Shown here: one piece after another, positions 1 to 64,000 of the stretch
How positions within the stretch are numbered: position 1 is the first letter of the stretch
Layout: every line of letters starts with the position of its first letter
Source of the DNA: Escherichia coli
GTDB taxonomy: Bacteria; Pseudomonadota; Gammaproteobacteria; Enterobacterales; Enterobacteriaceae
Strand: one strand, 5' to 3'
Assembly: GCF_003018115.1 (NCBI RefSeq)
Contig: NZ_CP027457.1
Length of the DNA stretch: 64,000 bases
The notes under the pieces: generated by a model
The model's database searches: none
What the model saw: only the letters and a program-made list of their open reading frames with translations
Told to the model about the DNA's origin: nothing
Translations under genes and position numbers: made by a program

Positions 1-134
1 TGCGTCTGTAATTCATTGAGATCGCGACGAATGGTTTCTTTACTGACCTTTAGCTGTTCAGAGAGAGCTTCCGTGGTCAGGCTGGTATGGTTCAGCAGCA
101 GGTCGACTATCGCTTGCTGGCGTGCCGCTTTCAT
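1..134 (-). CDS. fucR: DeoR-family activator of the fucose regulon, N-terminal 44 codons only (start codon complement of 132-134; gene runs off the window start)
   Basis: Reverse-strand translation gives MKAARQQAIVDLLLNHTSLTTEALSEQLKVSKETIRRDLNELQT, a DeoR-type HTH N-terminus; position after fucU fits fucPIKUR order. Confidence 0.8.
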   Translation of the reverse strand, partial: MKAARQQAIVDLLLNHTSLTTEALSEQLKVSKETIRRDLNELQT

Positions 135-191
135 ATTTTTCACCCCATCATTCGATAACCGCCCGCGTCATGCGGGCGTACCGGTATGAGA

Positions 192-614
192 TTACGGTGT
201 TACCCCTTTTTTTAAAAGAATATTCCCGTACTTCGCTCGTTCGCCTGTGATAACGATCGCAAAGGCTTTTTGCGCCCGTTCATAAAACGCAAAACGATTG
301 ATGCGGATGATGTCAGGACACGGGGCTTGTAGTGAAAGCGCATTACGGTAACGTTGTTCTACTTCAGGATCGAGAGTGTCACCTTCTACCGCCGCCATCA
401 TCACCAGCGGCGGTGCATAACTGTCCAGTTCAAATAACGGGATAATCGCCTGGAGCAAGTCGCTCACCAACAGGCCATCAGCGCGGATCACCTGCGGTCC
501 CATCGAATGGGCGGGAAAGTGAGCATCGGAAAAAATAATTTCATCTCCATGTCCCATCTCTGCCAGCACTTTCAATAGTTCGGGAGAAATTAACGGCGAA
601 ATTGTTTTCAGCAT
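192..614 (-). CDS. fucU: L-fucose mutarotase
   Basis: 140-aa ORF ([26 protein letters not shown]...), RbsD/FucU family; fuc operon synteny. Confidence 0.9.
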
Positions 615-615
615 T

Positions 616-2034
616 TCACACTTCCTCTATAAATTCAGGTTCAGTTTGCGGGTAGAAATAACGGTACTGATAATGAATCTGTGCGCGGGCTTCTTCCGGG
701 CTGTTAAATTCCCCTACGCCATACCAACCGAACAGCGCAGCTCCTGCGACGGTCGTTTCGGCGTCGTCGAGAACTTTTACCGGAATATCAAGCATATTGG
801 CTTTAATCTGATTCCACAATGTGTTGCGACTTCCTCCACCGACTAACAATAATTCAGAGGCCTTAAAGTGCCCGATTTTTTCCAGCATCTGTAGATTGCG
901 CTGTAATTGCGCAGTTAACCCTTCCAGCGCCGCGCGATAGAAATGCCCCCGCGTGGTATTAAGCGTCACTCCTTGCCAGCCAGCGTTCTGACACGACAAT
1001 AAATCACACTGCATTTTTACGCCATCCGCGCCAGGCGCGATCAGACGAGCTTCTTCAATCAACATTTGCCAGGGTGTTTCAGCCGTCCAGAACAGTTTTC
1101 TCACCCATTCCAGCACGCCGGATGCCAGCCATTGCATACCTGGGTTATACAACCCTGCCTGGCTATCCAGTTCGCAGGTGGAACCGGCGTACTGACTTAA
1201 CAGCGAAGTATCAACCTGGGCGCTACGGACCATTAAAATTTCCCATGTACCGGAAGAGAGCACGGGTTCATTTTGGTCGGCACCAGCGCCAAAAAGGGCG
1301 AACTGGGTATCGTGACCTGCGGAAATCACCGGTATGCCAACGGGTAAGCCGAGCATTGCTGCGGCGCTGTTCTGTAGCGTACCAATCTGTTCACCCGCTT
1401 CCACCAGACGAGGGAAGAGTCGGCGTGGAATACCGGTGGCTTGTAAAATTTGCGGACTGAAATCGCGTTGCTGGATATCCAGCATCTGGCTGGTTCCGGC
1501 CATCGTGATATCAGTAGTGAATTCGCCGGTTAAACGGTGGTTAATCAGCGACGAAATAAAGAGCCAGGCGTGCGCGCGTTCCAGCAGTTGTGGATGATTT
1601 TCTTTCAACCACACCAACTTATATAACGTATTGAAACTAAAGGCTCCGACGCCAGAAATAGCCTGCAACCGCTGTGCGGAGATTAACCGTTCAATATTGT
1701 CCATAACCGCTGCTGTTCGCGGACATTTCCAGCTAATGATCGGATAGAGCAGATTACCTTGCTTATCTACCAGAGCGCCATCCACACCAAAGGTGGTGAC
1801 GGCGATACCGCGGATGTGGCATTCAGTCAGTTCACTATTGATTTGCCGACAGCAATCAGCAAAGCGTTGCAAAATGGCGTCTAAAGACCACTGGTGCCAG
1901 GTGTTGTTTTCCATCGCGATATCGCTGGCATTAGGCGTTGAGGCGCGGGCAACAATTTTGCCCTGCCGATTAACCGCGATGGCCCTGACATTGGTCGCGC
2001 CACAGTCGAGTACCAGGATAACTTCTTGTTTCAT
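616..2034 (-). CDS. fucK: L-fuculokinase (FGGY kinase); start taken at internal Met [18 protein letters not shown] track extends 10 codons further
   Basis: ORF-track protein with FGGY kinase N-terminal motif; follows fucI on the same strand. Confidence 0.9.
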
Positions 2035-2142
2035 AATCGCTCCTGCAATATAGCCGGATAACATTGCTTATCCGGCTAACCACTCTTGCTTGTTCAGGCC
2101 CGGTAGCCGGAGCGACCGGGCATCACATCAGGGAGTAATGTA

Positions 2143-3918
2143 TTAACGCTTGTACAACGGACCGTAGTTCTGGCAAGCGCGGTAATCCTGGCCTTCAATA
2201 TCCATGCCGTGCGCGGCCCAGGCAGAAGGACGATACACTTTGGTCTCTTCAACGTTGTGCATACATACCGGGATACGCAGCATGGAGGCGAGAGTGATAA
2301 AGTCTGCGCCAACGTGGCCGATGGTCAGAACCCCATGGTTAGCGCCCCAGTTCGCCATTACCGAGTACACATCCGTAAACGGCCCTTTACCGGTGAGGCG
2401 CGGTGCAAACCAGGTGGTTGGCCAGGTTGAGTTGGTGCGTTTGTTGAGGATGTCATGCACATCCTTCGGCAATTCCACGCTCCAGCCTTCCGCGATTTGC
2501 AGTACCGGTCCCAGGCCTTTGATGATGTTGACACGAGTCATGGTGAACGGGACGCCGCCTTCGGTAAGGAAGCGGGAAGAGTAACCGCCGCCACGGAAGT
2601 ATTCGTGGATCGCCGGGCACCATTCGGTAGCGGCGAGGCAAGCGTCAGCCTCTTGCTGAGAGATTTCCCAGTGTGGCTTCATCGTCGGGTTACCTTCGCT
2701 GTCGCGTTGTTTACAGGAACCGTCCAGCGCAGCAGAACCTGAGTTGATCAAATGGATGATGCCGTGTTCTGCCAGTCCATCGAGTTTATGCCCCGTTACA
2801 CGCTCAATTGCTTCTGGTGACCAGTAGGTACGCACATCGGCAAATACCTGAGCGGTGCCGGTGAGCTGGTGACCCATTAGCATTGCCACGCCGTTAAGAC
2901 TGTCGTTTTCGGTCGCCACGACAAAGGGTTCGCGCACGCCATTCCAGTCAAATGAACTGTTGAGGATCGCTTCGGCGGTGTCACCATTGGGATATTGATC
3001 GGTCCAGTGACGTTGCCCCTGGAAGCCCGCAGCGATGGCGTTGTAGCCAAGTGATTCTTCCACGCGACCAATATCGGCCAGTTTGCTGTTGCCTTGCATC
3101 ATGTCGCGGATACACATCGCCATCAGTAAACTTTCGCGCAGAACTGCGCGGCTTTGCTCGGCATTGCGTTGATACTGTTTGTTATTTTCATCTTCGCCAT
3201 AGCGGAAGTTTTTATCAGCCCAGGCCAGTGCCATTTCCAGTTCGGCTTCGTCGTAAATCTTCTGATCAATACGGCGACGCAGTTCGGTCATATCCACCGC
3301 CTGGACTTTCATTCCCAGCCAGGATTCAAAGAAGTTGTGATCAACAATAGAACCGGCGATACCCATCGAAACGCCGCCCAGCGACAGATAGCTTTTACCT
3401 TTCATGCTGGCGACGGCCAAACCGGCGCGGGCAAAGCGCAGCAGTTTTTCTTCAACATCGGCAGGAATCGATGTGTCATCGGCATCCTGAACGTCATGAC
3501 CGTAAATGGAGAATGCCGGGATGCCTTTCTGGCTGTGAGCTGCCAGAGCCGCTGCCAGGTAAACAGCGCCGGGACGTTCAGTGCCGTTAAAGCCCCAAAT
3601 GGCTTTCGGGCGGGTTGGATCCATGTCGATGGTTTCACTGCCATAGCACCAGCAAGGCGTTACCGTAATGGTGAGGCCTACATTCTGGCTGCTGAATTTT
3701 TCTTCGCAAGCAGCGGCTTCAGCCATACCCGCGATACAGGTATCGGAAATGACACACTCGACGGCAGCTCCGCAGGCATGGCGCAGTTTCTCGGTCAGCA
3801 GTGCGGCCGTAGCTTTCGCCATATTCATTGTTTGTTCTTCAAGCGACTCACGAACACCCATGCGACGACCGTCAATAACCGGGCGGATACCAATTTTCGG
3901 TAAGCTGATTTTTTTCAT
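2143..3918 (-). CDS. fucI: L-fucose isomerase
   Basis: 591-aa [22 protein letters not shown]...; length and sequence typical of FucI. Confidence 0.92.
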
Positions 3919-3950
3919 TACAGATTCCTCACTTTATTCGGAAAATATGT

Positions 3951-5267
3951 TCAGTTAGTTGCCGTTTGAGAACGGAAACGGGCAAAGATAAAGATGACCG
4001 CGAAGCAGAGTGCGGGGATCAGTTCAGCAGTGGGGATGTTGCCCGCCGCGTCACTGACAAAACCCATGACCGGAGTGACAATACCGCCGCCAATGATGGT
4101 CATAACGATGAAGGACGAACCGTATTTGGTGTCCTGGCCGAGATTCTTAATGCCCAGCGAGAAGATTGTTGGGTACTGAATCGACATAAAGGCGCTGCAT
4201 AAAGTCAGGGCTATTAAGCCCACATGACCGCCAGCGAAGGCTGAGATCAGGCACAGTGCCATAGCGATTAATGCGTAGGCGGCCAGGACTTTGTGTGGTG
4301 CGAAGCGACTGATGAGCCAGGTACCGGTGAAACGACCAATAAAGAAGCACACCATGGTTCCGGTTAAATAGTTAGCGGCAAAGCCTGCAGTCATACCTGG
4401 AATTTCTTCTACAGCGTAGCGAATCAAATAGCTCCAGCAGGCCGTTTGTGCGCCAACGTAGCAGAATTGCGCTAATACTGCCCAGCGCCAGTGGCGAATA
4501 CGCGCCAGGCGAGAAAGCGATGCGGAGAACGATCCTTGTTTGGCGTCACTGTGATTATCACTCTGCAATGCCGGGAATTTCGTCAGCATGATCAGCAGGG
4601 CGACCAGTAACACGATAGCCACGATGATCATATAAGGTGTCTGTACCGATAATACCAGGCTGTGTTTATACGCACTCAATTGCTCTGGAGACATTTTATC
4701 GAGAACGTCTTGCGATTGATGTGGCACGTTAGACAAAATAAGACTTTGCCCAAAGACAACCGCGATAATTGCGCCAAATGAGTTAAATGTTTGCGCAAGA
4801 TTTAAGCGGAAGTGACCACTGCTTTCCGGCCCTAATACCGTAACAAAAGGGTTTGCGGCAGTTTCCAGACAACCTAATCCGGCTGCAATAATAAATAGGC
4901 CAACTAAAAATAAGGTGTAGTTCATTATTTCTGCGGCGGGCCAGAATAATGCAGCACCCAAGGCATATAAAAATAACCCGGTAATAATTCCTGCTTTATA
5001 ACTGAGTTTTTTCATCAATATCCCAGCAGGAATTGGGATAATGAAATAACCAAAGTAAAAGGCCGATTGGATCAGGCCAGCCTGGAAATTTGTCAGCGTA
5101 AAAGCCTGCTGGAATTGAGGTAATAAAATGTCGTTAAGGTTATTGGCTACCGCCCAAAGAAAAAACAGTGAGCACAGCAGCGCGAATGGAATAATGTAAC
5201 TTCTGCTTTTCCCTGCATCTTTATCTACCGCACGGTAACTCTGCGTTTGTATTGATGTGTTTCCCAT
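3951..5267 (-). CDS. fucP: L-fucose:H+ symporter (MFS)
   Basis: 438-aa polytopic membrane ORF; first gene of fucPIKUR. Confidence 0.9.
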   Translation of the reverse strand: MGNTSIQTQSYRAVDKDAGKSRSYIIPFALLCSLFFLWAVANNLNDILLPQFQQAFTLTNFQAGLIQSAFYFGYFIIPIPAGILMKKLSYKAGIITGLFLYALGAALFWPAAEIMNYTLFLVGLFIIAAGLGCLETAANPFVTVLGPESSGHFRLNLAQTFNSFGAIIAVVFGQSLILSNVPHQSQDVLDKMSPEQLSAYKHSLVLSVQTPYMIIVAIVLLVALLIMLTKFPALQSDNHSDAKQGSFSASLSRLARIRHWRWAVLAQFCYVGAQTACWSYLIRYAVEEIPGMTAGFAANYLTGTMVCFFIGRFTGTWLISRFAPHKVLAAYALIAMALCLISAFAGGHVGLIALTLCSAFMSIQYPTIFSLGIKNLGQDTKYGSSFIVMTIIGGGIVTPVMGFVSDAAGNIPTAELIPALCFAVIFIFARFRSQTATN

Positions 5268-5424
5268 AGCATCCTCTTAGGTTCAGAAGCTTAAGCACGT
5301 AATCGGTTATGTTTTCAAAAGTGCAAAACCAGCGAGTTCGGGCTTCATATCAGTGAATATTTGCCTGTCTGAAATGAACTCATGGATTCATTTTCAAATA
5401 AAAAACGCTCTGTAATATGACGGC

Positions 5425-5624
5425 GGTCACACTTATTAGCTGGAAGGTGACTTTATGTGACTACCATCACTTTAATAATCGAAATTTCATGCCCGTTTCA
5501 GAAAATAAATCATAAAAAACACAAATCAGATGACCGTATTAATTGTTTGTGCCGAAAACGGTCATTCCGGGCTTGGAGGAATAGAAAATGACCGTTTTGA
5601 TAAATATTTTTAAGAGCGGTCATT
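5425..5624. promoter_or_regulatory. fucPIKUR/fucAO divergent control region: repeated ATGACCGT / ACGGTCAT motifs plus CRP-like TGTGA-N6-TCACT (5456-5471)
   Basis: Motif copies read at 5425-5430, 5530-5537, 5558-5565, 5588-5595, 5617-5624 in alternating orientation; assignment as FucR operators is inferred. Confidence 0.5.
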
Positions 5625-5812
5625 TTTAATGGGGTTATAAAAAGAGAACTTGCAGTTATTTACTGTGATTAGTTGAACCAGGTCACAAAATATAAGCTTG
5701 TGAATTTCTTTCTGGTTAATCAGGAAGAAGATGGTGGGTAATTAAACGGCTAATTCAATAGTGTGAAAGGAACAACATTATTGCCCTGTTTTGAATCAGA
5801 GAGAGGTAGCTA

Positions 5813-6460
5813 ATGGAACGAAATAAACTTGCTCGTCAGATTATTGACACTTGCCTGGAAATGACCCGCCTGGGACTGAACCAGGGGACAGCGGGGAACG
5901 TCAGTGTACGTTATCAGGATGGGATGCTGATTACGCCTACAGGCATTCCATATGAAAAACTGACGGAGTCGCATATTGTCTTTATTGATGGCAACGGTAA
6001 ACATGAGGAAGGAAAGCTCCCCTCAAGCGAGTGGCGTTTCCATATGGCGGCCTATCAAAGCAGACCGGATGCCAACGCGGTTGTTCACAATCATGCCGTT
6101 CATTGTACAGCAGTTTCCATTCTTAACCGACCGATCCCCGCTATTCACTACATGATTGCGGCGGCTGGCGGTAATTCTATTCCTTGCGCGCCTTATGCGA
6201 CCTTTGGAACACGCGAACTTTCTGAACATGTTGCGCTGGCTCTCAAAAATCGTAAGGCAACTTTGTTACAACATCATGGGCTTATCGCTTGTGAGGTGAA
6301 TCTGGAAAAAGCGTTATGGCTGGCGCATGAAGTTGAAGTGCTGGCGCAACTTTACCTGACGACCCTGGCGATTACGGACCCGGTGCCAGTACTGAGCGAT
6401 GAAGAGATTGCCGTAGTGCTGGAGAAATTCAAAACCTATGGGTTACGGATTGAAGAGTAA
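5813..6460 (+). CDS. fucA: L-fuculose-1-phosphate aldolase
   Basis: 215-aa ORF MERNKLARQIIDTCLEMTRLGLNQGTAGNVS..., class II aldolase. Confidence 0.92.
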   Translation: MERNKLARQIIDTCLEMTRLGLNQGTAGNVSVRYQDGMLITPTGIPYEKLTESHIVFIDGNGKHEEGKLPSSEWRFHMAAYQSRPDANAVVHNHAVHCTAVSILNRPIPAIHYMIAAAGGNSIPCAPYATFGTRELSEHVALALKNRKATLLQHHGLIACEVNLEKALWLAHEVEVLAQLYLTTLAITDPVPVLSDEEIAVVLEKFKTYGLRIEE

Positions 6461-6487
6461 TTTCGTAAAGCAACAAGGAGAAGGATG

Positions 6488-7636
6488 ATGGCTAACAGAA
6501 TGATTCTGAACGAAACGGCATGGTTTGGTCGGGGTGCTGTTGGGGCTTTAACCGATGAGGTGAAACGCCGTGGTTATCAGAAGGCGCTGATCGTCACCGA
6601 TAAAACGCTGGTGCAATGCGGCGTGGTGGCGAAAGTGATCGATAAGATGGATGCTGCAGGGCTGGCATGGGCGATTTACGACGGCGTAGTGCCCAACCCA
6701 ACAATTACTGTCGTCAAAGAAGGGCTCGGTGTATTCCAGAATAGCGGCGCGGATTACCTGATCGCTATTGGTGGTGGTTCTCCACAGGATACTTGTAAAG
6801 CGATTGGCATTATCAGCAACAACCCAGAGTTTGCCGATGTGCGTAGCCTGGAAGGACTTTCCCCGACCAATAAACCCAGTGTACCGATTCTGGCAATCCC
6901 CACCACAGCAGGCACTGCGGCAGAAGTGACCATTAACTACGTGATCACTGACGAAGAAAAACGGCGCAAGTTTGTTTGCGTTGATCCGCATGATATCCCG
7001 CAGGTGGCGTTTATTGACGCTGATATGATGGATGGTATGCCTCCAGCGCTGAAAGCTGCGACGGGTGTCGATGCGCTCACTCATGCGATTGAGGGGTATA
7101 TTACCCGTGGCGCGTGGGCGCTAACTGATGCGCTGCACATTAAAGCGATTGAAATCATTGCTGGGGCGCTGCGAGGATCGGTTGCTGGTGAAAAGGATGC
7201 CGGAGAAGAAATGGCGCTCGGGCAGTATGTTGCGGGTATGGGCTTCTCGAATGTTGGGTTAGGGTTGGTGCATGGTATGGCGCATCCACTGGGCGCGTTT
7301 TACAACACTCCACACGGTGTTGCGAACGCCATCCTGTTACCGCATGTCATGCGCTATAACGCTGACTTTACCGGTGAGAAGTACCGCGATATCGCGCGCG
7401 TTATGGGCGTGAAAGTGGAAGGTATGAGCCTGGAAGAGGCGCGTAATGCCGCTGTTGAAGCGGTGTTTGCTCTCAACCGTGATGTCGGTATTCCGCCACA
7501 TTTGCGTGATGTTGGGGTACGCAAGGAAGACATTCCGGCACTGGCGCAGGCGGCACTGGATGATGTTTGTACCGGTGGCAACCCGCGTGAAGCAACGCTT
7601 GAGGATATTGTAGAGCTTTACCATACCGCCTGGTAA
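6488..7636 (+). CDS. fucO: L-1,2-propanediol oxidoreductase (lactaldehyde reductase), iron-type alcohol dehydrogenase
   Basis: ORF MANRMILNETAWFGRGAVGAL...; follows fucA. Confidence 0.92.
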   Translation: MANRMILNETAWFGRGAVGALTDEVKRRGYQKALIVTDKTLVQCGVVAKVIDKMDAAGLAWAIYDGVVPNPTITVVKEGLGVFQNSGADYLIAIGGGSPQDTCKAIGIISNNPEFADVRSLEGLSPTNKPSVPILAIPTTAGTAAEVTINYVITDEEKRRKFVCVDPHDIPQVAFIDADMMDGMPPALKAATGVDALTHAIEGYITRGAWALTDALHIKAIEIIAGALRGSVAGEKDAGEEMALGQYVAGMGFSNVGLGLVHGMAHPLGAFYNTPHGVANAILLPHVMRYNADFTGEKYRDIARVMGVKVEGMSLEEARNAAVEAVFALNRDVGIPPHLRDVGVRKEDIPALAQAALDDVCTGGNPREATLEDIVELYHTAW

Positions 7637-7654
7637 ATGCGCTGATGTGATAAT

Positions 7655-7686
7655 GCCGGATACGACGTTTGCGGCGTATCCGGCTC
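7655..7686. terminator. REP-like perfect hairpin (GCCGGATACG / CGTATCCGGC stem) between convergent fucO and xni
   Basis: 10-bp perfect inverted repeat at 7655-7664 / 7675-7684 read directly. Confidence 0.5.
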
Positions 7687-7690
7687 GCCG

Positions 7691-8557
<867 letters not shown>

Positions 8558-9925
8558 TTAATCGCAGGCAACGATCTTCATTGCCAGGCCGCCGCGAGAG
8601 GTTTCGCGGTACTTGGCGTTCATATCTTTACCTGTTTCGTACATGGTTTCGATAACTTTATCGAGGCAGACGCGCGGCTCGCTGGTACGGCGCAGCGCCA
8701 TACGTGCGGCGTTCACCGCTTTTACTGCCGCAATGGCGTTACGCTCGATGCATGGCACCTGTACCTGTCCGGCGACCGGATCACACGTCAGACCGAGGTT
8801 GTGCTCCATGGCGATTTCCGCCGCGATGCACACCTGCGCCGGGCTTGCACCTAACAGTTCTGCCAGACCAGCCGCCGCCATTGAGCACGCCACACCAACT
8901 TCACCCTGGCAACCCACTTCGGCACCAGAAATCGACGCGTTCATCTTATAAAGAGAACCAATGGCGCTGGCTACCAGCAGGTAACGAGCCAGTGAGTTAG
9001 CGTTCACTTCGCGGATAAACTTATCGTAGTACGCCAGTACAGCCGGGATAATCCCGCACGCACCGTTAGTCGGCGCAGTCACCACGCGACCGCCAGCAGC
9101 GTTCTCTTCGTTCACTGCCAGTGCAAACATGTTGATCCAGTCAACAACCGCCATCGGGTCAGTGGTGGTTTTATCCTGGCTGACCAGCATCCGGCGTAGT
9201 GCCGCAGCACGGCGTGGTACGCGCAGTTTGCCAGGCAACACGCCTTCGGTGGATATACCGCGCTCAATACCGCCGCGCATGACTTCCCAGACGTTCGCCA
9301 GGTGCTGTTCCAGCTCTTCTTTGCTGTGCAGCGCCAGCTCGTTTTTCATCATCAGGCCAGAGAGTGACAGCCCGGTTTCCTGACAATGTTTTTGCAGATC
9401 GGCTGCTGAACTGTACGGATAAGGAACTTCAACCGGTGCGCTATCCTGCTGGCCAAAATGCTCTTCATCAACGATAAAGCCACCGCCAATAGAGTAGTAA
9501 GTCTGACTGTAAACGACTTTATCACCCGCCAGCGCGGTAATGCGCATACCATTTTCATGCAGAGAAAGGTTGTCGGCATGGAAGTTCATGCACTGATCAA
9601 CTGGGAACTCCACTTCATGCTGACCGTTTGCCAGCATCAGGCGACCATGAGTATTCACATCCTGAATAAAACCAGGGATGGAATCGATATCCACGGTATC
9701 CGGCAGGTTACCCGCCAGGCCCATAATAATGGCGATATCAGTGTGGTGGCCTTTACCAGTCAGAGAGAGCGAGCCGTACACGTCAACCACCACGCGGGTC
9801 ACGTCTTTAAGCAGGTTACGGGCAATCAGATCGTCGGTAAATTGTTTACCCGCTTTCATTGGTCCAACGGTATGAGAACTGGAAGGGCCAATGCCGATTT
9901 TGAAAATATCGAATACGCTAATCAT
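8558..9925 (-). CDS. sdaB: L-serine dehydratase 2
   Basis: 455-aa ORF MISVFDIFKIGIGPSSSHTVGPM..., Fe-S L-serine dehydratase family. Confidence 0.92.
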   Translation of the reverse strand: MISVFDIFKIGIGPSSSHTVGPMKAGKQFTDDLIARNLLKDVTRVVVDVYGSLSLTGKGHHTDIAIIMGLAGNLPDTVDIDSIPGFIQDVNTHGRLMLANGQHEVEFPVDQCMNFHADNLSLHENGMRITALAGDKVVYSQTYYSIGGGFIVDEEHFGQQDSAPVEVPYPYSSAADLQKHCQETGLSLSGLMMKNELALHSKEELEQHLANVWEVMRGGIERGISTEGVLPGKLRVPRRAAALRRMLVSQDKTTTDPMAVVDWINMFALAVNEENAAGGRVVTAPTNGACGIIPAVLAYYDKFIREVNANSLARYLLVASAIGSLYKMNASISGAEVGCQGEVGVACSMAAAGLAELLGASPAQVCIAAEIAMEHNLGLTCDPVAGQVQVPCIERNAIAAVKAVNAARMALRRTSEPRVCLDKVIETMYETGKDMNAKYRETSRGGLAMKIVACD

Positions 9926-9982
9926 AGGAAATACATCGCGTTAAAACGGAGGAAGCGCCGCCCGAAAGCGGCGCGAAAGGAC

Positions 9983-11272
9983 TTAGCTGAACAGAGAGTA
10001 GAAGATTGCGGAGATTGCAATCAGACCCATCACGACAACGAATACGTTGCTGATGTGACCGCTGTACTTACGCATTGCCGGTACTTTCTGAATTGCGTAC
10101 ATCGGCATCAGGAACAGGATCATCGCGATGATTGGGCCGCCCAGGGTTTCAATCATACCCAGGATGCTCGGGTTCAGGGTGGCAACAATCCAGGTCGTTA
10201 CCAGCATGAACAGCGCAGTGATACGGTTCAGCTTGTTGATTTCAATAGACTTACCTTTACCACGCAGAGATTTAATCACCATACCGTTGAAGCCTTCACG
10301 TGCGCCCAGGTAGTGGCCGAGGAAGGATTTGGTGATAGCGATAATCGCGATAATCGGAGCCATCCACGCGATAACCGGTGCGTTAAAGTGGTTAGCCAGG
10401 TAAGACAGAATCGAGATGTTCTGCTCTTTAGCCGCAGCCAGGTCTGCCGGAGTCAGGCTCAGTACGCAGCTGAAGACGAAGAACATTACGGTCAGCACCA
10501 TCATGATGTGTGCGAATGCCAGGATCTTCGAGCATTTCTGTTCTGCCATATCGCCGTACTCTTCACGCTTCGCAACGGCGAAAGAAGAGATGATCGGAGA
10601 GTGGTTGAACGAGAACACCATTACCGGAATTGCCAGCCACAGGGTCATCCACAGACCGTTTCCGGTTGCAGATGCAGTGTCCAGAGACAGCGTTTCCAGT
10701 GCTGCGCCGTTCCACTGCGGGATCAGGTACAGAGCCAGCAGCATCAGTACGCCAACAAACGGGAATACCAGAATACTCATCGCTTTAACGATCATCTGCT
10801 CACCGAAGCGAACGATGGTCATCATACCCACGATCAGGATCAGCGACAGAATCGCACGCGGCGGTGGCGTCATACCCAGCTGGTGAGACATGAAGCTTTC
10901 AACTGTATTGGTGATTGCCACGCTATAAACCAGCAGGATCGGGTAGATAGCGAAGAAGTAGAGCAGGGTAATCAGTTTACCTGCGCCAATACCAAAGTGT
11001 TCTTCTACAACCTCGGTGATGTCTTCGCCCGGGTTTTTACCAGACAGTACGAAGCGAGTCAGGCCGCGGTGAGCAAAAAACGTCATCGGGAACGCAAGGA
11101 TAGCCATGATGATCAGCGGGATCATACCGCCAACACCGGCGTTGATTGGCAGGAACAGCACGCCCGCGCCGATTGCCGTGCCGTAAAGGCCCAGCATCCA
11201 CATGGTGTCTGTCTTGCGCCAGGCACTACGAGAGTCTTTCGACGCAATCGTGCTGGTTTGAGTCGTTTCCAT
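9983..11272 (-). CDS. sdaC: serine:H+ symporter
   Basis: 429-aa membrane ORF upstream of sdaB. Confidence 0.9.
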
Positions 11273-11828
11273 CTATTTCTCCTGGAGGAATGCAAATAAT
11301 TCAGCTTTTAGCCAGTTCAGCCCGGGAAGGTGCCTGACCGTAAAAATGAAATCTGTCTATCGGCGATGGCTTAATCATTTACCGCCGTAATAATTTGAGG
11401 GCGGAAAGATACACACAAGTTATGTATCTATCAGTGATCTTGATCCCAAATACAATAATCTACTTGGAAGATAGATTATCCCAACGCTTTACTCTGTAAA
11501 TCAAAAGTAAAAGAGAATTTAAGGGCAATATTTTCCCATTAAACGACATCTGACTTCTTCCGGGGCGCGCAATATATGTAGGTTGAACTGAAAAAATCAA
11601 TACTTTTAGTTAATCATGGCGATAATTTCTTTTTCATAACGATAAAATACGGTTTATGAAAATAGGGAAACGTTTGCGTTGCAATATAAATTGTATGACA
11701 TATTAACTGTGATGATATTTGTCGCGTGAGGGTGGTAAGAAACATTTATATAACAAATGAAATGAGTTGATGAGTAAGTGACCAAAAACGAGAAAACCCG
11801 GCAACAAACGTCACCGGGGGAGCGGAGA

Positions 11829-13193
11829 TTACGTGCAGATTTCGTAGCAAGGGATGTAGGCTGAGCCTGGCAATTTCATACGATGCTGGGCAACAAAACC
11901 CTGTAGCAGGTCGTCCATACGACGCATAATCTCTTTATCGCCGTTGATTTTGTAAGGACCAAACTCTTCAATGGCGCGAATACCGACTTCTTTTACGTTA
12001 CCCGCCACAATACCGGAGAACGCACGGCGCAGGTCGGCAGCCAGCACTTCAACAGGTTGATCCGGGTAAAGCTTCAGATTAGCCATATTCTCGTGAGACG
12101 GCTCAAACGGCATTTGCAAATCTGGTGCAATGCGCATTGACCAGTTAAAGCTGTAAGCGTCACCAGTGTCGCGGCGATTTTCTTTCACCAGCGGCATCGA
12201 TTTTTTCATCTGACGAGCGACTTCAGCGGCGTCATCAATGATGATGCGGTAATGGCGGCGCGCGTTTTCACCCAGCGTATGCACGACAAACTCGTCCAGT
12301 ACGCGGAAGTAGTCGGCGCTCTCTTTCGGGCCGGTGAGGATCAATGGTAAAACCTGATCTTTATTGGCCGGGTTCATTAAAATTCCCAGCAAATACAGCA
12401 ATTCTTCTGCCGTACCCACACCGCCAGGGAAGATAATGATACCGTGAGCGATACGGACAAACGCTTCCAGACGTTTTTCGATATCCGGCATGATGATCAA
12501 TTCGTTGACCAGCGGGTTAGGCGGTTCAGCGGCGATAATTGACGGCTCTGTCATACCAATAAAACGACTGTCTTTGTAACGCTGCTGCGCGTGTCCGACC
12601 GCAGCACCTTTCATCGGCGCTTCCATCGCTCCCGGACCACAGCCGGTGCAGATATTCAGCTCACGCAGGCCCAGCTGGTTTCCGACGCGACGGGCATACA
12701 AATACTCATTTTCGTTAATTGAGTGACCGCCCCAGCAGACCACCATATTTGGCGCTTCACCCACATGCAGCGCGCGAGCGTTACGCAAGATGGAAAAGAC
12801 CAGGTTAGTGATGTGTACGGAGTTGTCGAGATTCAGGTTGGGAAAACGAACGGTGTTATGGATTTGCCCGTAAACGAAGAGAATGTCTCGCAGAACCGCG
12901 AACAAGTTGGCCTGCAAAGCGCGAATAATTCGCCCATCGACAAAAGCCTCTTCCGGGGGATTAATCAGTTCCAGCTTTACGCCGCGTTCACGGCGCAGGA
13001 CGTTAATATCGAAATTTTCAAAACGAGACAGCAATTCTTTGCTGTTATCGGTCAAACTACCGGAGTTCAGTACGGCAAGTGAACAGTTGCGAAACAGTTG
13101 ATAGAGGTCGCTGCTGGCGGTGCGTTTAAGCATATCCACTTCCAGCTGCGACAACATATCCATGGAGCCAAGCGGGCTAATATGTGTAATCAA
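11829..13193 (-). CDS. ppnN: pyrimidine/purine nucleotide 5'-monophosphate nucleosidase (LOG family)
   Basis: 454-aa [27 protein letters not shown]...; formerly ygdH. Confidence 0.85.
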
Positions 13194-13304
13194 GAAAAAC
13201 TCCTTATGGGACGAATATCGTCATTCCCTTTGATTACAATAGCCCTGCCTGATGACCTTTCACAACCTTCTGCGTGAATCCAGCACGCAAAATTGAGAAA
13301 AAAT

Positions 13305-14153
13305 TTATTGCCGAACCAGTCTTGTGGTCGATGGGACAAAATCGCTATTACTGCGCCACGGGTTAATGTCCAGACCGCCACGACGGGTATAACGTGCGTA
13401 AACGCTCAATTTCTCTGGCTGGCAGAAGCGTAACAGGTCATTAAAGAGGCGTTCCACGCACTGTTCGTGGAACTCGTTGTGATGGCGGAAAGAGACCAGG
13501 TAACGCAGCAGTTTTTCTCTGTCAATTTGGCGTCCACGATACTGAATTTGGATCGAACCCCAATCTGGTTGATGGGTGATCAGGCAGTTTGATTTCAGCA
13601 GGTGGCTGACGAGCGTCTCTTCCACTACTTTTTCACCACTGGTGGCATTCTCCAGATAGTCAGTAGTGAATTCATAGTTATCGATAGTGATATCCTGGTC
13701 ATCAATGCAAGTGCCATTGAAATGACCTATCGGCTGGCCTTCCAGTTCATCAAGACGATATAACGCCACGCTAACCTTACCCTGAGCGCAAGTGCTTAAG
13801 TCGCGCTCCAGCGTCTGGCGCACCTCATCCCAGTTATTAAAACGCGTCTGGTTAAAACTGTTGAGATAGAGCTTAAAACTCTTCGACTCAATCAGATTTA
13901 CGCTGGTGTAATCAAGTTCAACATGACCGACAGCGACCTGCGGCAAACCTTTCGCATTCAGCCAGGAAAGTTCATACAGCGTCCAGATATCCGTACCGTG
14001 AAAAGGCAGGTTATCCGCTTTCAGACCCAGCGGGTCGCGATTCAGGCTGCGTGGAACGCCTTGCAGTAGGCTGGCGTCATAGGTATCCCGGTAATCGGTT
14101 GATTTTCCAAGAGTCAGGCCCGCAAGTGCCTGATGGTTTGCATAAGAAGACAT
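13305..14153 (-). CDS. queF: NADPH-dependent 7-cyano-7-deazaguanine (preQ0) reductase
   Basis: 282-aa [24 protein letters not shown]... Confidence 0.9.
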
Positions 14154-14220
14154 GTTTCACCGTCATAAACCAGATAAACTAAACGACAAGTGTATCTGGT
14201 TTAAGTGAAGAGAGAAATTA

Positions 14221-14766
14221 GTGGACGATTTGACCGCACAAGCCCTGAAAGATTTTACTGCACGCTACTGCGATGCGTGGCATGAAGAGCATAAAAGCTG
14301 GCCGTTAAGTGAGGAACTGTACGGCGTTCCTTCACCGTGCATTATTTCAACTACTGAAGATGCCGTATACTGGCAACCCCAGCCGTTTACCGGGGAACAA
14401 AATGTAAACGCGGTTGAACGCGCTTTTGATGTTGTGATACAACCCACAATTCATACCTTTTATACGACTCAGTTTGCCGGGGATATGCACGCGCAGTTTG
14501 GCGATATCAAACTGACATTGCTGCAAACCTGGAGTGAAGACGACTTCCGTCGGGTGCAGGAAAATCTGATTGGTCATCTGGTGACTCAGAAAAGGCTAAA
14601 ACTGCCACCCACGCTATTTATCGCGACGCTGGAAGAAGAGTTAGAGGTCATCTCGGTGTGTAATCTCTCCGGTGAAGTGTGCAAAGAGACGCTGGGAACA
14701 CGTAAACGGACGCATTTAGCCTCAAATCTTGCGGAATTCCTTAATCAACTTAAGCCTCTTCTGTAA
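14221..14766 (+). CDS. syd: SecY-interacting protein Syd
   Basis: 181-aa [27 protein letters not shown]... Confidence 0.9.
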
Positions 14767-14985
14767 TCCAAATACCCCATCTGGTTGTGAGAGATCTCTT
14801 ACAGACTCTGTAGGAGATCGCCAGGAAATAAGCGAATACTTAAAAAGATAAGAATCGTTATTTTCATTTAAAATCAAAATGTTGATTGTTAATTCTTAAC
14901 TTTCATATGAAATTTTCCTTAAGGCATTGTCTGTAAGCGCCTTGTAAGACTTCGCGAAAAAGACGATTCTATCTTCGTCGACAGG

Positions 14986-15343
14986 GAGTCAGACAACGAA
15001 GTGAACATCAGGATGATGACACTTCTGCAGGACACACCAGGATGGTGTTTCAGGGAAAGGCTTCTGGATGAAGCGAAGAGGATGACGCAGGACGCGTTAA
15101 AGGACACCTCCAGGATGGAGAATGAGAACCGGTCAGGATGATTCGGTGGGTCAGGAAGGCCAGGGACACTTCAGGATGAAGTATCACATCGGGGTGGTGT
15201 GAGCAGGAAGCAATAGTTCAGGATGAACGATTGGCCGCAAGGCCAGAGGAAAAGTTGTCAAGGATGAGCAGGGAGCAACAAAAGTAGCTGGAATGCTGCG
15301 AAACGAACCGGGAGCGCTGTGAATACAGTGCTCCCTTTTTTTA
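14986..15343 (+). ncRNA. csrB: CsrB small RNA (CsrA-sequestering)
   Basis: ORF-free segment with about 18 CAGGA(T/A)G / AGGA motifs spaced 10-25 nt apart, ending in hairpin GGAGCGCTGTGAATACAGTGCTCCC plus T8 (15311-15343); lies between syd and yqcC. Confidence 0.9.
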
Positions 15344-15387
15344 TTCCTGCTATCCTTCGCGGCAGTTTTTCTTATTGAGGTTGCTTT

Positions 15388-15717
15388 ATGACCACTCATG
15401 ACCGCGTTCGTCTCCAGTTGCAGACGCTTGAAGCGTTACTGCGTGAACATCAGCACTGGCGAAACGATGAACCCCAGCCGCATCAATTTAATAGTACCCA
15501 ACCGTTCTTTATGGACACCATGGAACCACTGGAGTGGTTGCAGTGGGTGCTGATCCCGCGAATGCACGATTTGTTAAATAACAACCAGCCGTTACCGGGC
15601 GCTTTTGCCGTTGCTCCCTATTATGAAATGGCGCTGGCGACGGACCATCCGCAACGCGCGCTTATTCTGGCTGAGTTGGAAAAACTGGATGCTCTTTTTG
15701 CGGATGATGCGAGCTAA
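15388..15717 (+). CDS. yqcC: DUF446-family protein
   Basis: 109-aa ORF; synteny csrB-yqcC-truC. Confidence 0.8.
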   Translation: MTTHDRVRLQLQTLEALLREHQHWRNDEPQPHQFNSTQPFFMDTMEPLEWLQWVLIPRMHDLLNNNQPLPGAFAVAPYYEMALATDHPQRALILAELEKLDALFADDAS

Positions 15718-16499
15718 TGCTGGAAATACTCTATCAGGATGAATGGCTGGTTGCGGTAAATAAACCCTCCGGCTGGCTGGTTCACCGCAGCTGGCTGGAT
15801 CGCGACGAGAAAGTAGTGGTCATGCAAACCGTGCGTGACCAGATAGGCCAGCATGTTTTTACTGCTCATCGTCTGGACCGACCCACTTCTGGTGTGTTGT
15901 TGATGGGATTATCCAGCGAGGCCGGACGGCTGCTGGCACAACAGTTTGAACAGCACCAAATCCAGAAACGTTACCATGCGATTGTGCGCGGCTGGTTGAT
16001 GGAAGAAGCGGTGCTGGATTATCCACTGGTGGAAGAACTGGACAAAATCGCTGATAAATTTGCCCGCGAAGATAAAGGCCCGCAGCCAGCAGTGACGCAT
16101 TATCGCGGTCTGGCGACCGTAGAAATGCCGGTAGCGACCGGACGTTACCCGACCACGCGCTACGGCCTGGTGGAACTGGAGCCGAAAACCGGACGCAAAC
16201 ATCAGCTTCGCCGACATCTTGCCCATTTGCGTCATCCGATTATTGGCGATAGCAAACATGGCGATTTACGCCAGAATCGCAGCGGTGCTGAGCATTTTGG
16301 CCTTCAGCGCTTAATGCTGCATGCCAGTCAGTTGTCATTGACGCATCCTTTTACTGGCGAGCCGCTGACTATTCACGCGGGCCTGGACGACACCTGGATG
16401 CAGGCGTTATCACAATTTGGCTGGAGCGGTCTGCTTCCTGAAAATGAAAGGGTTGAGTTCAGTGCGCCATCGGGTCAGGATGGAGAGATAAGTTCCTAA
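15717..16499 (+). CDS. truC: tRNA pseudouridine(65) synthase
   Basis: 260-aa [27 protein letters not shown]..., RluA-family motif HRLDRPTSG. Confidence 0.9.
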
Positions 16500-16516
16500 T
16501 CCAGGGAGAAAACGGT

Positions 16517-16966
16517 ATGGCGGAAATTGGTATTTTTGTCGGCACCATGTACGGAAATTCGCTGTTAGTGGCGGAAGAAGCAGAAGCAATTCTGACCGCA
16601 CAGGGCCACAAAGCAACGGTATTTGAAGATCCTGAATTAAGCGACTGGCTGCCCTATCAGGATAAGTATGTTCTGGTGGTTACGTCCACGACCGGGCAGG
16701 GCGACCTTCCTGATAGCATTGTGCCGCTCTTTCAGGGAATCAAAGATAGTCTGGGCTTCCAGCCGAATCTGCGTTATGGCGTGATTGCGCTCGGCGACAG
16801 CAGTTATGTAAATTTCTGCAATGGCGGCAAACAGTTCGATGCCTTGTTGCAGGAACAGAGCGCTCAGCGGGTTGGCGAAATGCTGTTGATTGACGCCAGT
16901 GAGAACCCGGAACCGGAAACGGAATCAAATCTGTGGGTCGAACAGTGGGGCACGCTGTTGTCCTGA
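16517..16966 (+). CDS. yqcA: flavodoxin-like protein
   Basis: 149-aa [26 protein letters not shown]... Confidence 0.85.
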
Positions 16967-17019
16967 TATGTTCAGCGAGCGGTAAATGTCGTTTTAGCGG
17001 TGCTGAATCGAATCTTTTC

Positions 17020-17074
17020 AGGCAAATGCCAGTAAAAACTGCTTCATAGCGCGGATTTTTACTGGCGTTTGCCT
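17020..17074. other. long inverted repeat (19-bp stem AGGCAAATGCCAGTAAAAA / TTTTTACTGGCGTTTGCCT, 17-nt loop)
   Basis: Read directly; 54 bp downstream of yqcA stop; no adjacent T-run on either strand. Confidence 0.6.
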
Positions 17075-17400
17075 GGAGTCAAGCGATCCATTTCATACTC
17101 TTCTTTATTTCTTCGTTTTAACCCTTCCTTTCTTGTTCTTGTTTTCATTTCCGTGAAGTGGATTCCACCGTCCAGGGCTAATGCCAAAATCGGGCCTCAT
17201 TGAACGCATTAATGTTGTGTTGTTGCACGGTGAGCCGCTATGGCGCGCTTTTTATACTGCTATTGCCAGATATAAACACGCGCCGTATTCGGCGAACGAC
17301 CTATAAAAACGGCAAAAAACACCCTACGTCACCTCTGATTTCCTGGCGATGTCGCAGTCCAGAGTGAGCGTGGCTAACGCGAATTTTCAGGAGTGCAACA

Positions 17401-18753
17401 ATGAGTTCTTTAAGTCAGGCTGCGAGCAGTGTGGAAAAACGCACGAATGCTCGTTACTGGATAGTGGTGATGTTGTTTATCGTCACATCCTTCAACTACG
17501 GCGACCGCGCTACGCTTTCTATTGCCGGTTCGGAAATGGCCAAAGATATCGGCCTTGATCCCGTGGGAATGGGCTATGTGTTCTCTGCCTTCTCATGGGC
17601 TTATGTTATCGGGCAGATCCCTGGTGGTTGGTTGCTGGATCGTTTTGGTTCAAAACGCGTCTACTTCTGGTCGATCTTTATCTGGTCGATGTTTACCTTG
17701 CTGCAAGGCTTCGTCGATATCTTTAGTGGATTCGGCATTATCGTTGCCCTGTTTACGCTGCGCTTCCTGGTCGGGCTTGCTGAAGCGCCATCTTTCCCCG
17801 GCAATAGTCGCATTGTTGCGGCCTGGTTTCCGGCGCAGGAAAGGGGAACGGCGGTGTCGATTTTTAACTCCGCTCAATACTTCGCAACGGTGATCTTCGC
17901 GCCGATTATGGGCTGGCTGACGCATGAAGTGGGCTGGTCACACGTCTTTTTCTTTATGGGCGGTCTGGGCATTGTCATCAGCTTTATCTGGTTGAAAGTC
18001 ATCCACGAGCCAAATCAACATCCGGGTGTAAATCAGAAAGAGCTGGAGTACATCGCCGCGGGTGGCGCGCTGATCAATATGGATCAGCAAAACACCAAAG
18101 TTAAAGTGCCGTTCAGCGTGAAGTGGGGGCAGATCAAACAGCTGCTCGGGTCACGGATGATGATCGGCGTTTATATCGGTCAGTACTGTATCAACGCCCT
18201 GACTTACTTTTTCATTACCTGGTTTCCGGTTTATCTGGTGCAGGCGCGTGGGATGTCGATTCTGAAAGCGGGATTTGTGGCTTCCGTTCCGGCGGTTTGC
18301 GGTTTTATCGGCGGTGTGCTGGGTGGGATTATTTCCGACTGGCTGATGCGCCGCACGGGATCGCTGAACATTGCGCGTAAAACACCGATCGTAATGGGCA
18401 TGTTGCTGTCGATGGTGATGGTGTTCTGCAACTACGTCAACGTTGAGTGGATGATCATCGGCTTTATGGCGCTGGCCTTCTTCGGTAAGGGCATCGGGGC
18501 GCTGGGTTGGGCAGTAATGGCAGATACCGCGCCAAAAGAGATCAGCGGTCTTTCCGGTGGCCTGTTCAACATGTTCGGTAACATTTCTGGCATCGTCACG
18601 CCAATCGCAATTGGTTATATCGTTGGCACGACTGGCTCCTTTAATGGGGCGCTCATTTATGTTGGTGTTCATGCCTTAATCGCGGTACTGAGCTACCTGG
18701 TGCTGGTGGGCGATATCAAGCGTATCGAGCTGAAACCTGTCGCGGGGCAATAA
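17401..18753 (+). CDS. gudP: glucarate/galactarate transporter (MFS)
   Basis: 450-aa membrane ORF preceding gudX-gudD. Confidence 0.88.
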
Positions 18754-18754
18754 G

Positions 18755-20095
18755 ATGACGACACAATCCAGTCCTGTTATTACTGATATGAAAGTCATTC
18801 CGGTCGCCGGGCACGACAGCATGTTGCTTAATATTGGTGGGGCGCATAACGCATATTTCACCCGCAATATTGTGCTACTCACCGATAACGCCGGGCATAC
18901 CGGCATTGGTGAAGCGCCAGGCGGAGAGGTGATTTATCAGACATTGGTCGATGCTATTCCGATGGTGCTGGGCCAGGAAGTTGCGCGCCTGAATAAAGTG
19001 GTTCAGCAGGTGCATAAAGGTAATCAGCCAGCCGATTTTGATACCTTCGGCAAAGGTGCCTGGACTTTTGAATTGCGCGTTAATGCCGTGGCGGCGCTGG
19101 AAGCCGCCTTGCTTGACCTGCTAGGTAAGGCGCTGAATGTTCCGGTCTGCGAACTGTTAGGGCCAGGCAAGCAACGCGATGCTATCACCGTCCTCGGTTA
19201 TCTGTTTTATATCGGTGATCGGACTAAAACCGATCTTCCTTATCTGGAAAATACACCGGGCAACCATGAGTGGTATCAGTTGCGACATCAGAAAGCGATG
19301 AACAGCGAAGCCGTTGTGCGTCTGGCGGAAGCCTCACAGGATCGCTATGGCTTTAAAGATTTCAAACTTAAGGGCGGGGTGTTACCTGGCGAGCAAGAAA
19401 TCGACACTGTTCGTGTATTGAAGAAAAGCTTCCCGGATGCGCGGATTACCGTTGATCCCAACGGTGCCTGGCTGCTTGATGAAGCCATTTCTTTGTGCAA
19501 AGGGCTGAATGATGTTCTTACCTATGCCGAAGATCCATGCGGCGCAGAACAGGGCTTCTCCGGACGTGAAGTGATGGCGGAGTTTCGGCGGGCGACCGGC
19601 TTGCCCGTCGCGACTAACATGATCGCCACCAACTGGCGCGAAATGGGTCATGCGGTGATGCTCAATGCGGTAGATATTCCACTTGCCGATCCGCACTTCT
19701 GGACGCTTTCCGGTGCAGTCCGTGTGGCGCAGCTTTGCGACGACTGGGGGCTGACCTGGGGCTGCCATTCTAATAACCATTTCGATATCTCTCTGGCGAT
19801 GTTTACCCATGTGGGCGCGGCGGCACCGGGTAATCCTACCGCTATCGATACCCACTGGATTTGGCAGGAGGGCGACTGTCGCCTGACCCAAAATCCGCTG
19901 GAGATTAAAAACGGAAAAATTGCCGTTCCTGATGCGCCCGGTCTGGGCGTGGAACTGGACTGGGAACAGGTACAAAAGGCACATGAGGCCTATAAACGTC
20001 TGCCTGGCGGTGCGCGTAACGACGCAGGTCCGATGCAGTACCTGATCCCCGGCTGGACCTTTGACCGTAAACGTCCCGTTTTCGGCCGTCATTGA
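18755..20095 (+). CDS. gudX: glucarate dehydratase-related protein (enolase superfamily)
   Basis: 446-aa ORF paralogous to the following gudD ORF. Confidence 0.88.
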
Positions 20096-20115
20096 TTCTG
20101 AAAAAGGACATAAAT

Positions 20116-21456
20116 ATGAGTTCTCAATTTACGACGCCTGTTGTTACTGAAATGCAGGTCATCCCGGTGGCGGGCCATGACAGTATGCTGATGAATCTGA
20201 GTGGTGCACACGCACCGTTCTTCACGCGTAATATTGTGATTATCAAAGATAATTCTGGTCACACTGGCGTAGGGGAAATTCCCGGCGGCGAGAAAATCCG
20301 TAAAACGCTGGAAGATGCGATTCCGCTGGTAGTGGGTAAAACGCTGGGTGAATACAAAAACGTTCTGACGCTGGTGCGTAATACTTTTGCCGATCGTGAT
20401 GCTGGTGGGCGCGGTTTGCAGACATTTGATTTGCGTACCACTATTCATGTAGTTACCGGGATAGAAGCGGCAATGCTGGATCTGCTGGGGCAGCATCTGG
20501 GGGTAAACGTGGCATCGCTGCTGGGCGATGGTCAACAGCGTAGCGAAGTCGAAATGCTCGGTTATCTGTTCTTCGTCGGTAATCGCAAAGCCACACCTCT
20601 GCCGTATCAAAGCCAGCCGGATGACTCATGCGACTGGTATCGCCTGCGTCATGAAGAAGCGATGACGCCGGATGCGGTGGTGCGCCTGGCGGAAGCGGCG
20701 TATGAAAAATATGGCTTCAACGATTTCAAACTGAAAGGCGGTGTACTGGCCGGGGAAGAAGAGGCCGAGTCTATTGTGGCACTGGCGCAACGCTTCCCGC
20801 AGGCGCGTATTACGCTCGATCCTAACGGTGCCTGGTCGCTGAACGAAGCGATTAAAATTGGTAAATACCTGAAAGGTTCGCTGGCTTATGCAGAAGATCC
20901 GTGTGGTGCGGAGCAAGGTTTCTCCGGGCGTGAAGTGATGGCAGAGTTCCGTCGCGCGACTGGCCTGCCGACTGCAACCAATATGATCGCCACCGACTGG
21001 CGGCAGATGGGCCATACGCTCTCGTTACAATCCGTTGATATCCCGCTGGCGGATCCGCATTTCTGGACGATGCAAGGTTCGGTACGTGTGGCGCAAATGT
21101 GCCATGAATTTGGCCTGATCTGGGGTTCACACTCTAACAACCACTTCGATATTTCCCTGGCGATGTTTACCCATGTTGCCGCCGCTGCACCGGGTAAAAT
21201 TACTGCTATTGATACGCACTGGATTTGGCAGGAAGGCAATCAGCGCCTGACCAAAGAACCGTTTGAGATCAAAGGCGGGCTGGTACAAGTGCCAGAAAAA
21301 CCGGGGCTGGGTGTAGAAATCGATATGGATCAGGTGATGAAAGCGCACGAGCTGTATCAGAAACATGGGCTTGGTGCGCGTGACGATGCGATGGGAATGC
21401 AGTACCTGATTCCTGGCTGGACGTTCGATAACAAGCGCCCGTGCATGGTGCGTTAA
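20116..21456 (+). CDS. gudD: D-glucarate dehydratase
   Basis: [27 protein letters not shown]... (start at internal Met of ORF-track entry). Confidence 0.9.
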
Positions 21457-21468
21457 GACAGAAAACCA

Positions 21469-21494
21469 AAACCGGCTCTATCTGGAGCCGGTTT
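21469..21494. terminator. hairpin AAACCGGCTC-TATCTG-GAGCCGGTTT, likely bidirectional terminator (gudD / barA)
   Basis: 10-bp stem read directly; T-rich tail on the minus-strand side (TTTTGGTTTT). Confidence 0.5.
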
Positions 21495-21580
21495 GAGACT
21501 GATGCCAAACGCAAAATTGCCTGTTGCGCTACGTATCAGGCCTACATGATTTTTTTAATTCATTGAATTTAATTGGTTTT

Positions 21581-21615
21581 GTAGGCCGGATAAAGCGTTA
21601 ACGCCGCATCCGGCA
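21581..21615. repeat. REP element (GTAGGCCGGATAAAGCGTTAACGCCGCATCCGGCA) with a second REP-like copy around 21512-21547
   Basis: Matches enterobacterial REP palindrome consensus. Confidence 0.6.
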
Positions 21616-21688
21616 TAAACACAGACACTTTGTCACCAATCTGAAACCTGCTTCATAAAAAGCCGATTGCTACTCGACAAGACGTCCA

Positions 21689-24445
21689 TTACCCGAGAAT
21701 TTTGCTGGCTTCGCGCGCGACATTATCCATCTCGTCCAACAGTTCCAGCAGCTCCGGCTCCAAATCTTCTTCTTTAGTACCGCTACGTAGCTGTTGTTCG
21801 ATCAGTTGGCAGAGATTCTTCATACGCGGCACACCGCTATAGCCGCAACTGCCATGCAGTTTATGAATCAAATCAACCAGGCCTTCCGGGTTTTCTCCAA
21901 CCAGCTGTTCCTCAACTTTGTTGCGAACTTCAGGCAGGAAATCGAGTAACATTTGCAGCATATCGCGCGCTAAATCGGTTTTTCCTGCTGCCTGGCGTAG
22001 TGCCAGTTGCCAGTCGAGGGTCGCATTCGGGTTCACCACAATTTCGTTGACTTCGGGCGTCACGACGCGAGAGGAAATACCGCTGCCAGGCTTGTAGCGC
22101 AACAGCAAATTATGCAATCGCTCTTCTTCAATCGGTTTCGCCAGATAATCGCTCATCCCTGCGCCAAGCAGCTTCTCTTTTTGCCCGGCCATTGCATGCG
22201 CCGTTACCGCGATAACCGGCGTTTGTTGCTGATGGGGGAGCTGGTGGATGAGCTCGCAGGCCCGAATGCCATCCATGTCAGGCATTTGAATATCCATTAA
22301 GATCAAATCGAACGGCATCTGTTTCGCCCGTTCAACCGCCTGATGCCCGCTATCGCAAAGTTCCACATGTTGCACCATATCTTCCAGCAATGCGCCGATA
22401 AGTTTCAGGTTAGCGGGGTTGTCATCAACTGCCATGACTGTCATTGCCAGCTTGCTTTCATCGGTTACAGGCAAAAGCGTGTTTTGTTTGTGATGACAAA
22501 ATTCCGTCAGGGCAGGCAACAGGCGCGTAGGTGTTAATGGTTTCAGCAGACACGCGCCGATACCATCTTGCTTGAGTTTTTCTGCATTGACTTGTGCATG
22601 GCAAGGAAGTGCCAGCATCAGGAAATCGGTCATCGATACCGCTTTCGCTAATCGCTCATGTTGCATTGTTAGCGGCTCGCGGAAGGTCACCGCGATGCCT
22701 AACAACATCATGTCGTAATGCGCGGGAGGCAGCGCGGAGAACGTTGGGCTATAAACCACTTCCAGCGGCGTTTCACTTAAAATATCCAGCGTGCATTGCG
22801 CTGCTGCGGAGTTTGGTTCGACATAGGCCAGGCGCTTACCGGCGAGGCACTGGGTGGATGGCCCTTCGATAATAATGTTCGGGTTCAGATCGAGATTAAT
22901 GTGGAACCAGAAAGTTGAACCGCGATTCGGCTGGCTATGGAACGAAATATCGCCGCCCATTTCATTAACCAGTTTTTGTGTAATCACCAGCCCCAGACCG
23001 GTGCCACCATGACGGCGGGAAATACTGGCATCAGCCTGTCGGAAGGCCTGGAATAAGCGCGATTGATCGCGTTCAGGAATACCAATGCCGGTATCCCGAA
23101 TCTGCACTTCAATCTGCACTTTGGTATTACTCAGCGCACGTTTTTCTACCAGAATATCAATGTTGCCATTCTCGGTGAATTTAATTGCATTCCCCACCAG
23201 GTTAGTGATGATTTGCTGTAATCGCAGTGGGTCGCCGATCACGTTATCAGGCACGTCGCTTTTAATATTGAGCGTCAGTTCCAACCCTTTATCGTGAGAA
23301 GAATGTGCCAGCAGAGTAACGACTTCATCCAGCGTGCTGCGTAGTGGGAATGGAATACTTTCCAGAATCAGCTTACCTGCTTCCAGTTTCGAGAAGTCGA
23401 GAACATCATTAATAATTGCCAGCAAATTATTTGCCGAACGTTCAATCGTATTCAGGTGATCGCGCTGCGTTGGTGTTAATTCTGTTTTCAGCGTCAGGCG
23501 GGTAAAGCCAATAACACCATTCAGTGGTGTACGCAGCTCGTGTGACATATTTGCCAGAAACTCGGATTTAATACGCGCCGCTTCCTGGGCGCGCTTTTTC
23601 GCCAGATCTAACTCAACGTTCTGAATTTCCATCTGCTCCAGCGTTTCACGCAGATCGGACGTCGCCTGGTCGATATTGTGCTGCATCTCTTCGTGATAAG
23701 CAGCCAGCGACATTGCCATCGAGTTGATACCGTTTTTCAGCATATCCAGCTCGCCGAGCATAAATCCTTCCACCCGGCTGTCGAGTTGCCCGCGACGGAT
23801 GCGGTCGACGGTATTCACCATGTTGCGAATCGGACCGGTTACATCGCGCATTAAGCGCCAGCCAAAAATAAGCGCAATACCGATACAAAACAGCATCATC
23901 ACGCTGGAAATAAAGATCTCTTTATATTGCTGCAAGCGAACCGATTTAAGATCCAGCTCAAGCGCAATATATCCCAACATATTTTGACTATTTTTGGCAT
24001 CGCTACTGGGCGATTCGTCGGGGGAGTAACTCTCAGAAATAATCGGCGTGCGGAGGATCATAATATCGCCGTCACGAGTGACAGTGAGCTGGCGAGGAAA
24101 CGGCACGTTGCTGCCGAGCTGCATTGATGAGGGATCAAGATGAAAATTGGAGGTGACAAAGAGTCGGTTATTTTCATCATAAACCGAAATCGCGCGAACA
24201 ATATCGGAATGGCGACGATGCAGTACGCTTATTAACTGACCGATAGATTCGCGATTTTGCAGGCTCATGCCATATTCAGTAGAAACTGCAAGCGGCTCAA
24301 TAATGCTGGCACCGGCATCTTCCAGTTGACGCTGCAAGTCGTTATAGCGATGCACGACGAAAAAGATACTCAGCAATAAACCAATAAGGACGGTCGGTGC
24401 CAGGATCAGAATCATCATGCGTGCGCGCAGGCTGTAGTTGGTCAT
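21689..24445 (-). CDS. barA: hybrid sensor histidine kinase BarA
   Basis: 918-aa ORF with HAMP, HisKA (SHELRTP), HATPase, receiver and HPt regions. Confidence 0.92.
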
Positions 24446-24501
24446 GGAGTTCCGTTATGGGACAATTAAGGTCACACTGTTAAATTGAGAAAGTCTCGCC
24501 A

Positions 24502-25803
24502 ATGGCGCAATTCTACTCTGCAAAACGACGCACGACGACGCGTCAGATCATAACCGTTTCAGTCAACGACCTCGACTCTTTTGGTCAGGGCGTGGCGCGA
24601 CATAACGGCAAAACGCTATTTATCCCCGGATTATTACCGCAGGAAAACGCGGAAGTTACTGTTACTGAAGATAAAAAACAGTATGCCCGCGCTAAAGTCG
24701 TACGCCGGTTAAGCGATAGCCCGGAACGCGAAACGCCACGCTGTCCTCATTTTGGCGTATGCGGCGGCTGTCAGCAACAACACGCCAGCGTGGATTTACA
24801 GCAGCGAAGCAAAAGTGCGGCACTCGCCCGATTAATGAAACACGAAGTCTCTGAAGTGATCGCCGATGTTCCCTGGGGCTATCGCCGTCGCGCGCGTTTA
24901 AGTCTGAATTACTTACCGAAAACACAGCAACTTCAGATGGGGTTTCGCAAAGCGGGCTCCAGTGACATTGTCGACGTTAAACAATGCCCCATTTTAGCGC
25001 CCCAACTTGAAGCATTGCTGCCCAAAGTCAGGGCATGCCTGGGCAGCTTACAAGCTATGCGCCATCTTGGTCATGTTGAACTGGTACAGGCAACCAGCGG
25101 CACGCTGATGATTTTGCGCCATACCGCACCGCTAAGTTCGGCAGATCGCGAAAAACTGGAACGCTTTTCGCATTCTGAAGGCCTGGATCTGTATCTCGCC
25201 CCCGATAGTGAGATACTCGAAACCGTCTCTGGTGAGATGCCCTGGTATGACTCAAACGGGTTGCGCTTAACTTTTAGCCCCCGCGATTTTATTCAGGTTA
25301 ATGCGGGTGTGAACCAAAAAATGGTAGCGCGTGCGTTGGAATGGCTGGATGTGGAACCTGAAGATCGCGTACTGGATCTGTTCTGCGGTATGGGCAACTT
25401 TACACTGCCATTGGCGACACAAGCAGCCAGTGTGGTGGGTGTAGAAGGTGTTCCGGCGCTGGTGGAAAAAGGCCAGCAGAATGCGCGTCTTAATGGCTTA
25501 CAGAATGTGACGTTTTATCATGAAAATCTTGAAGAAGATGTCACAAAGCAGCCGTGGGCGAAAAACGGCTTCGATAAAGTGTTGCTGGACCCGGCGCGAG
25601 CAGGTGCCGCAGGTGTTATGCAGCAAATTATAAAACTGGAACCTATTCGTATAGTTTATGTATCCTGTAACCCTGCAACGCTGGCTCGGGATAGCGAAGC
25701 GTTATTAAAAGCAGGATATACCATTGCGCGACTGGCGATGCTGGATATGTTCCCACACACGGGACATCTGGAATCGATGGTACTTTTCTCGCGCGTTAAA
25801 TAG
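24502..25803 (+). CDS. rlmD: 23S rRNA (uracil1939-C5)-methyltransferase
   Basis: 433-aa ORF with TRAM domain and Fe-S cysteines ([11 protein letters not shown]). Confidence 0.9.
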
Positions 25804-25850
25804 TTGCGATTTGCCGATTTCGGCAGGTCTGGTCCCTAAAGGAGAGGACG

Positions 25851-28085
25851 ATGGTTGCGGTAAGAAGTGCACATATCAATAAGGCTGGTGAATTTGATCC
25901 GGAAAAATGGATCGCAAGTCTGGGTATTACCAGCCAGAAGTCGTGTGAGTGCTTAGCCGAAACCTGGGCGTATTGTCTGCAACAGACGCAGGGGCATCCG
26001 GATGCCAGTCTGTTATTGTGGCGTGGTGTTGAGATGGTGGAGATCCTCTCGACATTAAGTATGGACATTGACACGCTGCGGGCGGCGCTGCTTTTCCCTC
26101 TGGCGGATGCCAACGTAGTCAGCGAAGATGTGCTGCGTGAGAGCGTCGGTAAGTCGGTCGTTAACCTTATTCACGGCGTGCGTGATATGGCGGCGATCCG
26201 CCAGCTGAAAGCGACGCACACTGATTCTGTTTCCTCCGAACAGGTCGATAACGTTCGCCGGATGTTATTGGCGATGGTCGATGATTTTCGCTGCGTGGTC
26301 ATCAAACTGGCGGAGCGTATTGCTCATCTGCGTGAAGTAAAAGATGCGCCGGAAGATGAACGCGTACTGGCGGCAAAAGAGTGCACCAATATCTACGCGC
26401 CGTTGGCAAACCGTCTTGGGATTGGGCAACTGAAATGGGAGCTGGAAGATTACTGCTTCCGTTATCTCCACCCGACCGAATACAAACGCATCGCAAAACT
26501 GTTGCATGAACGCCGTCTCGACCGCGAACACTATATCGAAGAGTTTGTCGGCCATCTGCGCGCTGAGATGAAAGCTGAAGGCGTTAAAGCTGAAGTGTAT
26601 GGTCGTCCGAAACACATCTACAGCATCTGGCGCAAAATGCAGAAAAAGAACCTCGCCTTCGATGAGCTGTTTGATGTGCGTGCGGTACGTATTGTCGCCG
26701 AGCGTTTACAGGATTGTTATGCCGCACTGGGGATAGTGCACACTCACTATCGCCACCTGCCGGATGAGTTTGACGATTACGTCGCTAACCCGAAACCAAA
26801 CGGTTATCAGTCTATTCATACCGTGGTTCTGGGGCCGGGTGGAAAAACCGTTGAGATCCAAATCCGCACCAAACAGATGCATGAAGATGCAGAGTTGGGT
26901 GTTGCTGCGCACTGGAAATATAAAGAGGGCGCGGCTGCTGGCGGCGCACGTTCGGGACATGAAGACCGGATTGCCTGGCTGCGTAAACTGATTGCGTGGC
27001 AGGAAGAGATGGCTGATTCCGGCGAAATGCTCGACGAAGTACGTAGTCAGGTCTTTGACGACCGAGTGTACGTCTTTACGCCGAAAGGTGATGTCGTTGA
27101 TTTGCCTGCGGGATCAACGCCGCTGGACTTCGCTTACCACATCCACAGTGATGTCGGACACCGCTGCATCGGGGCAAAAATTGGCGGGCGCATTGTGCCG
27201 TTCACCTACCAGCTGCAGATGGGCGACCAGATTGAAATTATCACCCAGAAACAGCCGAACCCCAGCCGTGACTGGTTAAACCCAAACCTCGGTTACGTCA
27301 CAACCAGCCGTGGGCGCTCGAAAATTCACGCCTGGTTCCGTAAACAGGACCGTGACAAAAACATTCTGGCTGGGCGGCAAATCCTTGACGACGAGCTGGA
27401 ACATCTGGGGATCAGCCTGAAAGAAGCAGAAAAACATCTGCTGCCGCGTTACAACTTCAATGATGTCGACGAGTTGTTGGCGGCGATTGGTGGCGGGGAT
27501 ATCCGTCTCAATCAGATGGTGAACTTCCTGCAATCGCAATTTAATAAGCCGAGTGCCGAAGAGCAGGACGCCGCCGCGCTGAAACAGCTTCAGCAAAAAA
27601 GCTACACACCGCAAAACCGCAGTAAAGATAACGGTCGTGTGGTGGTTGAAGGTGTCGGTAACCTGATGCACCACATCGCGCGCTGCTGCCAGCCGATTCC
27701 TGGAGATGAGATTGTCGGCTTCATTACCCAGGGACGCGGTATTTCAGTACACCGCGCCGATTGCGAACAACTGGCGGAACTGCGCTCCCATGCGCCAGAA
27801 CGCATTGTTGACGCGGTATGGGGTGAGAGCTACTCCGCCGGATATTCGCTGGTGGTCCGCGTGGTGGCTAATGATCGTAGTGGGTTGTTACGTGATATCA
27901 CGACCATTCTCGCCAACGAGAAGGTGAACGTACTTGGCGTTGCCAGCCGTAGCGACACCAAACAGCAACTGGCGACCATCGACATGACCATTGAGATTTA
28001 CAACCTGCAGGTGCTGGGTCGCGTGCTGGGTAAACTCAACCAAGTGCCGGATGTTATCGACGCGCGTCGGTTGCACGGGAGTTAG
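25851..28085 (+). CDS. relA: GTP pyrophosphokinase ((p)ppGpp synthetase I)
   Basis: 744-aa ORF MVAVRSAHINKAGEFDPEKWIASL... Confidence 0.93.
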   Translation: MVAVRSAHINKAGEFDPEKWIASLGITSQKSCECLAETWAYCLQQTQGHPDASLLLWRGVEMVEILSTLSMDIDTLRAALLFPLADANVVSEDVLRESVGKSVVNLIHGVRDMAAIRQLKATHTDSVSSEQVDNVRRMLLAMVDDFRCVVIKLAERIAHLREVKDAPEDERVLAAKECTNIYAPLANRLGIGQLKWELEDYCFRYLHPTEYKRIAKLLHERRLDREHYIEEFVGHLRAEMKAEGVKAEVYGRPKHIYSIWRKMQKKNLAFDELFDVRAVRIVAERLQDCYAALGIVHTHYRHLPDEFDDYVANPKPNGYQSIHTVVLGPGGKTVEIQIRTKQMHEDAELGVAAHWKYKEGAAAGGARSGHEDRIAWLRKLIAWQEEMADSGEMLDEVRSQVFDDRVYVFTPKGDVVDLPAGSTPLDFAYHIHSDVGHRCIGAKIGGRIVPFTYQLQMGDQIEIITQKQPNPSRDWLNPNLGYVTTSRGRSKIHAWFRKQDRDKNILAGRQILDDELEHLGISLKEAEKHLLPRYNFNDVDELLAAIGGGDIRLNQMVNFLQSQFNKPSAEEQDAAALKQLQQKSYTPQNRSKDNGRVVVEGVGNLMHHIARCCQPIPGDEIVGFITQGRGISVHRADCEQLAELRSHAPERIVDAVWGESYSAGYSLVVRVVANDRSGLLRDITTILANEKVNVLGVASRSDTKQQLATIDMTIEIYNLQVLGRVLGKLNQVPDVIDARRLHGS

Positions 28086-28094
28086 TCTTACATA

Positions 28095-28135
28095 GCTGGA
28101 TATGGCGTCAGCCGTATCCAGCGATATCTTTTACT
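28095..28135 (+). terminator. intrinsic terminator after relA (12-bp stem GCTGGATATGGC / GCCGTATCCAGC, loop GTCA, tail GATATCTTTT)
   Basis: Read directly; one G-U pair. Confidence 0.65.
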
Positions 28136-28180
28136 CGAAGGTATTACACCTGACAGACCCGCAATTTTCAGGACAATTCA

Positions 28181-28972
28181 ATGAATCAAATCGACCGTTT
28201 GCTCACTATTATGCAGCGCCTGCGCGATCCGGAAAACGGCTGCCCGTGGGATAAAGAGCAGACATTTGCCACCATTGCGCCTTACACCCTTGAAGAAACC
28301 TACGAAGTGCTGGACGCCATCGCCCGTGAAGATTTTGACGATCTTCGCGGTGAACTGGGCGATCTGCTATTCCAGGTGGTGTTTTACGCGCAAATGGCTC
28401 AGGAAGAAGGGCGCTTTGACTTTAATGATATTTGCGCTGCTATTAGCGATAAATTAGAGCGTCGCCATCCGCATGTTTTTGCTGATAGTTCTGCCGAAAA
28501 CAGTAGTGAAGTGCTTGCCCGTTGGGAGCAAATCAAAACCGAAGAGCGCGCGCAGAAAGCGCAGCATTCGGCGCTGGACGATATTCCTCGTAGTTTACCG
28601 GCTTTAATGCGGGCGCAAAAAATCCAGAAACGTTGCGCCAACGTTGGCTTCGACTGGACGACGCTTGGCCCGGTGGTTGATAAAGTCTACGAAGAGATCG
28701 ACGAGGTGATGTACGAGGCGCGGCAGGCTGTTGTCGACCAGGCTAAACTGGAGGAGGAAATGGGTGACCTGCTGTTTGCCACGGTCAATCTGGCTCGTCA
28801 TTTAGGGACAAAAGCGGAAATCGCATTGCAAAAAGCGAACGAAAAATTCGAGCGTCGTTTTCGCGAAGTGGAGCGTATTGTTGCCGCGCGTGGACTGGAA
28901 ATGACAGGTGTTGACCTCGAAACAATGGAAGAAGTCTGGCAACAGGTAAAACGGCAGGAAATTGATCTCTAA
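28181..28972 (+). CDS. mazG: nucleoside triphosphate pyrophosphohydrolase MazG
   Basis: 263-aa ORF MNQIDRLLTIMQRLRDPENGCPWDKEQTF... Confidence 0.92.
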   Translation: MNQIDRLLTIMQRLRDPENGCPWDKEQTFATIAPYTLEETYEVLDAIAREDFDDLRGELGDLLFQVVFYAQMAQEEGRFDFNDICAAISDKLERRHPHVFADSSAENSSEVLARWEQIKTEERAQKAQHSALDDIPRSLPALMRAQKIQKRCANVGFDWTTLGPVVDKVYEEIDEVMYEARQAVVDQAKLEEEMGDLLFATVNLARHLGTKAEIALQKANEKFERRFREVERIVAARGLEMTGVDLETMEEVWQQVKRQEIDL

Positions 28973-29184
28973 GGGAATTACGCGGTCAAGCGCCATTTGT
29001 GTCATTTTTTAAATGACAAGCGCTTGATTTGCGTCAAAAACATTTACCCCAAAGGGGCTATTTTCTCACTCCTGATTTCAATAGTGCGCTGGCGAAGAGG
29101 AGGGATAATGAAAGTTTGTGGCACAGGTCATGTTCGGGTATACTGCTTTCCCGTCCTGGTTATTCCATCGTCTTTTCAACCTAA

Positions 29185-30837
<1,653 letters not shown>

Positions 30838-30855
30838 GTAAAAAAGTTAGAACGG

Positions 30856-30887
30856 CAACGCGTACCCTGGGTACGCGTTGTTTGTCT
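30856..30887 (+). terminator. hairpin CAACGCGTACCC-TGG-GTACGCGTTG + TTTGTCT between pyrG and eno (partial terminator/attenuator)
   Basis: Read directly. Confidence 0.6.
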
Positions 30888-30909
30888 GGAGTTTCAGTTT
30901 AACTAGTGA

Positions 30910-32223
<1,314 letters not shown>

Positions 32224-32245
32224 GTCTGACTTTATCTGATTTGAT

Positions 32246-32275
32246 AATGCCAGCCTTCGGGCTGGCATTTTTTAT
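32246..32275. terminator. hairpin AATGCCAGCC-TTCG-GGCTGGCATT + T7, shared by convergent eno and ygcG
   Basis: Read directly. Confidence 0.75.
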
Positions 32276-32282
32276 GGTGGAG

Positions 32283-33155
32283 TTACCAGCGGCCGGATGC
32301 GCCGCCACCGCCAGAAGAACCGCCCCCGCCGCTAAATCCGCCGCCACTTGAGCCTCCAGCGGAACCGCTGTTGTCTGAATGATAACTTCTACCAGATGCT
32401 CTTTTCTGAAGTACACATAAACAGGTAAAGACCATAAATATGGTGAAAGTAAAAAAGAAGGAAAATACAGCAATGGAAAAAGTTTTATCGGAGAACAGGA
32501 ATAAATCTAAAAGATGGATTGCTGAAATACAGACTCCACTTTTACATGCGCGACAAAAATTACTGCCTTGATGAAAAAACCAGAAAGGGAAGAACATCAC
32601 TGCAAATACCCAAAAAATAGCAAAGTAATAATGATCAGTGGAAGACGTTGATTCACTTTCTGAAGGATTAGCCGGATATTGGTGTTGTGAAGTGAGTTGG
32701 TTATTCAAAGCGATTATAGCTAACTCTAATCCCTTAGCTAATTTTTGTTGTTTAAATGCGGGTATCATGTTGCTACGGATGATATCTCCAGCCAGAGCAT
32801 CGGTTACCTTTTCTTCCAGCCCATAACCTACCTGGATGCGGACAGTGCGATCCGACCAGGCAACAACGATCAGTATCCCATCATTACGTTTGGCATCTCC
32901 TAAACGCCAATTGTCAAAAACTCTTGTAGCATATTGTTCAATTGTCTCATCTTTGGTTGTGGAAACAATTAATACAGCAATTTGCACTTGGGTATTATTG
33001 AAAATAGATTCTAACTTGTGCGTCAGTTCTTTCTTTTCTTGTGAGTTTAAGCTACTCGTAAGATCCGTAACTTGTTGCTGTAATTGTGGGACAATAGTTG
33101 GTTGGGCTGCAACAAAGGAACATACGAAAGTGAACATTAGTATGAAATAGCGCAT
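32283..33155 (-). CDS. ygcG: TPM-domain membrane protein with Gly/Ser-rich C-terminus
   Basis: ORF with signal-like N-terminus [18 protein letters not shown] and [15 protein letters not shown] tail; start taken at internal Met. Confidence 0.75.
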
Positions 33156-33447
33156 TATAAATTTCTCATTAAATCTGGATAAATAAATTGACGGCGGCAT
33201 CGGTAATTTTAGATTCGTTATCATTAAAAACTAATACAGAAAAAATAAATATAATTTTGGTGAATGTTTTGACATGATTAAATCCATTTTATTTATTTTC
33301 TTCTGACATAATACGTTACTCCCTTTAATTATTAACGATATGTTTCGCATTTTTCTTTAAATCTGCATGTAACAGAATGTTAATAAGACATGATTGTTGC
33401 GGCAGGATCTGCAATAATTAACAATTATCCACTTCACAGAGAATGCT

Positions 33448-34119
33448 ATGCAGTACCCGATTAACGAGATGTTCCAGACCCTGCAAGGTGAGGGTTACTT
33501 TACCGGCGTCCCCGCCATTTTTATTCGTTTACAGGGATGCCCGGTTGGCTGTGCCTGGTGCGACACCAAACACACCTGGGAAAAGCTTGAGGATCGGGAA
33601 GTCTCCCTTTTCAGCATTCTGGCGAAGACCAAAGAGAGTGATAAGTGGGGGGCGGCGAGCAGTGAAGATTTGCTGGCTGTCATTGGTCGTCAGGGATATA
33701 CCGCGTGGCATGTGGTGATTACGGGTGGTGAGCCTTGCATTCATGATTTGCTGCCACTGACTGACCTGCTCGAAAAGAACGGTTTTAGCTGCCAGATCGA
33801 AACCAGTGGGACTCATGAAGTACGCTGCACACCGAATACCTGGGTTACCGTATCACCAAAGCTGAACATGCGCGGCGGCTATGAAGTGTTGTCACAGGCA
33901 CTGGAGCGAGCCAACGAAATCAAGCATCCAGTGGGGCGCGTACGTGATATTGAAGCACTGGATGAACTACTGGCAACGCTGACCGATGATAAACCGCGAG
34001 TCATTGCACTGCAGCCGATTAGCCAAAAGGATGATGCCACACGTTTGTGCATTGAAACCTGCATTGCGCGTAATTGGCGTTTGTCGATGCAAACCCATAA
34101 ATATCTAAATATTGCCTGA
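33448..34119 (+). CDS. queE: 7-carboxy-7-deazaguanine synthase (radical SAM)
   Basis: 223-aa ORF with CPVGCAWC cluster; formerly ygcF. Confidence 0.88.
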   Translation: MQYPINEMFQTLQGEGYFTGVPAIFIRLQGCPVGCAWCDTKHTWEKLEDREVSLFSILAKTKESDKWGAASSEDLLAVIGRQGYTAWHVVITGGEPCIHDLLPLTDLLEKNGFSCQIETSGTHEVRCTPNTWVTVSPKLNMRGGYEVLSQALERANEIKHPVGRVRDIEALDELLATLTDDKPRVIALQPISQKDDATRLCIETCIARNWRLSMQTHKYLNIA

Positions 34120-34299
34120 TTAAACATTTATAAGCGTTATAAATGGGTGGAACCTGTAAAGACTTCTACTCATTTATATTGTTTGTCGCCTCTGAAAACT
34201 CCTCCATTTTCCCCATCCAGGGCTAATCATTAGCATTCTCTACAAATTCTGCGGCATTAATTTTTCGCTGGAGTGAAAATTATTGCGGCAAAGTTTGGT

Positions 34300-34458
34300 A
34301 GATTTTAGTTTGTATAGAGTTATTTTAAATATTTACCTTTTTAATCAATGGATTAAGCGCTCTTTAACATAATGGATGTGTTGTTTGTGTGATACTGTAA
34401 AGTTGGTAGATTGTGACTGGCTTAAAAAATCATTAATTAATAATAGGTTATGTTTAGA
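34300..34458 (+). promoter_or_regulatory. type I-E CRISPR leader (AT-rich, ends ...CTGGCTTAAAAAATCATTAATTAATAATAGGTTATGTTTAGA immediately before repeat 1)
   Basis: AT-rich segment directly upstream of the first full repeat; resembles the E. coli leader as recalled. Confidence 0.65.
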
Positions 34459-35219
34459 GAGTTCCCCGCGCCAGCGGGGATAAACCGAAAATTGGGACGC
34501 TAACTCATGGGTCTGGGTAGAGTTCCCCGCGCCAGCGGGGATAAACCGGGAAAAACGCCTGTGGTTGGGGCTGAACCAGGGAGTTCCCCGCGCCAGCGGG
34601 GATAAACCGTCGGCGCGCTCTCTGTAGAGCGGTTGTGTGATGAGTTCCCCGCGCCAGCGGGGATAAACCGTCGTCGGGTCCGACAGGGGTCGGTTGTTCG
34701 CCGAGTTCCCCGCGCCAGCGGGGATAAACCGGCTTAATAAACGAGGAGAATACCGATGTTTTTAAGTTCCCCGCGCCAGCGGGGATAAACCGTTCTTTTA
34801 ATGGCGTCAGGCCCATTACAGAGCGAGTTCCCCGCGCCAGCGGGGATAAACCGTTTTGACGATTATTCTAAAAGTGAAAATAGCAGAGTTCCCCGCGCCA
34901 GCGGGGATAAACCGCACGCTGGAGTGACCGGGTGGCAGAGCATGACGAGTTCCCCGCGCCAGCGGGGATAAACCGCCATTTCATCATGAACGGCGGAAAT
35001 ATCGTGGGAGTTCCCCGCGCCAGCGGGGATAAACCGGTCAGTTCCCGGTTGATATATATGATGAGCATGAGTTCCCCGCGCCAGCGGGGATAAACCGCGC
35101 AATGGCGCGGCGATTGCTCTCGAGATCAAGTGTTCCCCGCGCCAGCGGGGATAAACCGGGTACAAAAGAGGCCCCATTCTGGCAGGGCTCGAGTTCCCCG
35201 CGCCAGTGGGGATAAACCA
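34459..35219 (+). CRISPR. type I-E CRISPR array, 13 repeats and 12 spacers of 32 nt, repeat GAGTTCCCCGCGCCAGCGGGGATAAACCG
   Basis: Repeats start at 34459, 34520, 34581, 34642, 34703, 34764, 34825, 34886, 34947, 35008, 35069, 35130, 35191 (61-bp period); variants AAG.. at 34764 and GTG.. at 35130; last repeat degenerate (..CCAGTGGGGATAAACCA). Confidence 0.97.
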
Positions 35220-35672
35220 CCATATAACCCGTTATCTCTTTCTCAAGTTTTTATATTAGCTGTACTTGTAATAAGCAACATATCCACGTAACACCTCATG
35301 TTCATAATAGTTCCCCATGCCAGATAAGTTCACAATTATCGATACAAAAAATTAAAGTTAATCAAAGTGTTATTTGTATAATTCTTAAGCCGTTAAGAAA
35401 TTTTAATCTATTATTTTTTTAATATTAATTAATGCCTGTTAATTTTTTCTTTAGTATAACAGTGTGTTTTTTAAGCTTGTTATTCATTGATTAAGTAATA
35501 AATCTGGAAATTTGTCTTTGTTTTGAGGCTAATGAGTGGTTTTACATAACCGCCTCTATACGCTGTTGATGAATAGTTCTTATGAATAAAGATATCCAGT
35601 TCATACTTTAAGTGAAAATTGATAAAGTGCGATTCGTATTGTCTTTTATTCTAAAGACATCGAGTGTAGTTA

Positions 35673-35811
35673 ATATTCCTTGTAAAAACAGGGATAAACC
35701 GAACTAGTTGAAGTTTTTATTATGTTCCCTGCATCAGCGGGGATAAACCGGACTTGTTATCATTTTTTAAGTTGTCGAACTTATGTTCCCCGCGTCAGCG
35801 GGGATAACCAT
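35673..35811 (+). CRISPR. degenerate CRISPR remnant (partial repeat ending 35701; repeats at 35722-35750 and 35783-35811; one 32-nt spacer)
   Basis: ATGTTCCCTGCATCAGCGGGGATAAACCG and ATGTTCCCCGCGTCAGCGGGGATAACCAT with 61-bp period. Confidence 0.8.
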
Positions 35812-35856
35812 TCAGGTATGTTCAGGCCGGGCAGTTTCCCGCCCGGTCTTCCTCAC

Positions 35857-37335
35857 TTACGCATTCGACCAGCTCTGGATCGAATCCGCATTCCCCAATT
35901 CCCCATGCATCACTTCATACGATTTTTTCAGGATCACATCAGTATGTTTGGTTAGGGCTTTGAAAATACCTTTATTCATCGCGTCGTAGCGTTTGGCATT
36001 GCTCTCAACAGGCATAAAGATATCTTTCACGCGAACCATTTTGTCGACAGCCGTTGCGTAATCCGGGTATAGCCCCAGACCTACCGCCGTATTGATCGCT
36101 GCCCCCAGACTTGCACAACCGTTAATGGCGTTACGGCGTGCAGGAAGGTTGAACACGTCGGCAAAAATTTGCATAAATAGATCGCTGTTCGAACCGCCGC
36201 CAGTAATGATCACATGCTTTGCAAAGTGATTCATTTCATTACACATATTGTCGTAATTGTTCTTCAGCGTCAGCGCCACGCTTTCCAGTATCGAACGATA
36301 TATCCATGCGTAATCCATGCTGGAATCAAAGCCGATCATAATCCCACGTTTGTAGGGTTCCCACGGGTTGGTCAGCCAGTCCAGCACCGTCATCAGACCA
36401 TTACAGCCAGGCGGCACACAAGAAGCTTTTTTGTTGAGCAAATCTTCCGGTGAAAGATCCTGTGCTTTGGCATCCTGAATTAACGACTCGCCTAACATGT
36501 CGCGTAGCCAGCTCACCGTCCACATGCCTTTACGGATACCGTACCCTTCATACAGCAATGTTTCCGGAATAGAAGACATAATCGGCCAGTACGCCACCGG
36601 ATCTTTCGGCAGTGCTTTACCGTTCATCATCAGCGCGATGTAGGTGCCAAGAGAAATCACCGCCGTTTCATCATCCAGCAATCCGGCTCCCAGAGCTTCT
36701 ACCGGTTTATCACTGGTGGTACAAACAACCGGCAGCCCTGCCGGGAAATGTGTCGCCAGCGCGGCTTGAGGTGTGATCTGTCCAAGAACAGTGCCTGGCA
36801 TTTGCACATCAAACAGCATATGACGGGGGATATTAAACTTCTCCATGACTGCGGCATCTTCACTCCATGCCCAGCTCTTATAATCCACCGGCCACTGACC
36901 AAAATAGTTGGCGATATTGTCTTTAAACTCGCCGGTTAAGCGATGCGTCAGATAACCCGAAAAAGAGGTGACATATGCCACGTCAGGATTAGTGTGTTCG
37001 TAGGGACGCGTTACGCGTGCATCCTGCCAGCTAATCAATGGCGCAGCTGGCGTGCCATCGGCTTTCAATAACGCACGGCAGCAACGGATGGATCCCAGAC
37101 CAATACCGACAATATCTTCTTTATTCCCGGCAAACTGACTCATCAAATCGTGACCGGCAAAACATAATGATGCCCATAAATCGTCGTCAGGATGTTCTGC
37201 GGTATCGGCATCTGGCGTGTGCATCGGCTGCAATAAGCCTTTACCTTCGCAAACCACATTACCTTCCAGATCGTACATCACCACTTTTGTGCTCTGACTT
37301 CCGCCATCAATCCCTATGATGTATTTTTTCGACAT
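35857..37335 (-). CDS. ygcE: FGGY-family carbohydrate kinase
   Basis: 492-aa ORF MSKKYIIGIDGGSQSTKVVMYD... Confidence 0.8.
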   Translation of the reverse strand: MSKKYIIGIDGGSQSTKVVMYDLEGNVVCEGKGLLQPMHTPDADTAEHPDDDLWASLCFAGHDLMSQFAGNKEDIVGIGLGSIRCCRALLKADGTPAAPLISWQDARVTRPYEHTNPDVAYVTSFSGYLTHRLTGEFKDNIANYFGQWPVDYKSWAWSEDAAVMEKFNIPRHMLFDVQMPGTVLGQITPQAALATHFPAGLPVVCTTSDKPVEALGAGLLDDETAVISLGTYIALMMNGKALPKDPVAYWPIMSSIPETLLYEGYGIRKGMWTVSWLRDMLGESLIQDAKAQDLSPEDLLNKKASCVPPGCNGLMTVLDWLTNPWEPYKRGIMIGFDSSMDYAWIYRSILESVALTLKNNYDNMCNEMNHFAKHVIITGGGSNSDLFMQIFADVFNLPARRNAINGCASLGAAINTAVGLGLYPDYATAVDKMVRVKDIFMPVESNAKRYDAMNKGIFKALTKHTDVILKKSYEVMHGELGNADSIQSWSNA

Positions 37336-37361
37336 GATTTTTCTCCTGTAATTTTCCTGGC

Positions 37362-38639
37362 TTACTTGCTGCTAGCTATTGCGGGGGCGCTATCAGCAGT
37401 ACGAATTTTTTGGAACAGCAAAAAGGTAAAGACAATCACCATGGCAAGCGCCGCCATTCCCATCAGCCACATATTGCGGTAGGCTTCTGCTGCGGGCAGG
37501 GTGTCTTGCCAGTGGCCGATAATTGGGTAAACGAAGACATCCGGCAGGAATCCAATCACCGAACAAATACCTACCGTGGTGCCCATAATGTAAGACGGTG
37601 TTCTCGCTTCGCCAGGGCAGGCCCAGTACAGCCCGCGTGAGGCGTAACAGGTGAATCCCAGCAGTATAATCAGGCCAATCCCCATCGCGACCGATTGCGG
37701 GTTAGAGTTCGTGACGAGCAGGGCAGTTAACGCCAGCAGGCCGAGTACGGAAAGGATTTGGATCACGCGGGTAGGGGATTTCACTTTACTGTAGGTGGTG
37801 ATAATGCCGCCAAGTGGGCCGCACAGCGCGCGGAAGATTTTGTTGATCACAATCCCCATGTAGCTCGCCGCCACCAGCGACATGCCGTACATTTCGGTCA
37901 GATAGTTGGTGGAGTAACTCAGAATGGCGTAGATGGTGAAGACACCAAAAATCACCATGCTGCAATACCAGGTGGTGCTGATGCGCAAAACGGCCAGGAT
38001 GTCGCTAAGCTGGAATGACTGTTTTTCTTCGTTATTGGCACTGCGCAGGTTGTTGTTATCGCTAACAAAAAACCAGCACAGAATCCCCAACAAGATGTAA
38101 ACCACACTATAGATGATAATGACCGTTTTCAGGCTGGTGCTGTCATCCGGTGCAAAGCGAGAAAAGACCCACATGGTAAACACCGCCAGCGACATTACAC
38201 CGACGCCGCGCAGCCCTTCCATCCAGCCCATAATTTTCCCTTGCTCGCTATGATCGCCAAGCAACGAGGCGGCTTTAATCGACACCGACCACAGCATTAA
38301 AATCGTTGTTATCGCAAAGGCGACCTGAATACAGAGCATTACCCACAGCGGTGGATACGTTGCCATTAACAGACCCAGTAATCCGGTAATGATCATCGCG
38401 GAAGTAATCATTTTGCGGTGTGAAAATTTATCGGCAATAACGCCGCTGGGGGCATAAAGAATAATAGCCGCAATACCAAAGGTACTCATTATTAAACCTA
38501 TCTCGGTATTGCTGAATCCCATAAATTTCGCCATGGGAATTTGATAAATATAACGTAAATAAGCCAGGTCGAAACTAACGCCGCCGCTAAAACTAATTAT
38601 CGCGAGGGTTATCCAACGGCGATATGAGTTGTGTTGCAT
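37362..38639 (-). CDS. yqcE: MFS transporter
   Basis: 425-aa polytopic membrane ORF. Confidence 0.75.
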   Translation of the reverse strand: MQHNSYRRWITLAIISFSGGVSFDLAYLRYIYQIPMAKFMGFSNTEIGLIMSTFGIAAIILYAPSGVIADKFSHRKMITSAMIITGLLGLLMATYPPLWVMLCIQVAFAITTILMLWSVSIKAASLLGDHSEQGKIMGWMEGLRGVGVMSLAVFTMWVFSRFAPDDSTSLKTVIIIYSVVYILLGILCWFFVSDNNNLRSANNEEKQSFQLSDILAVLRISTTWYCSMVIFGVFTIYAILSYSTNYLTEMYGMSLVAASYMGIVINKIFRALCGPLGGIITTYSKVKSPTRVIQILSVLGLLALTALLVTNSNPQSVAMGIGLIILLGFTCYASRGLYWACPGEARTPSYIMGTTVGICSVIGFLPDVFVYPIIGHWQDTLPAAEAYRNMWLMGMAALAMVIVFTFLLFQKIRTADSAPAIASSK

Positions 38640-38663
38640 ATCGTATTCCCATTTGTAATAGAC

Positions 38664-38711
38664 AAAAAAAAGAGAAAAGTAAGCCTCCCTTTCAGGTGGA
38701 TTACTTTTCTC
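38664..38711 (-). terminator. leader intrinsic terminator about 25 nt upstream of the yqcE start (11-bp stem GAGAAAAGTAA / TTACTTTTCTC, 18-nt loop, T8 on minus strand)
   Basis: Perfect inverted repeat 38672-38682 / 38701-38711 with A8 at 38664-38671 on plus strand. Confidence 0.6.
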
Positions 38712-38760
38712 AGGTCTCTAGTAATTGAAATAATAAATAACATGGAAAGCAGAGGTGTTG

Positions 38761-38833
38761 TGTGAGAGTAATCACGCTTCTGCTTTTTAAAATTATTTGA
38801 CAATACGAATATCACACTGTGATTACGATCACA
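38761..38833. promoter_or_regulatory. two CRP-type sites: TGTGAGAGTAATCACG (38761-38776) and perfect TGTGATTACGATCACA (38818-38833); TTGACA -35-like hexamer at 38797-38802
   Basis: Match to CRP consensus TGTGA-N6-TCACA read directly. Confidence 0.6.
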
Positions 38834-38886
38834 TTAGCAGTTATGTCCTTATGCTAAAAATTATCTCCAGTTACCAGAGATAATGA

Positions 38887-38933
38887 GAAAGGTAACTTCC
38901 CTCTCGCGGGGGAAGTTACCTTTCTTTTTTTTT
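38887..38933 (+). terminator. leader intrinsic terminator 24 nt upstream of the ygcW start (15-bp perfect stem GAAAGGTAACTTCCC / GGGAAGTTACCTTTC, 8-nt loop, T9)
   Basis: Read directly; sits between the putative promoter and the ygcW RBS (GGAG 38946-38949). Confidence 0.7.
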
Positions 38934-38957
38934 GCCTTACGGAAATTGGAGCTAACT

Positions 38958-39743
38958 ATGTCAATCGAATCTCTCAATGCGTTCTCAATGGATTTTTTCT
39001 CCCTGAAAGGTAAAACAGCAATTGTTACCGGCGGGAATAGCGGTTTAGGTCAGGCATTTGCAATGGCGTTGGCCAAAGCTGGCGCAAATATTTTTATTCC
39101 AAGTTTTGTCAAAGATAACGGCGAAACAAAGGAAATGATTGAAAAACAGGGTGTTGAAGTGGACTTCATGCAGGTGGATATCACCGCAGAAGGCGCACCG
39201 CAGAAGATTATCGCTGCCTGCTGTGAGCGCTTCGGTACCGTCGATATTCTGGTTAACAATGCCGGTATTTGTAAGCTGAATAAGGTGCTGGATTTCGGTC
39301 GTGCCGACTGGGATCCAATGATTGATGTGAACCTGACCGCCGCATTCGAGTTAAGCTACGAAGCGGCAAAAATTATGATCCCGCAGAAAAGCGGTAAAAT
39401 TATTAATATCTGTTCATTGTTCTCTTACTTAGGTGGACAATGGTCACCTGCTTATTCAGCCACTAAACATGCTCTTGCCGGATTCACCAAATCCTATTGC
39501 GATGAATTAGGTCAATATAATATTCAGGTGAATGGTATTGCCCCGGGATATTACGCTACCGATATCACTCTGGCGACCCGTAGTAATCCAGAAACTAACC
39601 AGCGCGTTCTTGATCATATTCCGGCAAACCGTTGGGGCGATACTCAGGATTTAATGGGCGCAGCCGTATTCCTCGCAAGTCCGGCATCGAATTATGTCAA
39701 CGGGCATTTATTAGTGGTTGATGGCGGTTATTTAGTGCGCTAA
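38958..39743 (+). CDS. ygcW: short-chain dehydrogenase/reductase (SDR)
   Basis: ORF from MSIESLNAFSMDFFSLKGKTAIVTGGNSGLG (Rossmann TGGxSGxG); ORF-track N-terminal extension rejected. Confidence 0.8.
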   Translation: MSIESLNAFSMDFFSLKGKTAIVTGGNSGLGQAFAMALAKAGANIFIPSFVKDNGETKEMIEKQGVEVDFMQVDITAEGAPQKIIAACCERFGTVDILVNNAGICKLNKVLDFGRADWDPMIDVNLTAAFELSYEAAKIMIPQKSGKIINICSLFSYLGGQWSPAYSATKHALAGFTKSYCDELGQYNIQVNGIAPGYYATDITLATRSNPETNQRVLDHIPANRWGDTQDLMGAAVFLASPASNYVNGHLLVVDGGYLVR

Positions 39744-39812
39744 CCCATAACGGTGGTTTCTGTTTTCTCTTATTAATGATTATTCCATTTTTATTATCAG
39801 GAAGGAATTACT

Positions 39813-41267
39813 ATGTCTTTATCTCGCGCAGCGATTGTCGACCAGCTAAAGGAAATTGTTGGTGCAGATCGCGTAATTACCGATGAAACAGTATTAAAGA
39901 AGAACAGTATTGACCGTTTTCGTAAATTTCCGGATATTCATGGCATTTATACTTTGCCGATTCCGGCAGCGGTCGTAAAACTCGGTTCCACAGAGCAAGT
40001 ATCCCGTGTGCTGAATTTTATGAATGCGCACAAAATTAACGGTGTGCCGCGTACCGGTGCTTCCGCCACCGAAGGTGGGCTGGAAACTGTTGTAGAAAAC
40101 TCGGTGGTGCTCGACGGTTCCGCCATGAATCAAATCATTAATATTGATATTGAGAATATGCAGGCGACGGCGCAATGTGGCGTTCCGCTGGAGGTGCTGG
40201 AAAACGCGTTGCGTGAAAAAGGTTACACCACGGGGCATTCTCCGCAGTCAAAGCCGCTGGCGCAGATGGGCGGCCTGGTAGCAACCCGCAGTATCGGGCA
40301 GTTCTCCACACTCTACGGCGCAATCGAAGATATGGTCGTTGGTCTGGAAGCAGTATTGGCTGATGGCACCGTGACACGTATTAAAAACGTGCCACGCCGC
40401 GCGGCTGGCCCGGACATTCGTCACATCATCATCGGCAACGAAGGTGCATTGTGCTATATCACTGAAGTAACAGTGAAAATCTTTAAATTCACCCCGGAAA
40501 ACAACCTCTTCTACGGCTATATCCTGGAAGACATGAAAACCGGCTTCAACATCCTGCGTGAAATCATGGTGGAAGGGTATCGTCCGTCGATCGCTCGTTT
40601 GTATGACGTTGAAGATGGCACCCAACACTTCACCCATTTTGCCGACGGAAAATGCGTGCTGATCTTTATGGCTGAAGGTAACCCTCGCATTGCGAAGGCG
40701 ACGGGCGAAGGGATTGCGGAAATCGTTGCCCGCTACCCGCAATGCCAGCGCGTGGACAGCAAGCTGATCGAAACCTGGTTTAACAACCTGAACTGGGGAC
40801 CGGATAAAGTGGCTGCCGAACGTGTGCAGATCCTCAAAACCGGCAACATGGGCTTTACCACCGAAGTGTCCGGCTGCTGGAGCTGCATCCACGAAATCTA
40901 CGAAAGTGTTATTAACCGTATTCGTACCGAGTTCCCGCACGCCGACGACATCACTATGCTGGGCGGTCACTCCTCTCATAGCTATCAGAACGGCACCAAC
41001 ATGTACTTCGTCTACGACTACAACGTTGTCGACTGTAAGCCGGAAGAGGAAATCGACAAGTACCACAATCCGCTCAACAAAATCATTTGCGAAGAAACCA
41101 TTCGCCTCGGTGGTTCGATGGTGCACCACCACGGTATCGGTAAACATCGCGTTCACTGGAGCAAACTGGAACACGGCAGCGCGTGGGCGTTGCTGGAAGG
41201 GCTGAAAAAGCAATTCGATCCTAACGGCATTATGAACGCGGGTACTATCTATCCGATTGAAAAATAA
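39813..41267 (+). CDS. ygcU: FAD-linked oxidase (glycolate oxidase / alkyl-DHAP synthase-like)
   Basis: 484-aa ORF. Confidence 0.75.
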   Translation: MSLSRAAIVDQLKEIVGADRVITDETVLKKNSIDRFRKFPDIHGIYTLPIPAAVVKLGSTEQVSRVLNFMNAHKINGVPRTGASATEGGLETVVENSVVLDGSAMNQIINIDIENMQATAQCGVPLEVLENALREKGYTTGHSPQSKPLAQMGGLVATRSIGQFSTLYGAIEDMVVGLEAVLADGTVTRIKNVPRRAAGPDIRHIIIGNEGALCYITEVTVKIFKFTPENNLFYGYILEDMKTGFNILREIMVEGYRPSIARLYDVEDGTQHFTHFADGKCVLIFMAEGNPRIAKATGEGIAEIVARYPQCQRVDSKLIETWFNNLNWGPDKVAAERVQILKTGNMGFTTEVSGCWSCIHEIYESVINRIRTEFPHADDITMLGGHSSHSYQNGTNMYFVYDYNVVDCKPEEEIDKYHNPLNKIICEETIRLGGSMVHHHGIGKHRVHWSKLEHGSAWALLEGLKKQFDPNGIMNAGTIYPIEK

Positions 41268-41360
41268 TGTGTCAGGCAGCGTCCCGTGATGACGGGGCGT
41301 TGCCTTTTCGGCTTCTCAGGTGAGAAGCCGTTCTTATTACCGGACAATGAAGGGGTAAAG

Positions 41361-42698
41361 ATGAACACTTCACCGGTGCGAATGGATGATTTACCGCTTA
41401 ACCGTTTTCACTGTCGAATTGCTGCGCTCACTTTCGGCGCACACCTGACCGACGGTTATGTTCTCGGCGTCATTGGTTACGCCATTATTCAACTTACGCC
41501 CGCCATGCAACTGACGCCGTTTATGGCGGGAATGATCGGCGGCTCGGCGCTCCTTGGTTTGTTTCTTGGCAGCCTGGTTCTTGGGTGGATCTCCGACCAT
41601 ATTGGTCGGCAAAAAATCTTCACCTTCAGCTTTTTGCTGATTACGCTCGCTTCGTTCTTGCAATTTTTTGCCACCACGCCAGAGCATCTTATTGGGCTGC
41701 GCATTTTGATCGGCATTGGGCTGGGAGGCGATTACTCAGTCGGTCACACCTTGCTGGCTGAATTTTCCCCGCGCCGCCATCGCGGTGTTTTGCTGGGCGC
41801 ATTCAGCGTGGTGTGGACCGTAGGCTATGTGCTGGCAAGTATTGCCGGACATCACTTTATTTCCGAAAACCCGGAGGCCTGGCGCTGGCTACTGGCATCG
41901 GCAGCTCTGCCCGCGTTGTTGATTACGTTATTACGCTGGGGAACGCCAGAATCGCCACGCTGGCTACTGCGCCAGGGGCGTTTTGCAGAAGCTCACGCTA
42001 TCGTGCATCGCTATTTTGGTCCCCATGTTTTACTGGGCGATGAAGTGGTAACGGCGACCCATAAACACATCAAAACCTTGTTCTCTTCGCGTTACTGGCG
42101 GCGCACGGCGTTTAACAGCGTCTTCTTTGTCTGCCTCGTAATCCCATGGTTTGTGATTTATACCTGGCTGCCAACTATCGCCCAGACTATTGGTCTGGAA
42201 GATGCGCTGACTGCCAGCCTGATGCTTAATGCGTTGTTAATTGTGGGCGCGCTGCTGGGATTAGTTCTGACGCACCTGCTGGCACATCGCAAATTTTTGC
42301 TGGGAAGTTTTTTGCTGCTGGCGGCAACGCTGGTAGTAATGGCCTGTTTGCCTTCCGGCAGTTCATTAACGCTGCTGCTTTTTGTTCTCTTCAGCACCAC
42401 CATTTCGGCAGTCAGTAATCTGGTGGGCATTTTGCCTGCGGAAAGTTTTCCTACTGACATTCGCTCGCTGGGCGTCGGTTTTGCCACCGCCATGAGTCGA
42501 CTTGGCGCGGCGGTAAGTACTGGCCTGCTGCCGTGGGTGCTGGCGCAGTGGGGAATGCAAGTCACCTTATTGCTCCTGGCGACAGTGTTGTTGGTTGGTT
42601 TTGTTGTGACCTGGCTATGGGCACCAGAAACCAAAGCCCTCCCGCTGGTGGCGGCGGGAAATGTAGGAGGTGCGAATGAACATTCTGTTAGCGTTTAA
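41361..42698 (+). CDS. ygcS: MFS sugar-type transporter
   Basis: Membrane ORF from MNTSPVRMDDLPLNRF... Confidence 0.75.
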   Translation: MNTSPVRMDDLPLNRFHCRIAALTFGAHLTDGYVLGVIGYAIIQLTPAMQLTPFMAGMIGGSALLGLFLGSLVLGWISDHIGRQKIFTFSFLLITLASFLQFFATTPEHLIGLRILIGIGLGGDYSVGHTLLAEFSPRRHRGVLLGAFSVVWTVGYVLASIAGHHFISENPEAWRWLLASAALPALLITLLRWGTPESPRWLLRQGRFAEAHAIVHRYFGPHVLLGDEVVTATHKHIKTLFSSRYWRRTAFNSVFFVCLVIPWFVIYTWLPTIAQTIGLEDALTASLMLNALLIVGALLGLVLTHLLAHRKFLLGSFLLLAATLVVMACLPSGSSLTLLLFVLFSTTISAVSNLVGILPAESFPTDIRSLGVGFATAMSRLGAAVSTGLLPWVLAQWGMQVTLLLLATVLLVGFVVTWLWAPETKALPLVAAGNVGGANEHSVSV

Positions 42699-43455
42699 AG
42701 CCGAACCGGATGCCGGAATGCTGGCGGAAAAAGAGTGGCGGGCGGCGGCTCAGGGTAATAGCGGACCGGATATTTCGCTACTGCGAAGTTTACTCGGTGC
42801 TGATGAACAGGCTGCCGCCGCGCTGCTGTTGGCGCAGAGAAAAAACGGTACGCCGATGTCTTTAACCGCGTTGAGCATGGGGGATGAACGGGCGTTGCAC
42901 TGGCTGCGCTATCTCATGGCTCTTGGGTTTGAGGAAGCTGTATTGCTGGAGACGGCGGCAGATCTGCGCTTTGCGCCGGAATTTGTCGCTCGCCATATTG
43001 CCGAATGGCAGCGTCAGAATCCGCTGGATCTGATAATTACCGGCTGCCAAAGCAGCGAAGGGCAGAATGGGCAAACGCCATTTTTGCTGGCGGAAATGCT
43101 GGGCTGGCCCTGCTTCACCCAGGTGGAGCGTTTCACTCTCGACGCGCTGTTTATCACCCTCGAACAGCGTACTGAACATGGGTTGCGTTGTTGCCGGGTT
43201 CGCTTGCCTGCGGTGATTGCCGTGCGTCAGTGCGGTGAAGTGGCCTTGCCAGTACCGGGAATGCGCCAGCGAATGGCTGCGGGGAAAGCAGAAATTATCC
43301 GTAAAACTGTTGCTGCCGAAATGCCAGCGATGCAGTGTCTGCAACTGGCAAGAGCAGAGCAACGACGCGGAGCGACGCTGATTGATGGGCAAACGGTAGC
43401 AGAAAAAGCTCAAAAGCTATGGCAGGACTATTTACGCCAAAGGATGCAGCCATGA
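42676..43455 (+). CDS. ygcR: electron-transfer-flavoprotein beta-subunit-like protein
   Basis: ORF MNILLAFKAEPDAGML..., FixA/EtfB-like. Confidence 0.75.
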   Translation: MNILLAFKAEPDAGMLAEKEWRAAAQGNSGPDISLLRSLLGADEQAAAALLLAQRKNGTPMSLTALSMGDERALHWLRYLMALGFEEAVLLETAADLRFAPEFVARHIAEWQRQNPLDLIITGCQSSEGQNGQTPFLLAEMLGWPCFTQVERFTLDALFITLEQRTEHGLRCCRVRLPAVIAVRQCGEVALPVPGMRQRMAAGKAEIIRKTVAAEMPAMQCLQLARAEQRRGATLIDGQTVAEKAQKLWQDYLRQRMQP

Positions 43456-44312
43456 ATATCGCAATTGTGACAATAAATCAGGAGAATGCCGCAATAGCAA
43501 GCTGGCTGGCGGCGCAGGATTTCAGCGGTTGTACCCTGGCGCACTGGCAGATTGAACCTCAGCCTGTAGTGGCGGAACAGGTGCTGGATGCGTTGGTGGA
43601 ACAGTGGCAGCGAACGCCTGCGGACGTTGTTCTCTTTCCGCCGGGAACGTTTGGCGATGAACTGTCGACCCGGCTGGCCTGGCGTTTACATGGTGCAAGC
43701 ATCTGCCAGGTGACTTCGTTAGATATTCCAACCGTAAGCGTGCGCAAATCCCACTGGGGAAATGCGCTAACGGCGACGCTGCAAACAGAAAAACGCCCGC
43801 TATGCCTTTCCCAGGCGCGTCAGGCGGGAGCAGCGAAAAACGCCACGTTGCCCTCTGGAATGCAACAACTGAACATTGTCCCGGGTGCGCTTCCCGACTG
43901 GCTGGTTAGCACAGAGGATCTGAAAAATGTTACTCGCGACCCATTAGCTGAGGCCAGACGGGTGCTGGTGGTGGGGCAGGGCGGAGAGGCAGATAACCAG
44001 GAAATCGCTATGCTGGCAGAAAAGCTGGGAGCCGAAGTGGGCTACAGTCGGGCGCGAGTGATGAACGGTGGCGTTGATGCTGAAAAAGTGATTGGTATTT
44101 CCGGACATCTGCTGGCACCTGAGGTGTGTATTGTTGTTGGCGCTTCTGGCGCAGCAGCGTTAATGGCGGGCGTACGCAATAGCAAGTTTGTGGTGGCGAT
44201 TAATCATGACGCCAGCGCTGCGGTATTTTCACAGGTAGATGTTGGCGTGGTTGATGACTGGAAAGTGGTGCTGGAGGCACTGGTGACAAACATTCACGCA
44301 GATTGCCAATAA
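43452..44312 (+). CDS. ygcQ: electron-transfer-flavoprotein alpha-subunit-like protein
   Basis: ORF MNIAIVTINQENAAIASWLAAQ..., FixB/EtfA-like. Confidence 0.75.
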   Translation: MNIAIVTINQENAAIASWLAAQDFSGCTLAHWQIEPQPVVAEQVLDALVEQWQRTPADVVLFPPGTFGDELSTRLAWRLHGASICQVTSLDIPTVSVRKSHWGNALTATLQTEKRPLCLSQARQAGAAKNATLPSGMQQLNIVPGALPDWLVSTEDLKNVTRDPLAEARRVLVVGQGGEADNQEIAMLAEKLGAEVGYSRARVMNGGVDAEKVIGISGHLLAPEVCIVVGASGAAALMAGVRNSKFVVAINHDASAAVFSQVDVGVVDDWKVVLEALVTNIHADCQ

Positions 44313-44356
44313 CGTGTTGCCGGATGATCCTGCCTACGGTTCTGGCCTGGGGACTT

Positions 44357-44394
44357 GTAGGCCTGATAAGACGCGTCAAGCGTCGCATCAGGCG
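44357..44394. repeat. REP element (TGTAGGCCTGATAAGACGCGTCAAGCGTCGCATCAGGCG) with flanking REP-like halves
   Basis: REP palindrome consensus. Confidence 0.6.
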
Positions 44395-44459
44395 CTGAAT
44401 GTCGGATGTGGCGTGCGGCCTACAAATCAAACCAAATTCAATTGGTTACGATTATCCCG

Positions 44460-45035
44460 TCAAAGTAATTTTTTCGCTAACGTCCAGACCCCGGTATTCG
44501 TGGTGGAAAGCGCCACGACACCCGCGTTAATCGCATTACGCGCATCTTCTTCATCGCACACCAGCCCACCGGCAATCAGCGGTTGGCGGATTTTCTCTGT
44601 CACCCAGCCCAGCACTTTGGGCATACAGCCTGGCAGGATCTCAATACAATCCGGATTCGATTGCGCAACTTGCTTATCAATGTTGTGAAACGAAATTGAA
44701 TCAACAATAAACAGGCGATGAATACAGAAAAAACCTTCCGCTCTTGCCGCTTTCAACATTGAGGCTTTGGTACTGATAATGCCGTCCGCCTCGGTCACCA
44801 GTTTCAAAAACTGAATCACGACTTCTTTATTTGACGCGCCTTCCAGCAAATCAACATGAATAAAAGCATATTTCCCGGCGTTCTTAATCTTTTTAACGAT
44901 ATTACTGATGGTGCAGATATTGCCGTACAACACGGAAATAAACTGGCATTCAGAGTCGATTGCCAGTTGCAGGCTGGCATTATCTTTAACGGCAGCAATC
45001 ACCGGATTCTGGCGGAGCAGGTGTAAGAGGGGCAT
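44460..45035 (-). CDS. ygcP: GlpP-family (glycerol-3-phosphate-responsive-type) antiterminator-like protein
   Basis: 191-aa ORF MPLLHLLRQNPVIAAVKDNASLQLAI... Confidence 0.75.
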   Translation of the reverse strand: MPLLHLLRQNPVIAAVKDNASLQLAIDSECQFISVLYGNICTISNIVKKIKNAGKYAFIHVDLLEGASNKEVVIQFLKLVTEADGIISTKASMLKAARAEGFFCIHRLFIVDSISFHNIDKQVAQSNPDCIEILPGCMPKVLGWVTEKIRQPLIAGGLVCDEEDARNAINAGVVALSTTNTGVWTLAKKLL

Positions 45036-45051
45036 AAATTATCCTTATTAT

Positions 45052-45312
45052 TTATCCAAAGCGGTAGGTGATGCCGAATCCGGAAGGCGGATAGCGCCAC
45101 TGTTGTAGTGTGGATTCGTCGCACAGCAAACGGCAGGTGCCACACTCCAGGCAGCCGTGATAATCAACGCGTAAGTCACCTTCCGGTGTGAGCGAAAAAA
45201 GACCTGCCGGACAGGCGTTAATCAACCGTTGTACCATCTGACGCTCAACGGAGTCAGCCGGAACAATGTGCGGCGCATCAGCAACGCGCCAGAGATTATG
45301 GGCTACAGACAT
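45052..45312 (-). CDS. ygcO: ferredoxin-like protein (FixX-like)
   Basis: ORF MSVAHNLWRVADAPHIV... with CxxC cysteines. Confidence 0.7.
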   Translation of the reverse strand: MSVAHNLWRVADAPHIVPADSVERQMVQRLINACPAGLFSLTPEGDLRVDYHGCLECGTCRLLCDESTLQQWRYPPSGFGITYRFG

Positions 45313-46574
45313 CGCAGACTCCTGATAACATCGCCCGCCAGATGCCACAGGCCATGACGACGTAAATGACGCCAGAATAACTGGCGCAGCGGTGGAACAG
45401 GTTTATCACCCTGATCCCATAAATCGCGGGAAATATCCTGCATTAACGCAGGCCACGCCCGATACCAGCCAGGGCGTTGCAAAAGCGCCGGAACATGCTG
45501 ATAACGTTGTAGAACATCCCATAGCAGGCTGCGCTCTACGTTGTGATGATAAAGCGCAAACAGATTTTGCGGCTCGCGGTGCTGGCAGGCGCTTATCAGC
45601 GTTTGTGCCGCCGCCTGCGCGCCAGTCAGCGCCATATCCATGCCGCGCACGGAAATTCCGGTATTGACGCAACTGCGCAACGCATCGCCCACCAGCAGCC
45701 AGCCGTTACCGGCGTATTGCACCGGCATACTGTGCAAGCCACCTTCTGGCACCAGATGCGCACCATACTCCAGTGATTCCGTGTTTTTGATAAGCGGGCG
45801 CACTGCCGGATGCGCTTTAAAGCGAGTCAGCAGCTCGCTTGCCGGAACACGACTTTGCGTAAGGGAAGAGAGCGGGCAAACAATCCCTAACGAGAGCGTT
45901 TGTTGATTAGTATAAAGAAATGCGCCGCCGGGTAAGTCATCACAGATCCTGCCGCTGAACAGCAACGCTGCGCCTTCGTTTTTCTCCAGATGAAAACGTT
46001 CTTCAATAGCGGATGTTTCCAGCGACAGCACTTCTTTGATCCCCAACGCCATCGCTTCGCCAGCAGGACGAGTCACTAATCCGTGACGTTCAGCCAGGAC
46101 GCTGTTGGCACCTTCTGCCAGCACCACATAACGGGCGCGGAGAATATCGTCACCACAAATGACACCACACACCCTGCCGTTTTCTTCATACAGTGCATCC
46201 ACCGTCGCTCCGGGGATGCATTCGACACCTTCTTTTTCGGCTTCGGCAACCAGCCACGGATCGAACCGTGCACGTAATACACTCCAGGATTCACCGCCGG
46301 GCTGTAAGCTGGAAAACGTCGTTACGCCATCGGGCGTTAACAGGGAAAGGCTTTCGTGAGTGATGCGTCGTTCAAGAGGCGCGGTCAGATGAAACTGAGG
46401 GAGGAGTTCCGCGAGTGCATGGGTATATAACCGCCCGCCGGAAAGATTTTTGCTGCCGGGGATTTCAGCGCGTTCCAGTAACAAAACGGATAAACCCGCT
46501 CGCGCGCAGCGTAACGCGCAAGCGGTGCCTGCAATACCGGCACCAATAATAATAATGTCGCAGTCGTCTTCCAT
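45303..46574 (-). CDS. ygcN: FAD-dependent oxidoreductase (FixC-like)
   Basis: ORF MEDDCDIIIIGAGIAGTACALR... (dinucleotide-binding GxGxxG). Confidence 0.75.
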   Translation of the reverse strand: MEDDCDIIIIGAGIAGTACALRCARAGLSVLLLERAEIPGSKNLSGGRLYTHALAELLPQFHLTAPLERRITHESLSLLTPDGVTTFSSLQPGGESWSVLRARFDPWLVAEAEKEGVECIPGATVDALYEENGRVCGVICGDDILRARYVVLAEGANSVLAERHGLVTRPAGEAMALGIKEVLSLETSAIEERFHLEKNEGAALLFSGRICDDLPGGAFLYTNQQTLSLGIVCPLSSLTQSRVPASELLTRFKAHPAVRPLIKNTESLEYGAHLVPEGGLHSMPVQYAGNGWLLVGDALRSCVNTGISVRGMDMALTGAQAAAQTLISACQHREPQNLFALYHHNVERSLLWDVLQRYQHVPALLQRPGWYRAWPALMQDISRDLWDQGDKPVPPLRQLFWRHLRRHGLWHLAGDVIRSLRCL

Positions 46575-46651
46575 GTCATGCCCCAGATATCCAGAACACA
46601 ACACCCTAACATAGCGTTACTTAAGGGAAATTGACCGCCGACACACTCTTA

Positions 46652-47017
46652 TCATTCGCCGCGATAGATACAACCTGCGGTACAGGTTTCTTTTACCATC
46701 ACCGCACTTAACAGCGGCACAACGGGTTTAACCTGATCCCAAATCCATTTTGCTAAAACCTCGCTGGTTGGGTTTTCCAGACCTGGAATATCATTGAGAT
46801 AATGGTGATCGAGGCGCTCGTAGGTTGGTTTAAACGCCGCTTTTAGTTCAGCGAAATCGATAATCCAGCCCGTATGCGGATCGACTTCCCCGGTAATTTC
46901 CAGTCGCACCATAAAGGAATGCCCGTGCAGGCGACCACATTTATGCCCTTCCGGGACGTGTGGTAAGCGGTGAGCGGCTTCGAAGGTGAAATCTTTAAAT
47001 AACGTGGTGGACATCAT
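46652..47017 (-). CDS. queD: 6-carboxy-5,6,7,8-tetrahydropterin synthase
   Basis: [38 protein letters not shown]...; ORF-track N-terminal extension rejected. Confidence 0.88.
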
Positions 47018-47331
47018 AATTTCTCTACAGGACGATAAAACCGCCGTAGAGTACCGGAAAGGCTGTTTTTTCGCATTATCTAAAACGACTTTGTTGCGCA
47101 AAATCGCTGATTTATCTTAATGATTGGCTAAATTCATTTGTTTTTCATTGGGTTGGTTAATCTATTTTGTTGTTAAAGACTATTGCTAAAACAGGTTAGT
47201 CGATTTGGTTATTAGTTATCGCTATCCCGTCTTTAATCCACACCATTTGCCCCGTTAACCTTACCTTCTCTTCTGTTTTTGGGCGCTGACAGGGCGCAGA
47301 AACAGCTTTGCTTACTGGAACATAACGACGC

Positions 47332-49131
47332 ATGACGACACAGGTCCCACCTTCCGCGTTGCTTCCGCTGAACCCGGAGCAACTGGCACGCCTTCAGGCG
47401 GCCACGACCGATTTAACTCCCACCCAGCTTGCCTGGGTTTCTGGCTATTTCTGGGGCGTGCTCAATCAGCAGCCTGCTGCGCTTGCAGCGACGCCAGCGC
47501 CAGCCGCAGAAATGCCGGGTATAACTATTATCTCTGCTTCGCAAACCGGCAATGCGCGCCGGGTTGCTGAAGCATTACGCGATGATTTATTGACGGCAAA
47601 ACTGAACGTTAAGCTGGTGAACGCGGGCGACTATAAATTCAAACAAATCGCCAGCGAAAAACTGCTTATCGTGGTGACGTCAACGCAAGGGGAAGGGGAA
47701 CCGCCGGAAGAAGCCGTCGCGCTGCATAAGTTCCTGTTCTCCAAAAAAGCGCCAAAGCTGGAAAACACCGCGTTTGCCGTGTTTAGCCTCGGCGATAGCT
47801 CTTATGAATTTTTCTGCCAGTCCGGGAAAGATTTCGACAGCAAGCTGGCGGAACTGGGCGGTGAACGCCTGCTCGACCGTGTCGATGCCGATGTTGAATA
47901 CCAGGCTGCTGCCAGCGAGTGGCGCGCCCGCGTGGTTGATGCGCTTAAATCGCGTGCGCCTGTCGCGGCACCTTCGCAATCCGTCGCTACTGGCGCGGTA
48001 AATGAAATCCACACCAGCCCGTACAGCAAAGACGCGCCACTGGTGGCTAGCCTCTCTGTTAACCAGAAAATTACCGGGCGTAACTCTGAAAAAGACGTTC
48101 GCCATATCGAAATTGACTTAGGTGACTCGGGCCTGCGTTACCAGCCGGGTGACGCGCTGGGCGTCTGGTATCAGAACGATCCGGCACTGGTGAAAGAACT
48201 TGTCGAACTGCTGTGGCTGACAGGCGATGAACCTGTCACCGTCGAGGGCAAAACGTTGCCTCTGAACGAAGCGCTACAGTGGCACTTCGAACTGACCGTC
48301 AACACCGCCAACATTGTTGAGAATTACGCCACGCTTACCCGCAGTGAAACACTGCTGCCGCTGGTGGGCGATAAAGCGAAGTTACAGCATTACGCCGCGA
48401 CGACGCCGATTGTTGACATGGTGCGTTTCTCCCCGGCACAGCTTGATGCCGAAGCGCTAATTAATCTGCTGCGCCCGCTGACGCCGCGTCTGTATTCCAT
48501 CGCCTCCTCGCAGGCGGAAGTCGAGAACGAAGTACACGTCACCGTTGGTGTGGTGCGTTACGACGTGGAAGGCCGCGCCCGTGCCGGTGGTGCCTCCAGC
48601 TTCCTCGCGGACCGCGTGGAAGAAGAGGGCGAACTCCGCGTATTTATCGAACATAACGATAACTTCCGCCTGCCCGCTAACCCGGAAACCCCGGTGATTA
48701 TGATTGGCCCAGGCACCGGTATCGCGCCGTTCCGCGCCTTTATGCAGCAACGTGCTGCCGATGAAGCACCGGGTAAAAACTGGCTGTTCTTTGGCAACCC
48801 GCATTTTACGGAAGATTTCCTCTACCAGGTGGAGTGGCAGCGCTACGTCAAAGAGGGCGTGCTGACACGTATCGATCTCGCCTGGTCGCGCGATCAAAAA
48901 GAAAAAGTTTACGTACAAGACAAACTACGCGAACAGGGCGCGGAGCTGTGGCGCTGGATCAATGACGGTGCCCACATTTATGTCTGCGGCGACGCTAATC
49001 ACATGGCGAAAGACGTTGAGCAGGCACTTCTGGAAGTGATTGCCGAATTTGGTGGCATGGACACCGAAGCGGCGGATGAATTTTTAAGTGAGCTGCGCGT
49101 AGAGCGCCGTTATCAGCGAGATGTCTACTAA
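47332..49131 (+). CDS. cysJ: sulfite reductase [NADPH] flavoprotein alpha subunit
   Basis: 599-aa ORF. Confidence 0.93.
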
Positions 49132-50843
49132 TGAGCGAAAAACATCCAGGGCCTTTAGTGGTCGAAGGAAAACTGACAGACGCCGAGCGCATGAAGCTTG
49201 AAAGCAACTACCTGCGCGGCACCATTGCGGAAGATTTAAACGACGGTCTGACCGGCGGCTTTAAGGGCGACAACTTCCTGCTGATCCGCTTCCACGGCAT
49301 GTATCAGCAGGATGACCGCGACATCCGCGCCGAACGTGCTGAACAGAAGCTGGAGCCGCGCCATGCGATGCTGTTGCGCTGTCGTCTGCCGGGTGGGGTG
49401 ATTACCACTAAACAGTGGCAGGCGATCGACAAATTTGCCGGTGAAAACACCATCTATGGCAGCATTCGCCTGACCAACCGCCAGACGTTTCAGTTCCACG
49501 GCATTCTGAAAAAGAACGTCAAACCGGTGCACCAGATGCTGCACTCGGTCGGTCTTGATGCGCTGGCGACAGCTAACGACATGAACCGTAACGTACTCTG
49601 CACCTCGAACCCTTACGAGTCGCAGCTGCACGCAGAAGCGTACGAGTGGGCGAAGAAAATCTCTGAACATCTGCTGCCTCGTACCCGCGCGTATGCGGAG
49701 ATCTGGCTCGATCAGGAAAAAGTCGCCACCACTGATGAAGAACCGATCCTCGGCCAGACTTACCTGCCGCGTAAATTCAAAACCACGGTAGTGATCCCGC
49801 CACAGAACGATATCGATCTGCACGCCAACGACATGAACTTCGTGGCGATCGCCGAAAACGGCAACCTGGTGGGCTTTAACCTGCTGGTGGGCGGTGGGCT
49901 TTCCATCGAACACGGCAACAAGAAAACCTACGCCCGCACCGCGAGTGAGTTTGGCTATCTGCCGCTGGAGCATACGCTGGCAGTGGCGGAAGCAGTCGTG
50001 ACAACTCAGCGTGACTGGGGTAACCGAACCGATCGTAAAAATGCCAAAACCAAATACACGCTGGAGCGCGTGGGGGTTGAGACGTTTAAAGCGGAAGTGG
50101 AGCGTCGCGCGGGGATCAAGTTCGAGCCGATTCGCCCGTATGAGTTTACCGGACGCGGAGATCGTATTGGCTGGGTTAAGGGCATTGATGATAACTGGCA
50201 CCTGACGCTGTTTATCGAAAATGGTCGCATCCTTGATTATCCGGGGCGTCCGCTGAAAACCGGCCTGCTGGAGATCGCGAAGATCCACAAAGGTGATTTC
50301 CGCATTACGGCGAACCAGAATCTGATCATCGCCGGTGTGCCGGAAAGCGAGAAAGCGAAGATCGAGAAGATCGCCAAAGAGAGCGGGTTAATGAATGCCG
50401 TCACGCCGCAGCGTGAAAACTCAATGGCCTGCGTCTCGTTCCCGACTTGCCCGCTGGCGATGGCGGAAGCGGAGCGTTTCCTGCCGTCTTTTATCGACAA
50501 CATCGATAATTTAATGGCGAAACATGGTGTCAGCGATGAGCATATCGTGATGCGTGTAACAGGCTGCCCGAACGGTTGTGGTCGCGCGATGCTGGCGGAA
50601 GTGGGCCTGGTGGGTAAAGCGCCGGGTCGCTACAACCTGCATCTTGGCGGCAACCGTATTGGGACACGTATCCCACGGATGTATAAAGAAAACATCACCG
50701 AGCCGGAAATCCTGGCGTCGCTTGATGAACTGATAGGGCGCTGGGCGAAAGAGCGCGAAGCGGGTGAAGGCTTCGGCGACTTTACGGTGCGTGCGGGCAT
50801 CATTCGCCCGGTGCTCGATCCGGCGCGCGATTTGTGGGATTAA
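49131..50843 (+). CDS. cysI: sulfite reductase [NADPH] hemoprotein beta subunit
   Basis: 570-aa [25 protein letters not shown]... Confidence 0.93.
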
Positions 50844-50857
50844 CCATCAGCCCGGTC

Positions 50858-50896
50858 TTGTAGGCCTGATAAGACACGTGAGCGTCGCATCAGGCA
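50858..50896. repeat. REP element between cysI and cysH
   Basis: TTGTAGGCCTGATAAGACACGTGAGCGTCGCATCAGGCA read directly. Confidence 0.6.
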
Positions 50897-50916
50897 AGGC
50901 AAACAGTGAGGAATCT

Positions 50917-51651
50917 ATGTCCAAACTCGATCTAAACGCCCTGAACGAACTGCCGAAGGTAGATCGCATTCTGGCGCTGGCGGAAACTAACGCCCAACTG
51001 GAAAAACTGGACGCTGAAGGCCGCGTAGCCTGGGCGCTGGATAATCTGCCCGGTGAATATGTGCTTTCTTCCAGCTTCGGCATTCAGGCGGCGGTGAGCC
51101 TGCATCTGGTGAATCAGATTCGCCCGGATATTCCAGTGATCCTCACCGATACCGGTTACTTGTTCCCGGAAACCTACCGCTTTATTGACGAGTTAACGGA
51201 CAAACTCAAGCTCAACCTGAAAGTGTACCGTGCTACCGAAAGCGCAGCCTGGCAGGAAGCACGCTACGGAAAACTGTGGGAGCAGGGCGTTGAAGGCATT
51301 GAAAAGTACAATGACATCAACAAAGTCGAACCGATGAACCGGGCGCTGAAAGAACTTAACGCGCAAACGTGGTTTGCTGGCCTGCGCCGCGAACAATCCG
51401 GCAGCCGCGCCAATTTACCGGTGCTGGCAATTCAGCGTGGCGTATTTAAAATGCTGCCGATTATCGACTGGGATAACCGAACGATATATCAGTATCTGCA
51501 AAAGCATGGCCTGAAATATCACCCATTATGGGACGAAGGATATTTATCGGTGGGCGATACCCATACAACCCGTAAATGGGAACCCGGCATGGCGGAAGAA
51601 GAAACGCGTTTCTTTGGCTTAAAAAGGGAATGTGGGTTACACGAAGGGTAA
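50917..51651 (+). CDS. cysH: phosphoadenosine phosphosulfate (PAPS) reductase
   Basis: ORF from [23 protein letters not shown]...; upstream extension in ORF track rejected. Confidence 0.92.
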
Positions 51652-51915
51652 ATATTGCCGGATAAATTAAACGCCTCTGTCAGAAATGATGGGGGCGTTT
51701 TTATTTTGCGAGCAGCATTCCTGATTTTAAACGTGAACGCCGCTGGAAGAATTATCAGGTATAGAATGGCGTCGGGTGCTTGAGGCTGTCTGGCGTTAAG
51801 CATTCGCGAGGTTCCAGATGGACAAAAGCCCCAGGCGATATTTCTATCAACCTGAGGCTTACGTTCGAACCCAAACAATTCGAATGTTAGTCTCTTCTTT
51901 GCAGGGAGGCAAGAC

Positions 51916-52068
51916 ATGCTGACAAAATATGCCCTTGTGGCAATCATCGTACTGTGTTGTACAGTACTGGGATTCACGCTGATGGTAGGTGACTCGTTGT
52001 GTGAGTTGAGTATCAGAGAACGTGGTATGGAGTTTAAGGCAGTTCTCGCTTACGAATCGAAGAAGTAG
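51916..52068 (+). CDS. Hok/Gef-family type I toxin (50 aa)
   Basis: [50 protein letters not shown]: one TM helix plus conserved SLCEL...AYES signature; RBS GGGAGG at 51904-51909; a 34-codon upstream ORF (51818-51922) ends overlapping the start codon. Confidence 0.75.
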
Positions 52069-52261
52069 CCACCACGCGGGGGTAAAACCCCGCGTACTGA
52101 ATTGTGATGGTTTGGTCTCCTGCACCCTTTTTTAAAATTTATATTTTTTATGTGAATATATAGTCTCTATTTATTATTATGAATTTCAAATGAAAATCAT
52201 TAATTTATTCATAATGTAAATGTTTTATTGGCTGATATATATCACAGATAATTTTTAAAAT

Positions 52262-54358
52262 ATGCGTAAATATCCTTTAAGTTTACTGAAGGATAAAAAT
52301 ATTGTGACTTTTTTTGATTTCTGGGGAAAAACCCGACGCGGCGAGAAAGACGGGGGCGACGACTATCACCTTCTTTGCTGGCATTCGCTGGATGTAGCCG
52401 CGATGGGCTATTTAATGGTTAAAAGAAATTGCTTCGGGCTGGCTGATTATTTTCGTCAATTAGGGATTTCTGACAAGGAACAGGCGGCTCAATTTTTCGC
52501 CTGGTTGCTGTGCTGGCACGATATTGGAAAATTTGCCCGCTCTTTTCAACAACTTTACCTGCCCCCTGAACTCAAGATTCAGGAAAGTGCCAGAAAAAAT
52601 TACGAAAAAATCTCTCATTCAACGCTGGGCTACTGGTTGTGGAATCATTATTTAAGTGAATGTCAGGAGTTACTTCCTTCATCTTCGCTCTCTCCGCGCA
52701 AACTTAGGCGAGTGATAGAAATGTGGATGCCCGTGACGACAGGGCATCATGGTCGGCCCCCTGATCGTATGGATGAATTGGATAATTTTCTGCCTGAAGA
52801 CAAAGCTGCAGCACGAGATTTTCTCCTTGAAATCAAACCACTGTTTCCGCTCATAGAGATCCCCGCATTCTGGGATGATGATGAGGGCATTGAACTTATA
52901 AAACACCTTTCCTGGTATATCTCTGCAACCGTCGTGCTCGCAGACTGGACGGGTTCGTCAACGCGATTTTTTCCACGCGTCGCACACCCAATGGATATTA
53001 AAGGTTACTGGCAGAAAACTTTAATTCAGGCTCAAAACGCCTTAACCGTCTTTCCTCTAAAAGCAAAAGTCGCGCCTTTCAACGGAATTAATACGCTGTT
53101 TCCTTTTATTGAGAATCCGACACCGTTACAGCAAAAGGTGCTGGATCTGGATATCAGCCAGCAAGGACCGCAGTTATTTATTCTGGAAGATGTGACTGGC
53201 GCAGGTAAAACAGAAGCGGCGCTTATCCTGGCGCACAGGTTGATAGCTGCGGGGAAAGCTCAGGGGCTGTTTTTTGGTCTGCCAACAATGGCAACGGCCA
53301 ATGCCATGTACGATCGGCTGGTCAAAACCTGGCTTGCTTTCTATTCGCCAGAATCCCGCCCCAGCCTGGTGCTGGCACATAGTGCCCGCACATTAATGGA
53401 CCGCTTTAATGAATCACTCTGGTCTGGTGATTTAGTCGGGTCAGAAGAACCGGATGAACAAACGTTCAGTCAGGGATGTGCGGCCTGGTTTGCCGACAGT
53501 AACAAGAAGGCGTTGCTGGCTGAAATTGGCGTCGGCACGCTGGATCAGGCGATAATGGCGGTGATGCCGTTCAAACATAATAATCTGCGGCTTCTGGGGC
53601 TGAGTAACAAAATCCTGCTGGCTGATGAGATCCACGCCTGTGACGCTTACATGTCGTGCATTCTTGAAGGGTTGATCGAGCGGCAGGCGCGTGGCGGAAA
53701 CAGCGTTATTTTGCTTTCTGCCACGTTATCTCAACAGCAGCGCGACAAACTCGTCGCTGCCTTTGCGCGGGGTACAGAGGGCCAGCAAGAAGCTCCGTTC
53801 CTGGAAAAGGATGATTACCCCTGGCTGACGCATGTCACGAAATCCGATGTGAACTCACACCGGGTAGCGACGCGCAAAGACGTTGAGCGTAGCGTCAGCG
53901 TGGGTTGGCTTCATAGTGAACAAGAGTGTATTGCGCGTATCGAATCGGCGGTAAGTCAGGGGAAATGCATCGCCTGGATCCGGAATTCTGTCGATGACGC
54001 TATTAAGGTTCATCGTCAGCTGCTTGCCCGCGGCGTCATTCCTGCTTCCAGCCTTTCACTTTTTCATAGCCGCTTTGCTTTTAGCGATCGCCAGCGAATT
54101 GAAACGGAAACGCTGGCACGCTTTGGTAAATATTGTAGTTTACAGAGAGCGTCGCAAGTCATTGTTTGTACACAAGTAATTGAGCAAAGCGTGGATATTG
54201 ACCTGGACGAAATGATCTCCGACCTGGCCCCTGTTGATTTGCTGATTCAGCGAGCAGGACGATTACAGCGGCATATCCGCGATATTAATGGTCAGTTAAA
54301 GCGTGACGTGTTCCCCGCGCCAGCGGGGATAAACCGGGTACACGGATATTCTGTCTAA
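52262..54358 (+). pseudogene. cas3: cas3 (type I-E), truncated at its 3' end: about 682 codons of Cas3 fused in frame to a CRISPR repeat at 54307/54308
   Basis: HD motifs (HSLDVAAM, WHDIGKF), Walker A (TGAGKTEAA), DEIH box (LADEIHACD), motif VI (QRAGRLQRH); the final 17 ORF codons (VFPAPAGINRVHGYSV) translate repeat and spacer. Confidence 0.85.
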
Positions 54359-54702
54359 AAGTTAACTAGTGTTCCCCGCGCCAGCGGGGATAAACCGACT
54401 GATAACGCCGGAGCCTTCTTTTTCAGCAAGTGTTCCCCGCGCCAGCGGGGATAAACCGAGGTTGACGTTGATTTTGTTCGTTATGTTGCCGTGTTCCCCG
54501 CGCCAGCGGGGATAAACCGACCTCGACAATGACACGGGCGCGAAAACAATCGTGTTCCCCGCGCCAGCGGGGATAAACCGTCGGTGGCTGGATTGAAAAA
54601 GAAGATAATCTGGTGTTCCCCGCGTCAGCGGGGATAAACCGGGCGCACTGGATGCGATGATGGATATCACTTAGAATTCCCCGCCCCTGCGGTAGAACTC
54701 CC
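54308..54702 (+). CRISPR. type I-E CRISPR array, 7 repeats and 6 spacers, repeat GTGTTCCCCGCGCCAGCGGGGATAAACCG; no leader
   Basis: Repeats start at 54308, 54369, 54430, 54491, 54552, 54613 (GCGTCAG variant) and 54674 (degenerate terminal repeat); spacers 32 nt. Confidence 0.96.
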
Positions 54703-54722
54703 AGCTCCCATTTTCAAACCCA

Positions 54723-55760
54723 TCAAGACGCCTTCGCCAGCTCCTTCACCAGCGGTAGCATTATCCGCATAACATCACGGCAGCGACGTTCTATTCTTCC
54801 AGGAAGTGCCTTATCAATATGTTGTTGATTATCCAGTCTTACGTCATGCCAGCTATTTCCCGCCGGGAAGGCAGGTGTTTTTGCGCGTTGCTGATAACCA
54901 TCCTTATTCCCAAGATTCCAGTTAGTCGCTTCCACCGAAAGTACAGCAATGCCCGCTTTGTCGAATATTTCTGCGTCATTACAACACCCAGTGCCTTTCG
55001 GATAATTTTTATTCAAACCCGGATTGGTCGTTGCGGCTATTCCGTGACTGCGCGCAATTGCCAGCGCCCTGTCGCGCGTTAATTTCCTTACTGCTTCAGG
55101 GGTTTTTACACCGCTGTTGAAATACAATTTATCGCCAACAATTAAGTTATCGAGATTAATCACCAGCAGCGTATTTTTCTTTTCGGTGTCACTCATCCGC
55201 TTGAGTAAATTCTCAGCGCCTAATTTCCCTTCCTCTTCGCCGCTGGTCGCCACAAATCGAATACCATACTCGGTAGGCGTATTTTTCAGGCGTTCTGCCA
55301 ATTCCAGCATGACACCTAAACCTGCGGCGTTATCATCCATTCCTTGTAACGTCAGCCCGCCGAGATTGGCATCGGCGTCAGCATCGCTCAGCGGGGCGTA
55401 AGTATCCAGATGCGCCATAATGATGATCTGCTGCGGCGCTTTGCCTTCATGAGCGGCAATCACCGTACTTCCTGTCACGTTATGCCAGTTCTTGCGATTA
55501 TCGCGGGCGGTATAAATATACCGACTATTAAATGTCCGAATATCACTGCGATAACCCATTTGCTGAAACTGTTGGCGAATATAATCGGCAGATAACATTT
55601 CTGCAGGAGTTCCGGTCATGCGTCCCGGAAAGAAAGTAGCAATATGTCGTGCCTGAGTATTAGCAAAATCGCCAGGTTTAGGTGACGAGGCGTGTACGGG
55701 GAGAATAAAGCATACGCCGAGCGCCAGGGCAGCGGTACGGTGGCGCAATGCGGAAAACAT
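54723..55760 (-). CDS. iap: alkaline phosphatase isozyme conversion aminopeptidase
   Basis: 345-aa ORF MFSALRHRTAALALGVCFILPVHA... Confidence 0.88.
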   Translation of the reverse strand: MFSALRHRTAALALGVCFILPVHASSPKPGDFANTQARHIATFFPGRMTGTPAEMLSADYIRQQFQQMGYRSDIRTFNSRYIYTARDNRKNWHNVTGSTVIAAHEGKAPQQIIIMAHLDTYAPLSDADADANLGGLTLQGMDDNAAGLGVMLELAERLKNTPTEYGIRFVATSGEEEGKLGAENLLKRMSDTEKKNTLLVINLDNLIVGDKLYFNSGVKTPEAVRKLTRDRALAIARSHGIAATTNPGLNKNYPKGTGCCNDAEIFDKAGIAVLSVEATNWNLGNKDGYQQRAKTPAFPAGNSWHDVRLDNQQHIDKALPGRIERRCRDVMRIMLPLVKELAKAS

Positions 55761-56011
55761 AGTGAGTCCTTAAATACCATGCAAATTTTTTTACCGCCAT
55801 AGTATGAAACTGCCGCTGCGCTAAAACAATTTCAAATATTCCTAAACGCCCGAAATCCGGTGCCTTAAGCACTTTTTGATATTAGCTTTGCCAAATCGTT
55901 ATTCCGTTAAGGAACTACTCATTCTAATTGGTAATTTCATTCGTTCTCTTACGCTCCCTATAGTCGAAACATCTGATGGCAAGAAAATAGCGGTATTGCA
56001 AAGGAACGGTT

Positions 56012-56920
56012 ATGGATCAAATACGACTTACTCACCTGCGGCAACTGGAGGCGGAAAGCATCCACATTATTCGCGAGGTGGCGGCAGAATTCTCAAATCC
56101 GGTGATGCTCTACTCTATCGGTAAAGATTCCAGCGTCATGCTGCATCTGGCGCGCAAGGCGTTTTATCCAGGTACGCTGCCTTTCCCGTTGCTGCATGTC
56201 GATACCGGCTGGAAATTCCGCGAGATGTATGAGTTCCGCGATCGTACGGCGAAAGCCTACGGCTGCGAGCTGCTGGTGCATAAAAATCCGGAAGGCGTGG
56301 CGATGGGGATTAATCCATTCGTGCACGGCAGCGCGAAACATACCGATATTATGAAAACTGAAGGCCTGAAGCAGGCGCTGAATAAATACGGTTTTGATGC
56401 CGCCTTCGGTGGTGCGCGCCGCGACGAAGAGAAATCCCGTGCTAAAGAGCGTATCTACTCTTTCCGTGATCGCTTCCATCGCTGGGACCCGAAAAATCAG
56501 CGCCCGGAGCTGTGGCACAACTATAACGGGCAGATTAACAAAGGCGAAAGCATCCGCGTTTTCCCGCTCTCTAACTGGACCGAGCAGGATATCTGGCAAT
56601 ACATCTGGCTGGAAAATATCGACATTGTGCCGTTGTATCTCGCTGCGGAACGTCCGGTTCTGGAACGCGACGGTATGTTGATGATGATTGATGACAACCG
56701 TATCGACCTGCAACCGGGCGAAGTGATTAAAAAACGGATGGTGCGTTTCCGTACGCTGGGCTGCTGGCCGCTGACCGGTGCGGTGGAGTCAAATGCACAA
56801 ACACTGCCGGAGATCATCGAAGAGATGCTGGTTTCTACCACCAGTGAACGTCAGGGCCGCGTGATTGACCGCGACCAGGCGGGGTCTATGGAGCTGAAAA
56901 AACGTCAGGGGTATTTTTAA
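56012..56920 (+). CDS. cysD: sulfate adenylyltransferase subunit 2
   Basis: 302-aa [30 protein letters not shown]... Confidence 0.93.
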
Positions 56921-56921
56921 G

Positions 56922-58349
56922 ATGAACACCGCACTTGCACAACAAATCGCCAATGAAGGCGGCGTCGAAGCCTGGATGATTGCGCAACAACATAAAAGCC
57001 TGCTGCGTTTTCTGACCTGTGGTAGCGTCGATGACGGCAAAAGTACCCTGATTGGTCGCCTGCTGCACGATACCCGCCAAATCTACGAAGATCAGCTCTC
57101 ATCGCTGCATAACGACAGTAAGCGTCACGGCACCCAGGGCGAAAAACTGGATCTGGCTCTGCTGGTGGACGGCCTGCAAGCTGAGCGCGAACAGGGCATC
57201 ACTATTGATGTGGCCTACCGCTATTTCTCTACCGAGAAGCGTAAATTTATTATCGCCGACACCCCCGGGCACGAGCAGTATACCCGCAATATGGCGACCG
57301 GCGCCTCAACGTGTGAGCTGGCGATCTTACTGATCGATGCCCGTAAAGGCGTGCTCGATCAAACCCGTCGTCACAGTTTTATCTCCACGCTGCTGGGGAT
57401 CAAACATCTGGTCGTAGCGATCAACAAAATGGATCTGGTGGATTACAGTGAAGAGACGTTCACACGTATTCGTGAAGATTATCTGACTTTTGCCGGGCAA
57501 CTGCCGGGGAATCTGGATATCCGCTTTGTGCCGCTCTCCGCACTGGAAGGTGACAACGTGGCTTCACAAAGTGAAAGTATGCCGTGGTACAGCGGTCCTA
57601 CACTGCTCGAAGTGCTGGAAACCGTGGAGATCCAGCGAGTGGTGGATGCTCAGCCAATGCGCTTCCCGGTGCAGTACGTTAACCGCCCGAATCTCGATTT
57701 TCGTGGCTACGCCGGAACGCTGGCATCCGGTCGCGTGGAAGTCGGGCAACGTGTCAAAGTGCTGCCCTCTGGTGTGGAATCAAACGTCGCGCGGATCGTG
57801 ACTTTTGATGGTGATCGCGAAGAAGCCTTTGCCGGAGAAGCGATCACCCTGGTGCTGACGGATGAGATCGACATCAGCCGTGGCGATCTGCTGCTGGCGG
57901 CAGACGAAGCGTTACCGGCGGTGCAGAGCGCGTCGGTGGATGTGGTATGGATGGCGGAACAGCCGCTTTCTCCAGGGCAGAGTTACGACATCAAAATTGC
58001 CGGTAAGAAGACGCGCGCGCGTGTTGATGGCATTCGCTATCAGGTTGATATTAATAACCTTACCCAGCGTGAAGTTGAAAACCTGCCACTGAATGGGATC
58101 GGCCTCGTGGATCTCACTTTTGACGAGCCGCTGGTGTTAGATCGTTATCAACAAAATCCGGTGACGGGTGGGCTGATTTTTATCGATCGCCTGAGCAATG
58201 TGACCGTGGGTGCCGGTATGGTGCACGAGCCAGTTAGCCAGGCAACTGCTGCGCCATCTGAATTCAGTGCATTCGAACTGGAATTGAATGCTCTGGTTCG
58301 TCGCCACTTTCCGCACTGGGGCGCGCGCGATTTGCTGGGGGATAAATAA
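56922..58349 (+). CDS. cysN: sulfate adenylyltransferase subunit 1 (GTPase)
   Basis: 475-aa ORF with GTP-binding motifs ([18 protein letters not shown]). Confidence 0.93.
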
Positions 58350-58954
58350 TGGCGCTGCATGACGAAAACGTCGTCTGGCATAGCCATCCGGTCACTGTGC
58401 AACAACGCGAGCTACACCACGGTCATCGTGGTGTAGTGCTGTGGTTTACCGGCCTCTCCGGGTCCGGTAAATCAACGGTCGCCGGGGCGCTGGAGGAGGC
58501 GTTACATAAACTCGGCGTCAGTACGTATCTGCTGGATGGCGATAATGTTCGCCACGGATTATGCAGCGATCTCGGTTTTAGCGATGCCGATCGTAAAGAG
58601 AATATCCGTCGCGTCGGTGAAGTGGCGAATTTGATGGTTGAAGCCGGACTGGTAGTGCTGACCGCATTTATCTCGCCACACCGCGCCGAACGCCAGATGG
58701 TTCGCGAACGCGTAGGAGAAGGGCGCTTTATCGAAGTGTTTGTCGATACGCCGCTGGCGATTTGCGAAGCCCGCGATCCAAAAGGCTTATATAAGAAAGC
58801 GCGTGCCGGTGAACTGCGCAACTTTACGGGAATAGATTCTGTTTACGAAGCGCCTGAATCGGCAGAAATTCATCTCAATGGTGAACAATTAGTAACAAAT
58901 TTGGTACAGCAATTATTAGATCTGTTGAGACAGAACGATATTATCAGATCCTGA
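58349..58954 (+). CDS. cysC: adenylylsulfate (APS) kinase
   Basis: 201-aa ORF with P-loop GLSGSGKST. Confidence 0.93.
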
Positions 58955-59003
58955 GACACCACCGGGTTTCCATGCCCGGTTCGTCAAAGTAACAGGATCA
59001 AAT

Positions 59004-59327
59004 ATGCGTAATAGCCATAACATTACACTAACAAATAACGACAGCCTTACTGAGGATGAAGAAACCACATGGTCACTGCCTGGTGCCGTGGTCGGTTTTA
59101 TCTCCTGGTTATTTGCGCTGGCGATGCCGATGTTGATTTATGGCTCTAACACGCTGTTCTTCTTTATCTACACCTGGCCTTTCTTTCTGGCGCTGATGCC
59201 CGTCGCGGTAGTGGTGGGGATTGCGCTGCATTCATTGATGGACGGAAAGCTACGCTACAGTATTGTTTTCACCCTGATGACAGTAGGCATTATGTTTGGC
59301 GCACTGTTTATGTGGCTACTGGGCTAA
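59004..59327 (+). CDS. ygbE: small inner-membrane protein
   Basis: 107-aa hydrophobic ORF between cysC and ftsB. Confidence 0.7.
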   Translation: MRNSHNITLTNNDSLTEDEETTWSLPGAVVGFISWLFALAMPMLIYGSNTLFFFIYTWPFFLALMPVAVVVGIALHSLMDGKLRYSIVFTLMTVGIMFGALFMWLLG

Positions 59328-59520
59328 TTTGTACTTTCTTGTCTCCTCTGTTCATAATTCAAACCGTAACTAATAATGAGATTATGTTCTGCACGCCCTG
59401 GGTATACGTAACAATGGACAAATGTGGTACATTTGCCCGCGTTGTCGCGGTATCCCCAACAGAGGATGTAGAGTCGTCTTCGGATGCATGGGATGATGAT
59501 GCCGTTTTTCAGGGGGCAGG

Positions 59521-59832
59521 ATGGGTAAACTAACGCTGCTGTTGCTGGCTATTCTGGTCTGGCTACAGTATTCGCTGTGGTTCGGTAAGAACGGTATACA
59601 TGACTATACCCGCGTCAATGATGATGTGGCGGCACAGCAAGCTACAAACGCGAAACTTAAAGCGCGAAACGATCAACTTTTTGCCGAAATTGACGATCTC
59701 AATGGCGGCCAGGAGGCGCTCGAAGAGCGTGCGCGTAATGAACTCAGCATGACCAGGCCGGGCGAAACTTTTTATCGTCTGGTGCCTGACGCGTCGAAGC
59801 GCGCACAGTCTGCGGGGCAAAACAATCGATAA
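59521..59832 (+). CDS. ftsB: cell division protein FtsB
   Basis: 103-aa [32 protein letters not shown]... Confidence 0.9.
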
Positions 59833-59850
59833 ATCAGCCCGGGAATTAAC

Positions 59851-60561
59851 ATGGCAACCACTCATTTGGATGTTTGCGCCGTGGTTCCGGCGGCCGGATT
59901 TGGCCGTCGAATGCAAACGGAATGTCCTAAGCAATATCTCTCAATCGGTAATCAAACCATTCTTGAACACTCGGTGCATGCGCTGCTGGCGCATCCCCGG
60001 GTGAAACGTGTCGTCATTGCCATAAGTCCTGGCGATAGCCGTTTTGCACAACTTCCTCTGGCGAATCATCCGCAAATCACCGTTGTAGATGGCGGTGATG
60101 AGCGTGCCGATTCCGTGCTGGCAGGTTTGAAAGCCGCTGGCGACGCGCAGTGGGTATTGGTGCATGACGCCGCTCGTCCTTGTCTGCATCAGGATGACCT
60201 CGCGCGATTGTTGGCGTTGAGCGAAACCAGCCGCACGGGAGGGATCCTAGCCGCACCAGTGCGCGATACTATGAAACGTGCCGAACCGGGCAAAAATGCC
60301 ATTGCTCATACCGTTGATCGCAACGGCTTATGGCACGCGCTGACGCCGCAATTTTTCCCTCGTGAGCTGTTACATGACTGTCTGACGCGCGCTCTAAATG
60401 AAGGCGCGACTATTACCGACGAAGCCTCGGCGCTGGAATATTGCGGATTTCATCCGCAGTTGGTCGAAGGCCGCGCGGATAACATTAAAGTCACGCGCCC
60501 GGAAGATTTGGCACTGGCCGAGTTTTACCTCACCCGAACCATCCATCAGGAGAATACATAA
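59851..60561 (+). CDS. ispD: 2-C-methyl-D-erythritol 4-phosphate cytidylyltransferase
   Basis: 236-aa ORF. Confidence 0.92.
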
Positions 60562-61040
60562 TGCGAATTGGACACGGTTTTGACGTACACGCCTTTGGCG
60601 GTGAAGGCCCAATTATCATTGGTGGCGTACGCATTCCTTACGAAAAAGGATTGCTGGCGCATTCTGATGGCGACGTGGCGCTCCATGCGTTGACCGATGC
60701 ATTGCTTGGCGCGGCGGCGCTGGGGGATATCGGCAAACTGTTCCCGGATACCGATCCGGCATTTAAAGGTGCCGACAGCCGCGAGCTGCTACGCGAAGCC
60801 TGGCGTCGTATTCAGGCGAAGGGTTATACCCTTGGCAACGTCGATGTCACTATCATCGCTCAGGCACCGAAGATGTTGCCGCACATTCCACAAATGCGCG
60901 TGTTTATTGCCGAAGATCTCGGCTGTCATATGGATGATGTTAACGTGAAAGCCACTACTACGGAAAAACTTGGATTTACCGGACGTGGGGAAGGGATTGC
61001 CTGTGAAGCGGTGGCGCTACTCATTAAGGCAACAAAATGA
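60561..61040 (+). CDS. ispF: 2-C-methyl-D-erythritol 2,4-cyclodiphosphate synthase
   Basis: 159-aa [42 protein letters not shown]... Confidence 0.94.
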
Positions 61041-62066
61041 TTGAGTTTGATAATCTCACTTACCTCCACGGTAAACCGCAAGGCACCGGGCTGCTGAAAG
61101 CCAATCCGGAAGACTTTGTGGTGGTGGAAGATTTGGGCTTTGAGCCTGATGGTGAAGGTGAGCATATTCTGGTTAGAATCCTCAAAAACGGCTGCAATAC
61201 CCGTTTTGTGGCGGATGCACTGGCGAAATTCCTGAAAATTCATTCCCGTGAAGTCAGCTTCGCTGGGCAAAAAGACAAACATGCTGTAACGGAACAGTGG
61301 TTATGCGCTCGCGTGCCGGGCAAAGAGATGCCCGATCTGAGCGCCTTTCAACTGGAAGGCTGCCAGGTGCTGGAGTATGCGCGGCACAAGCGCAAGCTGC
61401 GTTTAGGGGCGCTGAAAGGTAACGCCTTTACCCTGGTACTACGCGAAGTGAGCAATCGCGATGACGTTGAACAACGTCTGATCGATATTTGCGTAAAAGG
61501 TGTACCGAACTACTTCGGTGCCCAACGTTTTGGGATTGGCGGTAGCAACTTGCAGGGCGCGCTGCGCTGGGCGCAAACCAATACTCCGGTGCGCGATCGC
61601 AATAAACGGAGTTTTTGGTTGTCGGCAGCCCGCAGTGCGTTGTTTAATCAGATTGTTGCTGAGCGCCTCAAAAAAGCAGACGTTAATCAAGTTGTTGACG
61701 GCGATGCGCTACAATTAGCCGGACGTGGTAGCTGGTTTGTAGCAACCACCGAAGAACTGGCGGAATTACAGCGTCGCGTCAACGATAAAGAGCTGATGAT
61801 AACCGCCGCATTGCCGGGCAGTGGCGAATGGGGAACTCAGCGTGAAGCGCTGGCATTCGAACAAGCAGCTGTCGCCGCAGAAACTGAATTACAAGCTTTA
61901 CTGGTGCGCGAAAAAGTTGAAGCCGCGCGCAGAGCGATGCTGCTGTATCCGCAACAATTAAGCTGGAATTGGTGGGATGACGTCACCGTAGAGATCCGTT
62001 TCTGGCTTCCGGCGGGTAGTTTTGCAACCAGCGTTGTCAGGGAACTTATCAACACAACAGGTGATT

Positions 62067-62086
<20 letters not shown>
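61037..62086 (+). CDS. truD: tRNA pseudouridine(13) synthase
   Basis: 349-aa ORF. Confidence 0.9.
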
Positions 62087-63448
<1,362 letters not shown>

Positions 63449-63587
63449 AACGTGAGGAAATACCTGGATTTTTCCTGGTTATTTTGCCGCAGGTCAGCGT
63501 ATCGTGAACATCTTTTCCAGTGTTCAGTATGGTGCCTTGCACGGTAATTATGTCACTGGTTATTAACCAATTTTTCCTGGGGGATAA

Positions 63588-64000
63588 ATGAGCGCGGGAA
63601 GCCCAAAATTCACCGTTCGCCGCATTGCGGCTTTGTCACTGGTTTCGCTATGGCTGGCAGGCTGTTCTGACACTTCAAATCCACCGGCACCGGTCAGCTC
63701 CGTTAATGGCAATGCGCCTGCAAATACCAATTCTGGTATGTTGATTACGCCGCCGCCGAAAATGGGGACGACGTCTACAGCGCAGCAACCGCAAATTCAG
63801 CCGGTACAGCAGCCACAAATTCAGGCTACTCAACAACCGCAAATCCAGCCAGTGCAGCCAGTAGCTCAGCAGCCGGTACAGATGGAAAACGGACGAATCG
63901 TCTACAACCGTCAGTATGGGAACATTCCGAAAGGCAGTTATAGCGGCAGTACATACACCGTGAAAAAAGGCGACACACTTTTCTATATCGCCTGGATTAC
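63588..64000 (+). CDS. nlpD: murein hydrolase activator lipoprotein NlpD, N-terminal part (runs off window end)
   Basis: Translation from ATG 63588: [28 protein letters not shown] (lipobox LAGC) followed by QQPQIQ repeats. Confidence 0.85.

Follow-up and report, generated by a model that had tools for sequence, protein, structure and literature searches.

The stretch of Escherichia coli DNA analyzed here, referred to as the window, spans 64,000 nucleotides. Between positions 192 and 7636 its minus strand contains open reading frames whose length and order fit fucU, fucK, fucI and fucP, and its plus strand contains frames that likewise fit fucA and fucO. For the corresponding K-12-type locus, the RefSeq annotation reads fucR-fucU-fucK-fucI-fucP / fucA-fucO; in the window, fucR is truncated and extends past the left end. 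The two genes that border the divergent control region are as follows.

3951-5267, minus strand: fucP coding sequence, L-fucose:H+ symporter, first gene of fucPIKUR (open reading frame and RefSeq annotation of the K-12-type locus).
5813-6460, plus strand: fucA coding sequence, L-fuculose-phosphate aldolase, first gene of fucAO (open reading frame and RefSeq annotation).

The divergent fucP/fucA intergenic region comprises 545 bp (5268-5812). It shows 100% identity to the corresponding region of E. coli F9792 and 99.5% identity to that of a K-12 derivative, and it was found in 5024 of 5426 complete E. coli genomes. The other 402 complete genomes gave no match to this region. In at least one strain, TW10598 (NZ_CP035846.1), only the fucA-proximal 67 bp are left, which points to deletions of the fucP side. 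FucR of the K-12-type locus carries HTH_DeoR (PF08220, E = 6.6e-23) and DeoRC (PF00455, E = 1.6e-45) domains, in agreement with its assignment to the DeoR family in the first-pass annotation, which had been made from the window sequence alone. A sequence search with FucR against the PDB returned no relative at E <= 0.001.

FucR boxes at the fuc promoters are not new: they are known from DAP-seq (2021) and were validated by mutation in 2024-2025. The motif that Baumgart et al. (2021) obtained by DAP-seq, in the form quoted by PMC11011485, has the core CGG(T/G)CA, flanked by A-rich sequence on the 5' side and T-rich sequence on the 3' side. Here, a 16-nt weight matrix was built solely from non-Escherichia orthologous sites; the consensus of the boxes, TTAAAACGGKCATTTT, agrees with the DAP-seq motif as quoted in that paper. 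The boxes follow the consensus AAACGG(T/G)CAT(T) (overall, TTAAAACGG(T/G)CATTTT), in which every box may have either T or G as the fourth core base. Five boxes are present in the fucP/fucA intergenic region.

5489-5496, minus strand: box B1, ATGCCCGT (minus-strand reading AAACGGGCAT), fucP-proximal; a one-mismatch match of 11-12 bits.
5530-5537, minus strand: box B2, ATGACCGT, left half of pair U2; 17.0 bits, kept in 23 of 23 aligned species.
5558-5565, plus strand: box B3, ACGGTCAT, right half of pair U2, equal to OFucR2 (ccgaaaaCGGtCAtt, 5552-5566); 18.8 bits.
5588-5595, minus strand: box B4, ATGACCGT, left half of pair U3; 22.2 bits, the strongest motif match among the boxes, kept in 23 of 23 species.
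5616-5623, plus strand: box B5, GCGGTCAT, right half of pair U3, equal to OFucR3 (ttaagagCGGtCAtt, 5610-5624); 17.0 bits, centred at -130.5 relative to the PfucAO transcription start.

Read from B1 to B5, the box orientations are < < > < >. Those of B2 to B5 alternate, with start-to-start spacings in the window of 28, 30 and 28 bp, and B4 and B5 together form a 42-bp palindrome (5585-5626) whose arms are 81% complementary. The counterpart of B1 is ATGACCGTTTGAG in 22 of the 23 aligned species and ATGACCGT in most other genera.

Effects of mutation have been published for two of these boxes. Fucose-induced PfucAO activity fell by ~30% when OFucR2 (B3) was mutated and by more than 50-fold when OFucR3 (B5) was mutated (PMC11011485); for OFucR2, the same paper cites the DAP-seq of Baumgart et al. 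(2021). A later report describes four FucR operators, OR0-OR3, all located downstream of the position between OCrp0 and OCrp1 at which IS5 inserts (PMC11894529). The multi-site FucR operator with associated CRP binding that had been proposed from the sequence is supported by the DAP-seq motif, by the OFucR2 and OFucR3 mutations and by OR0-OR3 (PMC11011485, PMC11894529), and the comparison with published FucR and CRP sites that had been suggested as a check equates B3 with OFucR2 and B5 with OFucR3 and matches all of OCrp0-OCrp3. No direct FucR footprint on the five boxes was found in the papers searched. The array is very probably made up of operators for FucR, a DeoR-family protein that activates the fucose regulon, in the control region shared by fucPIKUR and fucAO.

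A cluster of this kind could also be a chance grouping of a genome-common hexamer. TGACCG/CGGTCA is indeed over-represented in the window generally, with 59 copies in 64 kb compared with 30.6 expected from shuffled sequences. The clustering itself argues against chance: outside the fucP/fucA intergenic region no stretch of 200 bp holds more than 2 copies; when 59 sites are placed at random, 5 or more fall within 200 bp with P ~0.0014; and none of 300 Markov-simulated versions of the window had more than 2 matches of at least 12 bits within 140 bp, compared with the 4 observed. Given, in addition, that box position and orientation are conserved across 37-47 species and that two of the boxes have published mutational effects, a chance origin is extremely improbable. 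Other strong matches to the matrix occur in the window at 38119 (20 bits), 868 (16 bits), 39910 and 56526; no partner at 28 bp was found for any of these four. The match at 38119-38126 is intragenic, within a 425-residue open reading frame on the minus strand (37362-38639), and that at 868-875 falls within the range of the fucK reading frame. All four were discounted and are probably chance or non-functional matches.

The CRP sites and the mapped core promoter elements of the region are listed below; CRP sites are given without strand.

5416-5431: OCrp0, CRP site TATGAcggcggTCACA, which holds CGGTCA at 5424-5429 (PMC11894529 and alignment).
5456-5471: OCrp1, CRP site TGTGActaccaTCACT (named in PMC11011485 and PMC11894529).
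5672-5687: OCrp2, CRP site GTTGAaccaggTCACA, centre 5679.5, at -70.5 from the PfucAO transcription start.
5762-5777: OCrp3, CRP site TGTGAaaggaacaACA, in the fucA 5' untranslated region; ~30% reduction when mutated (PMC11011485).
5740-5750, plus strand: PfucAO -10 element (aattaa, 5740-5745) and transcription start mapped by 5' RACE (C, 5750) (sequence and PMC11011485).

The first two sites read as the dyads TATGA-N6-TCACA (5416-5431) and TGTGA-N6-TCACT (5456-5471). In both OCrp0 and OCrp1 the half-sites are conserved and the spacers are variable, as is characteristic of CRP sites. The CRP-like site that the first-pass annotation had placed at 5456-5471 is identical with the published OCrp1.

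That annotation had also described five copies of TGACCG/CGGTCA in alternating orientation, spaced by roughly 28-30 bp and including one given as 5425 (exact position 5424-5429). Read in this way, all five copies would be FucR half-sites in one regular ~29-bp array, and the copy at 5424 does match CGGTCA exactly and has the orientation that would extend the alternation. It nevertheless forms part of the spacer and the right half-site of OCrp0, a site given as taaTaTGAcggcggTCACActt, mutation of which abolishes CRP-dependent activity and so identifies it as a functional CRP site (PMC11894529). In the alignment of 23 sequences, TATGA and GTCACA are kept at OCrp0 and the CGG varies (for example GGTGGTCACA, CCCAGTCACA and GCTTGTCACA); within Escherichia, position 5424 is C or T. 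The copy scores -1.8 bits on the FucR matrix and lies 106 bp, rather than ~29 bp, from the next copy listed, and PMC11894529 places no FucR site upstream of the position at which IS5 inserts. A single array of five half-sites that includes 5424 is therefore improbable, and this copy was rejected as a FucR box. The other four copies (5530, 5558, 5588 and 5616) stand as B2 to B5, with the spacing of 28, 30 and 28 bp, in place of a uniform ~29-bp array. The five copies were moreover not the full set, as the conserved B1 (5489-5496) had been missed on account of the allowed G variant that it carries in E. coli.

On the fucA side, the PfucAO transcription start lies 63 nt upstream of the fucA ATG (PMC11011485), corresponding to 5750 in the window. 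CRP bound at OCrp2 is essential for PfucAO; mutation of this site lowered activity 14-fold under uninduced conditions and 350-fold under induced conditions (PMC11011485). In the same paper, the PfucAO -35 element is written 'TTGtgA' and placed at -96 to -91 from the fucA ATG. At the corresponding positions, 5717-5722, the window and K-12 both have TAATCA, and TTGTGA is present at 5698-5703, 36 bp from the stated -10 element. Position 5714 is T in K-12 and G in the window. A sigma-70 consensus scan of 5200-5900 gave no match, a result that is consistent with activator-dependent promoters.

On the fucP side, positions 5371-5406, between OCrp0 and fucP, form a strongly conserved block, GAATGAACTCATGGATTCATTTTCAAATAAAAAAC. 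This block probably represents the PfucPIK core promoter; if OCrp0 were located at -41.5, minus-strand GAAAAT (5390-5395) would be the -10 element. Distances for fucP are given relative to a transcription start inferred near 5382, on the assumption that OCrp0 is a class II site with its centre at -41.5 and overlaps the -35 region, which puts B1 at approximately -110. Between OCrp0 and OCrp1, K-12 has CTAG at 5440-5443 and the window has CTGG, with G at 5442. CTAG is the IS5 target in all propanediol-positive (PPD+) insertions that activate fucAO, and the consensus for IS5 targets is C(T/A)A(G/A). G is found at 5442 in 7 of the 9 Escherichia sequences compared, the window included; given that CTGG mismatches the target consensus, the classic route of activation by IS5 may be closed in most strains.

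To compare the region across species, FucA-anchored loci were fetched from 80 genomes, 46 of which have divergent fucP and fucA; together with the window, these gave 47 regions. The order < < > < > is present in 37 of the 47, and an alignment of 23 enterobacterial fucP-fucA regions shows conservation of all five boxes, extending within the Enterobacterales from Escherichia to Yersinia, Hafnia and Edwardsiella. Mapping of the exact hexamer between species gave a patchy picture, and the reading of poor conservation was dropped once T or G was allowed at the fourth core base. Conservation in orthologous regions had been set beforehand as a test that could refute the first-pass proposal, and the boxes proved to be kept in 37-47 species. 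The start-to-start gaps in the 37 regions are as follows.

B1 to B2: 41 bp in 28 species and 42 bp in 9; n = 37.
B2 to B3: 28 bp in 36 species and 29 bp in 1; n = 37.
B3 to B4: 24 to 53 bp; n = 37.
B4 to B5: 28 bp in 28 species and 29 bp in 9; n = 37.
5566-5587, no strand: B3-B4 variable linker, the sole length-variable segment.

The gaps within B2-B3 and B4-B5 are constant while the length between B3 and B4 varies, and for this reason the fixed unit is the divergent pair ATG(A/C)CCG-N22-CGG(T/G)CAT and not the convergent pair. Divergent pairs with a fixed 28-bp pitch thus describe the boxes better than does a uniform array of ~29 bp. Distances to the CRP sites are similarly constrained. With a CRP-like 16-mer defined by at most two mismatches to TGTGA-N6-TCACA, the centre-to-centre distance from OCrp1 to B1 is exactly 29 bp in 37 of 37 species, and that from B5 to OCrp2 is 59-60 bp in 36 of 37. 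Among nine Escherichia sequences there are 98 variable columns, only 2 of which fall in the 40 box-core positions, both tolerated; the segment 5567-5584 contains 17 variable columns, and the linker also holds the 1-bp indel relative to K-12. The segment 5567-5584 is a mutational hot zone that adjoins near-invariant boxes. Judged by this comparison of sequences, the five boxes, the pitch of the pairs and the distances to the CRP sites appear to be under selection.

Inverted repeats with arms of 8-12 nt separated by 14-20 nt do exist in this arrangement, and could conceivably work as a cruciform or an RNA hairpin instead of as protein-binding boxes. In that event partner positions would be expected to covary; the T/G position shows no covariation between partners (TT 12, TG 9, GT 7, GG 9), and it is the sequence that is conserved and not the complementarity. 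Given also that the region lies upstream of both transcription starts, mapped or inferred, and that no Rfam family was found at threshold, a function as a nucleic acid structure is highly improbable.

All box clusters found lie upstream of fucA in fuc loci, and ~30 loci with a FucA homologue and no fucP have none. Many genomes of Citrobacter, Atlantibacter, Buttiauxella and others have a FucA homologue of 82-88% identity at a locus that has neither fucP nor box clusters, presumably a paralogous and differently regulated gene cluster. In Serratia sp. DD3, one near-perfect 28-bp pair, AAATGCCCGTTTGCGATTAATTAACCTTAAACGGGCATTTTT (locus positions 2795-2863), is located upstream of fucA-fucO; here, the neighbours of fucAO encode a LacI-type regulator and a sugar-binding protein of the ABC type, with no adjacent fucP. 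Single pairs with the 28-bp pitch also occur in Photorhabdus and Mangrovibacter. In Edwardsiella (3 loci), the five-box array and the additional conserved block described below are present upstream of fucA (locus positions ~2630-2800), although the adjacent permease is only ~40% identical to E. coli FucP.

A further conserved element, termed the pseudo-box, lies between B1 and B2.

5512-5524, plus strand: conserved pseudo-box ATAAAAAACACAA (TTAAAACCCACAG in most genera); a conserved block scoring less than 3 bits as a FucR box.

The pseudo-box is placed exactly where a partner of B1 would be expected at the 28-bp pitch. It has the A-tract and the CA in common with a FucR box and lacks the CGG. 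Despite the conservation of the block, its score of less than 3 bits led to its rejection as a FucR partner of B1. In Photorhabdus, a genuine box (11.6 bits) occupies the position of the pseudo-box.

The constraints on spacing can be accommodated by the following tentative model, to which we assign slightly less than an even chance: the intergenic region would hold, instead of one shared FucR array, two position-locked FucR-CRP modules, in which a wrapped or bridged FucR oligomer, bound to divergent half-sites at the unusually long 28-bp pitch, assists CRP from beyond -110. FucR itself responds to fuculose-1-phosphate, and published work shows that inducer-bound FucR turns on PfucAO via B3 and B5, with B5 nearly essential and CRP at OCrp2 needed as well. 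By analogy with other DeoR-family proteins, an oligomeric FucR may occupy the divergent box pairs; UlaR is tetrameric on DNA, DeoR forms an octamer and AgaR forms tetramers (PMC10991401). The fucP-side module would comprise OCrp0, OCrp1, B1, the pseudo-box and the B2/B3 pair, and the fucA-side module would comprise the 42-bp palindrome of B4/B5 together with OCrp2, the two position-locked modules being joined by the free B3-B4 linker. The layout of conserved sites suggests one FucR-CRP module per promoter. The boxes would lie at approximately -110 to -180 for fucP, relative to the start near 5382, and at -130 to -160 for fucA. Given that the boxes are so far upstream, FucR probably aids the binding or action of CRP, through DNA shaping or contact, rather than contacting RNA polymerase. 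The authors of PMC11011485 have likewise speculated that FucR aids CRP binding.

The same boxes could be independent FucR sites, bound for example by one dimer per 15-bp site, with no pairing or modules and with the constant spacing a consequence of slow divergence in an essential region. Published work handles the sites as separate 15-bp operators, and a FucR biosensor gives a Hill coefficient of ~1 (PMC10046853). Promoter constructs bear on this question (PMC11011485): full PfucAO activity was obtained with the -270 construct, which carries B3, B4 and B5; the -206 construct, which carries B5 only, without B3 and B4, retained ~70% of the induced activity; and with the -166 construct, which has no box, most of the activity was gone. 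The activity of the -206 construct weakens a model in which the pair acts as the unit, and since B5 alone gives ~70%, pairing is not strictly required at PfucAO. It also counts against the pair model that B1 in E. coli has no recognisable partner, only the conserved pseudo-box. With half-sites at a pitch of 28 bp, furthermore, the two boxes of a pair do not share a face of the helix, an unusual arrangement for a simple dimer. Independent sites are in turn difficult to reconcile with pair spacers that diverge in sequence at a fixed length (28 bp for B2-B3 in 36 of 37 species, 28-29 bp for B4-B5 in all 37) while the linker ranges from 24 to 53 bp, with the recurrence of 28-bp pairs in Serratia sp. 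DD3, Photorhabdus and Mangrovibacter, or with the palindrome formed by B4 and B5. Independent, unpaired sites are accordingly a live, if less likely, alternative to the model of paired boxes in modules.

The fuc regulon is a classic model of co-regulation by an activator and CRP and of promoter evolution driven by IS5, and FucR-controlled promoters serve as fucose biosensors. As the existence and function of FucR boxes have been published already, the present analysis adds no new biology in that respect. Its modest gain is a corrected map of the sites, with five boxes, a look-alike that is a CRP site and a pseudo-box, together with comparative rules for their spacing. These rules lead to predictions that can be tested cheaply by mutagenesis and that concern how a family consisting mostly of repressors yields an activator working from far upstream. 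In the model with two modules, roles for B1, for B4 as the strongest box and for the pseudo-box are predictions that go beyond the published mutations of B3 and B5.

In relation to the work of Zhang, Saier and co-workers, OFucR2/OFucR3 and OR0-OR3 (PMC11011485, 2024; PMC11894529, 2025) represent the same locus and the same sequences. The core CGG(T/G)CA with its A-rich 5' flank, as in the published FucR operators, and OCrp0-OCrp3 are all shared with the window. The published scheme contains four FucR sites, with mutations for those equal to B3 and B5, whereas five conserved boxes and a pseudo-box are recognized here. No sequence for OR0 or OR1, and no description of the 28-bp pairing, of the fixed distances to the CRP sites or of the variable linker, was found in PMC11011485 or PMC11894529.

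Most members of the DeoR family are repressors that are released by their effector. DeoR, GlpR, AgaR, UlaR and CsqR/YihW have, like FucR, an N-terminal DeoR-type winged helix-turn-helix domain and a C-terminal DeoRC domain. FucR also shares with regulators of this family the use of repeated sites in one control region and of a phosphorylated sugar intermediate as effector. It differs in that it activates when effector-bound, and its boxes differ from DeoR-family operators in that they are located beyond -110, work with CRP and do not overlap the core promoter. The combination of AAACGGKCAT with divergent pairing at 28 bp appears to be specific to FucR.

Promoters that combine CRP with a sugar-specific activator bound upstream are known from MalT and CRP at malK-malE, from MelR and CRP and from RhaS and CRP. 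As in these systems, the fuc region is a divergent catabolic control region in which CRP sites lie between the activator sites and the core promoters. Both proteins are needed at fuc (PMC11011485), which is a further likeness. For fuc, the mechanism of synergy between FucR and CRP has been a matter of speculation only, namely that FucR helps CRP to bind. Unlike its counterparts in the MalT, MelR and RhaS systems, the fuc activator belongs to the DeoR family and is not of the AraC or MalT type.

Follow-up and report, generated by a model that had tools for sequence, protein, structure and literature searches.

The 556-bp interval between ppnN (ygdH) and sdaC was found to be, with a probability that we place at about 85%, the region that controls the sdaCB operon at the transcriptional and post-transcriptional levels, together with the terminator of ppnN, and it holds no separate gene. 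The region is the ordinary, already known control region of sdaCB. The initial annotation had read it as a long 5' leader or a complex promoter for sdaC, and this description agrees with what has already been published, since YieP, PurR, CRP and Lrp have been placed on the DNA and ArcZ on the leader. The relevant literature on the sdaCB (PsdaC) region comprises Shao/Newman 1994, Hollands 2007, Papenfort 2009, Cho 2011, Freddolino 2021, Heyde 2021 and Frendorf 2024. The published PsdaC region was the same DNA as the interval described here, and the YieP, PurR, CRP, PsdaC* and ArcZ sites could all be mapped onto it without conflict. The two did not differ in kind; the literature annotates the PsdaC promoter at an upstream TATATT, whereas our comparison pointed to a second, invariant promoter next to the CRP site.

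Extent, composition and conservation of the interval

The window, by which we mean the whole 64,000-nt stretch of Escherichia coli DNA that was analysed, was placed on MG1655 by converting window position x to coordinate 2939501 - x. The two reading frames that border the interval are as follows.

9983 to 11272, minus strand: sdaC open reading frame
11829 to 13193, minus strand: ppnN (ygdH) open reading frame

Because of the positions of these two frames, the gap is exactly 556 bp long, from 11273 to 11828, and corresponds to MG1655 2927673-2928228. In MG1655, ppnN ends at 2927672 and sdaC starts at 2928229, and the interval between them is unannotated in RefSeq.

The G+C content of the gap was 37.4%, compared with 50.8% for the whole window, and reached its minimum of 31-32% at 11500-11800 (200-nt windows). 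Inside the gap we found no ORF of at least 60 codons, and the longest internal one encoded 46 aa. The description of a 556-bp, AT-rich, ORF-free region upstream of sdaC was thus confirmed, and the absence of ORFs is unremarkable at this base composition. Two plus-strand ORFs antisense to sdaC (9458 to 11299 and 11146 to 11337) entered the edge of the gap by only a few dozen bases; the former, a 613-codon ORF opposite sdaB and sdaC, is most likely a shadow ORF. The gap had also been called unusually long. It was indeed the largest in the surrounding 15 kb, although near-equals lay close by, with 546 bp between fucA and fucP and 434 bp between gudP and yqcA, so its length is out of the ordinary yet not unique. 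Likewise, the several A/T tracts noted earlier were present, as 12 tracts of at least 4 nt were counted against 7.6 ± 2.4 expected from composition, but their enrichment was marginal (56 of 1000 shuffles reached 12), and no AA/TT periodicity of 10-11 bp, as would accompany A-tract phasing and curvature, was detected in the gap. A repeat or mobile element was ruled out; 5425 of the 5426 complete E. coli genomes carried one copy of the sequence each, and it contained no meaningful repeats. Elsewhere in the neighbourhood, the sRNA gene csrB lies at approximately 14977-15345 on the plus strand, as placed by coordinate mapping from the MG1655 annotation.

To compare the interval among relatives, SdaC homologs were sought in one genome per species, which yielded 80 loci. 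In 76 of them ppnN lay directly upstream of sdaC, and in all 76, which belong to the Enterobacteriaceae, the gap measured 436-648 bp. The gaps were aligned with MAFFT, and mean identity to E. coli was taken over 73 non-Escherichia sequences. The whole gap showed a mean identity of 0.43, compared with 0.57 at four-fold degenerate sites of sdaC, and 20-nt windows with more than 80% identity occurred solely within a 75-bp block at 11465-11392, which holds the CRP site and the hexamer pair CTGATA-17-TATCTT described below. The profile was therefore not one of uniformly low conservation, because identity was sharply concentrated in this single peak. As judged from the alignment, the peak marks protein-binding DNA and a core promoter and not an independent gene.

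Protein sites and candidate promoters

The upstream half of the interval contained the following elements, given in the order in which they lie between ppnN and sdaC.

11787 to 11818, minus strand: ppnN (ygdH) intrinsic terminator, hairpin CCCGGTGACGTTTGTTGCCGGG followed by a T-run (terminator scan, Term-seq)
11744 to 11758, minus strand: YieP binding site 1, ATTTGTTATATAAAT (match to 'Site 1' of Freddolino 2021)
11689 to 11703, minus strand: YieP binding site 2, ATATGTCATACAATT, at the IPOD-HR/ChIP-exo occupancy peak (Freddolino 2021)
11664 to 11679, unstranded: PurR operator, ACGCAAACGTTTCCCT in the sense direction and AGGGAAACGTTTGCGT on the plus strand (consensus match, ChIP-chip)
11571 to 11600, minus strand: sigma70 promoter-like signal with -35 TTGATT (11600-11595), an 18-nt spacer, -10 TATATT (11576-11571) and a GC-rich discriminator (promoter scan)

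The terminator scan placed the ppnN stem at 11818-11797, and a Term-seq 3' end at MG1655 2927709 (window 11792) has been classed as primary for ygdH (Adams 2021 supplement). The element thus combines the GC-rich hairpin, U-tract and mapped 3' end of a Rho-independent terminator. Its identity to other genera was only 0.18, as expected for a terminator. The same 3' end (2927709/10) was bicyclomycin-sensitive, with a ratio of 2.2 and p = 8e-10 (Adams 2021), so read-through into the gap appears to be limited by Rho. The Adams 2021 supplement also lists a Term-seq 3' end at window 11151 (MG1655 2928350), 121 nt into the sdaC reading frame, where transcripts may be processed or may terminate early.

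Freddolino 2021 (PMC8282354) reported an occupancy peak here in rich medium, identified YieP by pull-down, demonstrated YieP binding by EMSA and ChIP-exo, and observed effects of scrambling the two sites in lacZ reporters. We found that site 1 and site 2 form an inverted repeat. Identity outside Escherichia was approximately 0.06 for site 1 (taken over 11755-11741, which is offset by 3 nt), and identity to other genera was 0.40 for site 2.

When up to three mismatches to ACGCAAACGTTTGCGT were allowed, the PurR operator, with two, was the sole match in the 64-kb window. Cho 2011 (PMC3159470) reported a PurR ChIP-chip peak at sdaC-sdaB whose motif is identical to 11664-11679, with a log ratio of 2.08 with adenine and 0.83 without, and those authors stated that serine transport is regulated by PurR. 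The element is therefore a PurR-bound 16-bp palindrome that matches the consensus. It lies 9 bp from YieP site 2, downstream in the direction of sdaC. Freddolino 2021 did not include it in the set of annotated sites, although it had been reported by Cho 2011. PurR binding is also specific to purine-containing rich medium, and given the 9-bp distance the rich-medium IPOD-HR peak may reflect both proteins. With operators of the pur regulon the sdaC box shares the 16-bp palindromic form, the CAAACGTTT core and adenine-enhanced binding. In the PurR-repressed pur regulon the operator lies over the core promoter; unlike those operators, the sdaC box is placed well upstream, at approximately 107 bp from the nearer candidate start and approximately 272 bp from the conserved one.

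A PurR-like box at four or fewer mismatches was kept in 49 of 77 sequences. In these 49 box-bearing sequences the distance from the box to the CRP site was 231-234 bp, and in 38 of them it was 232 bp. The DNA between the two sites was 40-50% identical, and the lengths of the flanking segments differed by tens to hundreds of bases. This pattern suggests that the PurR-to-CRP spacing may be under a length or phase constraint.

The other DNA sites fall within the conserved 75-bp block.

11449 to 11465, minus strand: conserved A/T-rich block AGTAGATTATTGTATTT, directly upstream of the CRP site (alignment)
11433 to 11448, unstranded: CRP site TGGGATCAAGATCACT, centred at 11440.5 (consensus, ChIP-seq, conservation)
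11406 to 11434, minus strand: predicted native core promoter with -35 CTGATA (11434-11429), a 17-nt spacer and -10 TATCTT (11411-11406) (conservation, weight matrix, geometry)

The CRP site had two mismatches to TGTGA-N6-TCACA, and the pattern match alone did not exceed chance. Under the sdaC CRP ChIP-seq peak of ETEC H10407, the predicted site is the reverse complement of 11448-11433 (Haycocks 2015), where the allele is TGAGA compared with TGGGA here, and the identity of the 16-mer across genera was 0.86 (73 non-Escherichia sequences). Expression of sdaC is induced by added cAMP, and sdaC is CRP-regulated, with a cya mutant selecting cAMP-independent promoter mutations (Frendorf 2024). The site is thus occupied in vivo according to ChIP-seq, and expression depends on CRP-cAMP according to the literature. 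A second CRP-like site at 11433-11418 (Haycocks 2015) was rejected as a further element; it overlaps the first by one base, the centres are 15 bp apart, and joint occupancy is sterically unlikely. Elsewhere in the window, a perfect CRP palindrome, TGTGATTACGATCACA, was present at 38818-38833; Haycocks 2015 lists this sequence as the CRP target of ygcW/yqcE.

A simple sigma70 weight-matrix scan was run on every one of the 77 sequences. CTGATA-17-TATCTT was the only promoter-like signal that scored at least 3.5 in 77 of 77, and identity over the 73 non-Escherichia sequences was 0.92 for the CTGATA -35 and 0.97 for the TATCTT -10. The CRP site and the ATGTATC motif, which contains the TATCTT -10, were spaced identically in 72 of 72 sequences, and TCACT was separated from the TATCTT -10 by exactly 21 nt. 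At class II CRP-dependent promoters, such as galP1, CRP is centred at -41.5. The 21-nt spacing corresponds to this class II arrangement, from which we infer that CTGATA-17-TATCTT is the native cAMP-dependent class II promoter, with a predicted start near 11399 and a leader of approximately 127 nt. A second conserved -10-like hexamer, AATTAT/AATAGT (11395-11390), could place the start near 11383 instead. With class II CRP promoters sdaC shares a CRP core that ends 21 nt before a TAnnnT -10, a -35 that overlaps the CRP site and dependence on cAMP; its CRP site departs from the class II models in two core mismatches (TGGGA...TCACT). The supplements of Kim 2012 and Yan 2018 contained no start-site entry for sdaC.

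The A/T-rich block directly upstream of the CRP site is possibly an Lrp site or a contact for alpha-CTD. Published work places Lrp among the regulators on this DNA, and Freddolino 2021 mentions an EcoCyc Lrp site approximately 200 bp downstream of the YieP peak. The Lrp consensus YAGHAWATTWTDCTR gave one 3-mismatch match in this block, at 11451-11465; in all, 85 such matches were counted and 80 were expected, which is the level of chance. A two-armed candidate was also considered and rejected, as its left arm is displaced by 4 nt in E. coli and its arms fall on the -35 and the -10.

The upstream signal, TTGATT-18-TATATT, had the best weight-matrix score in the E. coli sequence (10.6). Heyde 2021 (Table S1) lists the PsdaC* mutations as insertions of A at MG1655 2927924 (window 11577) and of ATT at 2927928 (window 11573); these promoter-up insertions were isolated in a cya mutant, and the resulting expression was cAMP-independent (Heyde 2021, Frendorf 2024). 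On our coordinates they map inside or adjoining TATATT, and by sequence logic the ATT insertion would convert TATATT to the consensus TATAAT. Frendorf 2024 placed the sdaC promoter at this TATATT, which is the only published assignment, and also stated that no sdaC promoter had been experimentally verified. That paper credits the annotated sdaC start to Huerta and Collado-Vides 2003, which we read as a computational prediction.

These data could also be read as showing a single upstream promoter, TTGATT-18-TATATT, with a start at approximately 11564 and a leader of approximately 292 nt, in which case 11465-11392 would act as RNA, as a roadblock or as operator DNA. This reading would account for the position of the PsdaC* up-mutations in its -10, for the Frendorf 2024 annotation and for the high score, and it puts the YieP and PurR sites at the more usual distances of -107 to -190. 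However, it leaves the CRP site at approximately +123, which does not fit the activation of sdaC by CRP and cAMP. To our knowledge, CRP at approximately +123 cannot activate transcription by known mechanisms. Moreover, the mutations were selected precisely where CRP activation was absent, in the cya mutant, and the 307-nt leader folded no better than shuffles (z = -0.55). In contrast to the invariant downstream promoter, a promoter-like score for the upstream element was kept in only 7 of 77 sequences, and its identity over the 73 non-Escherichia sequences was 0.38-0.52 (0.38 for TTGATT and 0.50 for TATATT). We consider a single upstream promoter unlikely.

Leader RNA and the search for a hidden gene

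Three elements were placed in the RNA that precedes the sdaC start codon.

11273 to 11399, minus strand: predicted sdaC 5' leader, approximately 127 nt (approximately 292 nt from the upstream promoter), as given by promoter placement
11274 to 11285, minus strand: Shine-Dalgarno sequence (GGAG, 11282-11279) and ArcZ pairing site at -13 to -2, CCAGGAGAAAUA (literature, conservation)
11300 to 11338, minus strand: degenerate hairpin remnant, UCAG 11337-11334 with CUGA 11304-11301 (alignment, covariation)

Pairing of ArcZ with sdaC at -13 to -2 was described by Papenfort 2009, as cited in a review of ArcZ, and sdaC mRNA is lowered by ArcZ overexpression in E. coli. We found that TTCCTCCAGGAG at the Shine-Dalgarno/ArcZ site is conserved across genera. 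The duplex predicted with MG1655 ArcZ included 11284-11274, but its energy was indistinguishable from that of shuffles (114 of 300), and the support for ArcZ therefore comes from the literature. The pair shows the seed complementarity and sRNA-dependent repression of an Hfq-dependent sRNA target. In comparison with the repression of ribosome-binding sites known for ArcZ-sdaC and ArcZ-STM3216, the seed lies across the Shine-Dalgarno sequence at -13 to -2 and the target is conserved, and no difference was found.

Further upstream in the leader, a hairpin with the arms GUCAGG/CCUGAC was present in several genera, among them Salmonella, Citrobacter, Enterobacter and Lelliottia, and a U-run often comes after it (for example at loci L009, L020 and L047, upstream of position 2501). 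In an alignment of 49 sequences (A1), 85.2% of the cells were paired compared with 73.4% in shuffles, and 34 double-sided changes were counted compared with 11.5; none of 500 shuffles reached either the pairing or the change count, and controls in which the arms were slid gave 14-38% pairing. A proximal alternative pairing of this hairpin was rejected, as it showed no covariation. The hairpin is cut to 4 bp in Escherichia and is absent from the short-leader genera Klebsiella, Raoultella, Yokenella and Trabulsiella. Separately, an inverted repeat, CCGCC-N13-GGCGG, was observed at 11381-11403, directly after the conserved -10, where it would be the 5'-terminal hairpin of the predicted transcript. 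The 3' arm of this repeat varies among genera, yet in every case it appears able to pair, in one register or another, with the constant UUUCCGCCCG.

The covarying hairpin raises the question of whether the leader is a cis-acting regulatory RNA, such as an attenuator, riboswitch or thermosensor, through which serine or some other signal controls sdaCB. Its position approximately 15-25 nt upstream of the Shine-Dalgarno sequence, the compensatory changes among the 49 sequences and the U-run that follows it in Salmonella and Citrobacter would suit such a role. Its degeneration in Escherichia and its loss from the four short-leader genera argue against this role, as does the folding of the E. coli leader, whose z-score against shuffles was +0.82 for 145 nt. 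RNAalifold revealed no conserved leader structure except a 3-bp stem at the Shine-Dalgarno sequence, with a consensus energy of about -0.8 kcal/mol, and neither an Rfam match nor a conserved leader peptide was obtained, nor do the Term-seq tables list any 3' end within the E. coli leader. Neither Rfam, folding z-scores nor RNAalifold therefore indicated a riboswitch or other structured cis-regulatory leader, and we regard a cis-acting regulatory RNA as highly improbable.

The initial annotation had also allowed that the gap could hide a small RNA or a small protein, and our results supported neither. An independent small RNA gene on either strand might have been expected from the length and AT-richness of the gap, its many promoter-like hexamers and the existence of Rho-sensitive read-through from ppnN. 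However, a scan of the gap against Rfam at a permissive E-value gave only chance-level hits (E of at least 3.7, with bit scores well below the gathering thresholds), the terminator scan found no terminator in the gap besides that of ppnN, and among the 3' ends listed in the Adams 2021 tables, which cover three growth conditions, none falls between 2927710 and 2928350, whichever strand is considered. The RefSeq annotation of K-12 shows neither an sRNA nor a small-protein gene here, although known sRNAs such as csrB are annotated nearby, and the conservation tracks palindromic protein sites and not a transcript-shaped unit. Given the lack of a second terminator, internal 3' end, Rfam family or annotation, and leader folding no better than that of shuffles, an sRNA gene in the gap is extremely unlikely.

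A small protein or upstream ORF was judged to have an equally slight chance. The candidates were a 25-codon ATG ORF at 11378-11301 and a 29-codon ATG ORF at 11549, both on the sdaC strand and the former within the predicted leader. However, other genera carry ATT or ATC in place of the ATG at 11378, with a start kept in 3 of 73 sequences and the ORF in none, and the 29-codon ORF was likewise intact in none of the 73; no recognisable Shine-Dalgarno sequence precedes either ORF, and none is annotated in K-12 RefSeq. More generally, ORFs of at least 10 codons on both strands were intact in 0-2 of the 73 sequences outside Escherichia, with the exception of an 11-codon TTG ORF over the CRP site that was intact in 19 of 73 and lacks a Shine-Dalgarno sequence. 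No ORF thus showed the conserved start codon, Shine-Dalgarno sequence and frame of a small protein or leader peptide.

A model for sdaCB control

Based on these results, we propose the following reading of the interval. Transcripts of ppnN end at the intrinsic terminator, as the mapped 3' end shows. The two Escherichia-specific YieP sites activate sdaC in nutrient-rich medium, and the PurR operator is bound when purines are present, as others have shown for both proteins. Approximately 290 nt upstream of the ATG there would be a weak, poorly conserved promoter, TTGATT-18-TATATT, whose -10 the PsdaC* insertions may improve. The class II CRP promoter in the 75-bp block would be the ancestral and main cAMP-responsive promoter of sdaCB and would produce the approximately 127-nt leader. 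At the end of the leader, Hfq-dependent ArcZ pairs across the Shine-Dalgarno sequence and represses translation, as others have shown, mainly in Salmonella.

There would thus be two promoters, a conserved class II promoter for cAMP-dependent expression and an Escherichia-specific upstream promoter nearer to the YieP and PurR sites. The upstream promoter plausibly drives YieP-dependent expression in glucose-rich medium, and it would be the one strengthened by the insertions obtained in the cya background. Such an arrangement would explain why selection without cAMP struck approximately 130 bp upstream of the CRP site and not at the promoter next to it. Additionally, the YieP sites lie 290-345 bp from the inferred downstream start, which is far for a classical activator, so action of YieP on the upstream promoter fits better. 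The gap would be long and AT-rich because it accommodates at least two promoters and a large number of stacked sites for DNA-binding proteins.

A more specific form of this model, which we regard as quite unlikely in its entirety, holds that the real cAMP-responsive promoter is the unmapped class II promoter starting at approximately 11399, that this promoter ends a length-locked module in which PurR and CRP are separated by 232 ± 1 bp, or approximately 22 helical turns, and that PsdaC* is a separate bypass promoter. If it were true, the length-locked spacing would suggest a looped or Lrp-wrapped PurR-Lrp-CRP complex that links purine, leucine/serine and carbon status.

The 556-bp stretch that had appeared empty is accounted for by known regulators and so should not be pursued as a new gene. 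The present analysis makes small additions, namely the promoter placement, the 232-bp PurR-CRP spacing and the leader hairpin with its covarying arms, of which Escherichia keeps a degenerate form. An invariant CRP class II promoter approximately 165 bp downstream of the annotated one would alter the reading of PsdaC* and of the YieP reporter results. SdaC takes up serine and prevents lysis on glucose depletion, and because of this physiological role the control logic of sdaCB is of some interest, although it holds no surprise.

Follow-up and report, generated by a model that had tools for sequence, protein, structure and literature searches.

The interval between syd and yqcC in a 64,000-nt stretch of Escherichia coli DNA (the whole of this stretch is called the window here) is occupied in the ORF list by very short reading frames only, which raises the question of what kind of gene, if any, it harbours. 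A preliminary description made from the raw sequence had pointed to a stretch of this gap that is rich in GGA, poor in ORFs and equipped with a strong terminator, and had attributed it to the small RNA CsrB, at positions 14986-15343. The stretch is indeed found at this place, and it is virtually certain that nucleotides 14977-15345 of the plus strand constitute csrB, a 369-nt non-coding RNA gene of E. coli. CsrB has counted as a textbook example of a protein-sponge RNA from the late 1990s onwards, and the copy in the window is the already known gene, identical to that of K-12, with no new biology attached to it. The practical value of the case lies in annotation, as an ORF-based track places spurious antisense ORFs in the csrB gap.

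The preliminary description had named an Rfam covariance-model search as a means of checking its reading. This search, carried out with Rfam 15, gathering thresholds and competition within clan CL00106, matched the CsrB model RF00018 to positions 14986-15345 of the plus strand with 380.4 bits (gathering score 71, E 1.2e-110). The alignment is not truncated and covers model positions 1-356 of 356. Its start nevertheless misses the first nine nucleotides of the gene, GUCGACAGG, which bear GGA site 1. We placed the 5' end at 14977 because the sequence shows 100 % identity to the experimentally characterised csrB gene of K-12 MG1655 (b4408, “small regulatory RNA CsrB”), whose coordinates, 2924156-2924524 on the complementary strand, correspond to 14977-15345 of the window. 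The interval first proposed was thus near-exact, falling short by 9 nt at its 5' boundary and by 2 nt at its 3' boundary, and evidently the bare sequence is enough for a first-stage reader to spot a gene for a non-coding RNA and to give its coordinates with little error.

The gene lies between syd and yqcC and shares its strand with the latter, as it does in the gene order of K-12 and E2865; the wider order ppnN, queF, syd, csrB, yqcC, truC, yqcA, gudP, gudX, gudD, barA is likewise that of the annotated records of these two strains. No NCBIfam model matched the 109-aa ORF at 15388-15717, which owes its designation as yqcC to its position and to collinear alignment with annotated records. The barA gene had been placed about 6 kb away, and this proved accurate, the distance to the csrB 3' end being 6.3 kb. 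Similarly, the suggestion that csrB would be invisible to ORF-based annotation is supported by the PGAP-annotated RefSeq records of E. coli that were listed or inspected, none of which carries a feature under csrB, while the curated K-12 record annotates it as an ncRNA. The features discussed here are collected in Table 1.

Table 1. Features in and around the syd-yqcC gap, with window positions
Feature	Position	Strand	Basis
syd	14221-14766		NCBIfam NF003439, 285.5 bits
UvrY-binding inverted repeat TGTGAGAGATCTCTTACA, 18 bp	14786-14803		Exact match to the sequence in PMC4682653; also found as a palindrome
Additional half-site TGTAGGAGA, 5 bp downstream of the UvrY repeat	14809-14817		Read from the sequence; described in PMC4682653
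IHF consensus WATCAANNNNTTR	14872-14887 (-105 to -90)	both (14872-14884 +, 14875-14887 -)	Consensus match
62-aa ORF	14919-15107	-	ORF list
Putative weak sigma-70 promoter (-35 TTGTAA 14942-14947, 17-nt spacer, -10 GATTCT 14965-14970)	14942-14970	+	Sequence and K-12 5' end
csrB, 369-nt non-coding RNA, 22 GGA	14977-15345	+	RF00018 match and identity to K-12 b4408
46-aa ORF	15001-15141	+ (sense)	ORF list
71-aa ORF	15184-15399	-	ORF list
Segment just 5' of the terminator with the published RNase E sites A327 and A331	15303-15307	+	Numbering of PMC5027483
csrB intrinsic terminator	15310-15345	+	Terminator scan; last hairpin of the Rfam consensus structure
yqcC, 109-aa ORF	15388-15717	as csrB	Position and collinear alignment with annotated records
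barA, 918-aa ORF	21689-24445	-	NCBIfam NF008318 (BarA equivalog), 1623.9 bits (cutoff 890); K-12 synteny

The hallmark of the region is its abundance of GGA trinucleotides. On the plus strand there are 21 in the Rfam span (14986-15345) and 22 in the full gene, as compared with 2 on the antisense strand of the Rfam span, a window average of 5.2 per 360 nt of plus strand and a maximum of 13 per 360 nt elsewhere in the window, both strands considered. Composition-matched shuffles of the csrB region contain 12.0 +/- 2.7 GGA. The excess is therefore real and strand-specific, even though the purine-rich composition accounts for part of it (about 12 of the 22). The repeats had been described as about 18 copies of CAGGA(T/A)G, a figure that roughly fits the number of GGA motifs or of degenerate matches; the strict heptamer occurs only eight times, always on the plus strand (15009 to 15225), and the GGA sites within one and within two mismatches of it number 12 and 15, respectively. 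The published numbering of the sites from 1 to 22 fits when +1 is set at 14977, with site 19 at nt 286-288 and site 22 in the terminator; the published map has them at about nt 282-288 and in the terminator (PMC5027483). Successive GGA motifs are mostly 10-21 nt apart, which falls inside the 10-63 nt that a single CsrA dimer is able to span between two sites (PMC7652899).

Counting the GGA motifs that lie in hairpin loops had been put forward as a second check. Folding with a pairing span of at most 30 nt, the setting used for CsrB in PMC5027483, yields 16 short hairpins, the loops of which hold 18 % of the nucleotides but 12 of the 22 GGA motifs in their entirety (16/22 are wholly unpaired). 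Shuffled sequences folded in the same way have 2.4 +/- 1.4 GGA in loops, with a maximum of 8. The Rfam consensus structure places 11 in loops. The unrestricted fold is more stable than those of shuffled sequences (z-score -4.0), and only 8 GGA remain in hairpin loops in this global MFE structure because long-range pairs swallow some of the hairpins. Taken together, the number of GGA motifs, their placement in loops and their spacing fit the established mechanism of CsrA sequestration.

At the 3' end, the terminator consists of an 11-bp stem with 7 G-C pairs and a 4-nt loop (15310-15335), followed by TTTTTTT, and GGA site 22 is located in the 5' arm of the stem. RNase E cleaves CsrB in vitro at A327 and A331, in a region termed the “necessary cleavage site” (PMC5027483). 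With +1 at 14977 both of these nucleotides are indeed adenines (A15303 and A15307), and the segment is unpaired in both folds. A terminator-like hairpin, GACGAAGATAGAATCGTC with TTTTTCGCGA after it, is also present on the minus strand at 14962-14979, where it overlaps the -10 region and the start site of csrB. With its 5-bp stem, its 8-nt loop and no upstream gene on that strand, it was judged a probable chance match.

Could the locus make anything besides CsrB? It is hardly likely that it carries an extra product, whether a translated 46-aa sense ORF or a functional antisense transcript, or that repeat-mediated length variants of CsrB, such as the FDAARGOS_1292 allele with its 65-nt deletion, tune CsrA titration between strains. 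Neither idea is supported for the window, where csrB is the standard allele. A more radical reading, according to which at least one of the 62-aa and 71-aa antisense ORFs and the 46-aa sense ORF is translated into a small protein and the GGA richness is a by-product, is extremely unlikely. The reading frames are mechanically present, but none of the three has an NCBIfam hit with an E-value of 0.01 or lower, the 71-aa ORF extends on the antisense strand across the csrB terminator and into the start of yqcC, and the curated K-12 annotation contains no CDS in the csrB region. Moreover, the full-length covariance match and the placement of GGA in loops explain the plus strand as an RNA. The 62-codon ORF had been dismissed as antisense and spurious from the outset, rightly so; the 71-codon ORF is antisense as well, although it had not been marked as such.

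The RNA reading, and CsrB in particular, extends to the upstream sequence. The UvrY-binding palindrome of E. coli csrB, 18 bp long, has been published as centred at -183/-182 (PMC4682653). The window holds a single copy of TGTGAGAGATCTCTTACA, where 0.01 would be expected by chance, and its centre is at -183/-182 from G14977. The link between BarA-UvrY and this gene is backed by this repeat, an exact copy of the published one whose distance from the start also agrees with the literature. The additional half-site TGTAGGAGA and the right arm of the repeat together make up a further palindrome. Between the UvrY site and the csrB promoter lies a match to the IHF consensus, which we infer to be the putative IHF site reported between the two UvrY crosslinking regions of csrB (PMC4682653). 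A consensus scan of 14700-15450 detected no strong sigma-70 promoter, in keeping with a promoter that would depend on an activator. Transcription probably starts at G14977 from a weak sigma-70 promoter, the hexamers of which are deduced from the sequence together with the K-12 start site.

GGA hairpins and a UvrY-dependent promoter are common to CsrB and its paralogue CsrC, so that the sponge in the window might in principle be CsrC, or some further RNA of the CsrB/RsmB clan. More generally, CsrC of E. coli and RsmY/RsmZ of Pseudomonas work by the same principle, titrating proteins of the CsrA/RsmA family through multiple GGA motifs in hairpin loops, and like csrB they require a two-component system for transcription (BarA-UvrY or GacS-GacA). 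However, they are other genes with other loci and sequences, and clan competition over 14986-15345 retained only the full-length, 380-bit CsrB match, CsrC not being the best model. The location between syd and yqcC, where K-12 has an identical sequence annotated as csrB, also argues against CsrC, as does the upstream palindrome, which is the csrB version TGTGAGAGATCTCTTACA and not the csrC version TGTGAGACATTGCCGATA (PMC4682653). The csrC repeat is less symmetric than that of csrB, and no IHF site is apparent in the csrC upstream region (PMC4682653). The probability that the gene is anything but CsrB within this clan is accordingly negligible.

Comparison with K-12 MG1655 places the csrB assignment on a broader footing. 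The whole gap (14767-15387) is identical at 621/621 positions. Besides the sequence of the gene itself (369/369), the two strains have in common the syd-csrB-yqcC synteny, the 22 GGA sites, the terminator, the UvrY palindrome at -183/-182 and a nearby barA. There is no difference in the gene, but the host genome of the window is not K-12, the flanking 15 kb differing at 203 positions (1.35 %). At this rate one would expect 8.4 differences for the 621-nt gap, which has none (Poisson P about 2e-4), a result that fits strong constraint on both the RNA and its regulatory region. Cattle and human isolates such as E2865 have the identical gap sequence as well, and the 621-nt gap and csrB, used as separate queries, each matched 5425/5426 complete E. 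coli genomes at >=95 % identity. That the window contains a decayed or inactive copy of csrB has a vanishingly small probability: natural variants with internal deletions do exist, FDAARGOS_1292 with its 65 missing nucleotides being an example, but the gene here matches the functional K-12 gene at 369/369 positions, and there is no difference in the promoter region, the UvrY site or the terminator either.

Several observations made in the course of these comparisons concern other strains or neighbouring sequence. Among the 5426 complete E. coli genomes, one has no csrB match, a few have matches in two places, and one of these places is on a plasmid. The natural allele of E. coli FDAARGOS_1292 (NZ_CP070124.1, 3001-3346) lacks the nucleotides corresponding to 15209-15273 of the window and with them GGA sites 17-19, and it differs at 6 further positions over 346 aligned nucleotides. 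The deletion sits between two direct repeats that are nearly identical, GAGCAGGAAGCAA (15201-15213) and GAGCAGGGAGCAA (15267-15279), and looks like the outcome of repeat-mediated slippage inside the GGA-hairpin array. Finally, the yqcA-gudP gap of the window (16967-17400, 434 nt) shows zero differences from K-12 while the genes flanking it differ by 1.7-2.2 %; presumably, a conserved region with a regulatory role precedes the gud operon here.

For K-12 it is established that CsrB is produced, that it binds multiple CsrA dimers and that it counteracts CsrA in vivo (PMC5027483, PMC7652899), and the identity of the sequences suggests that the same would apply to the gene in the window. The sensor BarA, encoded 6.3 kb away, would phosphorylate UvrY, the activator of csrB transcription, and phosphorylated UvrY would act from the palindrome at -183/-182, with IHF probably bending the intervening DNA. 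Transcription would then proceed from the weak promoter at G14977 to the intrinsic terminator at 15310-15345. By offering many high-affinity GGA sites, CsrB sequesters CsrA dimers from their mRNA targets (PMC7652899, PMC5027483). In the present RNA, about 22 GGA motifs, most of which sit in short hairpin loops or single-stranded linkers, may serve as such high-affinity decoys, and the binding of many CsrA dimers at once would keep CsrA off its mRNAs. Decay is predicted to begin with an RNase E cut in the unpaired AAACGAA just 5' of the terminator; CsrA bound to the adjacent GGA sites 20 and 21 would block this cut, and CsrD would lift the block.

Elsewhere in the window, Rfam recognises the sok antitoxin RNA (RF01794) at 51774-51931 of the plus strand with 113 bits (gathering score 59); the locus resembles a toxin-antitoxin system of the hok/sok type on the chromosome. 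The plus strand further holds two CRISPR arrays that have the 29-nt repeat GAGTTCCCCGCGCCAGCGGGGATAAACCG and a period of 61 nt, one with 13 repeats (34459-35219) and one with 6 (54308-54641), the latter displaying a GTG... variant of the repeat.

Follow-up and report, generated by a model that had tools for sequence, protein, structure and literature searches.

Stable stem-loops that lack a U-tract and have a rut region directly downstream are known both to mark the 3′ ends that Rho-terminated transcripts have at steady state and to protect them (Dar and Sorek 2018, PMC6061677). In mRNA 3′ UTRs, an A-rich motif located 5′ of a terminator hairpin commonly pairs with the U-tail (Stein et al. 2020, PMC7367173). 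Here we describe a long hairpin between yqcA and gudP of Escherichia coli that shares features with each of these classes. Based on its structure and on comparison across genera, it is most likely an ordinary 3′-end stem-loop that was lengthened in Escherichia, rather than a protein operator or an element of a novel kind. The hairpin is unannotated, although the kind of element to which it belongs, the 3′-end stem-loop, is already known.

The window analyzed is a stretch of 64,000 nucleotides of E. coli DNA, which is identical here to the chromosome of K-12 MG1655. Anchored at the 3′ end of csrB, position x of the window converts to 2,939,510 − x in U00096.3 (minus strand), which places the hairpin at U00096.3 2,922,436-2,922,490. 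It starts 53 nt beyond the end of the yqcA stop codon (16966), and the gudP ATG (17401) is 327 nt 3′ of it. The hairpin thus follows yqcA, which ends a co-directional cluster, and precedes the conserved control region of gudP, as would suit an element that forms a transcript 3′ end. The coordinates of all features are collected in table 1.

Table 1. Genes, hairpin segments and conserved blocks around the yqcA-gudP intergenic region, in window positions
Feature	Position	Strand	Sequence, basis or remark
csrB	14986-15345	+	Rfam
yqcC	15388-15717	+	Local gene order
truC	15717-16499	+	Local gene order
yqcA (flavodoxin)	16517-16966	+	ORF list and RefSeq annotation of the identical K-12 region; last gene of yqcC-truC-yqcA
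Block A	17003-17013	+	CTGAATCGAAT; conserved 3′-UTR block; outer imperfect arm of the palindrome 17004-17090
Hairpin arms and loop	17020-17038, 17056-17074; 19-nt arms, 17-nt loop	+	AGGCAAATGCCAGTAAAAA / ctgcttcatagcgcgga / TTTTTACTGGCGTTTGCCT
Hairpin 5′ arm	17016-17038	+	Basal extension 17016-17019; A5 tract 17034-17038
Loop region	17039-17055	+	4-bp apical stem CUGC/GCGG, −2.8 kcal/mol; 8-nt loop; A bulge 17055
Hairpin 3′ arm	17056-17078	+	T5 tract 17056-17060; basal extension 17075-17078
Block B	17078-17098	+	GTCAAGCGATCCATTTCATAC; invariant columns in the alignment; most conserved block beside the hairpin
Pyrimidine-rich, G-poor tract	17087-17150	+	Candidate Rho loading (rut) region by composition
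Block C	17142-17156	+	TTTTCATTTCCGTGA; invariant in 24 intergenic regions; gudP upstream regulatory region
gudP	17401-18753	+	ORF list, RefSeq annotation; downstream co-directional regulated gene; gudX next

The initial annotation described an unusually long hairpin at 17020-17074 with a 19-bp stem, one G-U pair and a 17-nt loop, and the sequence bears out each part of this description. Positions 17027 and 17067 are T and G, which form the single G-U pair in + strand RNA, and the palindrome is the longest inverted repeat of the window and ranks first (repeat I1) among all of them; by our own estimate, the chance expectation for such a repeat in 64 kb is ∼1e-3. The minimum-energy helix predicted by RNAfold is longer still, extending over 17016-17078 with 23 pairs and, beyond a bulged A at 17055, a 4-bp apical stem (17039-17042/17051-17054), for a total of 27 bp. 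Folded as + strand RNA, positions 17012-17082 (71 nt) reach −40.3 kcal/mol (z = −8.6) and positions 17000-17095 (96 nt) −45.5 kcal/mol (z = −7.4), and none of 200 dinucleotide shuffles matches the folding energy of the hairpin. The − strand RNA is weaker (−38.3 kcal/mol, z = −5.6). Imperfect outer arms, 35 nt long and 77% complementary, extend the palindrome to 17004-17090.

The absence of a flanking T-run, also noted initially, holds for the flanks, as the sequence 3′ of the full stem is GGAGTCAAGCGA and contains no T-run within 12 nt. The T5 inside the 3′ arm had been overlooked, however, and it faces the A5 of the 5′ arm. The accompanying view that this is not a typical intrinsic terminator agrees with a consensus terminator scan of the + strand from 16400 to 17500, which calls none. 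The stem that precedes T5 is the apical CUGC/GCGG of just 4 bp rather than a GC-rich stem, and no U-tract (at least five of eight) starts 0-2 nt past the stem, T5 being part of the 3′ arm. Furthermore, conserved pairing (ACnGGCGUUU) extends 3′ of the U-tract and would be missing from RNAs that end there, so that a simple intrinsic-terminator reading is incomplete.

What the locus does contain is a stable stem-loop without a U-rich tail (−40 kcal/mol, z = −8.6), followed directly by RNA that is rut-like in composition, that is, G-poor with more C than G. Positions 17078-17155 are 77% pyrimidine, at the 99.99th percentile of 78-nt windows in the 64-kb window, with 10% G (0.7th percentile), 26% C and a C/G ratio of 2.5; the tract is T-rich rather than C-rich. 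Although the sequence of the tract is itself unconserved, C exceeds G in 26 of 28 compared regions. An earlier suggestion of a role in RNA stability or in Rho-associated pausing is plausible on these grounds. We also considered a conserved small ORF spanning the 3′ arm, block B and block C and rejected it, since the open frame differs by genus and length differences of 1 nt and 10 nt break it; frames are open on the + strand only because the tract is pyrimidine-rich.

Published maps of transcript ends do not list the hairpin. The Term-seq tables of Adams et al. (2021) have no curated 3′ end between 2,914,915 and 2,924,161, possibly because the operon is too weakly expressed, and the Rho tables of the same study list no Rho region in this interval. 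Neither yqcA nor gudP is mentioned in the TERMITe and SMRT-Cappable-seq supplements or in a tiling-array study. The missing transcript end counts against a 3′-end role, although low expression may account for it.

Of 5426 complete E. coli genomes, all but one (5425) carry the intergenic region (434 bp) and, within it, the hairpin region (96 nt), each at a single locus; a second matching place per genome was read as the palindrome matching itself on the reverse strand. The hairpin locus carries no annotation in E. coli genomes. In the E. coli region, Rfam covariance models match the hairpin at chance level only (E > 4), with csrB upstream as the sole real match, and in the intergenic region of five other genera they find no family. 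From the single copy and the lack of an Rfam match, we conclude that the hairpin is neither a dispersed repeat nor a described RNA family; a dispersed repeat or MITE, which requires multiple copies, was rejected on the same count in 5425 genomes. Single-nucleotide polymorphisms in the sampled E. coli sit in the flank or the loop and the arms are invariant, and across six Escherichia lineages 25-27 of the 27 pairs are retained, with changes mostly to G-U.

Several rearrangements and repeats were observed along the way. E. coli EC6563 (L087) lacks gudPXD; its yqcA is still followed by the hairpin, block B and a portion of the pyrimidine tract, and this stretch is joined to a REP-containing segment beside barA. 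In E. coli 2014C-4135 (L086) a breakpoint lies immediately 3′ of the hairpin. Elsewhere in the window there is a REP-like palindrome at 21582-21617, and the repeat scan found two further inverted repeats at ∼38.7-38.9 kb (38672-38711, 38886-38925), one a perfect pair of 16 nt whose arms are 8 nt apart and the other, close by, a pair of 17 nt.

For comparison across genera we used 80 yqcA loci from species-representative genomes and 75 metagenome loci, with subsets of 24 aligned intergenic regions and, for the hairpin region, 29 homologs. Several lines of evidence from this set suggest an ancestry for the Escherichia hairpin. A T-run begins 22-23 nt before block B in 22 of the 29 homologs, which is the position of T5 in E. 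coli, and in Citrobacter, Superficieibacter, Salmonella and Raoultella it follows a GC hairpin (−4.6 to −8.8 kcal/mol) in the + orientation and comprises T5-T7. The E. coli counterpart of that GC hairpin is the apical CUGC/GCGG. Because the orthologous positions carry a short GC hairpin and T5-T7, the Escherichia element descends from a terminator-like stem-loop. Judging from the homologs, the ancestor was probably a short GC hairpin with an A-tract on one side and, on the other, a U-tract able to pair with it; in Escherichia the U-tract has come to lie inside the stem of a 27-bp hairpin. Additionally, most genera other than Escherichia have a GC hairpin, GCCCTCCC...GGGAGGGC, right after the yqcA stop, and Escherichia is without it.

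Base pairing has been maintained through sequence change. RNAalifold yields no consensus structure across all 29 homologs. When the E. coli structure is imposed on them, 67.7% of positions are paired versus 29-48% in slid controls, and restriction to the 22 sequences with a hairpin raises the paired share to 79.4% of cells, where slid partner columns give 31-51%. Compensatory changes are seen among these 22 at columns 32-64 (AU in 8, CG in 5, UA in 4, UG in 1) and 33-63 (GC in 13, GU in 3, CG in 2), the CG cases at the latter coming from a metagenome-variant arm pair, GCCCCTAAAAA/TTTTTAGGGGC. The helix shared across genera comprises ∼15 bp, AAAUGCCnGUAAAA with UUUUACnGGCGUUU, and the basal pairs 17016-17024/17070-17078 are found only in Escherichia. 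G·U pairs outnumber A·C pairs by 99 to 49 (∼2:1), an excess that favors + strand RNA over a DNA cruciform or − strand RNA.

Close relatives, in which loss of the dyad had been named at the outset as grounds for doubt, have conserved it. The long hairpin is nevertheless not universal, which argues against a 3′-end role. Fold z scores run from −7.3 to −8.6 in Escherichia and from −4.5 to −5.3 in Citrobacter and are about −3 in Superficieibacter; they are not significant in Salmonella (−0.8), Kosakonia, Phytobacter, Silvania and Raoultella, and inspection by eye of the Klebsiella-like metagenome variants found no hairpin. The apical GC stem has dwindled in Escherichia to 4 bp, with 5-7 pairs gained at the base. 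The change of the 3′ arm from the Citrobacter form TTTTCATAGG to the Escherichia form TTTGCCTGGA involves four substitutions, all of which create pairs. Three of the four lie together in 5 nt, where TCATA has become GCCTG and exactly complements the CAGGC of the 5′ arm. This pattern fits either selection for a longer stem or a template switch at a quasi-palindrome.

The hairpin is embedded in an array of conserved blocks. In many lineages where gudP follows yqcA, the order is block A (ACTGAATCGnGTTAGC), block B (GTCAAGCGAnnnnnTTCACACTC), block C, the invariant, promoter-like TGCACGGTGAG and CTTTTTATACT, and gudP, and the E. coli hairpin sits between blocks A and B. Block A is conserved in about 21 of the 80 yqcA loci. 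Blocks A and B lie 74-76 bp apart (66 bp in Salmonella) and blocks B and C 71/72 bp apart, except for three loci (L032, L042, L121) with 61/62 bp; no other spacing was seen even though the metagenome search pattern permitted gaps of 30-50. The larger length changes amount to ∼9-11 bp, namely 10 bp in the Salmonella hairpin loop and the shorter B-C gap of the three loci; indels of ∼10 bp would keep the helical phase, and the sequence between the blocks is poorly conserved. The center of the palindrome varies in sequence and is constant in length, and blocks A and B persist in lineages with a degraded hairpin. In 63 of 64 metagenome loci yqcA lies upstream of the module. In Enterobacter and the Citrobacter freundii group gudP is present and blocks A and B are absent. 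Lineages without gudP beside yqcA fall in clades already devoid of the module, and the comparison favors neither gudP nor yqcA as the gene that the module accompanies. Together, the length-locked blocks hint at a constraint on gudP regulation at the DNA level, which the RNA model leaves unexplained.

Block B in other genera has CRP-like half-sites, AGCGA-N6-TCACA, of which GCGA and TCAC are invariant and the 6-bp spacer is variable. In the homologs L007-L081 and L088-L162 its invariant G.GA-N6-TCAC (GTCAAGCGAnnnnnTTCACA) fits the CRP core GTGA-N6-TCAC at seven of eight positions, and the right half-site in E. coli is weaker (TCATA). A literature search found nothing linking CRP to gudP, and likewise nothing relevant for gudT with sRNA. 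On the − strand, a candidate promoter TTGACT-16-AAAAAT (17082-17055) has a conserved −35 and a CRP-like site at about −41.5, which is speculation; it was rejected given that the −10 T is unconserved outside E. coli and no − strand terminator follows.

Further observations concern the gudP upstream region and leader. Both TTGCACGGTGAG and CTTTTTATACT (17224-17258) are invariant across genera, and the garP upstream region (L082 10116-10153) contains TTGCACAATGA and CTTATACT. These pairs may represent a CdaR site and a −10 element common to the two regions, in which case transcription of gudP would start near 17265 and its leader would be ∼135 nt long. The leader contains a hairpin, GCCG...CGGC (17280-17311), that encloses GGCGAACGACCU and is replaced in other genera by GCAGC...GCUGC in an apparent compensatory change, and the consensus scan places a − strand terminator-like site at 17294-17281 in the same leader. 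Outside Escherichia, the ∼100 nt after the yqcA stop (TGCCAGTAAGCA...AACGACC...) repeat motifs of the gudP leader of the same species, with lineage-specific matches (L007, L022, L046, L056, L071), and local alignment of the two gives shuffle p values of 0.003-0.03 in four of nine species. This likeness suggests either an old partial duplication or shared binding sites. In Escherichia most of this yqcA-proximal part has been lost.

We considered several other explanations of the hairpin. A neutral origin, by which a template switch at a quasi-palindrome perfected an existing imperfect repeat and added no function to that of the ancestral short stem-loop, would account for the 5-nt patch of pair-creating substitutions complementary to CAGGC and for the confinement of the basal pairs to Escherichia, and it sits well with a transcript end that went undetected in the tables of Adams et al. 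(2021). We regard it as unlikely, given that the extension coincides with the disappearance of two features that other genera keep, the apical GC stem and the GC hairpin next to the yqcA stop, which looks like compensation, and that the arms do not vary in the sampled E. coli and hold 25-27 of 27 pairs in six Escherichia lineages. The stem could instead be a processing site. Substrates of E. coli RNase III usually span about two helical turns, and the 27-bp stem, a near-continuous duplex of at least ∼20 bp (23 + 4 bp with one bulge), is longer than this; cleavage of read-through RNA would separate or destabilize the yqcA and gudP transcripts, and the conserved pairing 3′ of the U-tract does imply a role in RNAs that run beyond it. 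We nonetheless judge such putative cleavage to be very unlikely, the helix being shorter or interrupted in most genera.

The block spacings raise the alternative that the palindrome and blocks A and B form a phase-locked control region upstream of gudP, with protein sites that include the CRP-like one in block B, and that the symmetry reflects paired binding sites or an incidental overlap. The narrow set of A-B and B-C distances, a palindrome center that changes in sequence and not in length, the survival of blocks A and B where the hairpin has degraded, and the invariant GCGA/TCAC around a variable 6-bp spacer all point in this direction. We still find it rather improbable, in that the arms change complementarily between genera (A:T, T:A, C:G; G:C to C:G), as independent half-sites need not, and the G·U excess points toward RNA. 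A half-site separation of ∼30 bp is atypical of a dimeric regulator, the gar promoters of the same regulon lack a similar dyad, and Enterobacter and the C. freundii group manage gudP without blocks A/B. A broader form of the idea, to which we assign a low probability, makes the hairpin the center of a length-locked functional module of ∼160 bp, acting either as a phase-dependent nucleoprotein complex for gudPXD, with the CRP-like site of block B by a structure-prone palindrome, or as a structured RNA derived from the 3′ UTR whose single-stranded block A acts in trans; this module may have arisen via partial duplication of the gudP leader. The initial proposal of a CdaR (SdaR) operator did not survive comparison with the garD-garP regulatory region, where the dyad is absent and no gud word of at least 9 nt recurs, and the arms keep their complementarity, not their sequence, between genera. 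The four 8-mers that gud and garD-garP do share are at chance level (∼5 expected), and the similarity of gud and gar sits at the promoters (TTGCACnnTGA, TATACT), away from the dyad. Membership of a dispersed or mobile family (REP/BIME, ERIC, MITE) would suit an intergenic palindrome whose imperfect outer arms resemble terminal inverted repeats. One locus per E. coli genome, the lack of an Rfam match, and synteny across genera, including yqcA upstream in nearly every metagenome locus, leave this family and the CdaR operator alike with hardly any likelihood.

We favor the hypothesis, at roughly even odds, that the hairpin is an RNA 3′-end element of the yqcC-truC-yqcA transcripts that serves as insulator and as exonuclease barrier (stabilizer), with weak intrinsic and/or Rho-dependent termination. 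RNA polymerase exiting yqcA would transcribe the hairpin, and the internal U5 may release a minority of complexes. The remaining complexes would enter 17087-17150, where Rho could load on the untranslated RNA and terminate transcription upstream of the gudP promoter. We infer that 3′-5′ exonucleases would then trim the RNA to the base of the hairpin (∼17075-17080) and that the yqcA mRNA would thereby be protected. Overall, the mRNA would gain a defined 3′ end, and the tightly regulated gudPXD promoter would be insulated from read-through. Structure, conservation, compensatory changes, strand bias and tract composition are observed, and termination, the part played by Rho, trimming and insulation are deduced from them.

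If this 3′-end hypothesis is correct, the element is routine operon punctuation: the yqcA mRNA gets a protected end, and constitutive upstream transcription is kept out of the glucarate-inducible gudPXD promoter. It would also be a natural example of a terminator-like stem-loop remodeled inside one genus, with the apical stem lost and the base extended, possibly by a quasi-palindrome template switch. The study of the hairpin points as well to an unannotated and strongly conserved control region upstream of gudP.

Among described elements, the yqcA hairpin resembles the class of Dar and Sorek (2018, PMC6061677) in being stable, free of a U-tract beyond its stem, located at the end of a transcription unit, and adjoined by a G-poor region with more C than G. 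It differs from that class in that a mapped 3′ end and a bicyclomycin-sensitive region are not reported for it, in a tract that is T-rich and not C-rich, and in a stem that contains an internal A5/U5 from a terminator-like ancestor. With intrinsic terminators of the bidirectional type (PMC7367173) it shares an A5 that faces a T5 around an apical hairpin, and its orthologs have a GC hairpin and T5-T7 in the same register and orientation, whereas the hairpin that precedes the U-tract in E. coli has only 4 bp and −2.8 kcal/mol. Unlike canonical terminators, the E. coli element has a further 14-18 bp of pairing beyond the U-tract and gives a negative consensus scan. Finally, it is similar to the REP/BIME stabilizers of mRNA 3′ ends in being an intergenic palindrome downstream of a gene and a possible block to exonucleases, but it is single-copy and unrelated in sequence to REP, and the REP-like palindrome of the window looks different.

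Follow-up and report, generated by a model that had tools for sequence, protein, structure and literature searches.

In Escherichia coli K-12 the toxin-antitoxin genes mazE and mazF lie between relA and mazG. An earlier note on the stretch of E. coli DNA analysed here (64 kb in length, hereafter the window) had claimed that both genes are missing from this position and that the lineage had either never acquired them or lost them cleanly. This raises the question of what occupies the relA-mazG site in the window, and how the arrangement came about. Open reading frames and profile matches agree with the gene borders given before, i.e., relA ends at position 28085, mazG starts at 28181, and 95 bp lie in between. 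The relA gene (25851-28085, plus strand) codes for a GTP diphosphokinase of 744 amino acids which matches the NCBIfam equivalog NF008124 over its full length (1678 bits); its stop codon is TAG (28083-28085). The mazG gene (28181-28972, plus strand) codes for a nucleoside triphosphate pyrophosphohydrolase of 263 amino acids (TIGR00444, 419 bits; NF007113, 370 bits). Both genes are annotated in E. coli strain F9792. Their neighbours in the window are rlmD upstream of relA and pyrG downstream of mazG. The mazEF-free spacer (28086-28180, plus strand) will be referred to as the empty allele.

The absence of mazEF was examined with K-12 proteins as tblastn queries against the whole 64-kb window. Neither MazE, an AbrB/SpoVT-type antitoxin (best E = 3.3), nor MazF, an endoribonuclease of the PemK fold (best E = 3.1), was found, and the 95-bp spacer likewise holds no mazE-mazF pair. 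The mazEF promoter/operator region, which is of the ATCTACAATGTAGAT type, was not detected downstream of relA either: when the 77-bp region of K-12 was aligned with positions 28086-28147, 2197 of 3000 shuffled sequences scored as well. The same alignment test was positive for Escherichia albertii and for the enterobacterial contig L108 described below (0 of 3000 shuffles in both cases). The statement of the earlier note that mazG is uncoupled from the mazEF promoter is thus borne out by the missing promoter/operator sequence. The gene order relA-mazE-mazF-mazG, which the earlier note had given for K-12, is correct for strain MG1655, where 77 bp separate relA from mazE and 70 bp separate mazF from mazG; a K-12-like strain shows the same order and the same spacers. 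Both spacer lengths have been tabulated previously, together with the co-transcription of mazG with mazEF (Ramisetty et al. 2016, PMC5120126).

Comparison of the window with the K-12 locus, also known as chpA, revealed that position and flanking genes (barA, rlmD, relA, mazG, pyrG, eno) are the same. Sequence identity between the two alleles extends up to and including the relA stop codon and returns in the 34 bp immediately upstream of mazG (28147-28180, 100% identity), which include the mazG ribosome-binding site and belong to the mazF-mazG spacer in K-12. This 34-bp stretch is the only part of the K-12 relA-mazG interval that blastn matched to the window. According to blastn-short, the segment specific to the empty allele and absent from the K-12 mazEF allele extends from 28086 to 28146. 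Its boundary is gapped and possibly lies at 28139 already, which corresponds to query position 104, where megablast homology with mazEF-positive genomes resumes; the shared end thus measures 34-42 bp. The middle part differs entirely. In the window it consists of 53-61 bp with a REP-like hairpin, whereas K-12 has approximately 690-700 bp comprising promoter P2/P3 and its operator (the 'alternating palindrome'), both toxin-antitoxin genes and some 28-36 bp of the sequence that follows mazF. Neither allele holds the middle segment of the other. Because the 53-61 bp of the window are absent from the K-12 allele, the polymorphism is a replacement by alternative segments and is not explained by a precise insertion or deletion.

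A recent, precise deletion of mazEF from a K-12-type allele in the lineage of the window would leave no remnant of mazE or mazF, and none is visible. However, a deletion cannot create sequence, and the segment 28086-28146 with its 28-bp palindrome does not exist in the K-12 allele. Further, the junction with K-12 was inspected for target-site or direct-repeat signatures as the earlier note had proposed, and neither duplicated ends nor direct repeats were found at the boundaries of the K-12 insert. Finally, the empty segment is common to 1,006 genomes and to lineages which are only 94-96% identical to the window. A recent deletion is therefore highly improbable, and the clean loss considered in the earlier note is excluded in this form.

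The frequency of the two alleles was determined in complete E. coli genomes. To this end a 195-bp query spanning the junction was used, which is too short to bridge a mazEF insert in the search, so that coverage in one piece indicates an empty junction. An empty junction was present in 1,006 of the 5,426 genomes (about 18.5%), and mazEF DNA was found by megablast in 4,419. Sensitive blastn gave the same count; it added only seven plasmid-borne mazEF copies of 60-80% identity, all of them in genomes already positive for mazEF. Since the 1,006 empty and the 4,419 mazEF-containing genomes make up all 5,425 genomes in which the locus was found, the relA-mazG site is effectively biallelic in E. coli. 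Elsewhere in the empty-site genomes of this set, neither megablast nor sensitive blastn detected mazEF-like DNA, which indirectly indicates that mazEF is absent from the whole genome in the strain group of the window. That some 640 bp were lost from the junction through an error of sequencing or assembly is next to impossible, given that the identical junction occurs in 1,006 independently finished genomes and holds sequence not present in the mazEF allele. H87 and H89, whose junction matches cover only the last 50 nt of relA, were considered as a third allele and rejected; they are ordinary mazEF-positive loci with a variant mazF-mazG spacer of 71 bp. Strains IHE3034, E2348/69 and NC101 possess mazEF in the complete-genome set.

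With such a frequency the empty junction is not a peculiarity of one lineage, and it is already on record. In many strains lacking mazEF, relA and mazG form an undisturbed bicistronic operon (Fraikin, Goormaghtigh & Van Melderen 2020, PMC7167474), and MazF is absent from strain CFT073 (Van Melderen & Saavedra De Bast 2009, PMC2654758). The arrangement in the window is the same as in these strains and shows no difference in kind. Strain UTI89 is named as lacking mazEF in PMC7167474 but is listed with MazF in a table of PMC2654758. The mazEF-free relA-mazG junction is thus an already described polymorphism, real but ordinary, to which the present work makes minor additions: the REP identity of the hairpin, the count of 1,006 in 5,426 genomes, and a mazEF-operator scar in E. 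albertii. By this count, about 18.5% of finished E. coli genomes lack mazEF, a pair commonly regarded as a core stress or 'programmed death' module, and the genomes with the empty allele include probiotic, uropathogenic and ETEC-like lineages. This supports the view of mazEF as accessory cargo of a hot spot, functionally unconnected with either relA or mazG. In annotation work, the junction can be treated as a stable two-allele site.

The closest relatives of the window were sought in the genome collection. Within 1.2 kb around the junction (27500-28700), E. coli strain F9792 matches the window at every position. Over 9.3 kb (21700-31000) no complete genome of the collection was identical. The best matches, with 99.6-99.7% identity, were F8111-1SC3, two O169:H41 strains, LR882990 and F9792, all of which have the empty junction. 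The nearest mazEF-positive genomes over the same 9.3 kb were O145:H28 strains (99.4%). We take the O169:H41 strains to be ETEC and assign O169:H41, O145:H28 and O157:H7 to phylogroup E. The strain of the window is accordingly O169:H41 ETEC-like and not of the B2 type represented by EcN and its kin.

Despite this difference in background the spacer itself hardly varies. At most three of its 95 positions differ among the window, EP91A, two B2-type strains (4/1-1 and AR_0081) and the genome L004, and nearly identical empty alleles are present in EcN and GF4-3. EcN and the B2-type strains thus share the 95-bp spacer of the window with three differences at most, but their relA stop codon is TAA in place of TAG. 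The empty allele also occurs in L003 and L004, two GTDB species representatives labelled E. coli which are 94.5% and 95.8% identical to the window over the region and may represent cryptic Escherichia clades. In L003 the hairpin is kept by compensatory changes (T-A to C-G, U-G to C-G and C-G to U-G), and the T-rich tail following the hairpin is kept in all empty alleles aligned. Among 80 relA-mazG loci of Enterobacterales species representatives, none encoded MazE or MazF between the two genes (tblastn, E ≤ 1e-3). Given the near-invariant spacer, its presence in divergent Escherichia lineages, the 80 relatives without mazEF and the lack of any operator trace, the empty allele appears to be old, conserved and free of scars. 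An open reading frame for 50 amino acids (28102-28254) starting within the hairpin was discarded as a candidate gene, because L003 has ACG in place of its start codon ATG and because it runs into mazG in a different frame.

To characterize the segment specific to the empty allele, its secondary structure was predicted and compared with known repeats. The palindrome at 28095-28122 (plus strand) was recovered by a scan for terminator-like structures, by folding and by alignment with REP sequences. It has a stem of 12 base pairs, seven of them G-C, and a loop of 4 nt, and folds alone at -21.9 kcal/mol. The 106-nt region around it folds with a z-score of -5.2, and none of 200 shuffled sequences folded as well. 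Aligned with the reverse complement of the Y-type REP consensus, the hairpin matches at 24 of 28 positions with two one-base gaps (0 of 2000 shuffles). The assumed Y-type and Z-type consensus sequences used for scoring are supported by the fact that they pick out canonical REPs elsewhere in the window. One of these, located just downstream of barA (21581-21614, minus strand), is of the Y type with two mismatches to the assumed consensus, and the other (50860-50895, minus strand) is of the Z type with three mismatches.

Orthologous spacers provide a second line of evidence. Canonical REP/BIME elements fill the space between relA and mazG in several Citrobacter species, in Salmonella enterica subsp. 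arizonae and in E. albertii, and the window hairpin can be aligned with the Y-type REP from E. albertii (0 of 2000 shuffles). Like REP/BIME elements within operons, the hairpin is an imperfect palindrome with ends of the type GC(C/T)GGAT...ATCC(A/G)GC, and it is extragenic between co-oriented genes. The hairpin of the window measures 28 nt, against about 35 nt in such elements, and is a single copy instead of a BIME pair. The flank before the stem reads CATAG in place of the GTAGG of canonical copies, so that the GTAG/CTAC tetranucleotide, the RAYT recognition motif, is degenerate. No second copy of the hairpin within three mismatches was found in the 64-kb window, and an Rfam scan of positions 27800-28400 with E values up to 10 returned no family. 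Judged by the assumed consensus and by the REPs in orthologous spacers, the hairpin appears to be a REP, and it is called degenerate because the copy is shortened, its flanking GTAG is degraded and no near-identical copy exists in the window.

The earlier note had interpreted this structure as a well-formed intrinsic terminator. The strong stem is present, and so is a T-rich tail, GATATCTTTT, at 28123-28132 (plus strand). The palindrome, in contrast, is that of a degenerate REP, and the tail is not of the expected form: in GAUAUCUUUU, six of eight bases from the third base on are U, and the UUUU run begins only 7 nt after the stem. A role as an efficient, full terminator is doubtful because this late start of the four-U run is atypical for efficient intrinsic terminators; the structure fits either role. 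REPs located inside operons generally act as attenuators and as stabilisers of 3' ends, not as full stops.

How mazG is transcribed in the empty allele depends on the function of this hairpin. Both genes are on the plus strand, 95 bp apart. If the hairpin acted as an intrinsic terminator of full efficiency, relA and mazG would be separate transcription units, and mazG would possess a promoter of its own that has escaped recognition. The strength of the stem (-21.9 kcal/mol), the T-rich tail, the score in the terminator-like scan and the conservation of the tail in all empty alleles are in line with this explanation. It is at odds with the promoter content of the spacer: for the sole σ70-like match (28150-28177), which is also the only one between hairpin and mazG, the predicted start point lies downstream of the mazG ATG. 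K-12, whose mazG reportedly shares a transcript with the genes before it (PMC5120126), has the same promoter-like sequence, and relA-mazG is described as bicistronic in the review PMC7167474. The attenuating and stabilising role known in general for REPs inside operons also argues against complete termination, which we therefore regard as unlikely.

The favoured alternative is a relA-mazG operon of two genes under the relA promoters, on which mazG would have to depend since no mazEF promoter is present. The REP hairpin and its T-rich tail would stabilise the 3' end of the relA mRNA and allow partial read-through into mazG, whose translation would be served by the Shine-Dalgarno sequence AGGA (28170-28173, plus strand), 7 nt before the ATG. 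In this arrangement mazG would do without the extra, autoregulated transcription provided by the P2/P3 promoters of mazEF in K-12. Statements on mazG regulation by the mazEF promoter that are based on K-12 are not transferable to strains with the empty allele.

The distribution of the two alleles was further compared with that of the flanking haplotypes. EcN (empty) and K-12 (mazEF positive), which we take to belong to phylogroups B2 and A, respectively, are identical at the variable sites over 27521-28046 and 28207-28994. Over the whole range 27521-28994, EcN (L089) and K-12 (L088) differ only in the cassette, in the relA stop codon (TAA in EcN, TAG in K-12) and at two sites of the spacer. 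Similarly, GF4-3 (empty) and O145 (mazEF positive) have a common haplotype in the left flank. With both alleles found on the same flanking haplotypes, they are most likely swapped between lineages by homologous recombination in relA and mazG.

Such a swap could also have taken place in the ancestry of the window strain. Its ancestors might have possessed mazEF, as O145:H28 and O157:H7 do, and might have lost it by importing an empty allele through homologous recombination. The 99.4% identity with O145:H28 over 9.3 kb would fit, as would the distribution of the differences, of which there are zero to three per 250 bp between window and O145 except in a patch at approximately 27851-28850 where they are concentrated; the EcN and K-12 pair demonstrates that both alleles can occur on identical flanks and that such swaps therefore happen. 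However, the 5' part of mazG is mosaic in every pair compared, including O145 and O157 with 20 differences in 704 bp, so that the patch does not reveal which lineage is the recombinant, and the data are accounted for just as well by an ancestral polymorphism that has been retained. An import of this kind is thus conceivable but somewhat less probable than its absence. For the site as a whole, it is probable that the window carries an old mazEF-free haplotype, in which a REP is followed by the mazG ribosome-binding site, that coexists with the mazEF allele at a ratio of about 1:4, the two being exchanged by recombination.

The age of mazEF at the site was addressed with E. albertii, whose relA-mazG spacer measures 261-262 bp in the type strain and ten further genomes. 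The first 30 bp of this spacer match the mazEF promoter/operator of K-12 at 27 positions (0 of 3000 shuffles), the middle consists of two REPs forming a Z-type and Y-type pair, and the end corresponds to the full mazF-mazG spacer (59 of 63 positions). The segment (L005:2740-3000 in NBRC 107761; also in L091-L100) is conserved in all 11 genomes and looks like the scar of a lost mazEF module whose place was taken by a BIME. Since E. albertii has this mazEF-operator scar, mazEF at the relA-mazG site is older than E. coli, and the history of the site in Escherichia comprises more than a single gain of mazEF by E. coli. With mazEF predating E. coli at this position, the empty E. coli allele itself could descend from an ancient loss of mazEF. 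Comparison of the segment following the REP in the empty allele with E. albertii did not reveal significant similarity (125 of 2000 shuffles scored as well). A short motif, GGAATTACA/GGTATTACA, which recurs in the empty allele, in the E. albertii spacer and at the 3' end of mazF, was considered as a trace of a deletion and dismissed, because its score is no better than chance, with 504 of 2000 and 125 of 2000 shuffles scoring as well.

The operator belongs to the mazEF cassette and not to the site, because two other mazEF loci carry an analogous or near-identical one. In the mazEF homologue of plasmid pT82A, mazE is preceded by the palindrome ATCAACAATGTTGAT, a counterpart of the operator ATCTACAATGTAGAT of K-12. 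In contig L108, MazF is 82% identical to that of K-12, and the operator, which immediately follows a duplicate of the 3' end of relA, is identical to that of K-12 at 37 of 38 positions. The pT82A locus (E. coli C439, L101:1240-1275) shares about 71% DNA identity with K-12 in mazEF and adjoins partition genes of the parG/parA type and a hok/gef gene.

Other small cassettes were found at the same site in related bacteria. The gene order in L108:1-3336, a Logan contig (SRR11408873) from an enterobacterium, is relA, parD, parE, an open reading frame for a membrane protein of 105 amino acids, a repeat, the operator, mazE and mazF. The repeat duplicates 43 bp of the 3' end of relA in direct orientation (1382-1424 and 2636-2678, identical at 41 of 43 positions); cassettes are stacked behind relA, accompanied by a long target duplication. 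In Superficieibacter sp. 1612_C1 (L018:2174-2786) parDE lies between relA and mazG (Pfam ParD_antitoxin, 2e-18; ParE_toxin, 1e-11). The sister species S. electus (L016:2048-3000) has a spacer of about 950 bp in which only fragments and an open reading frame for a membrane protein of 112 amino acids, similar to the 105-amino-acid protein of L108, were recognized. Cargo of the parDE type at this position has been reported for Salmonella spp. (PMC7167474), i.e., the same site takes up small cassettes, whereas in the window it is unoccupied.

A comparable situation is described for the ccdO157 site in the folA-apaH spacer, which is occupied by REPs when empty (PMC7167474). As with relA-mazG, a toxin-antitoxin cassette and a REP spacer are alternative occupants; locus and toxin-antitoxin family are different. 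One might suppose that REP spacers and toxin-antitoxin cassettes are interchangeable at the same sites through a common REP-associated mechanism, an idea we consider quite unlikely to be correct. It draws on the REP in the empty E. coli allele, on the REPs reported for the empty ccdO157 site, and on E. albertii, whose BIME lies precisely at the place of the lost mazEF, with the operator remnant on one side and the mazF-mazG spacer on the other. If it were true, and REPs or RAYTs mediated the gain and loss of such cassettes, this would provide a mechanism for their mobility, which the field calls unelucidated, the mechanism of cassette integration being described as unknown (PMC7167474). Moreover, the ratio of relA to mazG expression could be shifted by the REP hairpin in about one fifth of E. 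coli strains.

Two further loci deviate from the simple spacer. In assembly GCA_014857645.1 (L106, 671-6327) the order relA-mazE-mazF-mazG-pyrG-eno was found with a MazF 80% identical to that of K-12. This locus was not accepted as independent evidence for mazEF at the site, as relA, mazG, pyrG and eno are fragmented, and it stems either from an error-rich assembly or from a genome in decay. In a genome designated 'UNVERIFIED_ORG: Buttiauxella agrestis' (L042:1210-3000), relA and mazG are separated by an insert of 1.8 kb that codes for Hcp (T6SS_HCP, 2e-20), a DUF4225 protein (1e-46) and a membrane protein of 109 amino acids without Pfam match, and that may represent an islet of type VI effector and immunity genes in this hot spot.

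Follow-up and report, generated by a model that had tools for sequence, protein, structure and literature searches.

The window, the whole 64-kb stretch of Escherichia coli DNA that was analyzed, carries the E. coli CRISPR-II locus. Between queE and ygcE lie the array CRISPR2.3, with its own leader, and the fossil mini-array CRISPR2.2, both named as in PMC3903273. The order queE-array-ygcE was the same in the window, K-12, BL21, E9, and F9792. The features of the locus were the following.

33448 to 34119, plus strand: queE (ygcF), the upstream flank, from the open reading frame list, with the queE annotation in the collinear loci of F9792, K-12, and BL21.
34120 to 34458, plus strand: CRISPR2.3 leader, the 339-bp interval between the queE stop and repeat 1.
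34393 to 34398, plus strand: leader -10 box, at the position mapped in PMC3384332; TACTGT here, TACTAT in K-12 and BL21.
34399 to 34458, plus strand: 60-bp leader core for spacer integration, according to the requirement defined in PMC3384332.
34459 to 35219, plus strand: CRISPR2.3 array, its leader-proximal end at 34459, from repeat and spacer parsing of the window.
35673 to 35811, plus strand: CRISPR2.2 fossil mini-array, three degenerate repeats in the same intergenic region as CRISPR2.3.
35857 to 37335, minus strand: ygcE, the downstream flank of CRISPR-II, from the open reading frame list and the locus annotation.

The CRISPR2.2 mini-array at 35673 to 35811 was absent from the earlier note on this DNA; its repeats 2 and 3 and the spacer between them were identical in K-12, BL21, E9, and F9792.

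CRISPR2.3 was found to consist of 13 direct 29-nt repeats, their starts spaced by a strict 61-nt period (34459, 34520, and so on to 35191), and of 12 spacers, each exactly 32 nt long and no two alike. The 27-nt repeat core occurred 20 times in the 64-kb window and not once in 100 shuffles; the CRISPR2.3 repeats comprised 12 exact core copies and 1 copy with two mismatches, and fitted the E. coli type I-E consensus G(A/T)GTTCCCCGCGCCAGCGGGGATAAACCG. Parsing, period, and shuffle test therefore confirmed the earlier note's second type I-E array of 13 repeats and 12 spacers downstream of queE, and CRISPR2.3 is a bona fide array of this type. The repeat variants were also as that note described them, with repeats 1 to 5, 7 to 11, and 13 starting with GAG, repeat 6 with AAG, and repeat 12 with GTG. 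Repeat 13 was degenerate (..CAGTGGGG..ACCA). As new repeats are copies of repeat 1 (PMC3384332), the limitation of AAG to repeat 6 indicates that this variant arose after repeat 6 had been copied. When folded as RNA, the repeat gave a 7-bp stem with a 4-nt loop (-15.1 kcal/mol, z = -3.6), a predicted hairpin of the Cas6e type, so that a CRISPR2.3 transcript is predicted to present the stem-loop bound by Cas6e. A search of positions 33400 to 36000 against Rfam 15 gave no family match at an E value of ≤0.01, which most likely reflects the content of the library rather than the sequence.

The AT-rich leader reported previously was recovered, with a GC content of 0.32 over its 339 bp against 0.51 for the whole window, and with the stated end (...AATAATAGGTTATGTTTAGA) directly before repeat 1. 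It was identical to the K-12 leader at 334 of 339 positions (98.5%) and to that of BL21 at 333 of 339, every difference lying at or beyond -62; the 61 nt adjacent to the array therefore did not differ from either strain, and the 60-bp integration element next to repeat 1 was present in the window. A consensus promoter scan of the leader found no sigma-70-like site on the plus strand, and a promoter and terminator scan of leader and array gave counts not above those of shuffled sequences. The A-to-G change in the -10 box was seen in all four deletion strains examined (see below) and was absent from K-12, BL21, and E9. A link of this change to cas loss was nevertheless rejected, because G is common at 34397: the leader segment was found in 4,228 of 5,426 complete E. 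coli genomes, and 1,155 of these 4,228 carried it, including O157:H7 and ATCC 8739.

The integrity of the leader had earlier been presented as something of an oddity for an array without cas genes. The intactness was borne out, but the oddity was not, since PMC3903273 describes the CRISPR2.3 leader as conserved across all E. coli, including strains without cas-E, and cas-E-less strains that have kept array and leader after cas loss, as in the window, are described there as well (Almendros et al. 2014). An experimental parallel is “array I” of BL21-AI, the standard locus for spacer acquisition assays (Yosef et al. 2012), which occupies the queE-ygcE locus and is likewise an orphan, its strain having no cas genes; its spacers are different, and it differs from the window by six leader substitutions further upstream, including one in the -10 box. 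In BL21-AI, this locus accepted spacers when Cas1-Cas2 was supplied from a plasmid, and Cas1 plus Cas2 proved sufficient for acquisition next to a 60-bp leader segment with a single repeat, GAG and GTG repeats both working (PMC3384332). With leader core and first repeat intact, the window array would by analogy take up spacers again if given type I-E Cas1-Cas2, as had been suggested, and its leader is probably competent for re-use. Compared with K-12, the window CRISPR-II locus showed the same flanking genes, orientation, 29-nt repeat family, 32-nt spacer length, and degenerate last repeat ending in ACCA. In K-12, where CRISPR-II is also known as array II, GTG repeats predominate and the array holds 6 spacers; in the window, GAG repeats predominate and the 12 spacers are different ones.

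The spacers for which a match was informative, and the trailer-end block, were located as follows.

34610 to 34641, plus strand: spacer 3, matching a lambdoid prophage gene (phrog_5215, IMG/VR contig L024) at 30 of 32 positions, with ATG.
34732 to 34763, plus strand: spacer 5, matching IncHI1 plasmids (R27, pHCM1, and about 200 others) at 32 of 32 positions, with AAG.
34915 to 34946, plus strand: spacer 8, matching psiA in the leading region of F-like plasmids at 32 of 32 positions, with ATG.
34976 to 35007, plus strand: spacer 9, identical in reverse complement to a CRISPR1 spacer of TUM12355 (the one copy read in sequence).
35098 to 35190, plus strand: spacers 11 and 12 with the GTG-type repeat 12, a trailer-end block common only to five O169:H41-type genomes.

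Protospacers were identified for 4 of the 12 spacers (3, 5, 8, and 12), and the 5' flank was AWG in all four, where AWG stands for AAG or ATG and its G corresponds to the final repeat base. Such motifs, ATG or AAG, are interference-proficient in type I-E systems. The earlier note had proposed a spacer search with a check for an AAG motif; the search was productive, but AAG was found for spacer 5 only, and spacers 3, 8, and 12 had ATG. Spacer 12 corresponded to traD of F-like plasmids (28 of 32 positions on pE2865-3 and 90 to 95% on about 1,500 plasmids). The genome and plasmid search returned 2,851 plasmid places; all plasmid matches among those listed were of spacer 8 on psiA, and nearly all of the 2,851 are expected to be this site. 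The psiA target is also present on the ST/CS6 virulence plasmid of F9792, the closest relative. For spacer 9, a 34-nt match was found inside the arrays of five more genomes (A7, strain 41, WL164, NCTC9088, and FCI51). A CWT motif has been shown for the non-K-12 Cas1-Cas2 variant, and among natural spacers of the non-K-12 type, CAT (ATG as written here) is far commoner than CTT (AAG) (PMC3737337). The AWG motifs in the window agree with that motif.

For the other 8 spacers, the plasmid, phage, IMG/VR, and complete-genome searches identified no source. Spacers 1 to 7 and 10 had no match in the 5,426 complete E. coli genomes, the nine spacers other than 5, 8, and 12 gave only chance-level matches in the plasmid search, and exact IMG/VR scans with 20- to 22-nt seeds returned nothing for spacers 1, 2, 7, and 9. 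The phage collection, searched with all 12 spacers, gave only two weak matches, one of them a 1.9-kb record with a psiA-like site. The other, a match of spacer 11 (28 of 32), was rejected on its non-AWG flank, TCT, and IMG/VR matches of spacer 4 (22 of 32) and a second one of spacer 3 (24 of 32) were assigned to chance, as they did not extend. The self-targeting check that had been called for was carried out across the window, where the spacers of neither array matched anything outside the arrays beyond 11 to 15 nt.

The second CRISPR locus of the window lies beside iap, with the following features.

51917 to 52069, plus strand: hok (Hok/Gef toxin), upstream of cas3, from the sequence and annotated in F9792 and E9.
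52262 to 54307, plus strand: cas3 pseudogene, the first 2,046 of about 2,700 nt, with the HD nuclease and helicase core kept and the C-terminal part deleted.
54308 to 54702, plus strand: CRISPR1 (CRISPR2.1) leaderless remnant, six GTG-type repeats and a degenerate terminal repeat.
54723 to 55760, minus strand: iap, a flank of the CRISPR-I locus, from the open reading frame list.

The open reading frame at 52262 to 54358 is a 3'-truncated cas3 that runs straight into the first CRISPR1 repeat. The cas3 remnant amounts to 682 codons, matches NF007248 over positions 4 to 665 of 878 with 403 bits, below the curated cut-off of 569, and is annotated by NCBI as a pseudogene in relatives. By blastn, the window cas3 nucleotides did not align to K-12 cas3, and identity to K-12 Cas3 was about 40%, judged by eye on the protein alignment. 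On these sequence comparisons, the remnant belongs to the non-K-12 cas variant; a hok gene upstream of cas3 marks the non-K-12 (E1/O157-type) arrangement according to PMC3903273. This divergence made K-12 cas3 unusable for breakpoint mapping, which was therefore done on strain E9. Nucleotide 2046 of cas3 was found to be joined to the first base of the CRISPR1 repeat at 54308, with 1 nt of microhomology, and the intact E9 locus carries casA through cas2 where the deletion lies. Lost at the iap locus were thus the 3' quarter of cas3, casA-E, cas1, cas2, and the CRISPR1 leader. The deletion of the cas operon at this locus, as inferred in the earlier note, was thereby established, and the GTG type of the iap-side array was verified at 54308 to 54641. 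K-12, by comparison, keeps a complete E2-type operon at the iap locus, whereas the window has lost one of the E1 type. The 64-kb window was without cas1, cas2, the Cascade genes (cse1, cse2, cas7e, cas5e, and cas6e), or an intact cas3, and the collinear annotated F9792 has the cas3 pseudogene as its sole cas feature there. The prior statement that adaptation and interference genes are missing from the window therefore stood for every other cas gene but had overlooked the cas3 remnant.

The main cas-less arrangements described in PMC3903273 arose by recombination between IS elements. Unlike those arrangements, the window junction involves no IS element and connects an internal position of cas3 with the opening base of a repeat. 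Two possible aids to the deletion were considered. Recombination of a self-derived cas3 spacer with its protospacer was unsupported, because ATA, and not AWG, stands in front of the last 32 nt of cas3 ahead of the junction. A GCGTTCCCC motif 13 nt 3' of the cas3 breakpoint resembles a repeat start but is out of register with the junction.

The array would not be orphaned if its transcript were processed and its spacers used by a full type I-E cas operon at some other site, chromosomal or plasmid-borne. This is highly improbable. According to PMC3903273, type I-E cas has one chromosomal home in E. coli, iap-cysH, and this is the site of the deletion in the window; when a query containing type I-E repeats was run against the five closest complete genomes, its matches were confined to two places, the two arrays. 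In addition, an active spacer 8, with its perfect psiA match and ATG motif, would exclude F-like plasmids, the virulence plasmid of the closest relative included.

The same cas3-repeat junction was found in F9792, F6326-C1, LR882990, 2014EL-1345-2, and F8111-1SC3, that is, in five of five O169:H41-type enterotoxigenic strains (ETEC), and also in 13E0767, JNE23-001, OkiPb01716, and WEC. The allele is present in at least 10 complete genomes, and YZLc4-1 is a probable carrier, its BLAST hit profile being equal to that of WEC. Among carriers, the remnant differed by 0 to 2 SNPs in 1,908 nt, while the flanks were 1.2 to 1.7% different, and the deletion allele is thereby shown to have a single origin. 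The O169:H41 group was the closest overall to the window (99.8% and 99.0% over 25-kb pieces). Over 901 nt, its CRISPR1 remnant was 100% identical to that of the window in F9792, F6326-C1, and LR882990, 99.9% in 2014EL-1345-2, and 99.8% in F8111-1SC3. An ISVsa5/IS186B insertion lies upstream of cas3 in F9792 but not in the window.

At CRISPR2, the O169:H41 group had the trailer of the window, with spacers 11 and 12, the GTG repeat 12, and the degenerate last repeat, although F9792 has one extra spacer between the shared spacers 11 and 12. The ten leader-proximal spacers were wholly different. Growth was thus polarized: what the window and its nearest relatives have in common is limited to the GTG repeat 12 and two spacers at the trailer end, and toward the leader there are private sets of 10 spacers in the window and 9 in the F9792 group, which did not overlap and were both absent from all other genomes among the 5,426. 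If the deletion had been inherited vertically from a common ancestor, these private spacers would have been added after the cas genes were lost. The deletion would then already have been present in the ancestor that the window strain shares with the O169:H41 ETEC, and the spacers would have been inserted by type I-E Cas1-Cas2 acting in trans, encoded perhaps by a transient plasmid or another element. The identical junction and CRISPR1 remnant and the nearly identical CRISPR2 flanks, with only the trailer end of the spacers in common, are what this history would leave, as are private sets found in no other complete genome and an intact leader core, and acquisition in trans at the queE-ygcE locus has been demonstrated (PMC3384332). 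If true, a chromosomal orphan array would have been extended by natural adaptation in trans.

The two loci, however, need not share a history. Between the window and F9792, there were 0 SNPs over 51717 to 57410 (5,694 bp) within surrounding DNA that was mosaic at about 0.5 to 4%, the enclosing region showing 7 to 40 SNPs per kb, and 3 SNPs outside the spacers between 32299 and 35956 (about 2.9 kb), so that the deletion block and the CRISPR2 block differ in divergence. Moreover, 13E0767 and WEC carry the same deletion allele beside wholly different CRISPR2 arrays and flanks, which indicates that the allele moves between backgrounds. No source of type I-E Cas1-Cas2 in trans is known here, and all four known protospacers lie on mobile elements with AWG, as selection under an intact system would give. 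Growth after cas loss is on these grounds quite improbable, and recombination is the likelier explanation for different leader-proximal spacers beside a common deletion.

Recombination could instead have acted on the array itself, the leader-proximal block having been imported from an unsampled cas-active donor with crossovers in queE or the leader and in a repeat. SNP-free and SNP-rich blocks alternate in the window relative to the nearest relative, exchange of CRISPR-Cas modules by recombination in E. coli is documented in PMC3903273, and a common trailer end with all leader-proximal spacers different would be expected. Against this, spacers 1 to 7 and 10 occur in none of the 5,426 complete genomes, leaving no known candidate donor, and the 3 SNPs of the CRISPR2 flanks all fall in the 2.2 kb to the left of the array, so that this flank is nearly that of F9792 and any donor must have been a very close relative, hard to separate from acquisition in place. 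Such an import is considered unlikely.

The preferred reading, held with good confidence, is that the type I-E CRISPR-II array was built under an E1 cas operon, was orphaned by one deletion, and is now an inert memory. The array would have grown from the leader end while the lineage still had a non-K-12 (E1, O157-type) operon at the iap locus, with conjugative plasmids and a temperate phage as the main sources of spacers, taken beside AWG motifs. One deletion of at least 6.6 kb, probably later, removed the 3' end of cas3, casABCDE, cas1, cas2, and the CRISPR1 leader, and the resulting allele is present in several E. coli backgrounds, most likely through homologous recombination. The leader promoter may still transcribe CRISPR2.3; with Cas6e gone, no crRNA would be made, and without Cascade and Cas3, or Cas1-Cas2, neither interference nor acquisition would take place. 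Both acquisition before cas loss and the present inertness of the array are inferred from this arrangement of loci.

The CRISPR-II array, the conservation of its leader without cas, and spacer uptake with Cas1-Cas2 in trans are all already published. The value of the locus is as a historical record of past immunization against F-like plasmids (psiA and traD), IncHI1 plasmids, and a lambdoid phage. An intact system with spacer 8 would be expected to bar F-like plasmids, the ST/CS6 virulence plasmid included, and this offers a plausible selective reason for the spread of a single cas deletion allele.

The feature is the Escherichia coli CRISPR-II array, here in a strain whose cas operon has been lost; this is an ordinary and well-documented arrangement. 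The window is E. coli chromosome. A 4-kb query around the array matched 5424/5426 complete E. coli genomes; the annotated neighbors in the matched genomes were ygcG, yqcG, queE, a CRISPR feature, and ygcE. The gene order queE, leader, array, mini-array, ygcE was common to the window, K-12, BL21, E9 (a strain with an intact E1, O157-type cas operon), and F9792, the closest sequenced relative. In the naming of Almendros et al., the queE-ygcE locus is CRISPR-II, with arrays CRISPR2.3 and CRISPR2.2 (PMC3903273). The features were as follows.

34459-35219: CRISPR2.3, the main array
35673-35811: CRISPR2.2, a fossil mini-array of three degenerate repeats (repeat finder)
52262-54358: truncated cas3 open reading frame, running directly into the first CRISPR1 repeat at 54308

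Reading of the sequence from 33900 to 35500, together with a repeat finder, gave a 29-nt repeat present 13 times in CRISPR2.3 with a period of 61 nt, the last copy at 35191-35219, and 12 spacers, all unique and each exactly 32 nt. The 27-nt repeat core was found in 20 copies in the window (13 in CRISPR2.3, 1 in the degenerate neighbor array, and 6 near iap), compared with 0 in 100 shuffles. The CRISPR2.3 repeats mostly started with GAG, while repeat 6 started with AAG, repeat 12 with GTG, and the final repeat was degenerate; the sequence just upstream of repeat 1 ended in ...AATAATAGGTTATGTTTAGA. The predicted fold of the repeat RNA is a 7-bp stem closed by a 4-nt loop. The repeat variants described in an earlier note, including GTG in the iap-side array, were all confirmed by reading, and its details of the array held, but it had overlooked both the CRISPR2.2 mini-array and the truncated cas3. 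CRISPR2.2 repeats 2 and 3 and the intervening spacer were identical in K-12, BL21, E9, and F9792, and the 450-bp stretch between the two arrays had a GC content of 28%.

The cas3 remnant encodes the Cas3 HD and helicase-core domains, covering only positions 4 to 665 of the 878-position Cas3 model. K-12 Cas3 was only ∼40% identical to it (by eye, from a protein alignment), K-12 cas3 gave no blastn alignment with its nucleotide sequence, and a hok gene was found upstream, a feature of the E1 arrangement (PMC3903273). On these sequence grounds, the remnant is assigned to the non-K-12 variant. Comparison with the intact E1 operon of E9 placed the breakpoint after nucleotide 2046 of 2700 of cas3 and confirmed the cas deletion proposed for the iap-side locus. 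At least 6627 bp are missing, comprising the rest of cas3, casA, casB, cas7e, cas5e, cas6e, cas1e, cas2e, and the 96-bp CRISPR1 leader. The deletion endpoint coincides exactly with base 1 of a CRISPR1 repeat, and the microhomology there is 1 nt. In the junction region (54290-54340), the repeat is joined where a leader or spacer would normally end, and chance alone would place a breakpoint this close to the start of a repeat (within 1 nt) about once in 30. Elsewhere, the window is collinear with the annotated strain F9792, in which this region holds no further cas genes. Hence, within the window, CRISPR1 lacks both a leader and cas genes, and CRISPR2.3 keeps a leader but lacks cas genes. The earlier statement that the window holds no adaptation or interference genes is thus correct for cas1e, cas2e, and the Cascade genes but not for the truncated cas3; overall, the earlier interpretation holds in large part.

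The leader, from the queE stop codon to repeat 1, is 339 bp with 32% GC, compared with 51% for the window. It was identical to the K-12 leader at 334/339 positions and to the BL21 leader at 333/339, with every difference at least 62 nt upstream of repeat 1. A 61-nt segment of the leader was present in 4228/5426 complete E. coli genomes, and the CRISPR2.3 leader has been reported as similar across all strains, whether they carry cas-E1, cas-E2, or neither (PMC3903273). In cas-less BL21-AI, K-12 Cas1 and Cas2 supplied from a plasmid drive spacer insertion at the “array I” of Yosef et al. (NC_012947, positions 1002800 to 1003800), where 60 bp of leader and one repeat suffice and GAG and GTG repeats are both functional (PMC3384332); the sequence at those positions verified this as the same queE-ygcE locus. 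An intact leader without cas genes, which the earlier note implied to be odd, is therefore unsurprising. Since the 61 array-nearest bases are identical to those of BL21, the earlier suggestion that spacers could be inserted into the array is backed by experiments on this locus in a different strain. Position 34397, in the −10 box mapped for the leader promoter, carries an A-to-G change (TACTAT to TACTGT). The changed allele was present in each of the four cas-deleted strains examined, but a link to cas loss was rejected because it is common, occurring in 1155 of the 4228 genomes, O157:H7 and ATCC 8739 among them.

The 12 spacers (sp1 to sp12, numbered from the leader end) were concatenated and searched against all complete E. 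coli genomes (n = 5426). Spacers sp1 to sp7 and sp10 were in no other genome, sp11 and sp12 were found only in five O169:H41-type genomes, and sp9 was found inside arrays in six other strains. In TUM12355, the only copy read in sequence, sp9 (34976-35007) is the exact reverse complement of CRISPR1 spacer 2, with the same 32-nt boundaries; the five further strains gave the same 34-nt match. Since simple inversion of a 33-nt prespacer would have moved the boundaries by 1 nt, a single protospacer with a motif on each strand appears to have been captured twice, independently. Plasmid places in the search numbered 2851 in all; sp8 accounted for every plasmid match among those listed, at sites in psiA, a gene of the leading region of these plasmids. 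Targets were identified for four spacers.

sp3: lambdoid prophage contig (IMG/VR) with neighbors RusA, methyltransferase, and Q antiterminator; 30/32; motif ATG
sp5: IncHI1 plasmids such as R27 and pHCM1; 32/32; motif AAG
sp8 (34915-34946): psiA of F-like plasmids; 32/32; motif ATG
sp12: traD of F-like plasmids; 28/32 on pE2865-3 and 90 to 95% on ∼1500 plasmids; motif ATG

The search proposed earlier, with a check of the adjacent motif, thus yielded AAG at one protospacer and ATG at three, giving an AWG flank (AAG or ATG) at 4/4. The K-12 Cas1-Cas2 proteins select CTT (= AAG) only, the O157-type variant selects CWT (= AWG), and natural O157-type spacers mostly flank CAT (= ATG) (PMC3737337). 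The motifs are therefore consistent with the cas variant whose remnant adjoins. The remaining spacers had no match in the plasmid collection or IMG/VR, a search of a phage collection gave nothing convincing, and no spacer targeted the window itself. The sister CRISPR2 array of F9792 (L001:1989-2690) likewise appears to target plasmids, judging from BLAST matches: spacer 2 matched a P-loop NTPase gene on plasmids of ∼110 kb and spacer 7 traG of F-like plasmids.

Nine further complete genomes had the same cas3-repeat junction on reading, and in a tenth, YZLc4-1, the profile of BLAST matches was that of WEC. In all carriers, the cas3 remnant differed from the window by 0 to 2 single nucleotide polymorphisms (SNPs) in 1908 nt, compared with 1.2 to 1.7% in the flanking DNA, and the CRISPR1 remnants formed one ancestral spacer series differing only by spacer loss or duplication. 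Strains 13E0767 and WEC had CRISPR2 arrays unrelated to that of the window, with an 11-kb deletion alongside. The carriers therefore share one old deletion allele, now in different backgrounds. In 13E0767 and WEC (L019:4272-5300 and L020:4126-5300), queD follows almost directly after the CRISPR2 array, with ∼11 kb from ygcE to ygcN missing (roughly 35.9 to 46.5 kb in the window). The mazEF toxin-antitoxin pair was missing between relA and mazG in the window (28086-28180) and F9792 and present in 13E0767, JNE23-001, OkiPb01716, and WEC.

Against F9792, the window had 0 SNPs at 51717-57410, surrounded by DNA with 7 to 40 SNPs per kb, a mosaic pattern that is what homologous recombination produces. 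The whole window (1-64000) was strongly mosaic, with SNP-free blocks of 4 to 6 kb also at 1828-6030 and 16426-22429 and intervening blocks differing by 0.5 to 4% (e.g., 42 SNPs in 39001-40000). An insertion of ∼2.7 kb between hok and cas3 in F9792 (L002:1-2009), consisting of ISVsa5 and a partial IS186B, is absent from the window (∼52080) and thus postdates the shared deletion allele.

The five O169:H41-type genomes were closest to the window (99.8% and 99.0% over 25-kb pieces; next best, 99.3% and 98.4%). Their deletion junction was identical, their CRISPR1 remnant matched at 99.8 to 100% over 901 nt, and two trailer-end CRISPR2 spacers were shared. The CRISPR2 flanks were nearly those of the window (3 SNPs outside spacers from 32299 to 35956), yet the leader-proximal spacers were private, ten in the window and nine in F9792; private spacers of either were in no other complete E. 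coli genome. Taken alone, this pattern would suit an ancestral deletion followed by array growth with Cas1-Cas2 supplied in trans, a sequence of events that we consider very improbable. Divergence is not the same in the deletion block, with 0 SNPs over 5.7 kb, as in the CRISPR2 block, with 3 SNPs over 2.2 kb; the deletion allele is demonstrably found in unrelated backgrounds; and the known protospacers are all on mobile elements with AWG motifs, as selection by a working system would give. AWG motifs (ATG or AAG) permit type I-E interference. We therefore favor the view that both lineages gained spacers under intact cas genes and received the deletion allele later by recombination.

A plausible reason for the cas loss is the barrier to plasmids that sp8 would pose. 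A perfect match with an ATG motif was found in psiA of the 145-kb ST/CS6 virulence plasmid of F9792 (NZ_CP024274.1, 141042-141073), whereas the CRISPR2 array of F9792 itself has no spacer against it. When directed at plasmid F, type I-E interference is an effective inhibitor of conjugation, and CRISPR spacers show enrichment for leading regions of MOBF plasmids (PMC3737333). Given the psiA match, a working system with the array of the window should keep out most F-like plasmids, and loss of cas would remove this barrier.

What the first reader, a model, noticed from the sequence alone, without database searches (positions are those of the whole stretch)
35673..35811. Degenerate repeat-spacer remnant beside ygcE, separated from the main array by about 450 bp of AT-rich DNA
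A partial repeat end (..CAGGGATAAACCG, to 35701) is followed by two mutated repeats at 35722 and 35783 that keep the 61-bp register, with one 32-nt spacer between them. This looks like the decayed end of a once longer or separate array. The ORF track calls overlapping ORFs here that are artefacts.
Basis: seen in the sequence. Interest (0 to 1): 0.3.

Follow-up and report, generated by a model that had tools for sequence, protein, structure and literature searches.

The report
Known E. coli CRISPR2.2 mini-array remnant
This is the small, degenerate, already described "CRISPR2.2" array that most E. coli carry next to ygcE: a fixed old tail of the ygcE-queE CRISPR locus. It is ordinary, and it cannot work as immunity in this strain because the Cascade and Cas1-Cas2 genes are deleted.

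Summary
Three type I-E repeat copies lie at 35673-35701, 35722-35750 and 35783-35811. They match the 29-nt consensus at 18, 24 and 23 positions; no 29-mer outside the arrays exceeds 19. They are separated by a 20-nt and a 32-nt spacer. A 453-bp block of 28% G+C separates them from the 13-repeat main array.

[quoted passage not shown] About 4,100 of 5,426 complete E. coli genomes carry it. RefSeq never annotates it.

The last repeat is orthologous to the terminal repeat of the single ygcE-queE array in E. albertii, E. whittamii and B2-type E. coli. The remnant is therefore the old trailer end of that locus.

The first copy is a full repeat that still forms the Cas6e-type hairpin, not just a partial end. 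The AT-rich block has no sequence similarity to the functional leaders, and its left edge holds further decayed repeats. This strain has lost cse1 to cas2, so the arrays are orphans.

One loose end: the remnant plus 107 nt upstream is far more conserved across E. coli than the flanking DNA, including ygcE coding sequence. Verdict: already known, low interest.

The parts
33448..34119 (+). queE (ygcF), the left flanking gene of the CRISPR-II locus
   Evidence: ORF. Annotated queE in strain F9792 and K-12. Radical SAM match.
34120..34458 (+). Leader 2.3, the AT-rich leader of the main array
   Evidence: Lies directly upstream of the first repeat. Identity to E69 is 93% and to E. albertii 92.6%. 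Its last 60 nt match K-12 leader 2.1 at 37/60.
34459..35219 (+). Main type I-E array (CRISPR2.3): 13 repeats and 12 spacers, with a slightly degenerate last repeat at 35191-35219
   Evidence: Annotated 'CRISPR' in RefSeq.
35220..35672 (+). AT-rich block (28% G+C) that splits the locus. Its left edge holds decayed repeat units: 35252-35280, and a 5' half-repeat at 35308-35323. The middle (35283-35470) is hypervariable. The right 107 nt is invariant in E. coli.
   Evidence: No phage or true plasmid homologue.
35641..35658 (+). Small hairpin (6-bp stem) inside the invariant part of the block. Pairing is kept in divergent lineages, but the support is not statistically significant.
35673..35701 (+). 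R1, a strongly diverged but full-length repeat (ATATTCCTTGTAAAAACAGGGATAAACCG, 18/29)
   Evidence: Hairpin retained. Identical in E69 and in all 89 metagenome matches, although those were retrieved using its own 26-nt core as the search pattern.
35702..35721 (+). Spacer 1, only 20 nt. The G at 35710 is private to this lineage; it is A elsewhere.
35722..35750 (+). R2, a degenerate repeat (24/29). Its base states are a mosaic of R1-like and canonical states.
35751..35782 (+). Spacer 2, 32 nt, AT-rich, with no identifiable protospacer
35783..35811 (+). R3, the terminal repeat (23/29, with a degenerate 3' end ATAACCAT). It is orthologous to the terminal repeat of the array in other Escherichia species.
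35824..35849 (.). G+C-rich hairpin between R3 and the ygcE stop codon, probably the ygcE terminator
   Evidence: Present in all Escherichia loci examined, including one with no CRISPR at all.
35857..37335 (-). ygcE (FGGY-family sugar kinase), the right flanking gene
52262..54358 (+). Truncated cas3, fused at 54308 to the first repeat of CRISPR2.1. Genes cse1 to cas2 and leader 2.1 are missing, so there is no Cascade, Cas6e or Cas1-Cas2 in this window, and the deletion removes them from their normal locus.

Best explanation
The feature is CRISPR2.2 of Escherichia coli. It is the fixed, degenerate trailer-end mini-array of the ygcE-queE (CRISPR-II) type I-E locus, with the layout R1, 20-nt spacer, R2, 32-nt spacer, R3.

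R3 is the ancestral terminal repeat of the locus. R1 and R2 are old units that stopped being renewed. A 453-bp AT-rich block separates them from the leader-proximal, still-variable array (CRISPR2.3), and the left edge of that block is itself made of decayed repeat-spacer units.

How it behaves, by inference:

- No recognisable I-E leader precedes R1, so the mini-array cannot receive new spacers. This fits its invariant spacers.
- All three repeats still fold into the 7-bp/4-nt hairpin that Cas6e recognises, and R1 and R2 keep the exact AUAAACCG 5' handle. If the region is transcribed in a cas-positive strain (read-through from leader 2.3 or an unmapped promoter), spacer 2 at least could be cut out as a crRNA.
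- In this strain that cannot happen. A deletion fuses cas3 codon 683 to a CRISPR2.1 repeat and removes cse1 to cas2, so the remnant is inert as immunity.

Its only plausible present role is structural, as the 'anchor' idea from the literature proposes. Under that idea, degenerate terminal repeats resist loss of the whole array through repeat-repeat recombination and mark the locus.
For: - **Identity of the window and locus.** The query stretches tested match E. coli F9792 at 100% (one mismatch in leader 2.3), and the gene order is queE / array / ygcE. K-12 has the same remnant.
[quoted passage not shown] CRISPR2.2 and 2.3 are 'separated by 0.5 kb', or merged as CRISPR2.2-3, and leaders are reported only next to 2.1 and 2.3 (PMC3903273 and PMC3737337). 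[quoted passage not shown]
- **Repeat similarity.** It lies far above background.
- **Distribution.** 4,125 of 5,426 complete genomes hold at least 80% of 35660-35856. About 400 more hold only part of it; those examined (for example Nissle 1917) keep only R3 onward, and one has an IS1 next to R2.
- **Orthology of R3.** R3 and the downstream hairpin are found in E. albertii, E. whittamii and Escherichia sp. MOD1-EC7003, where R3 ends a continuous array with no block.
- **Decayed units in the block.** In the divergent strain E69 a recognisable degenerate repeat sits exactly 61 nt after the last canonical repeat. It aligns to window 35252-35280. The segment 35308-35323 matches the 5' half of the repeat at 13/16, and only 3 such sites occur in about 125,000 positions.
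- **No leader.** The block scores at chance against leader 2.3 and leader 2.1. The last 60 nt match at 20/60 and 13/60. The positive control, leader 2.1 against leader 2.3, gives 37/60 and a local score reached by only 2 of 300 shuffles.
- **Hairpins.** All three repeats fold into the same hairpin.
- **Recombination between repeats seen directly.** Strain 134 has a 61-nt deletion. E69 and some metagenome contigs have a form 49 nt shorter. B2-type strains have the merged form.
- **Loss of cas genes.**. The same deletion is described in PMC5359238.
Against: - **Conservation is too strong for an inert relic.** The remnant plus 107 nt upstream is at least 99% identical in 3,536 of 4,163 genomes. 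An equal-length piece of ygcE coding DNA reaches that level in 46 of 5,371 genomes, and the middle of the block in 5 of 4,115. A purely vestigial element should drift. This hints at constraint, or at an unknown homogenising process.
- **R1 may have evolved under constraint.** All five of its stem substitutions preserve pairing. That outcome has p of about 0.006 under random substitutions, but 0.13-0.16 under transitions only.
- **Insertion or ancestral block is unresolved.** It is not settled whether the block was inserted into a once continuous array, or is ancestral and was lost repeatedly.
- **Expression is untested.** Transcription and processing were not tested. The consensus scan found only one weak plus-strand promoter-like site in the block (35329-35358, 9 of 12 matches), with counts at shuffle level, and no terminator between the arrays. 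The same scan also missed the known leader promoter.
Confidence: 0.82

Rival explanations
1. CRISPR2.2 was once an independent array, and the conserved right half of the AT-rich block (about 35470-35672) is its own now-defunct leader. On this view two tandem leader-array units sit in the locus. The single arrays of B2 strains and other Escherichia species arose by deletion between a 2.3 repeat and R3.
For: - The block lies exactly where a leader would be and is AT-rich.
- Conservation rises towards R1. Identity to E69 is 55-75% on the left and 88-97% near R1, and the last 107 nt are invariant in E. coli.
- E. coli leaders 2.1 and 2.3 are described as very different from each other (PMC2886076), so lack of similarity is weak evidence.
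- Repeat-repeat deletions are directly observed.
Against: - There is no similarity to either functional I-E leader, even in the repeat-proximal 60 nt where 2.1 and 2.3 share 37/60.
- The literature reports leaders only for 2.1 and 2.3.
- The repeat next to a leader is normally the most canonical one, whereas R1 is the most diverged.
- The spacers are invariant.
- In the outgroups, leader 2.3 is joined directly to an array that ends in R3.
Confidence: 0.12
2. The mini-array and its 107-nt upstream region form a selectively maintained plus-strand RNA element. It could be a crRNA-like regulatory guide, comparable to the crRNA-resembling CreA/CreR RNAs known from other type I systems. Alternatively it could be a DNA 'anchor' kept because it stabilises the locus.
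For: - There is an island of extreme conservation amid diverse flanks.
- All three repeat hairpins are intact, and R1 and R2 carry the exact 5' handle.
- A small hairpin at 35641-35658 keeps pairing in divergent lineages through a U-A, then U.G, then C-G series and through wobbles that are valid only on the plus strand.
- The region as RNA folds with a z-score of -6.4.
- The anchor idea is in the literature (PMC3903273).
Against: - The covariation is not significant: 145 of 500 shuffles do as well.
- The element is retained unchanged in strains without cas genes, including this one.
- The consensus promoter scan found no convincing promoter (one weak plus-strand site at 35329-35358, counts at shuffle level), and there is no Rfam hit.
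- No target was found in the K-12 cas region or in this window. The only 9/10 seed match in the cas3-casA spacer has no PAM and is at chance level.
- There is no protospacer in phages or plasmids.
- The ygcE-ygcF interval is used as a neutral integration site in K-12 (PMC2847246).
- B2 strains and many others do without it.
Confidence: 0.1
3. The resemblance to CRISPR repeats is chance similarity in AT-rich intergenic DNA.
For: R1 taken alone (18/29) is within the range of the best background 29-mers.
Against: - R2 and R3 score 24 and 23 of 29, against a background maximum of 19.
- R2 and R3 are spaced exactly 61 nt apart.
- The element lies in the same orientation as the main array and next to it.
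- R3 is orthologous to terminal repeats in other species.
Confidence: 0.01

Closest known systems
CRISPR2.2 array of E. coli (nomenclature of Diez-Villasenor et al. 2010, as quoted in PMC4489801, PMC3903273 and PMC3737337)
   Same: It has the same position between ygcE and queE/ygcF, three repeats with two invariant spacers, and lies 0.5 kb from CRISPR2.3. No leader has been reported for it. The sequence is identical to K-12 except for one base in spacer 1 and one in the downstream hairpin.
   Different: Nothing material differs. This strain has a private A-to-G change at 35710 and lacks the Cascade genes.
CRISPR2.2-3 merged array (B2-phylogroup E. coli such as LF82; also E. albertii and E. 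whittamii)
   Same: It has the same leader 2.3, the same terminal repeat R3 (…GTCAGCGGGGATAACCAT) and the same downstream hairpin.
   Different: The merged form lacks the AT-rich block, R1, R2 and both fixed spacers. Here all of these are present.
Degenerate terminal ('anchor') repeats of CRISPR arrays (Almendros et al. 2014, PMC3903273)
   Same: The units are leader-distal, mutated and species-wide conserved. They are proposed to resist loss of the whole array by recombination. CRISPR2.1 in this window ends in such a repeat at 54674.
   Different: Here there are three degenerate repeats, not one, and they are detached from the array by 453 bp.
crRNA-resembling regulatory RNAs (CreA of CreTA modules; CreR) in type I systems (recalled from my own knowledge, not checked in the library)
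   Same: Both consist of degenerate repeats flanking a short or fixed spacer that is conserved rather than variable.
   Different: No partially matching target with a PAM was found, nor a promoter of its own. The element persists in cas-less strains. It is not filed as a member.

Membership tests
E. coli CRISPR2.2 (CRISPR-II locus) | Located between ygcE and queE (ygcF), on the ygcE side | tested here: met
E. coli CRISPR2.2 (CRISPR-II locus) | Three type-2 (I-E) repeats and two spacers that do not vary between strains | tested here: met
   The three repeats are shown. The spacers are identical in 10 strains and in most of 82 metagenome contigs, except for 35710.
E. coli CRISPR2.2 (CRISPR-II locus) | Separated from CRISPR2.3 by about 0.5 kb of AT-rich DNA | tested here: met
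   The gap is 453 nt at 28% G+C.
Functional type I-E CRISPR array | Direct repeats matching the 29-nt I-E consensus, with the Cas6e stem-loop | tested here: met
   The repeats match at 18, 24 and 23 of 29. All three fold into the 7-bp stem and 4-nt loop.
Functional type I-E CRISPR array | Regular 61-nt period (29-nt repeat plus 32-nt spacer) | tested here: inconclusive
   R2 to R3 is 61 nt, but R1 to R2 is 49 nt because spacer 1 is 20 nt.
Functional type I-E CRISPR array | Leader with the conserved repeat-proximal sequence needed for transcription and integration | tested here: not met
   There is no similarity to leader 2.3 or 2.1. The control comparison of the two leaders is significant.
Functional type I-E CRISPR array | Strain-to-strain spacer turnover at the leader end | tested here: not met
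   Spacer content is invariant. The only variants are deletions.
Functional type I-E CRISPR array | Cognate cas genes present (Cas6e/Cascade, Cas1-Cas2) | tested here: not met
   In this window cas3 is truncated and fused to a repeat, and cse1 to cas2 are absent from the locus.
Functional type I-E CRISPR array | Transcription and processing into crRNA | not testable with these tools
   This needs RNA data. The consensus scans found no convincing promoter and no terminator between the arrays.
crRNA-like regulatory RNA (CreA/CreR type) | Partial complementarity of the pseudo-spacer to a promoter next to a PAM | tested here: inconclusive
   Only the K-12 cas region (12 kb) and this window were scanned. 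No PAM-flanked match was found. The whole genome was not scanned.
crRNA-like regulatory RNA (CreA/CreR type) | Co-occurrence with, and dependence on, cas genes | tested here: not met
   The element is kept intact in this cas-deleted strain. The literature says BL21 also keeps it without cas genes.

The most novel reading that the evidence does not exclude
The 246-nt island at 35566-35811 (107 nt upstream plus R1 to R3) may be held nearly invariant across E. coli by selection. The reason could be that it yields a plus-strand structured RNA, such as a fixed crRNA-like guide or other small RNA. Alternatively it could act as a DNA anchor that protects the CRISPR-II locus from complete loss. On this reading it is not a neutral relic.
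Probability: 0.1. Interest if true: 0.5.

Novelty: already known. Interest (0 to 1): 0.12.

Why it matters
It matters little as a discovery. CRISPR2.2 has been described since 2010 and is present in about three quarters of complete E. coli genomes.

There are two practical points.

- RefSeq/PGAP never annotates it, so automated CRISPR calls and ORF callers will keep reporting spurious ORFs or 'novel remnants' here.
- Its near-invariance amid very diverse flanks makes it a convenient fixed landmark for CRISPR-II typing. It also raises the still unanswered question of why old trailer-end units are preserved so faithfully.

Tried and rejected
1. **Split-repeat hypothesis.** I considered that 35308-35323 (5' half) and 35689-35701 (3' part) were one repeat split by a 365-bp insertion. 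I rejected this because 35673-35701 folds as a complete repeat hairpin, and because E69 shows an in-register decayed repeat at the left edge of the block.
2. **The whole block as eight decayed 61-nt units.** R1 lies 482 nt after the last canonical repeat here and 489 nt after it in E69, close to 8 x 61. However, rows 2-7 show no repeat signal, and a phase analysis is flat. This remains unproven.
3. **Leader homology.** The block shows none to leader 2.3 or 2.1.
4. **Mobile-element or foreign origin of the block.** It is single-copy in each genome and has no phage homologue. The only 'plasmid' hits are mislabelled chromosomes.
5. **Protospacer for spacer 2.** None was found below E = 0.3 in phages. 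The plasmid hits are the locus itself.
6. **Known RNA families.** None was found.
7. **Small ORF at 35612-35707 (31 aa).** I rejected it. Against E69, 7 of 8 changed codons are non-synonymous, and the stop codon lies in spacer 1, which E69 lacks.
8. **CreR-like targeting of the cas promoter.** The only hit is a PAM-less 9/10 seed match 37 nt past the cas3 stop codon, which is at chance level.
9. **Spacer 1 as a truncated duplicate of spacer 2.** The 46-nt units match at 72%. But the spacer part matches only 11/20, against about 7 expected for this composition (my estimate, not computed). It is suggestive only.
10. **Selection on the R1 stem.** The p-value is 0.006 under random substitutions but 0.13-0.16 under a transitions-only model. 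This is not decisive.
11. **The original 2010 paper.** It is not in the library. It is cited here only through papers that quote it.

Full report
**What is in the sequence**

Reading 34200-36400 shows the following layout:

| Coordinates | Feature |
|---|---|
| to 34458 | AT-rich leader |
| 34459-35219 | 13 copies of GAGTTCCCCGCGCCAGCGGGGATAAACCG, spaced 61 nt apart |
| 35220-35672 | 453 nt of 28% G+C DNA |
| 35673-35701 | R1, ATATTCCTTGTAAAAACAGGGATAAACCG |
| 35702-35721 | spacer 1, 20 nt |
| 35722-35750 | R2, ATGTTCCCTGCATCAGCGGGGATAAACCG |
| 35751-35782 | spacer 2, 32 nt |
| 35783-35811 | R3, ATGTTCCCCGCGTCAGCGGGGATAACCAT |
| 35824-35849 | G+C-rich hairpin |
| 35857 onward | stop codon end of a 492-aa minus-strand ORF |

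The repeat finder puts R2 and R3 in the same family and register as the main array. It also reports a 46-nt, 72% direct repeat with a 49-nt offset that links R1 plus spacer 1 to R2 plus the start of spacer 2.

**Is it more than chance?**

- R1, R2 and R3 match the consensus at 18, 24 and 23 of 29 positions.
- Among 125,050 29-mers on both strands outside the arrays the mean is 7.3 and the maximum is 19. One of the 19s is the genuine degenerate terminal repeat of the second array at 54674.
- The exact 11-mer GGGATAAACCG occurs nowhere else in the window outside the arrays.

There is one correction. R1 is a whole repeat, not a fragment. As RNA it forms the same 7-bp stem and 4-nt loop as the consensus, with two C-G to U-A double changes and one G.U wobble.

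**Identity**

- The window matches E. coli strain F9792 at 100% over each stretch tested (the 339-nt leader shows one mismatch). The flanking genes are queE and ygcE.
- K-12 MG1655 has the same remnant, with two base differences.
- The literature names it:
[quoted passage not shown] - The original 2010 description is not in the library.

The feature is therefore already known.

**Distribution**

- Of 5,426 complete E. coli genomes, 4,125 hold at least 80% of 35660-35856.
- About 400 more hold only part of it. The ones listed (for example Nissle 1917) keep only R3 onward. One has an IS1 abutting R2.
- The rest lack it. In one strain the region is replaced by a sucrose-utilisation locus.
- In every RefSeq record I opened, the 'CRISPR' feature stops at the last CRISPR2.3 repeat. 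CRISPR2.2 is never annotated.

**Evolutionary reading**

I used YgcE to fetch the locus from one genome per species. I scanned 32 of the 80 loci returned, the enterobacterial ones plus a few others, for repeats downstream of ygcE.

- Repeats immediately downstream of ygcE occur only in Escherichia. Klebsiella spallanzanii has a canonical array about 3.3 kb further away.
- In E. albertii the arrangement is leader 2.3 (92.6% identical), then two repeats, then a terminal repeat GGGTTCTCCGCGTCAGCGGGGATAACCAT, followed by the same hairpin.
- E. whittamii has leader 2.3 and only that terminal repeat.
- An unnamed Escherichia species has an array ending in a truncated copy of it.
- A B2-type E. coli has leader, repeat, spacer and R3.

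R3 is therefore the ancestral terminal repeat of the locus.

The block and R1 are found only in E. coli and in one divergent lineage, 'E. coli E69'. E69 is a separate species representative. Its ygcE is 92.8% identical to the window's at the nucleotide level and 81% at third codon positions.

- E69 has R1 (identical), then spacer 2 (30/32), then R3. It lacks the 49-nt spacer 1 plus R2 unit.
- E69 also has a recognisable degenerate repeat (TCGTTCCCTGTATCAGCAATAAATAACAT) exactly 61 nt after its last canonical repeat. It aligns with window 35252-35280, which has decayed beyond recognition.
- The window keeps a 13/16 match to the 5' half of the repeat at 35308-35323. Only 3 such sites occur in about 125,000 positions, and one of those is a true terminal repeat.

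The left edge of the 'AT-rich block' is thus old array. The origin of the remainder is unknown. It has no phage or true plasmid homologue and is single-copy. I cannot decide between two histories: one insertion into a continuous array, or an ancestral block lost repeatedly by repeat-repeat recombination. Such deletions are directly visible:

- 61 nt in strain 134;
- 49 nt in E69 and a few metagenome contigs;
- the merged B2 form.

The block resembles a leader only in composition.

- Local alignment to leader 2.3 scores 22, against a shuffle mean of 23.3 ± 3.0.
- Against K-12 leader 2.1 the score is also at chance.
- The 60 nt before R1 match the two leaders at 13/60 and 20/60.
- The two real leaders match each other at 37/60, with a local score reached by 2 of 300 shuffles.
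- The consensus scan finds one weak plus-strand promoter-like site in the block (35329-35358, 9 of 12 matches). Overall counts are at shuffle level, and the same scan misses the known leader promoter.
- No Rfam family matches.

**Function in this strain**

- The second array (54308-54702: seven repeats, six spacers) abuts a 698-aa cas3 ORF that runs straight into the first repeat. The iap gene follows it.
- cse1 to cas2 and leader 2.1 are gone.
- The junction at codon 683 occurs in 13 of 5,426 genomes. It matches a deletion described for O156:H8 isolates (PMC5359238).
- Without Cas6e, Cascade and Cas1-Cas2, neither array can be processed or extended here.

In cas-positive strains, the established I-E processing rule is that Cas6e cuts at the 3' base of the hairpin and leaves an 8-nt AUAAACCG handle. 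By that rule spacer 2 could be released as a normal 61-nt crRNA if the region is transcribed. This is an inference and was not shown. Spacer 2 has no detectable protospacer.

**The loose end**

The segment 35566-35811 is far more conserved than its surroundings.

In ten diverse strains:

| Segment | Segregating sites |
|---|---|
| 107 nt before R1 | 0 of 107 |
| R1-R3 | 4 of 139 |
| middle of the block | 36 of 188 |
| 3' end of ygcE | 23 of 234 |

With equal 246-nt queries against the complete genomes:

| Query | Genomes at least 99% identical to the window |
|---|---|
| island, 35566-35811 | 3,536 of 4,163 |
| block middle, 35283-35528 | 5 of 4,115 |
| ygcE 3' coding, 35857-36102 | 46 of 5,371 |

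Further points:

- In metagenome contigs, 76 of 88 are identical over the 107 nt.
- A 6-bp hairpin at 35641-35658 keeps pairing in the divergent lineages through U-A, then U.G, then C-G. The formal count is not significant, since 145 of 500 shuffles do as well.
- A 31-aa ORF in the island is not supported by its substitution pattern.
- No PAM-flanked partial target for either spacer was found in the K-12 cas region or in this window.
- The ygcE-ygcF interval tolerates insertions in laboratory K-12.

The published 'anchor' idea for degenerate terminal repeats is the only existing proposal that would give the element a role. I leave the conservation unexplained.

**Verdict**

The feature is the known CRISPR2.2 mini-array, an orphan in this strain. 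Interest is low. The only non-trivial residue is its unusually strong sequence conservation.

Noticed in passing
window 52262-54702: cas3 is truncated at codon 683 and fused directly to the first repeat of the iap-side array (CRISPR2.1: seven repeats, six spacers). Genes cse1 to cas2 and leader 2.1 are deleted. The junction is present in only 13 of 5,426 complete genomes. It matches a deletion reported for O156:H8 isolates (PMC5359238).
   Followed up: yes
window 35566-35811: An island of near-invariance covers the 107 nt upstream of R1 plus CRISPR2.2, set among very diverse flanks. It is at least 99% identical in 3,536 of 4,163 genomes. The figure is 5 of 4,115 for the block middle and 46 of 5,371 for ygcE coding DNA. 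The cause is unknown.
   Followed up: partly
window 35283-35470: The middle of the AT-rich block is hypervariable. It shows haplotype-like variation among E. coli (pi about 0.08 in ten strains). Identity to E69 is only 55-75%, which is below the 81% seen at ygcE third codon positions.
   Followed up: partly
window 35252-35280 and 35308-35323; L007 (E69): There are further decayed repeat units at the left edge of the block. E69 has a recognisable degenerate repeat exactly 61 nt after its last canonical repeat, aligned to 35252-35280. The window keeps a 13/16 match to the 5' half of the repeat at 35308-35323.
   Followed up: yes
window 35641-35658: A small 6-bp hairpin has substitutions in divergent lineages (L136, L177, L133, E69) that follow a U-A, then U.G, then C-G path. 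The additional wobble pairs are valid only on the plus strand. The support is not statistically significant.
   Followed up: yes
window 35673-35770: R1 plus spacer 1 (49 nt) resembles R2 plus the first 20 nt of spacer 2 (72% over 46 nt). R2 is a mosaic of R1-like and canonical base states. E69 and a few metagenome contigs have R1, spacer 2 and R3 without this 49-nt unit. This suggests either a duplication or recombination origin for the unit, or its recurrent deletion.
   Followed up: partly
window 35710: The G in spacer 1 is private to this lineage. The base is A in K-12, in nine other strains, and in all but one of the full-length metagenome contigs (those in which spacer 1 is present).
   Followed up: yes
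L094 (NCTC9967), L005 (strain 134), L004 (SCU-484), L035: Several structural variants of the locus were seen. NCTC9967 has an IS1 abutting R2. Strain 134 has a 61-nt deletion that removes one repeat-spacer unit. In SCU-484 a sucrose (scr) gene cluster replaces the whole CRISPR-II region. One Escherichia lineage has queE and ygcE with no CRISPR between them at all.
   Followed up: partly
RefSeq records L001, L087-L093: The PGAP 'CRISPR' feature always ends at the last CRISPR2.3 repeat. CRISPR2.2 is not annotated in any record examined, which is why ORF callers report spurious ORFs starting at the ATG of R2 and R3.
   Followed up: yes
window 35824-35849; L035 5490-5520: The hairpin after the ygcE stop codon is conserved across Escherichia. 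In the CRISPR-less lineage it has a different but still self-complementary stem (GAGCGGGCGG…CCGCCCGCTC). This is consistent with a ygcE terminator that is independent of the CRISPR remnant.
   Followed up: no
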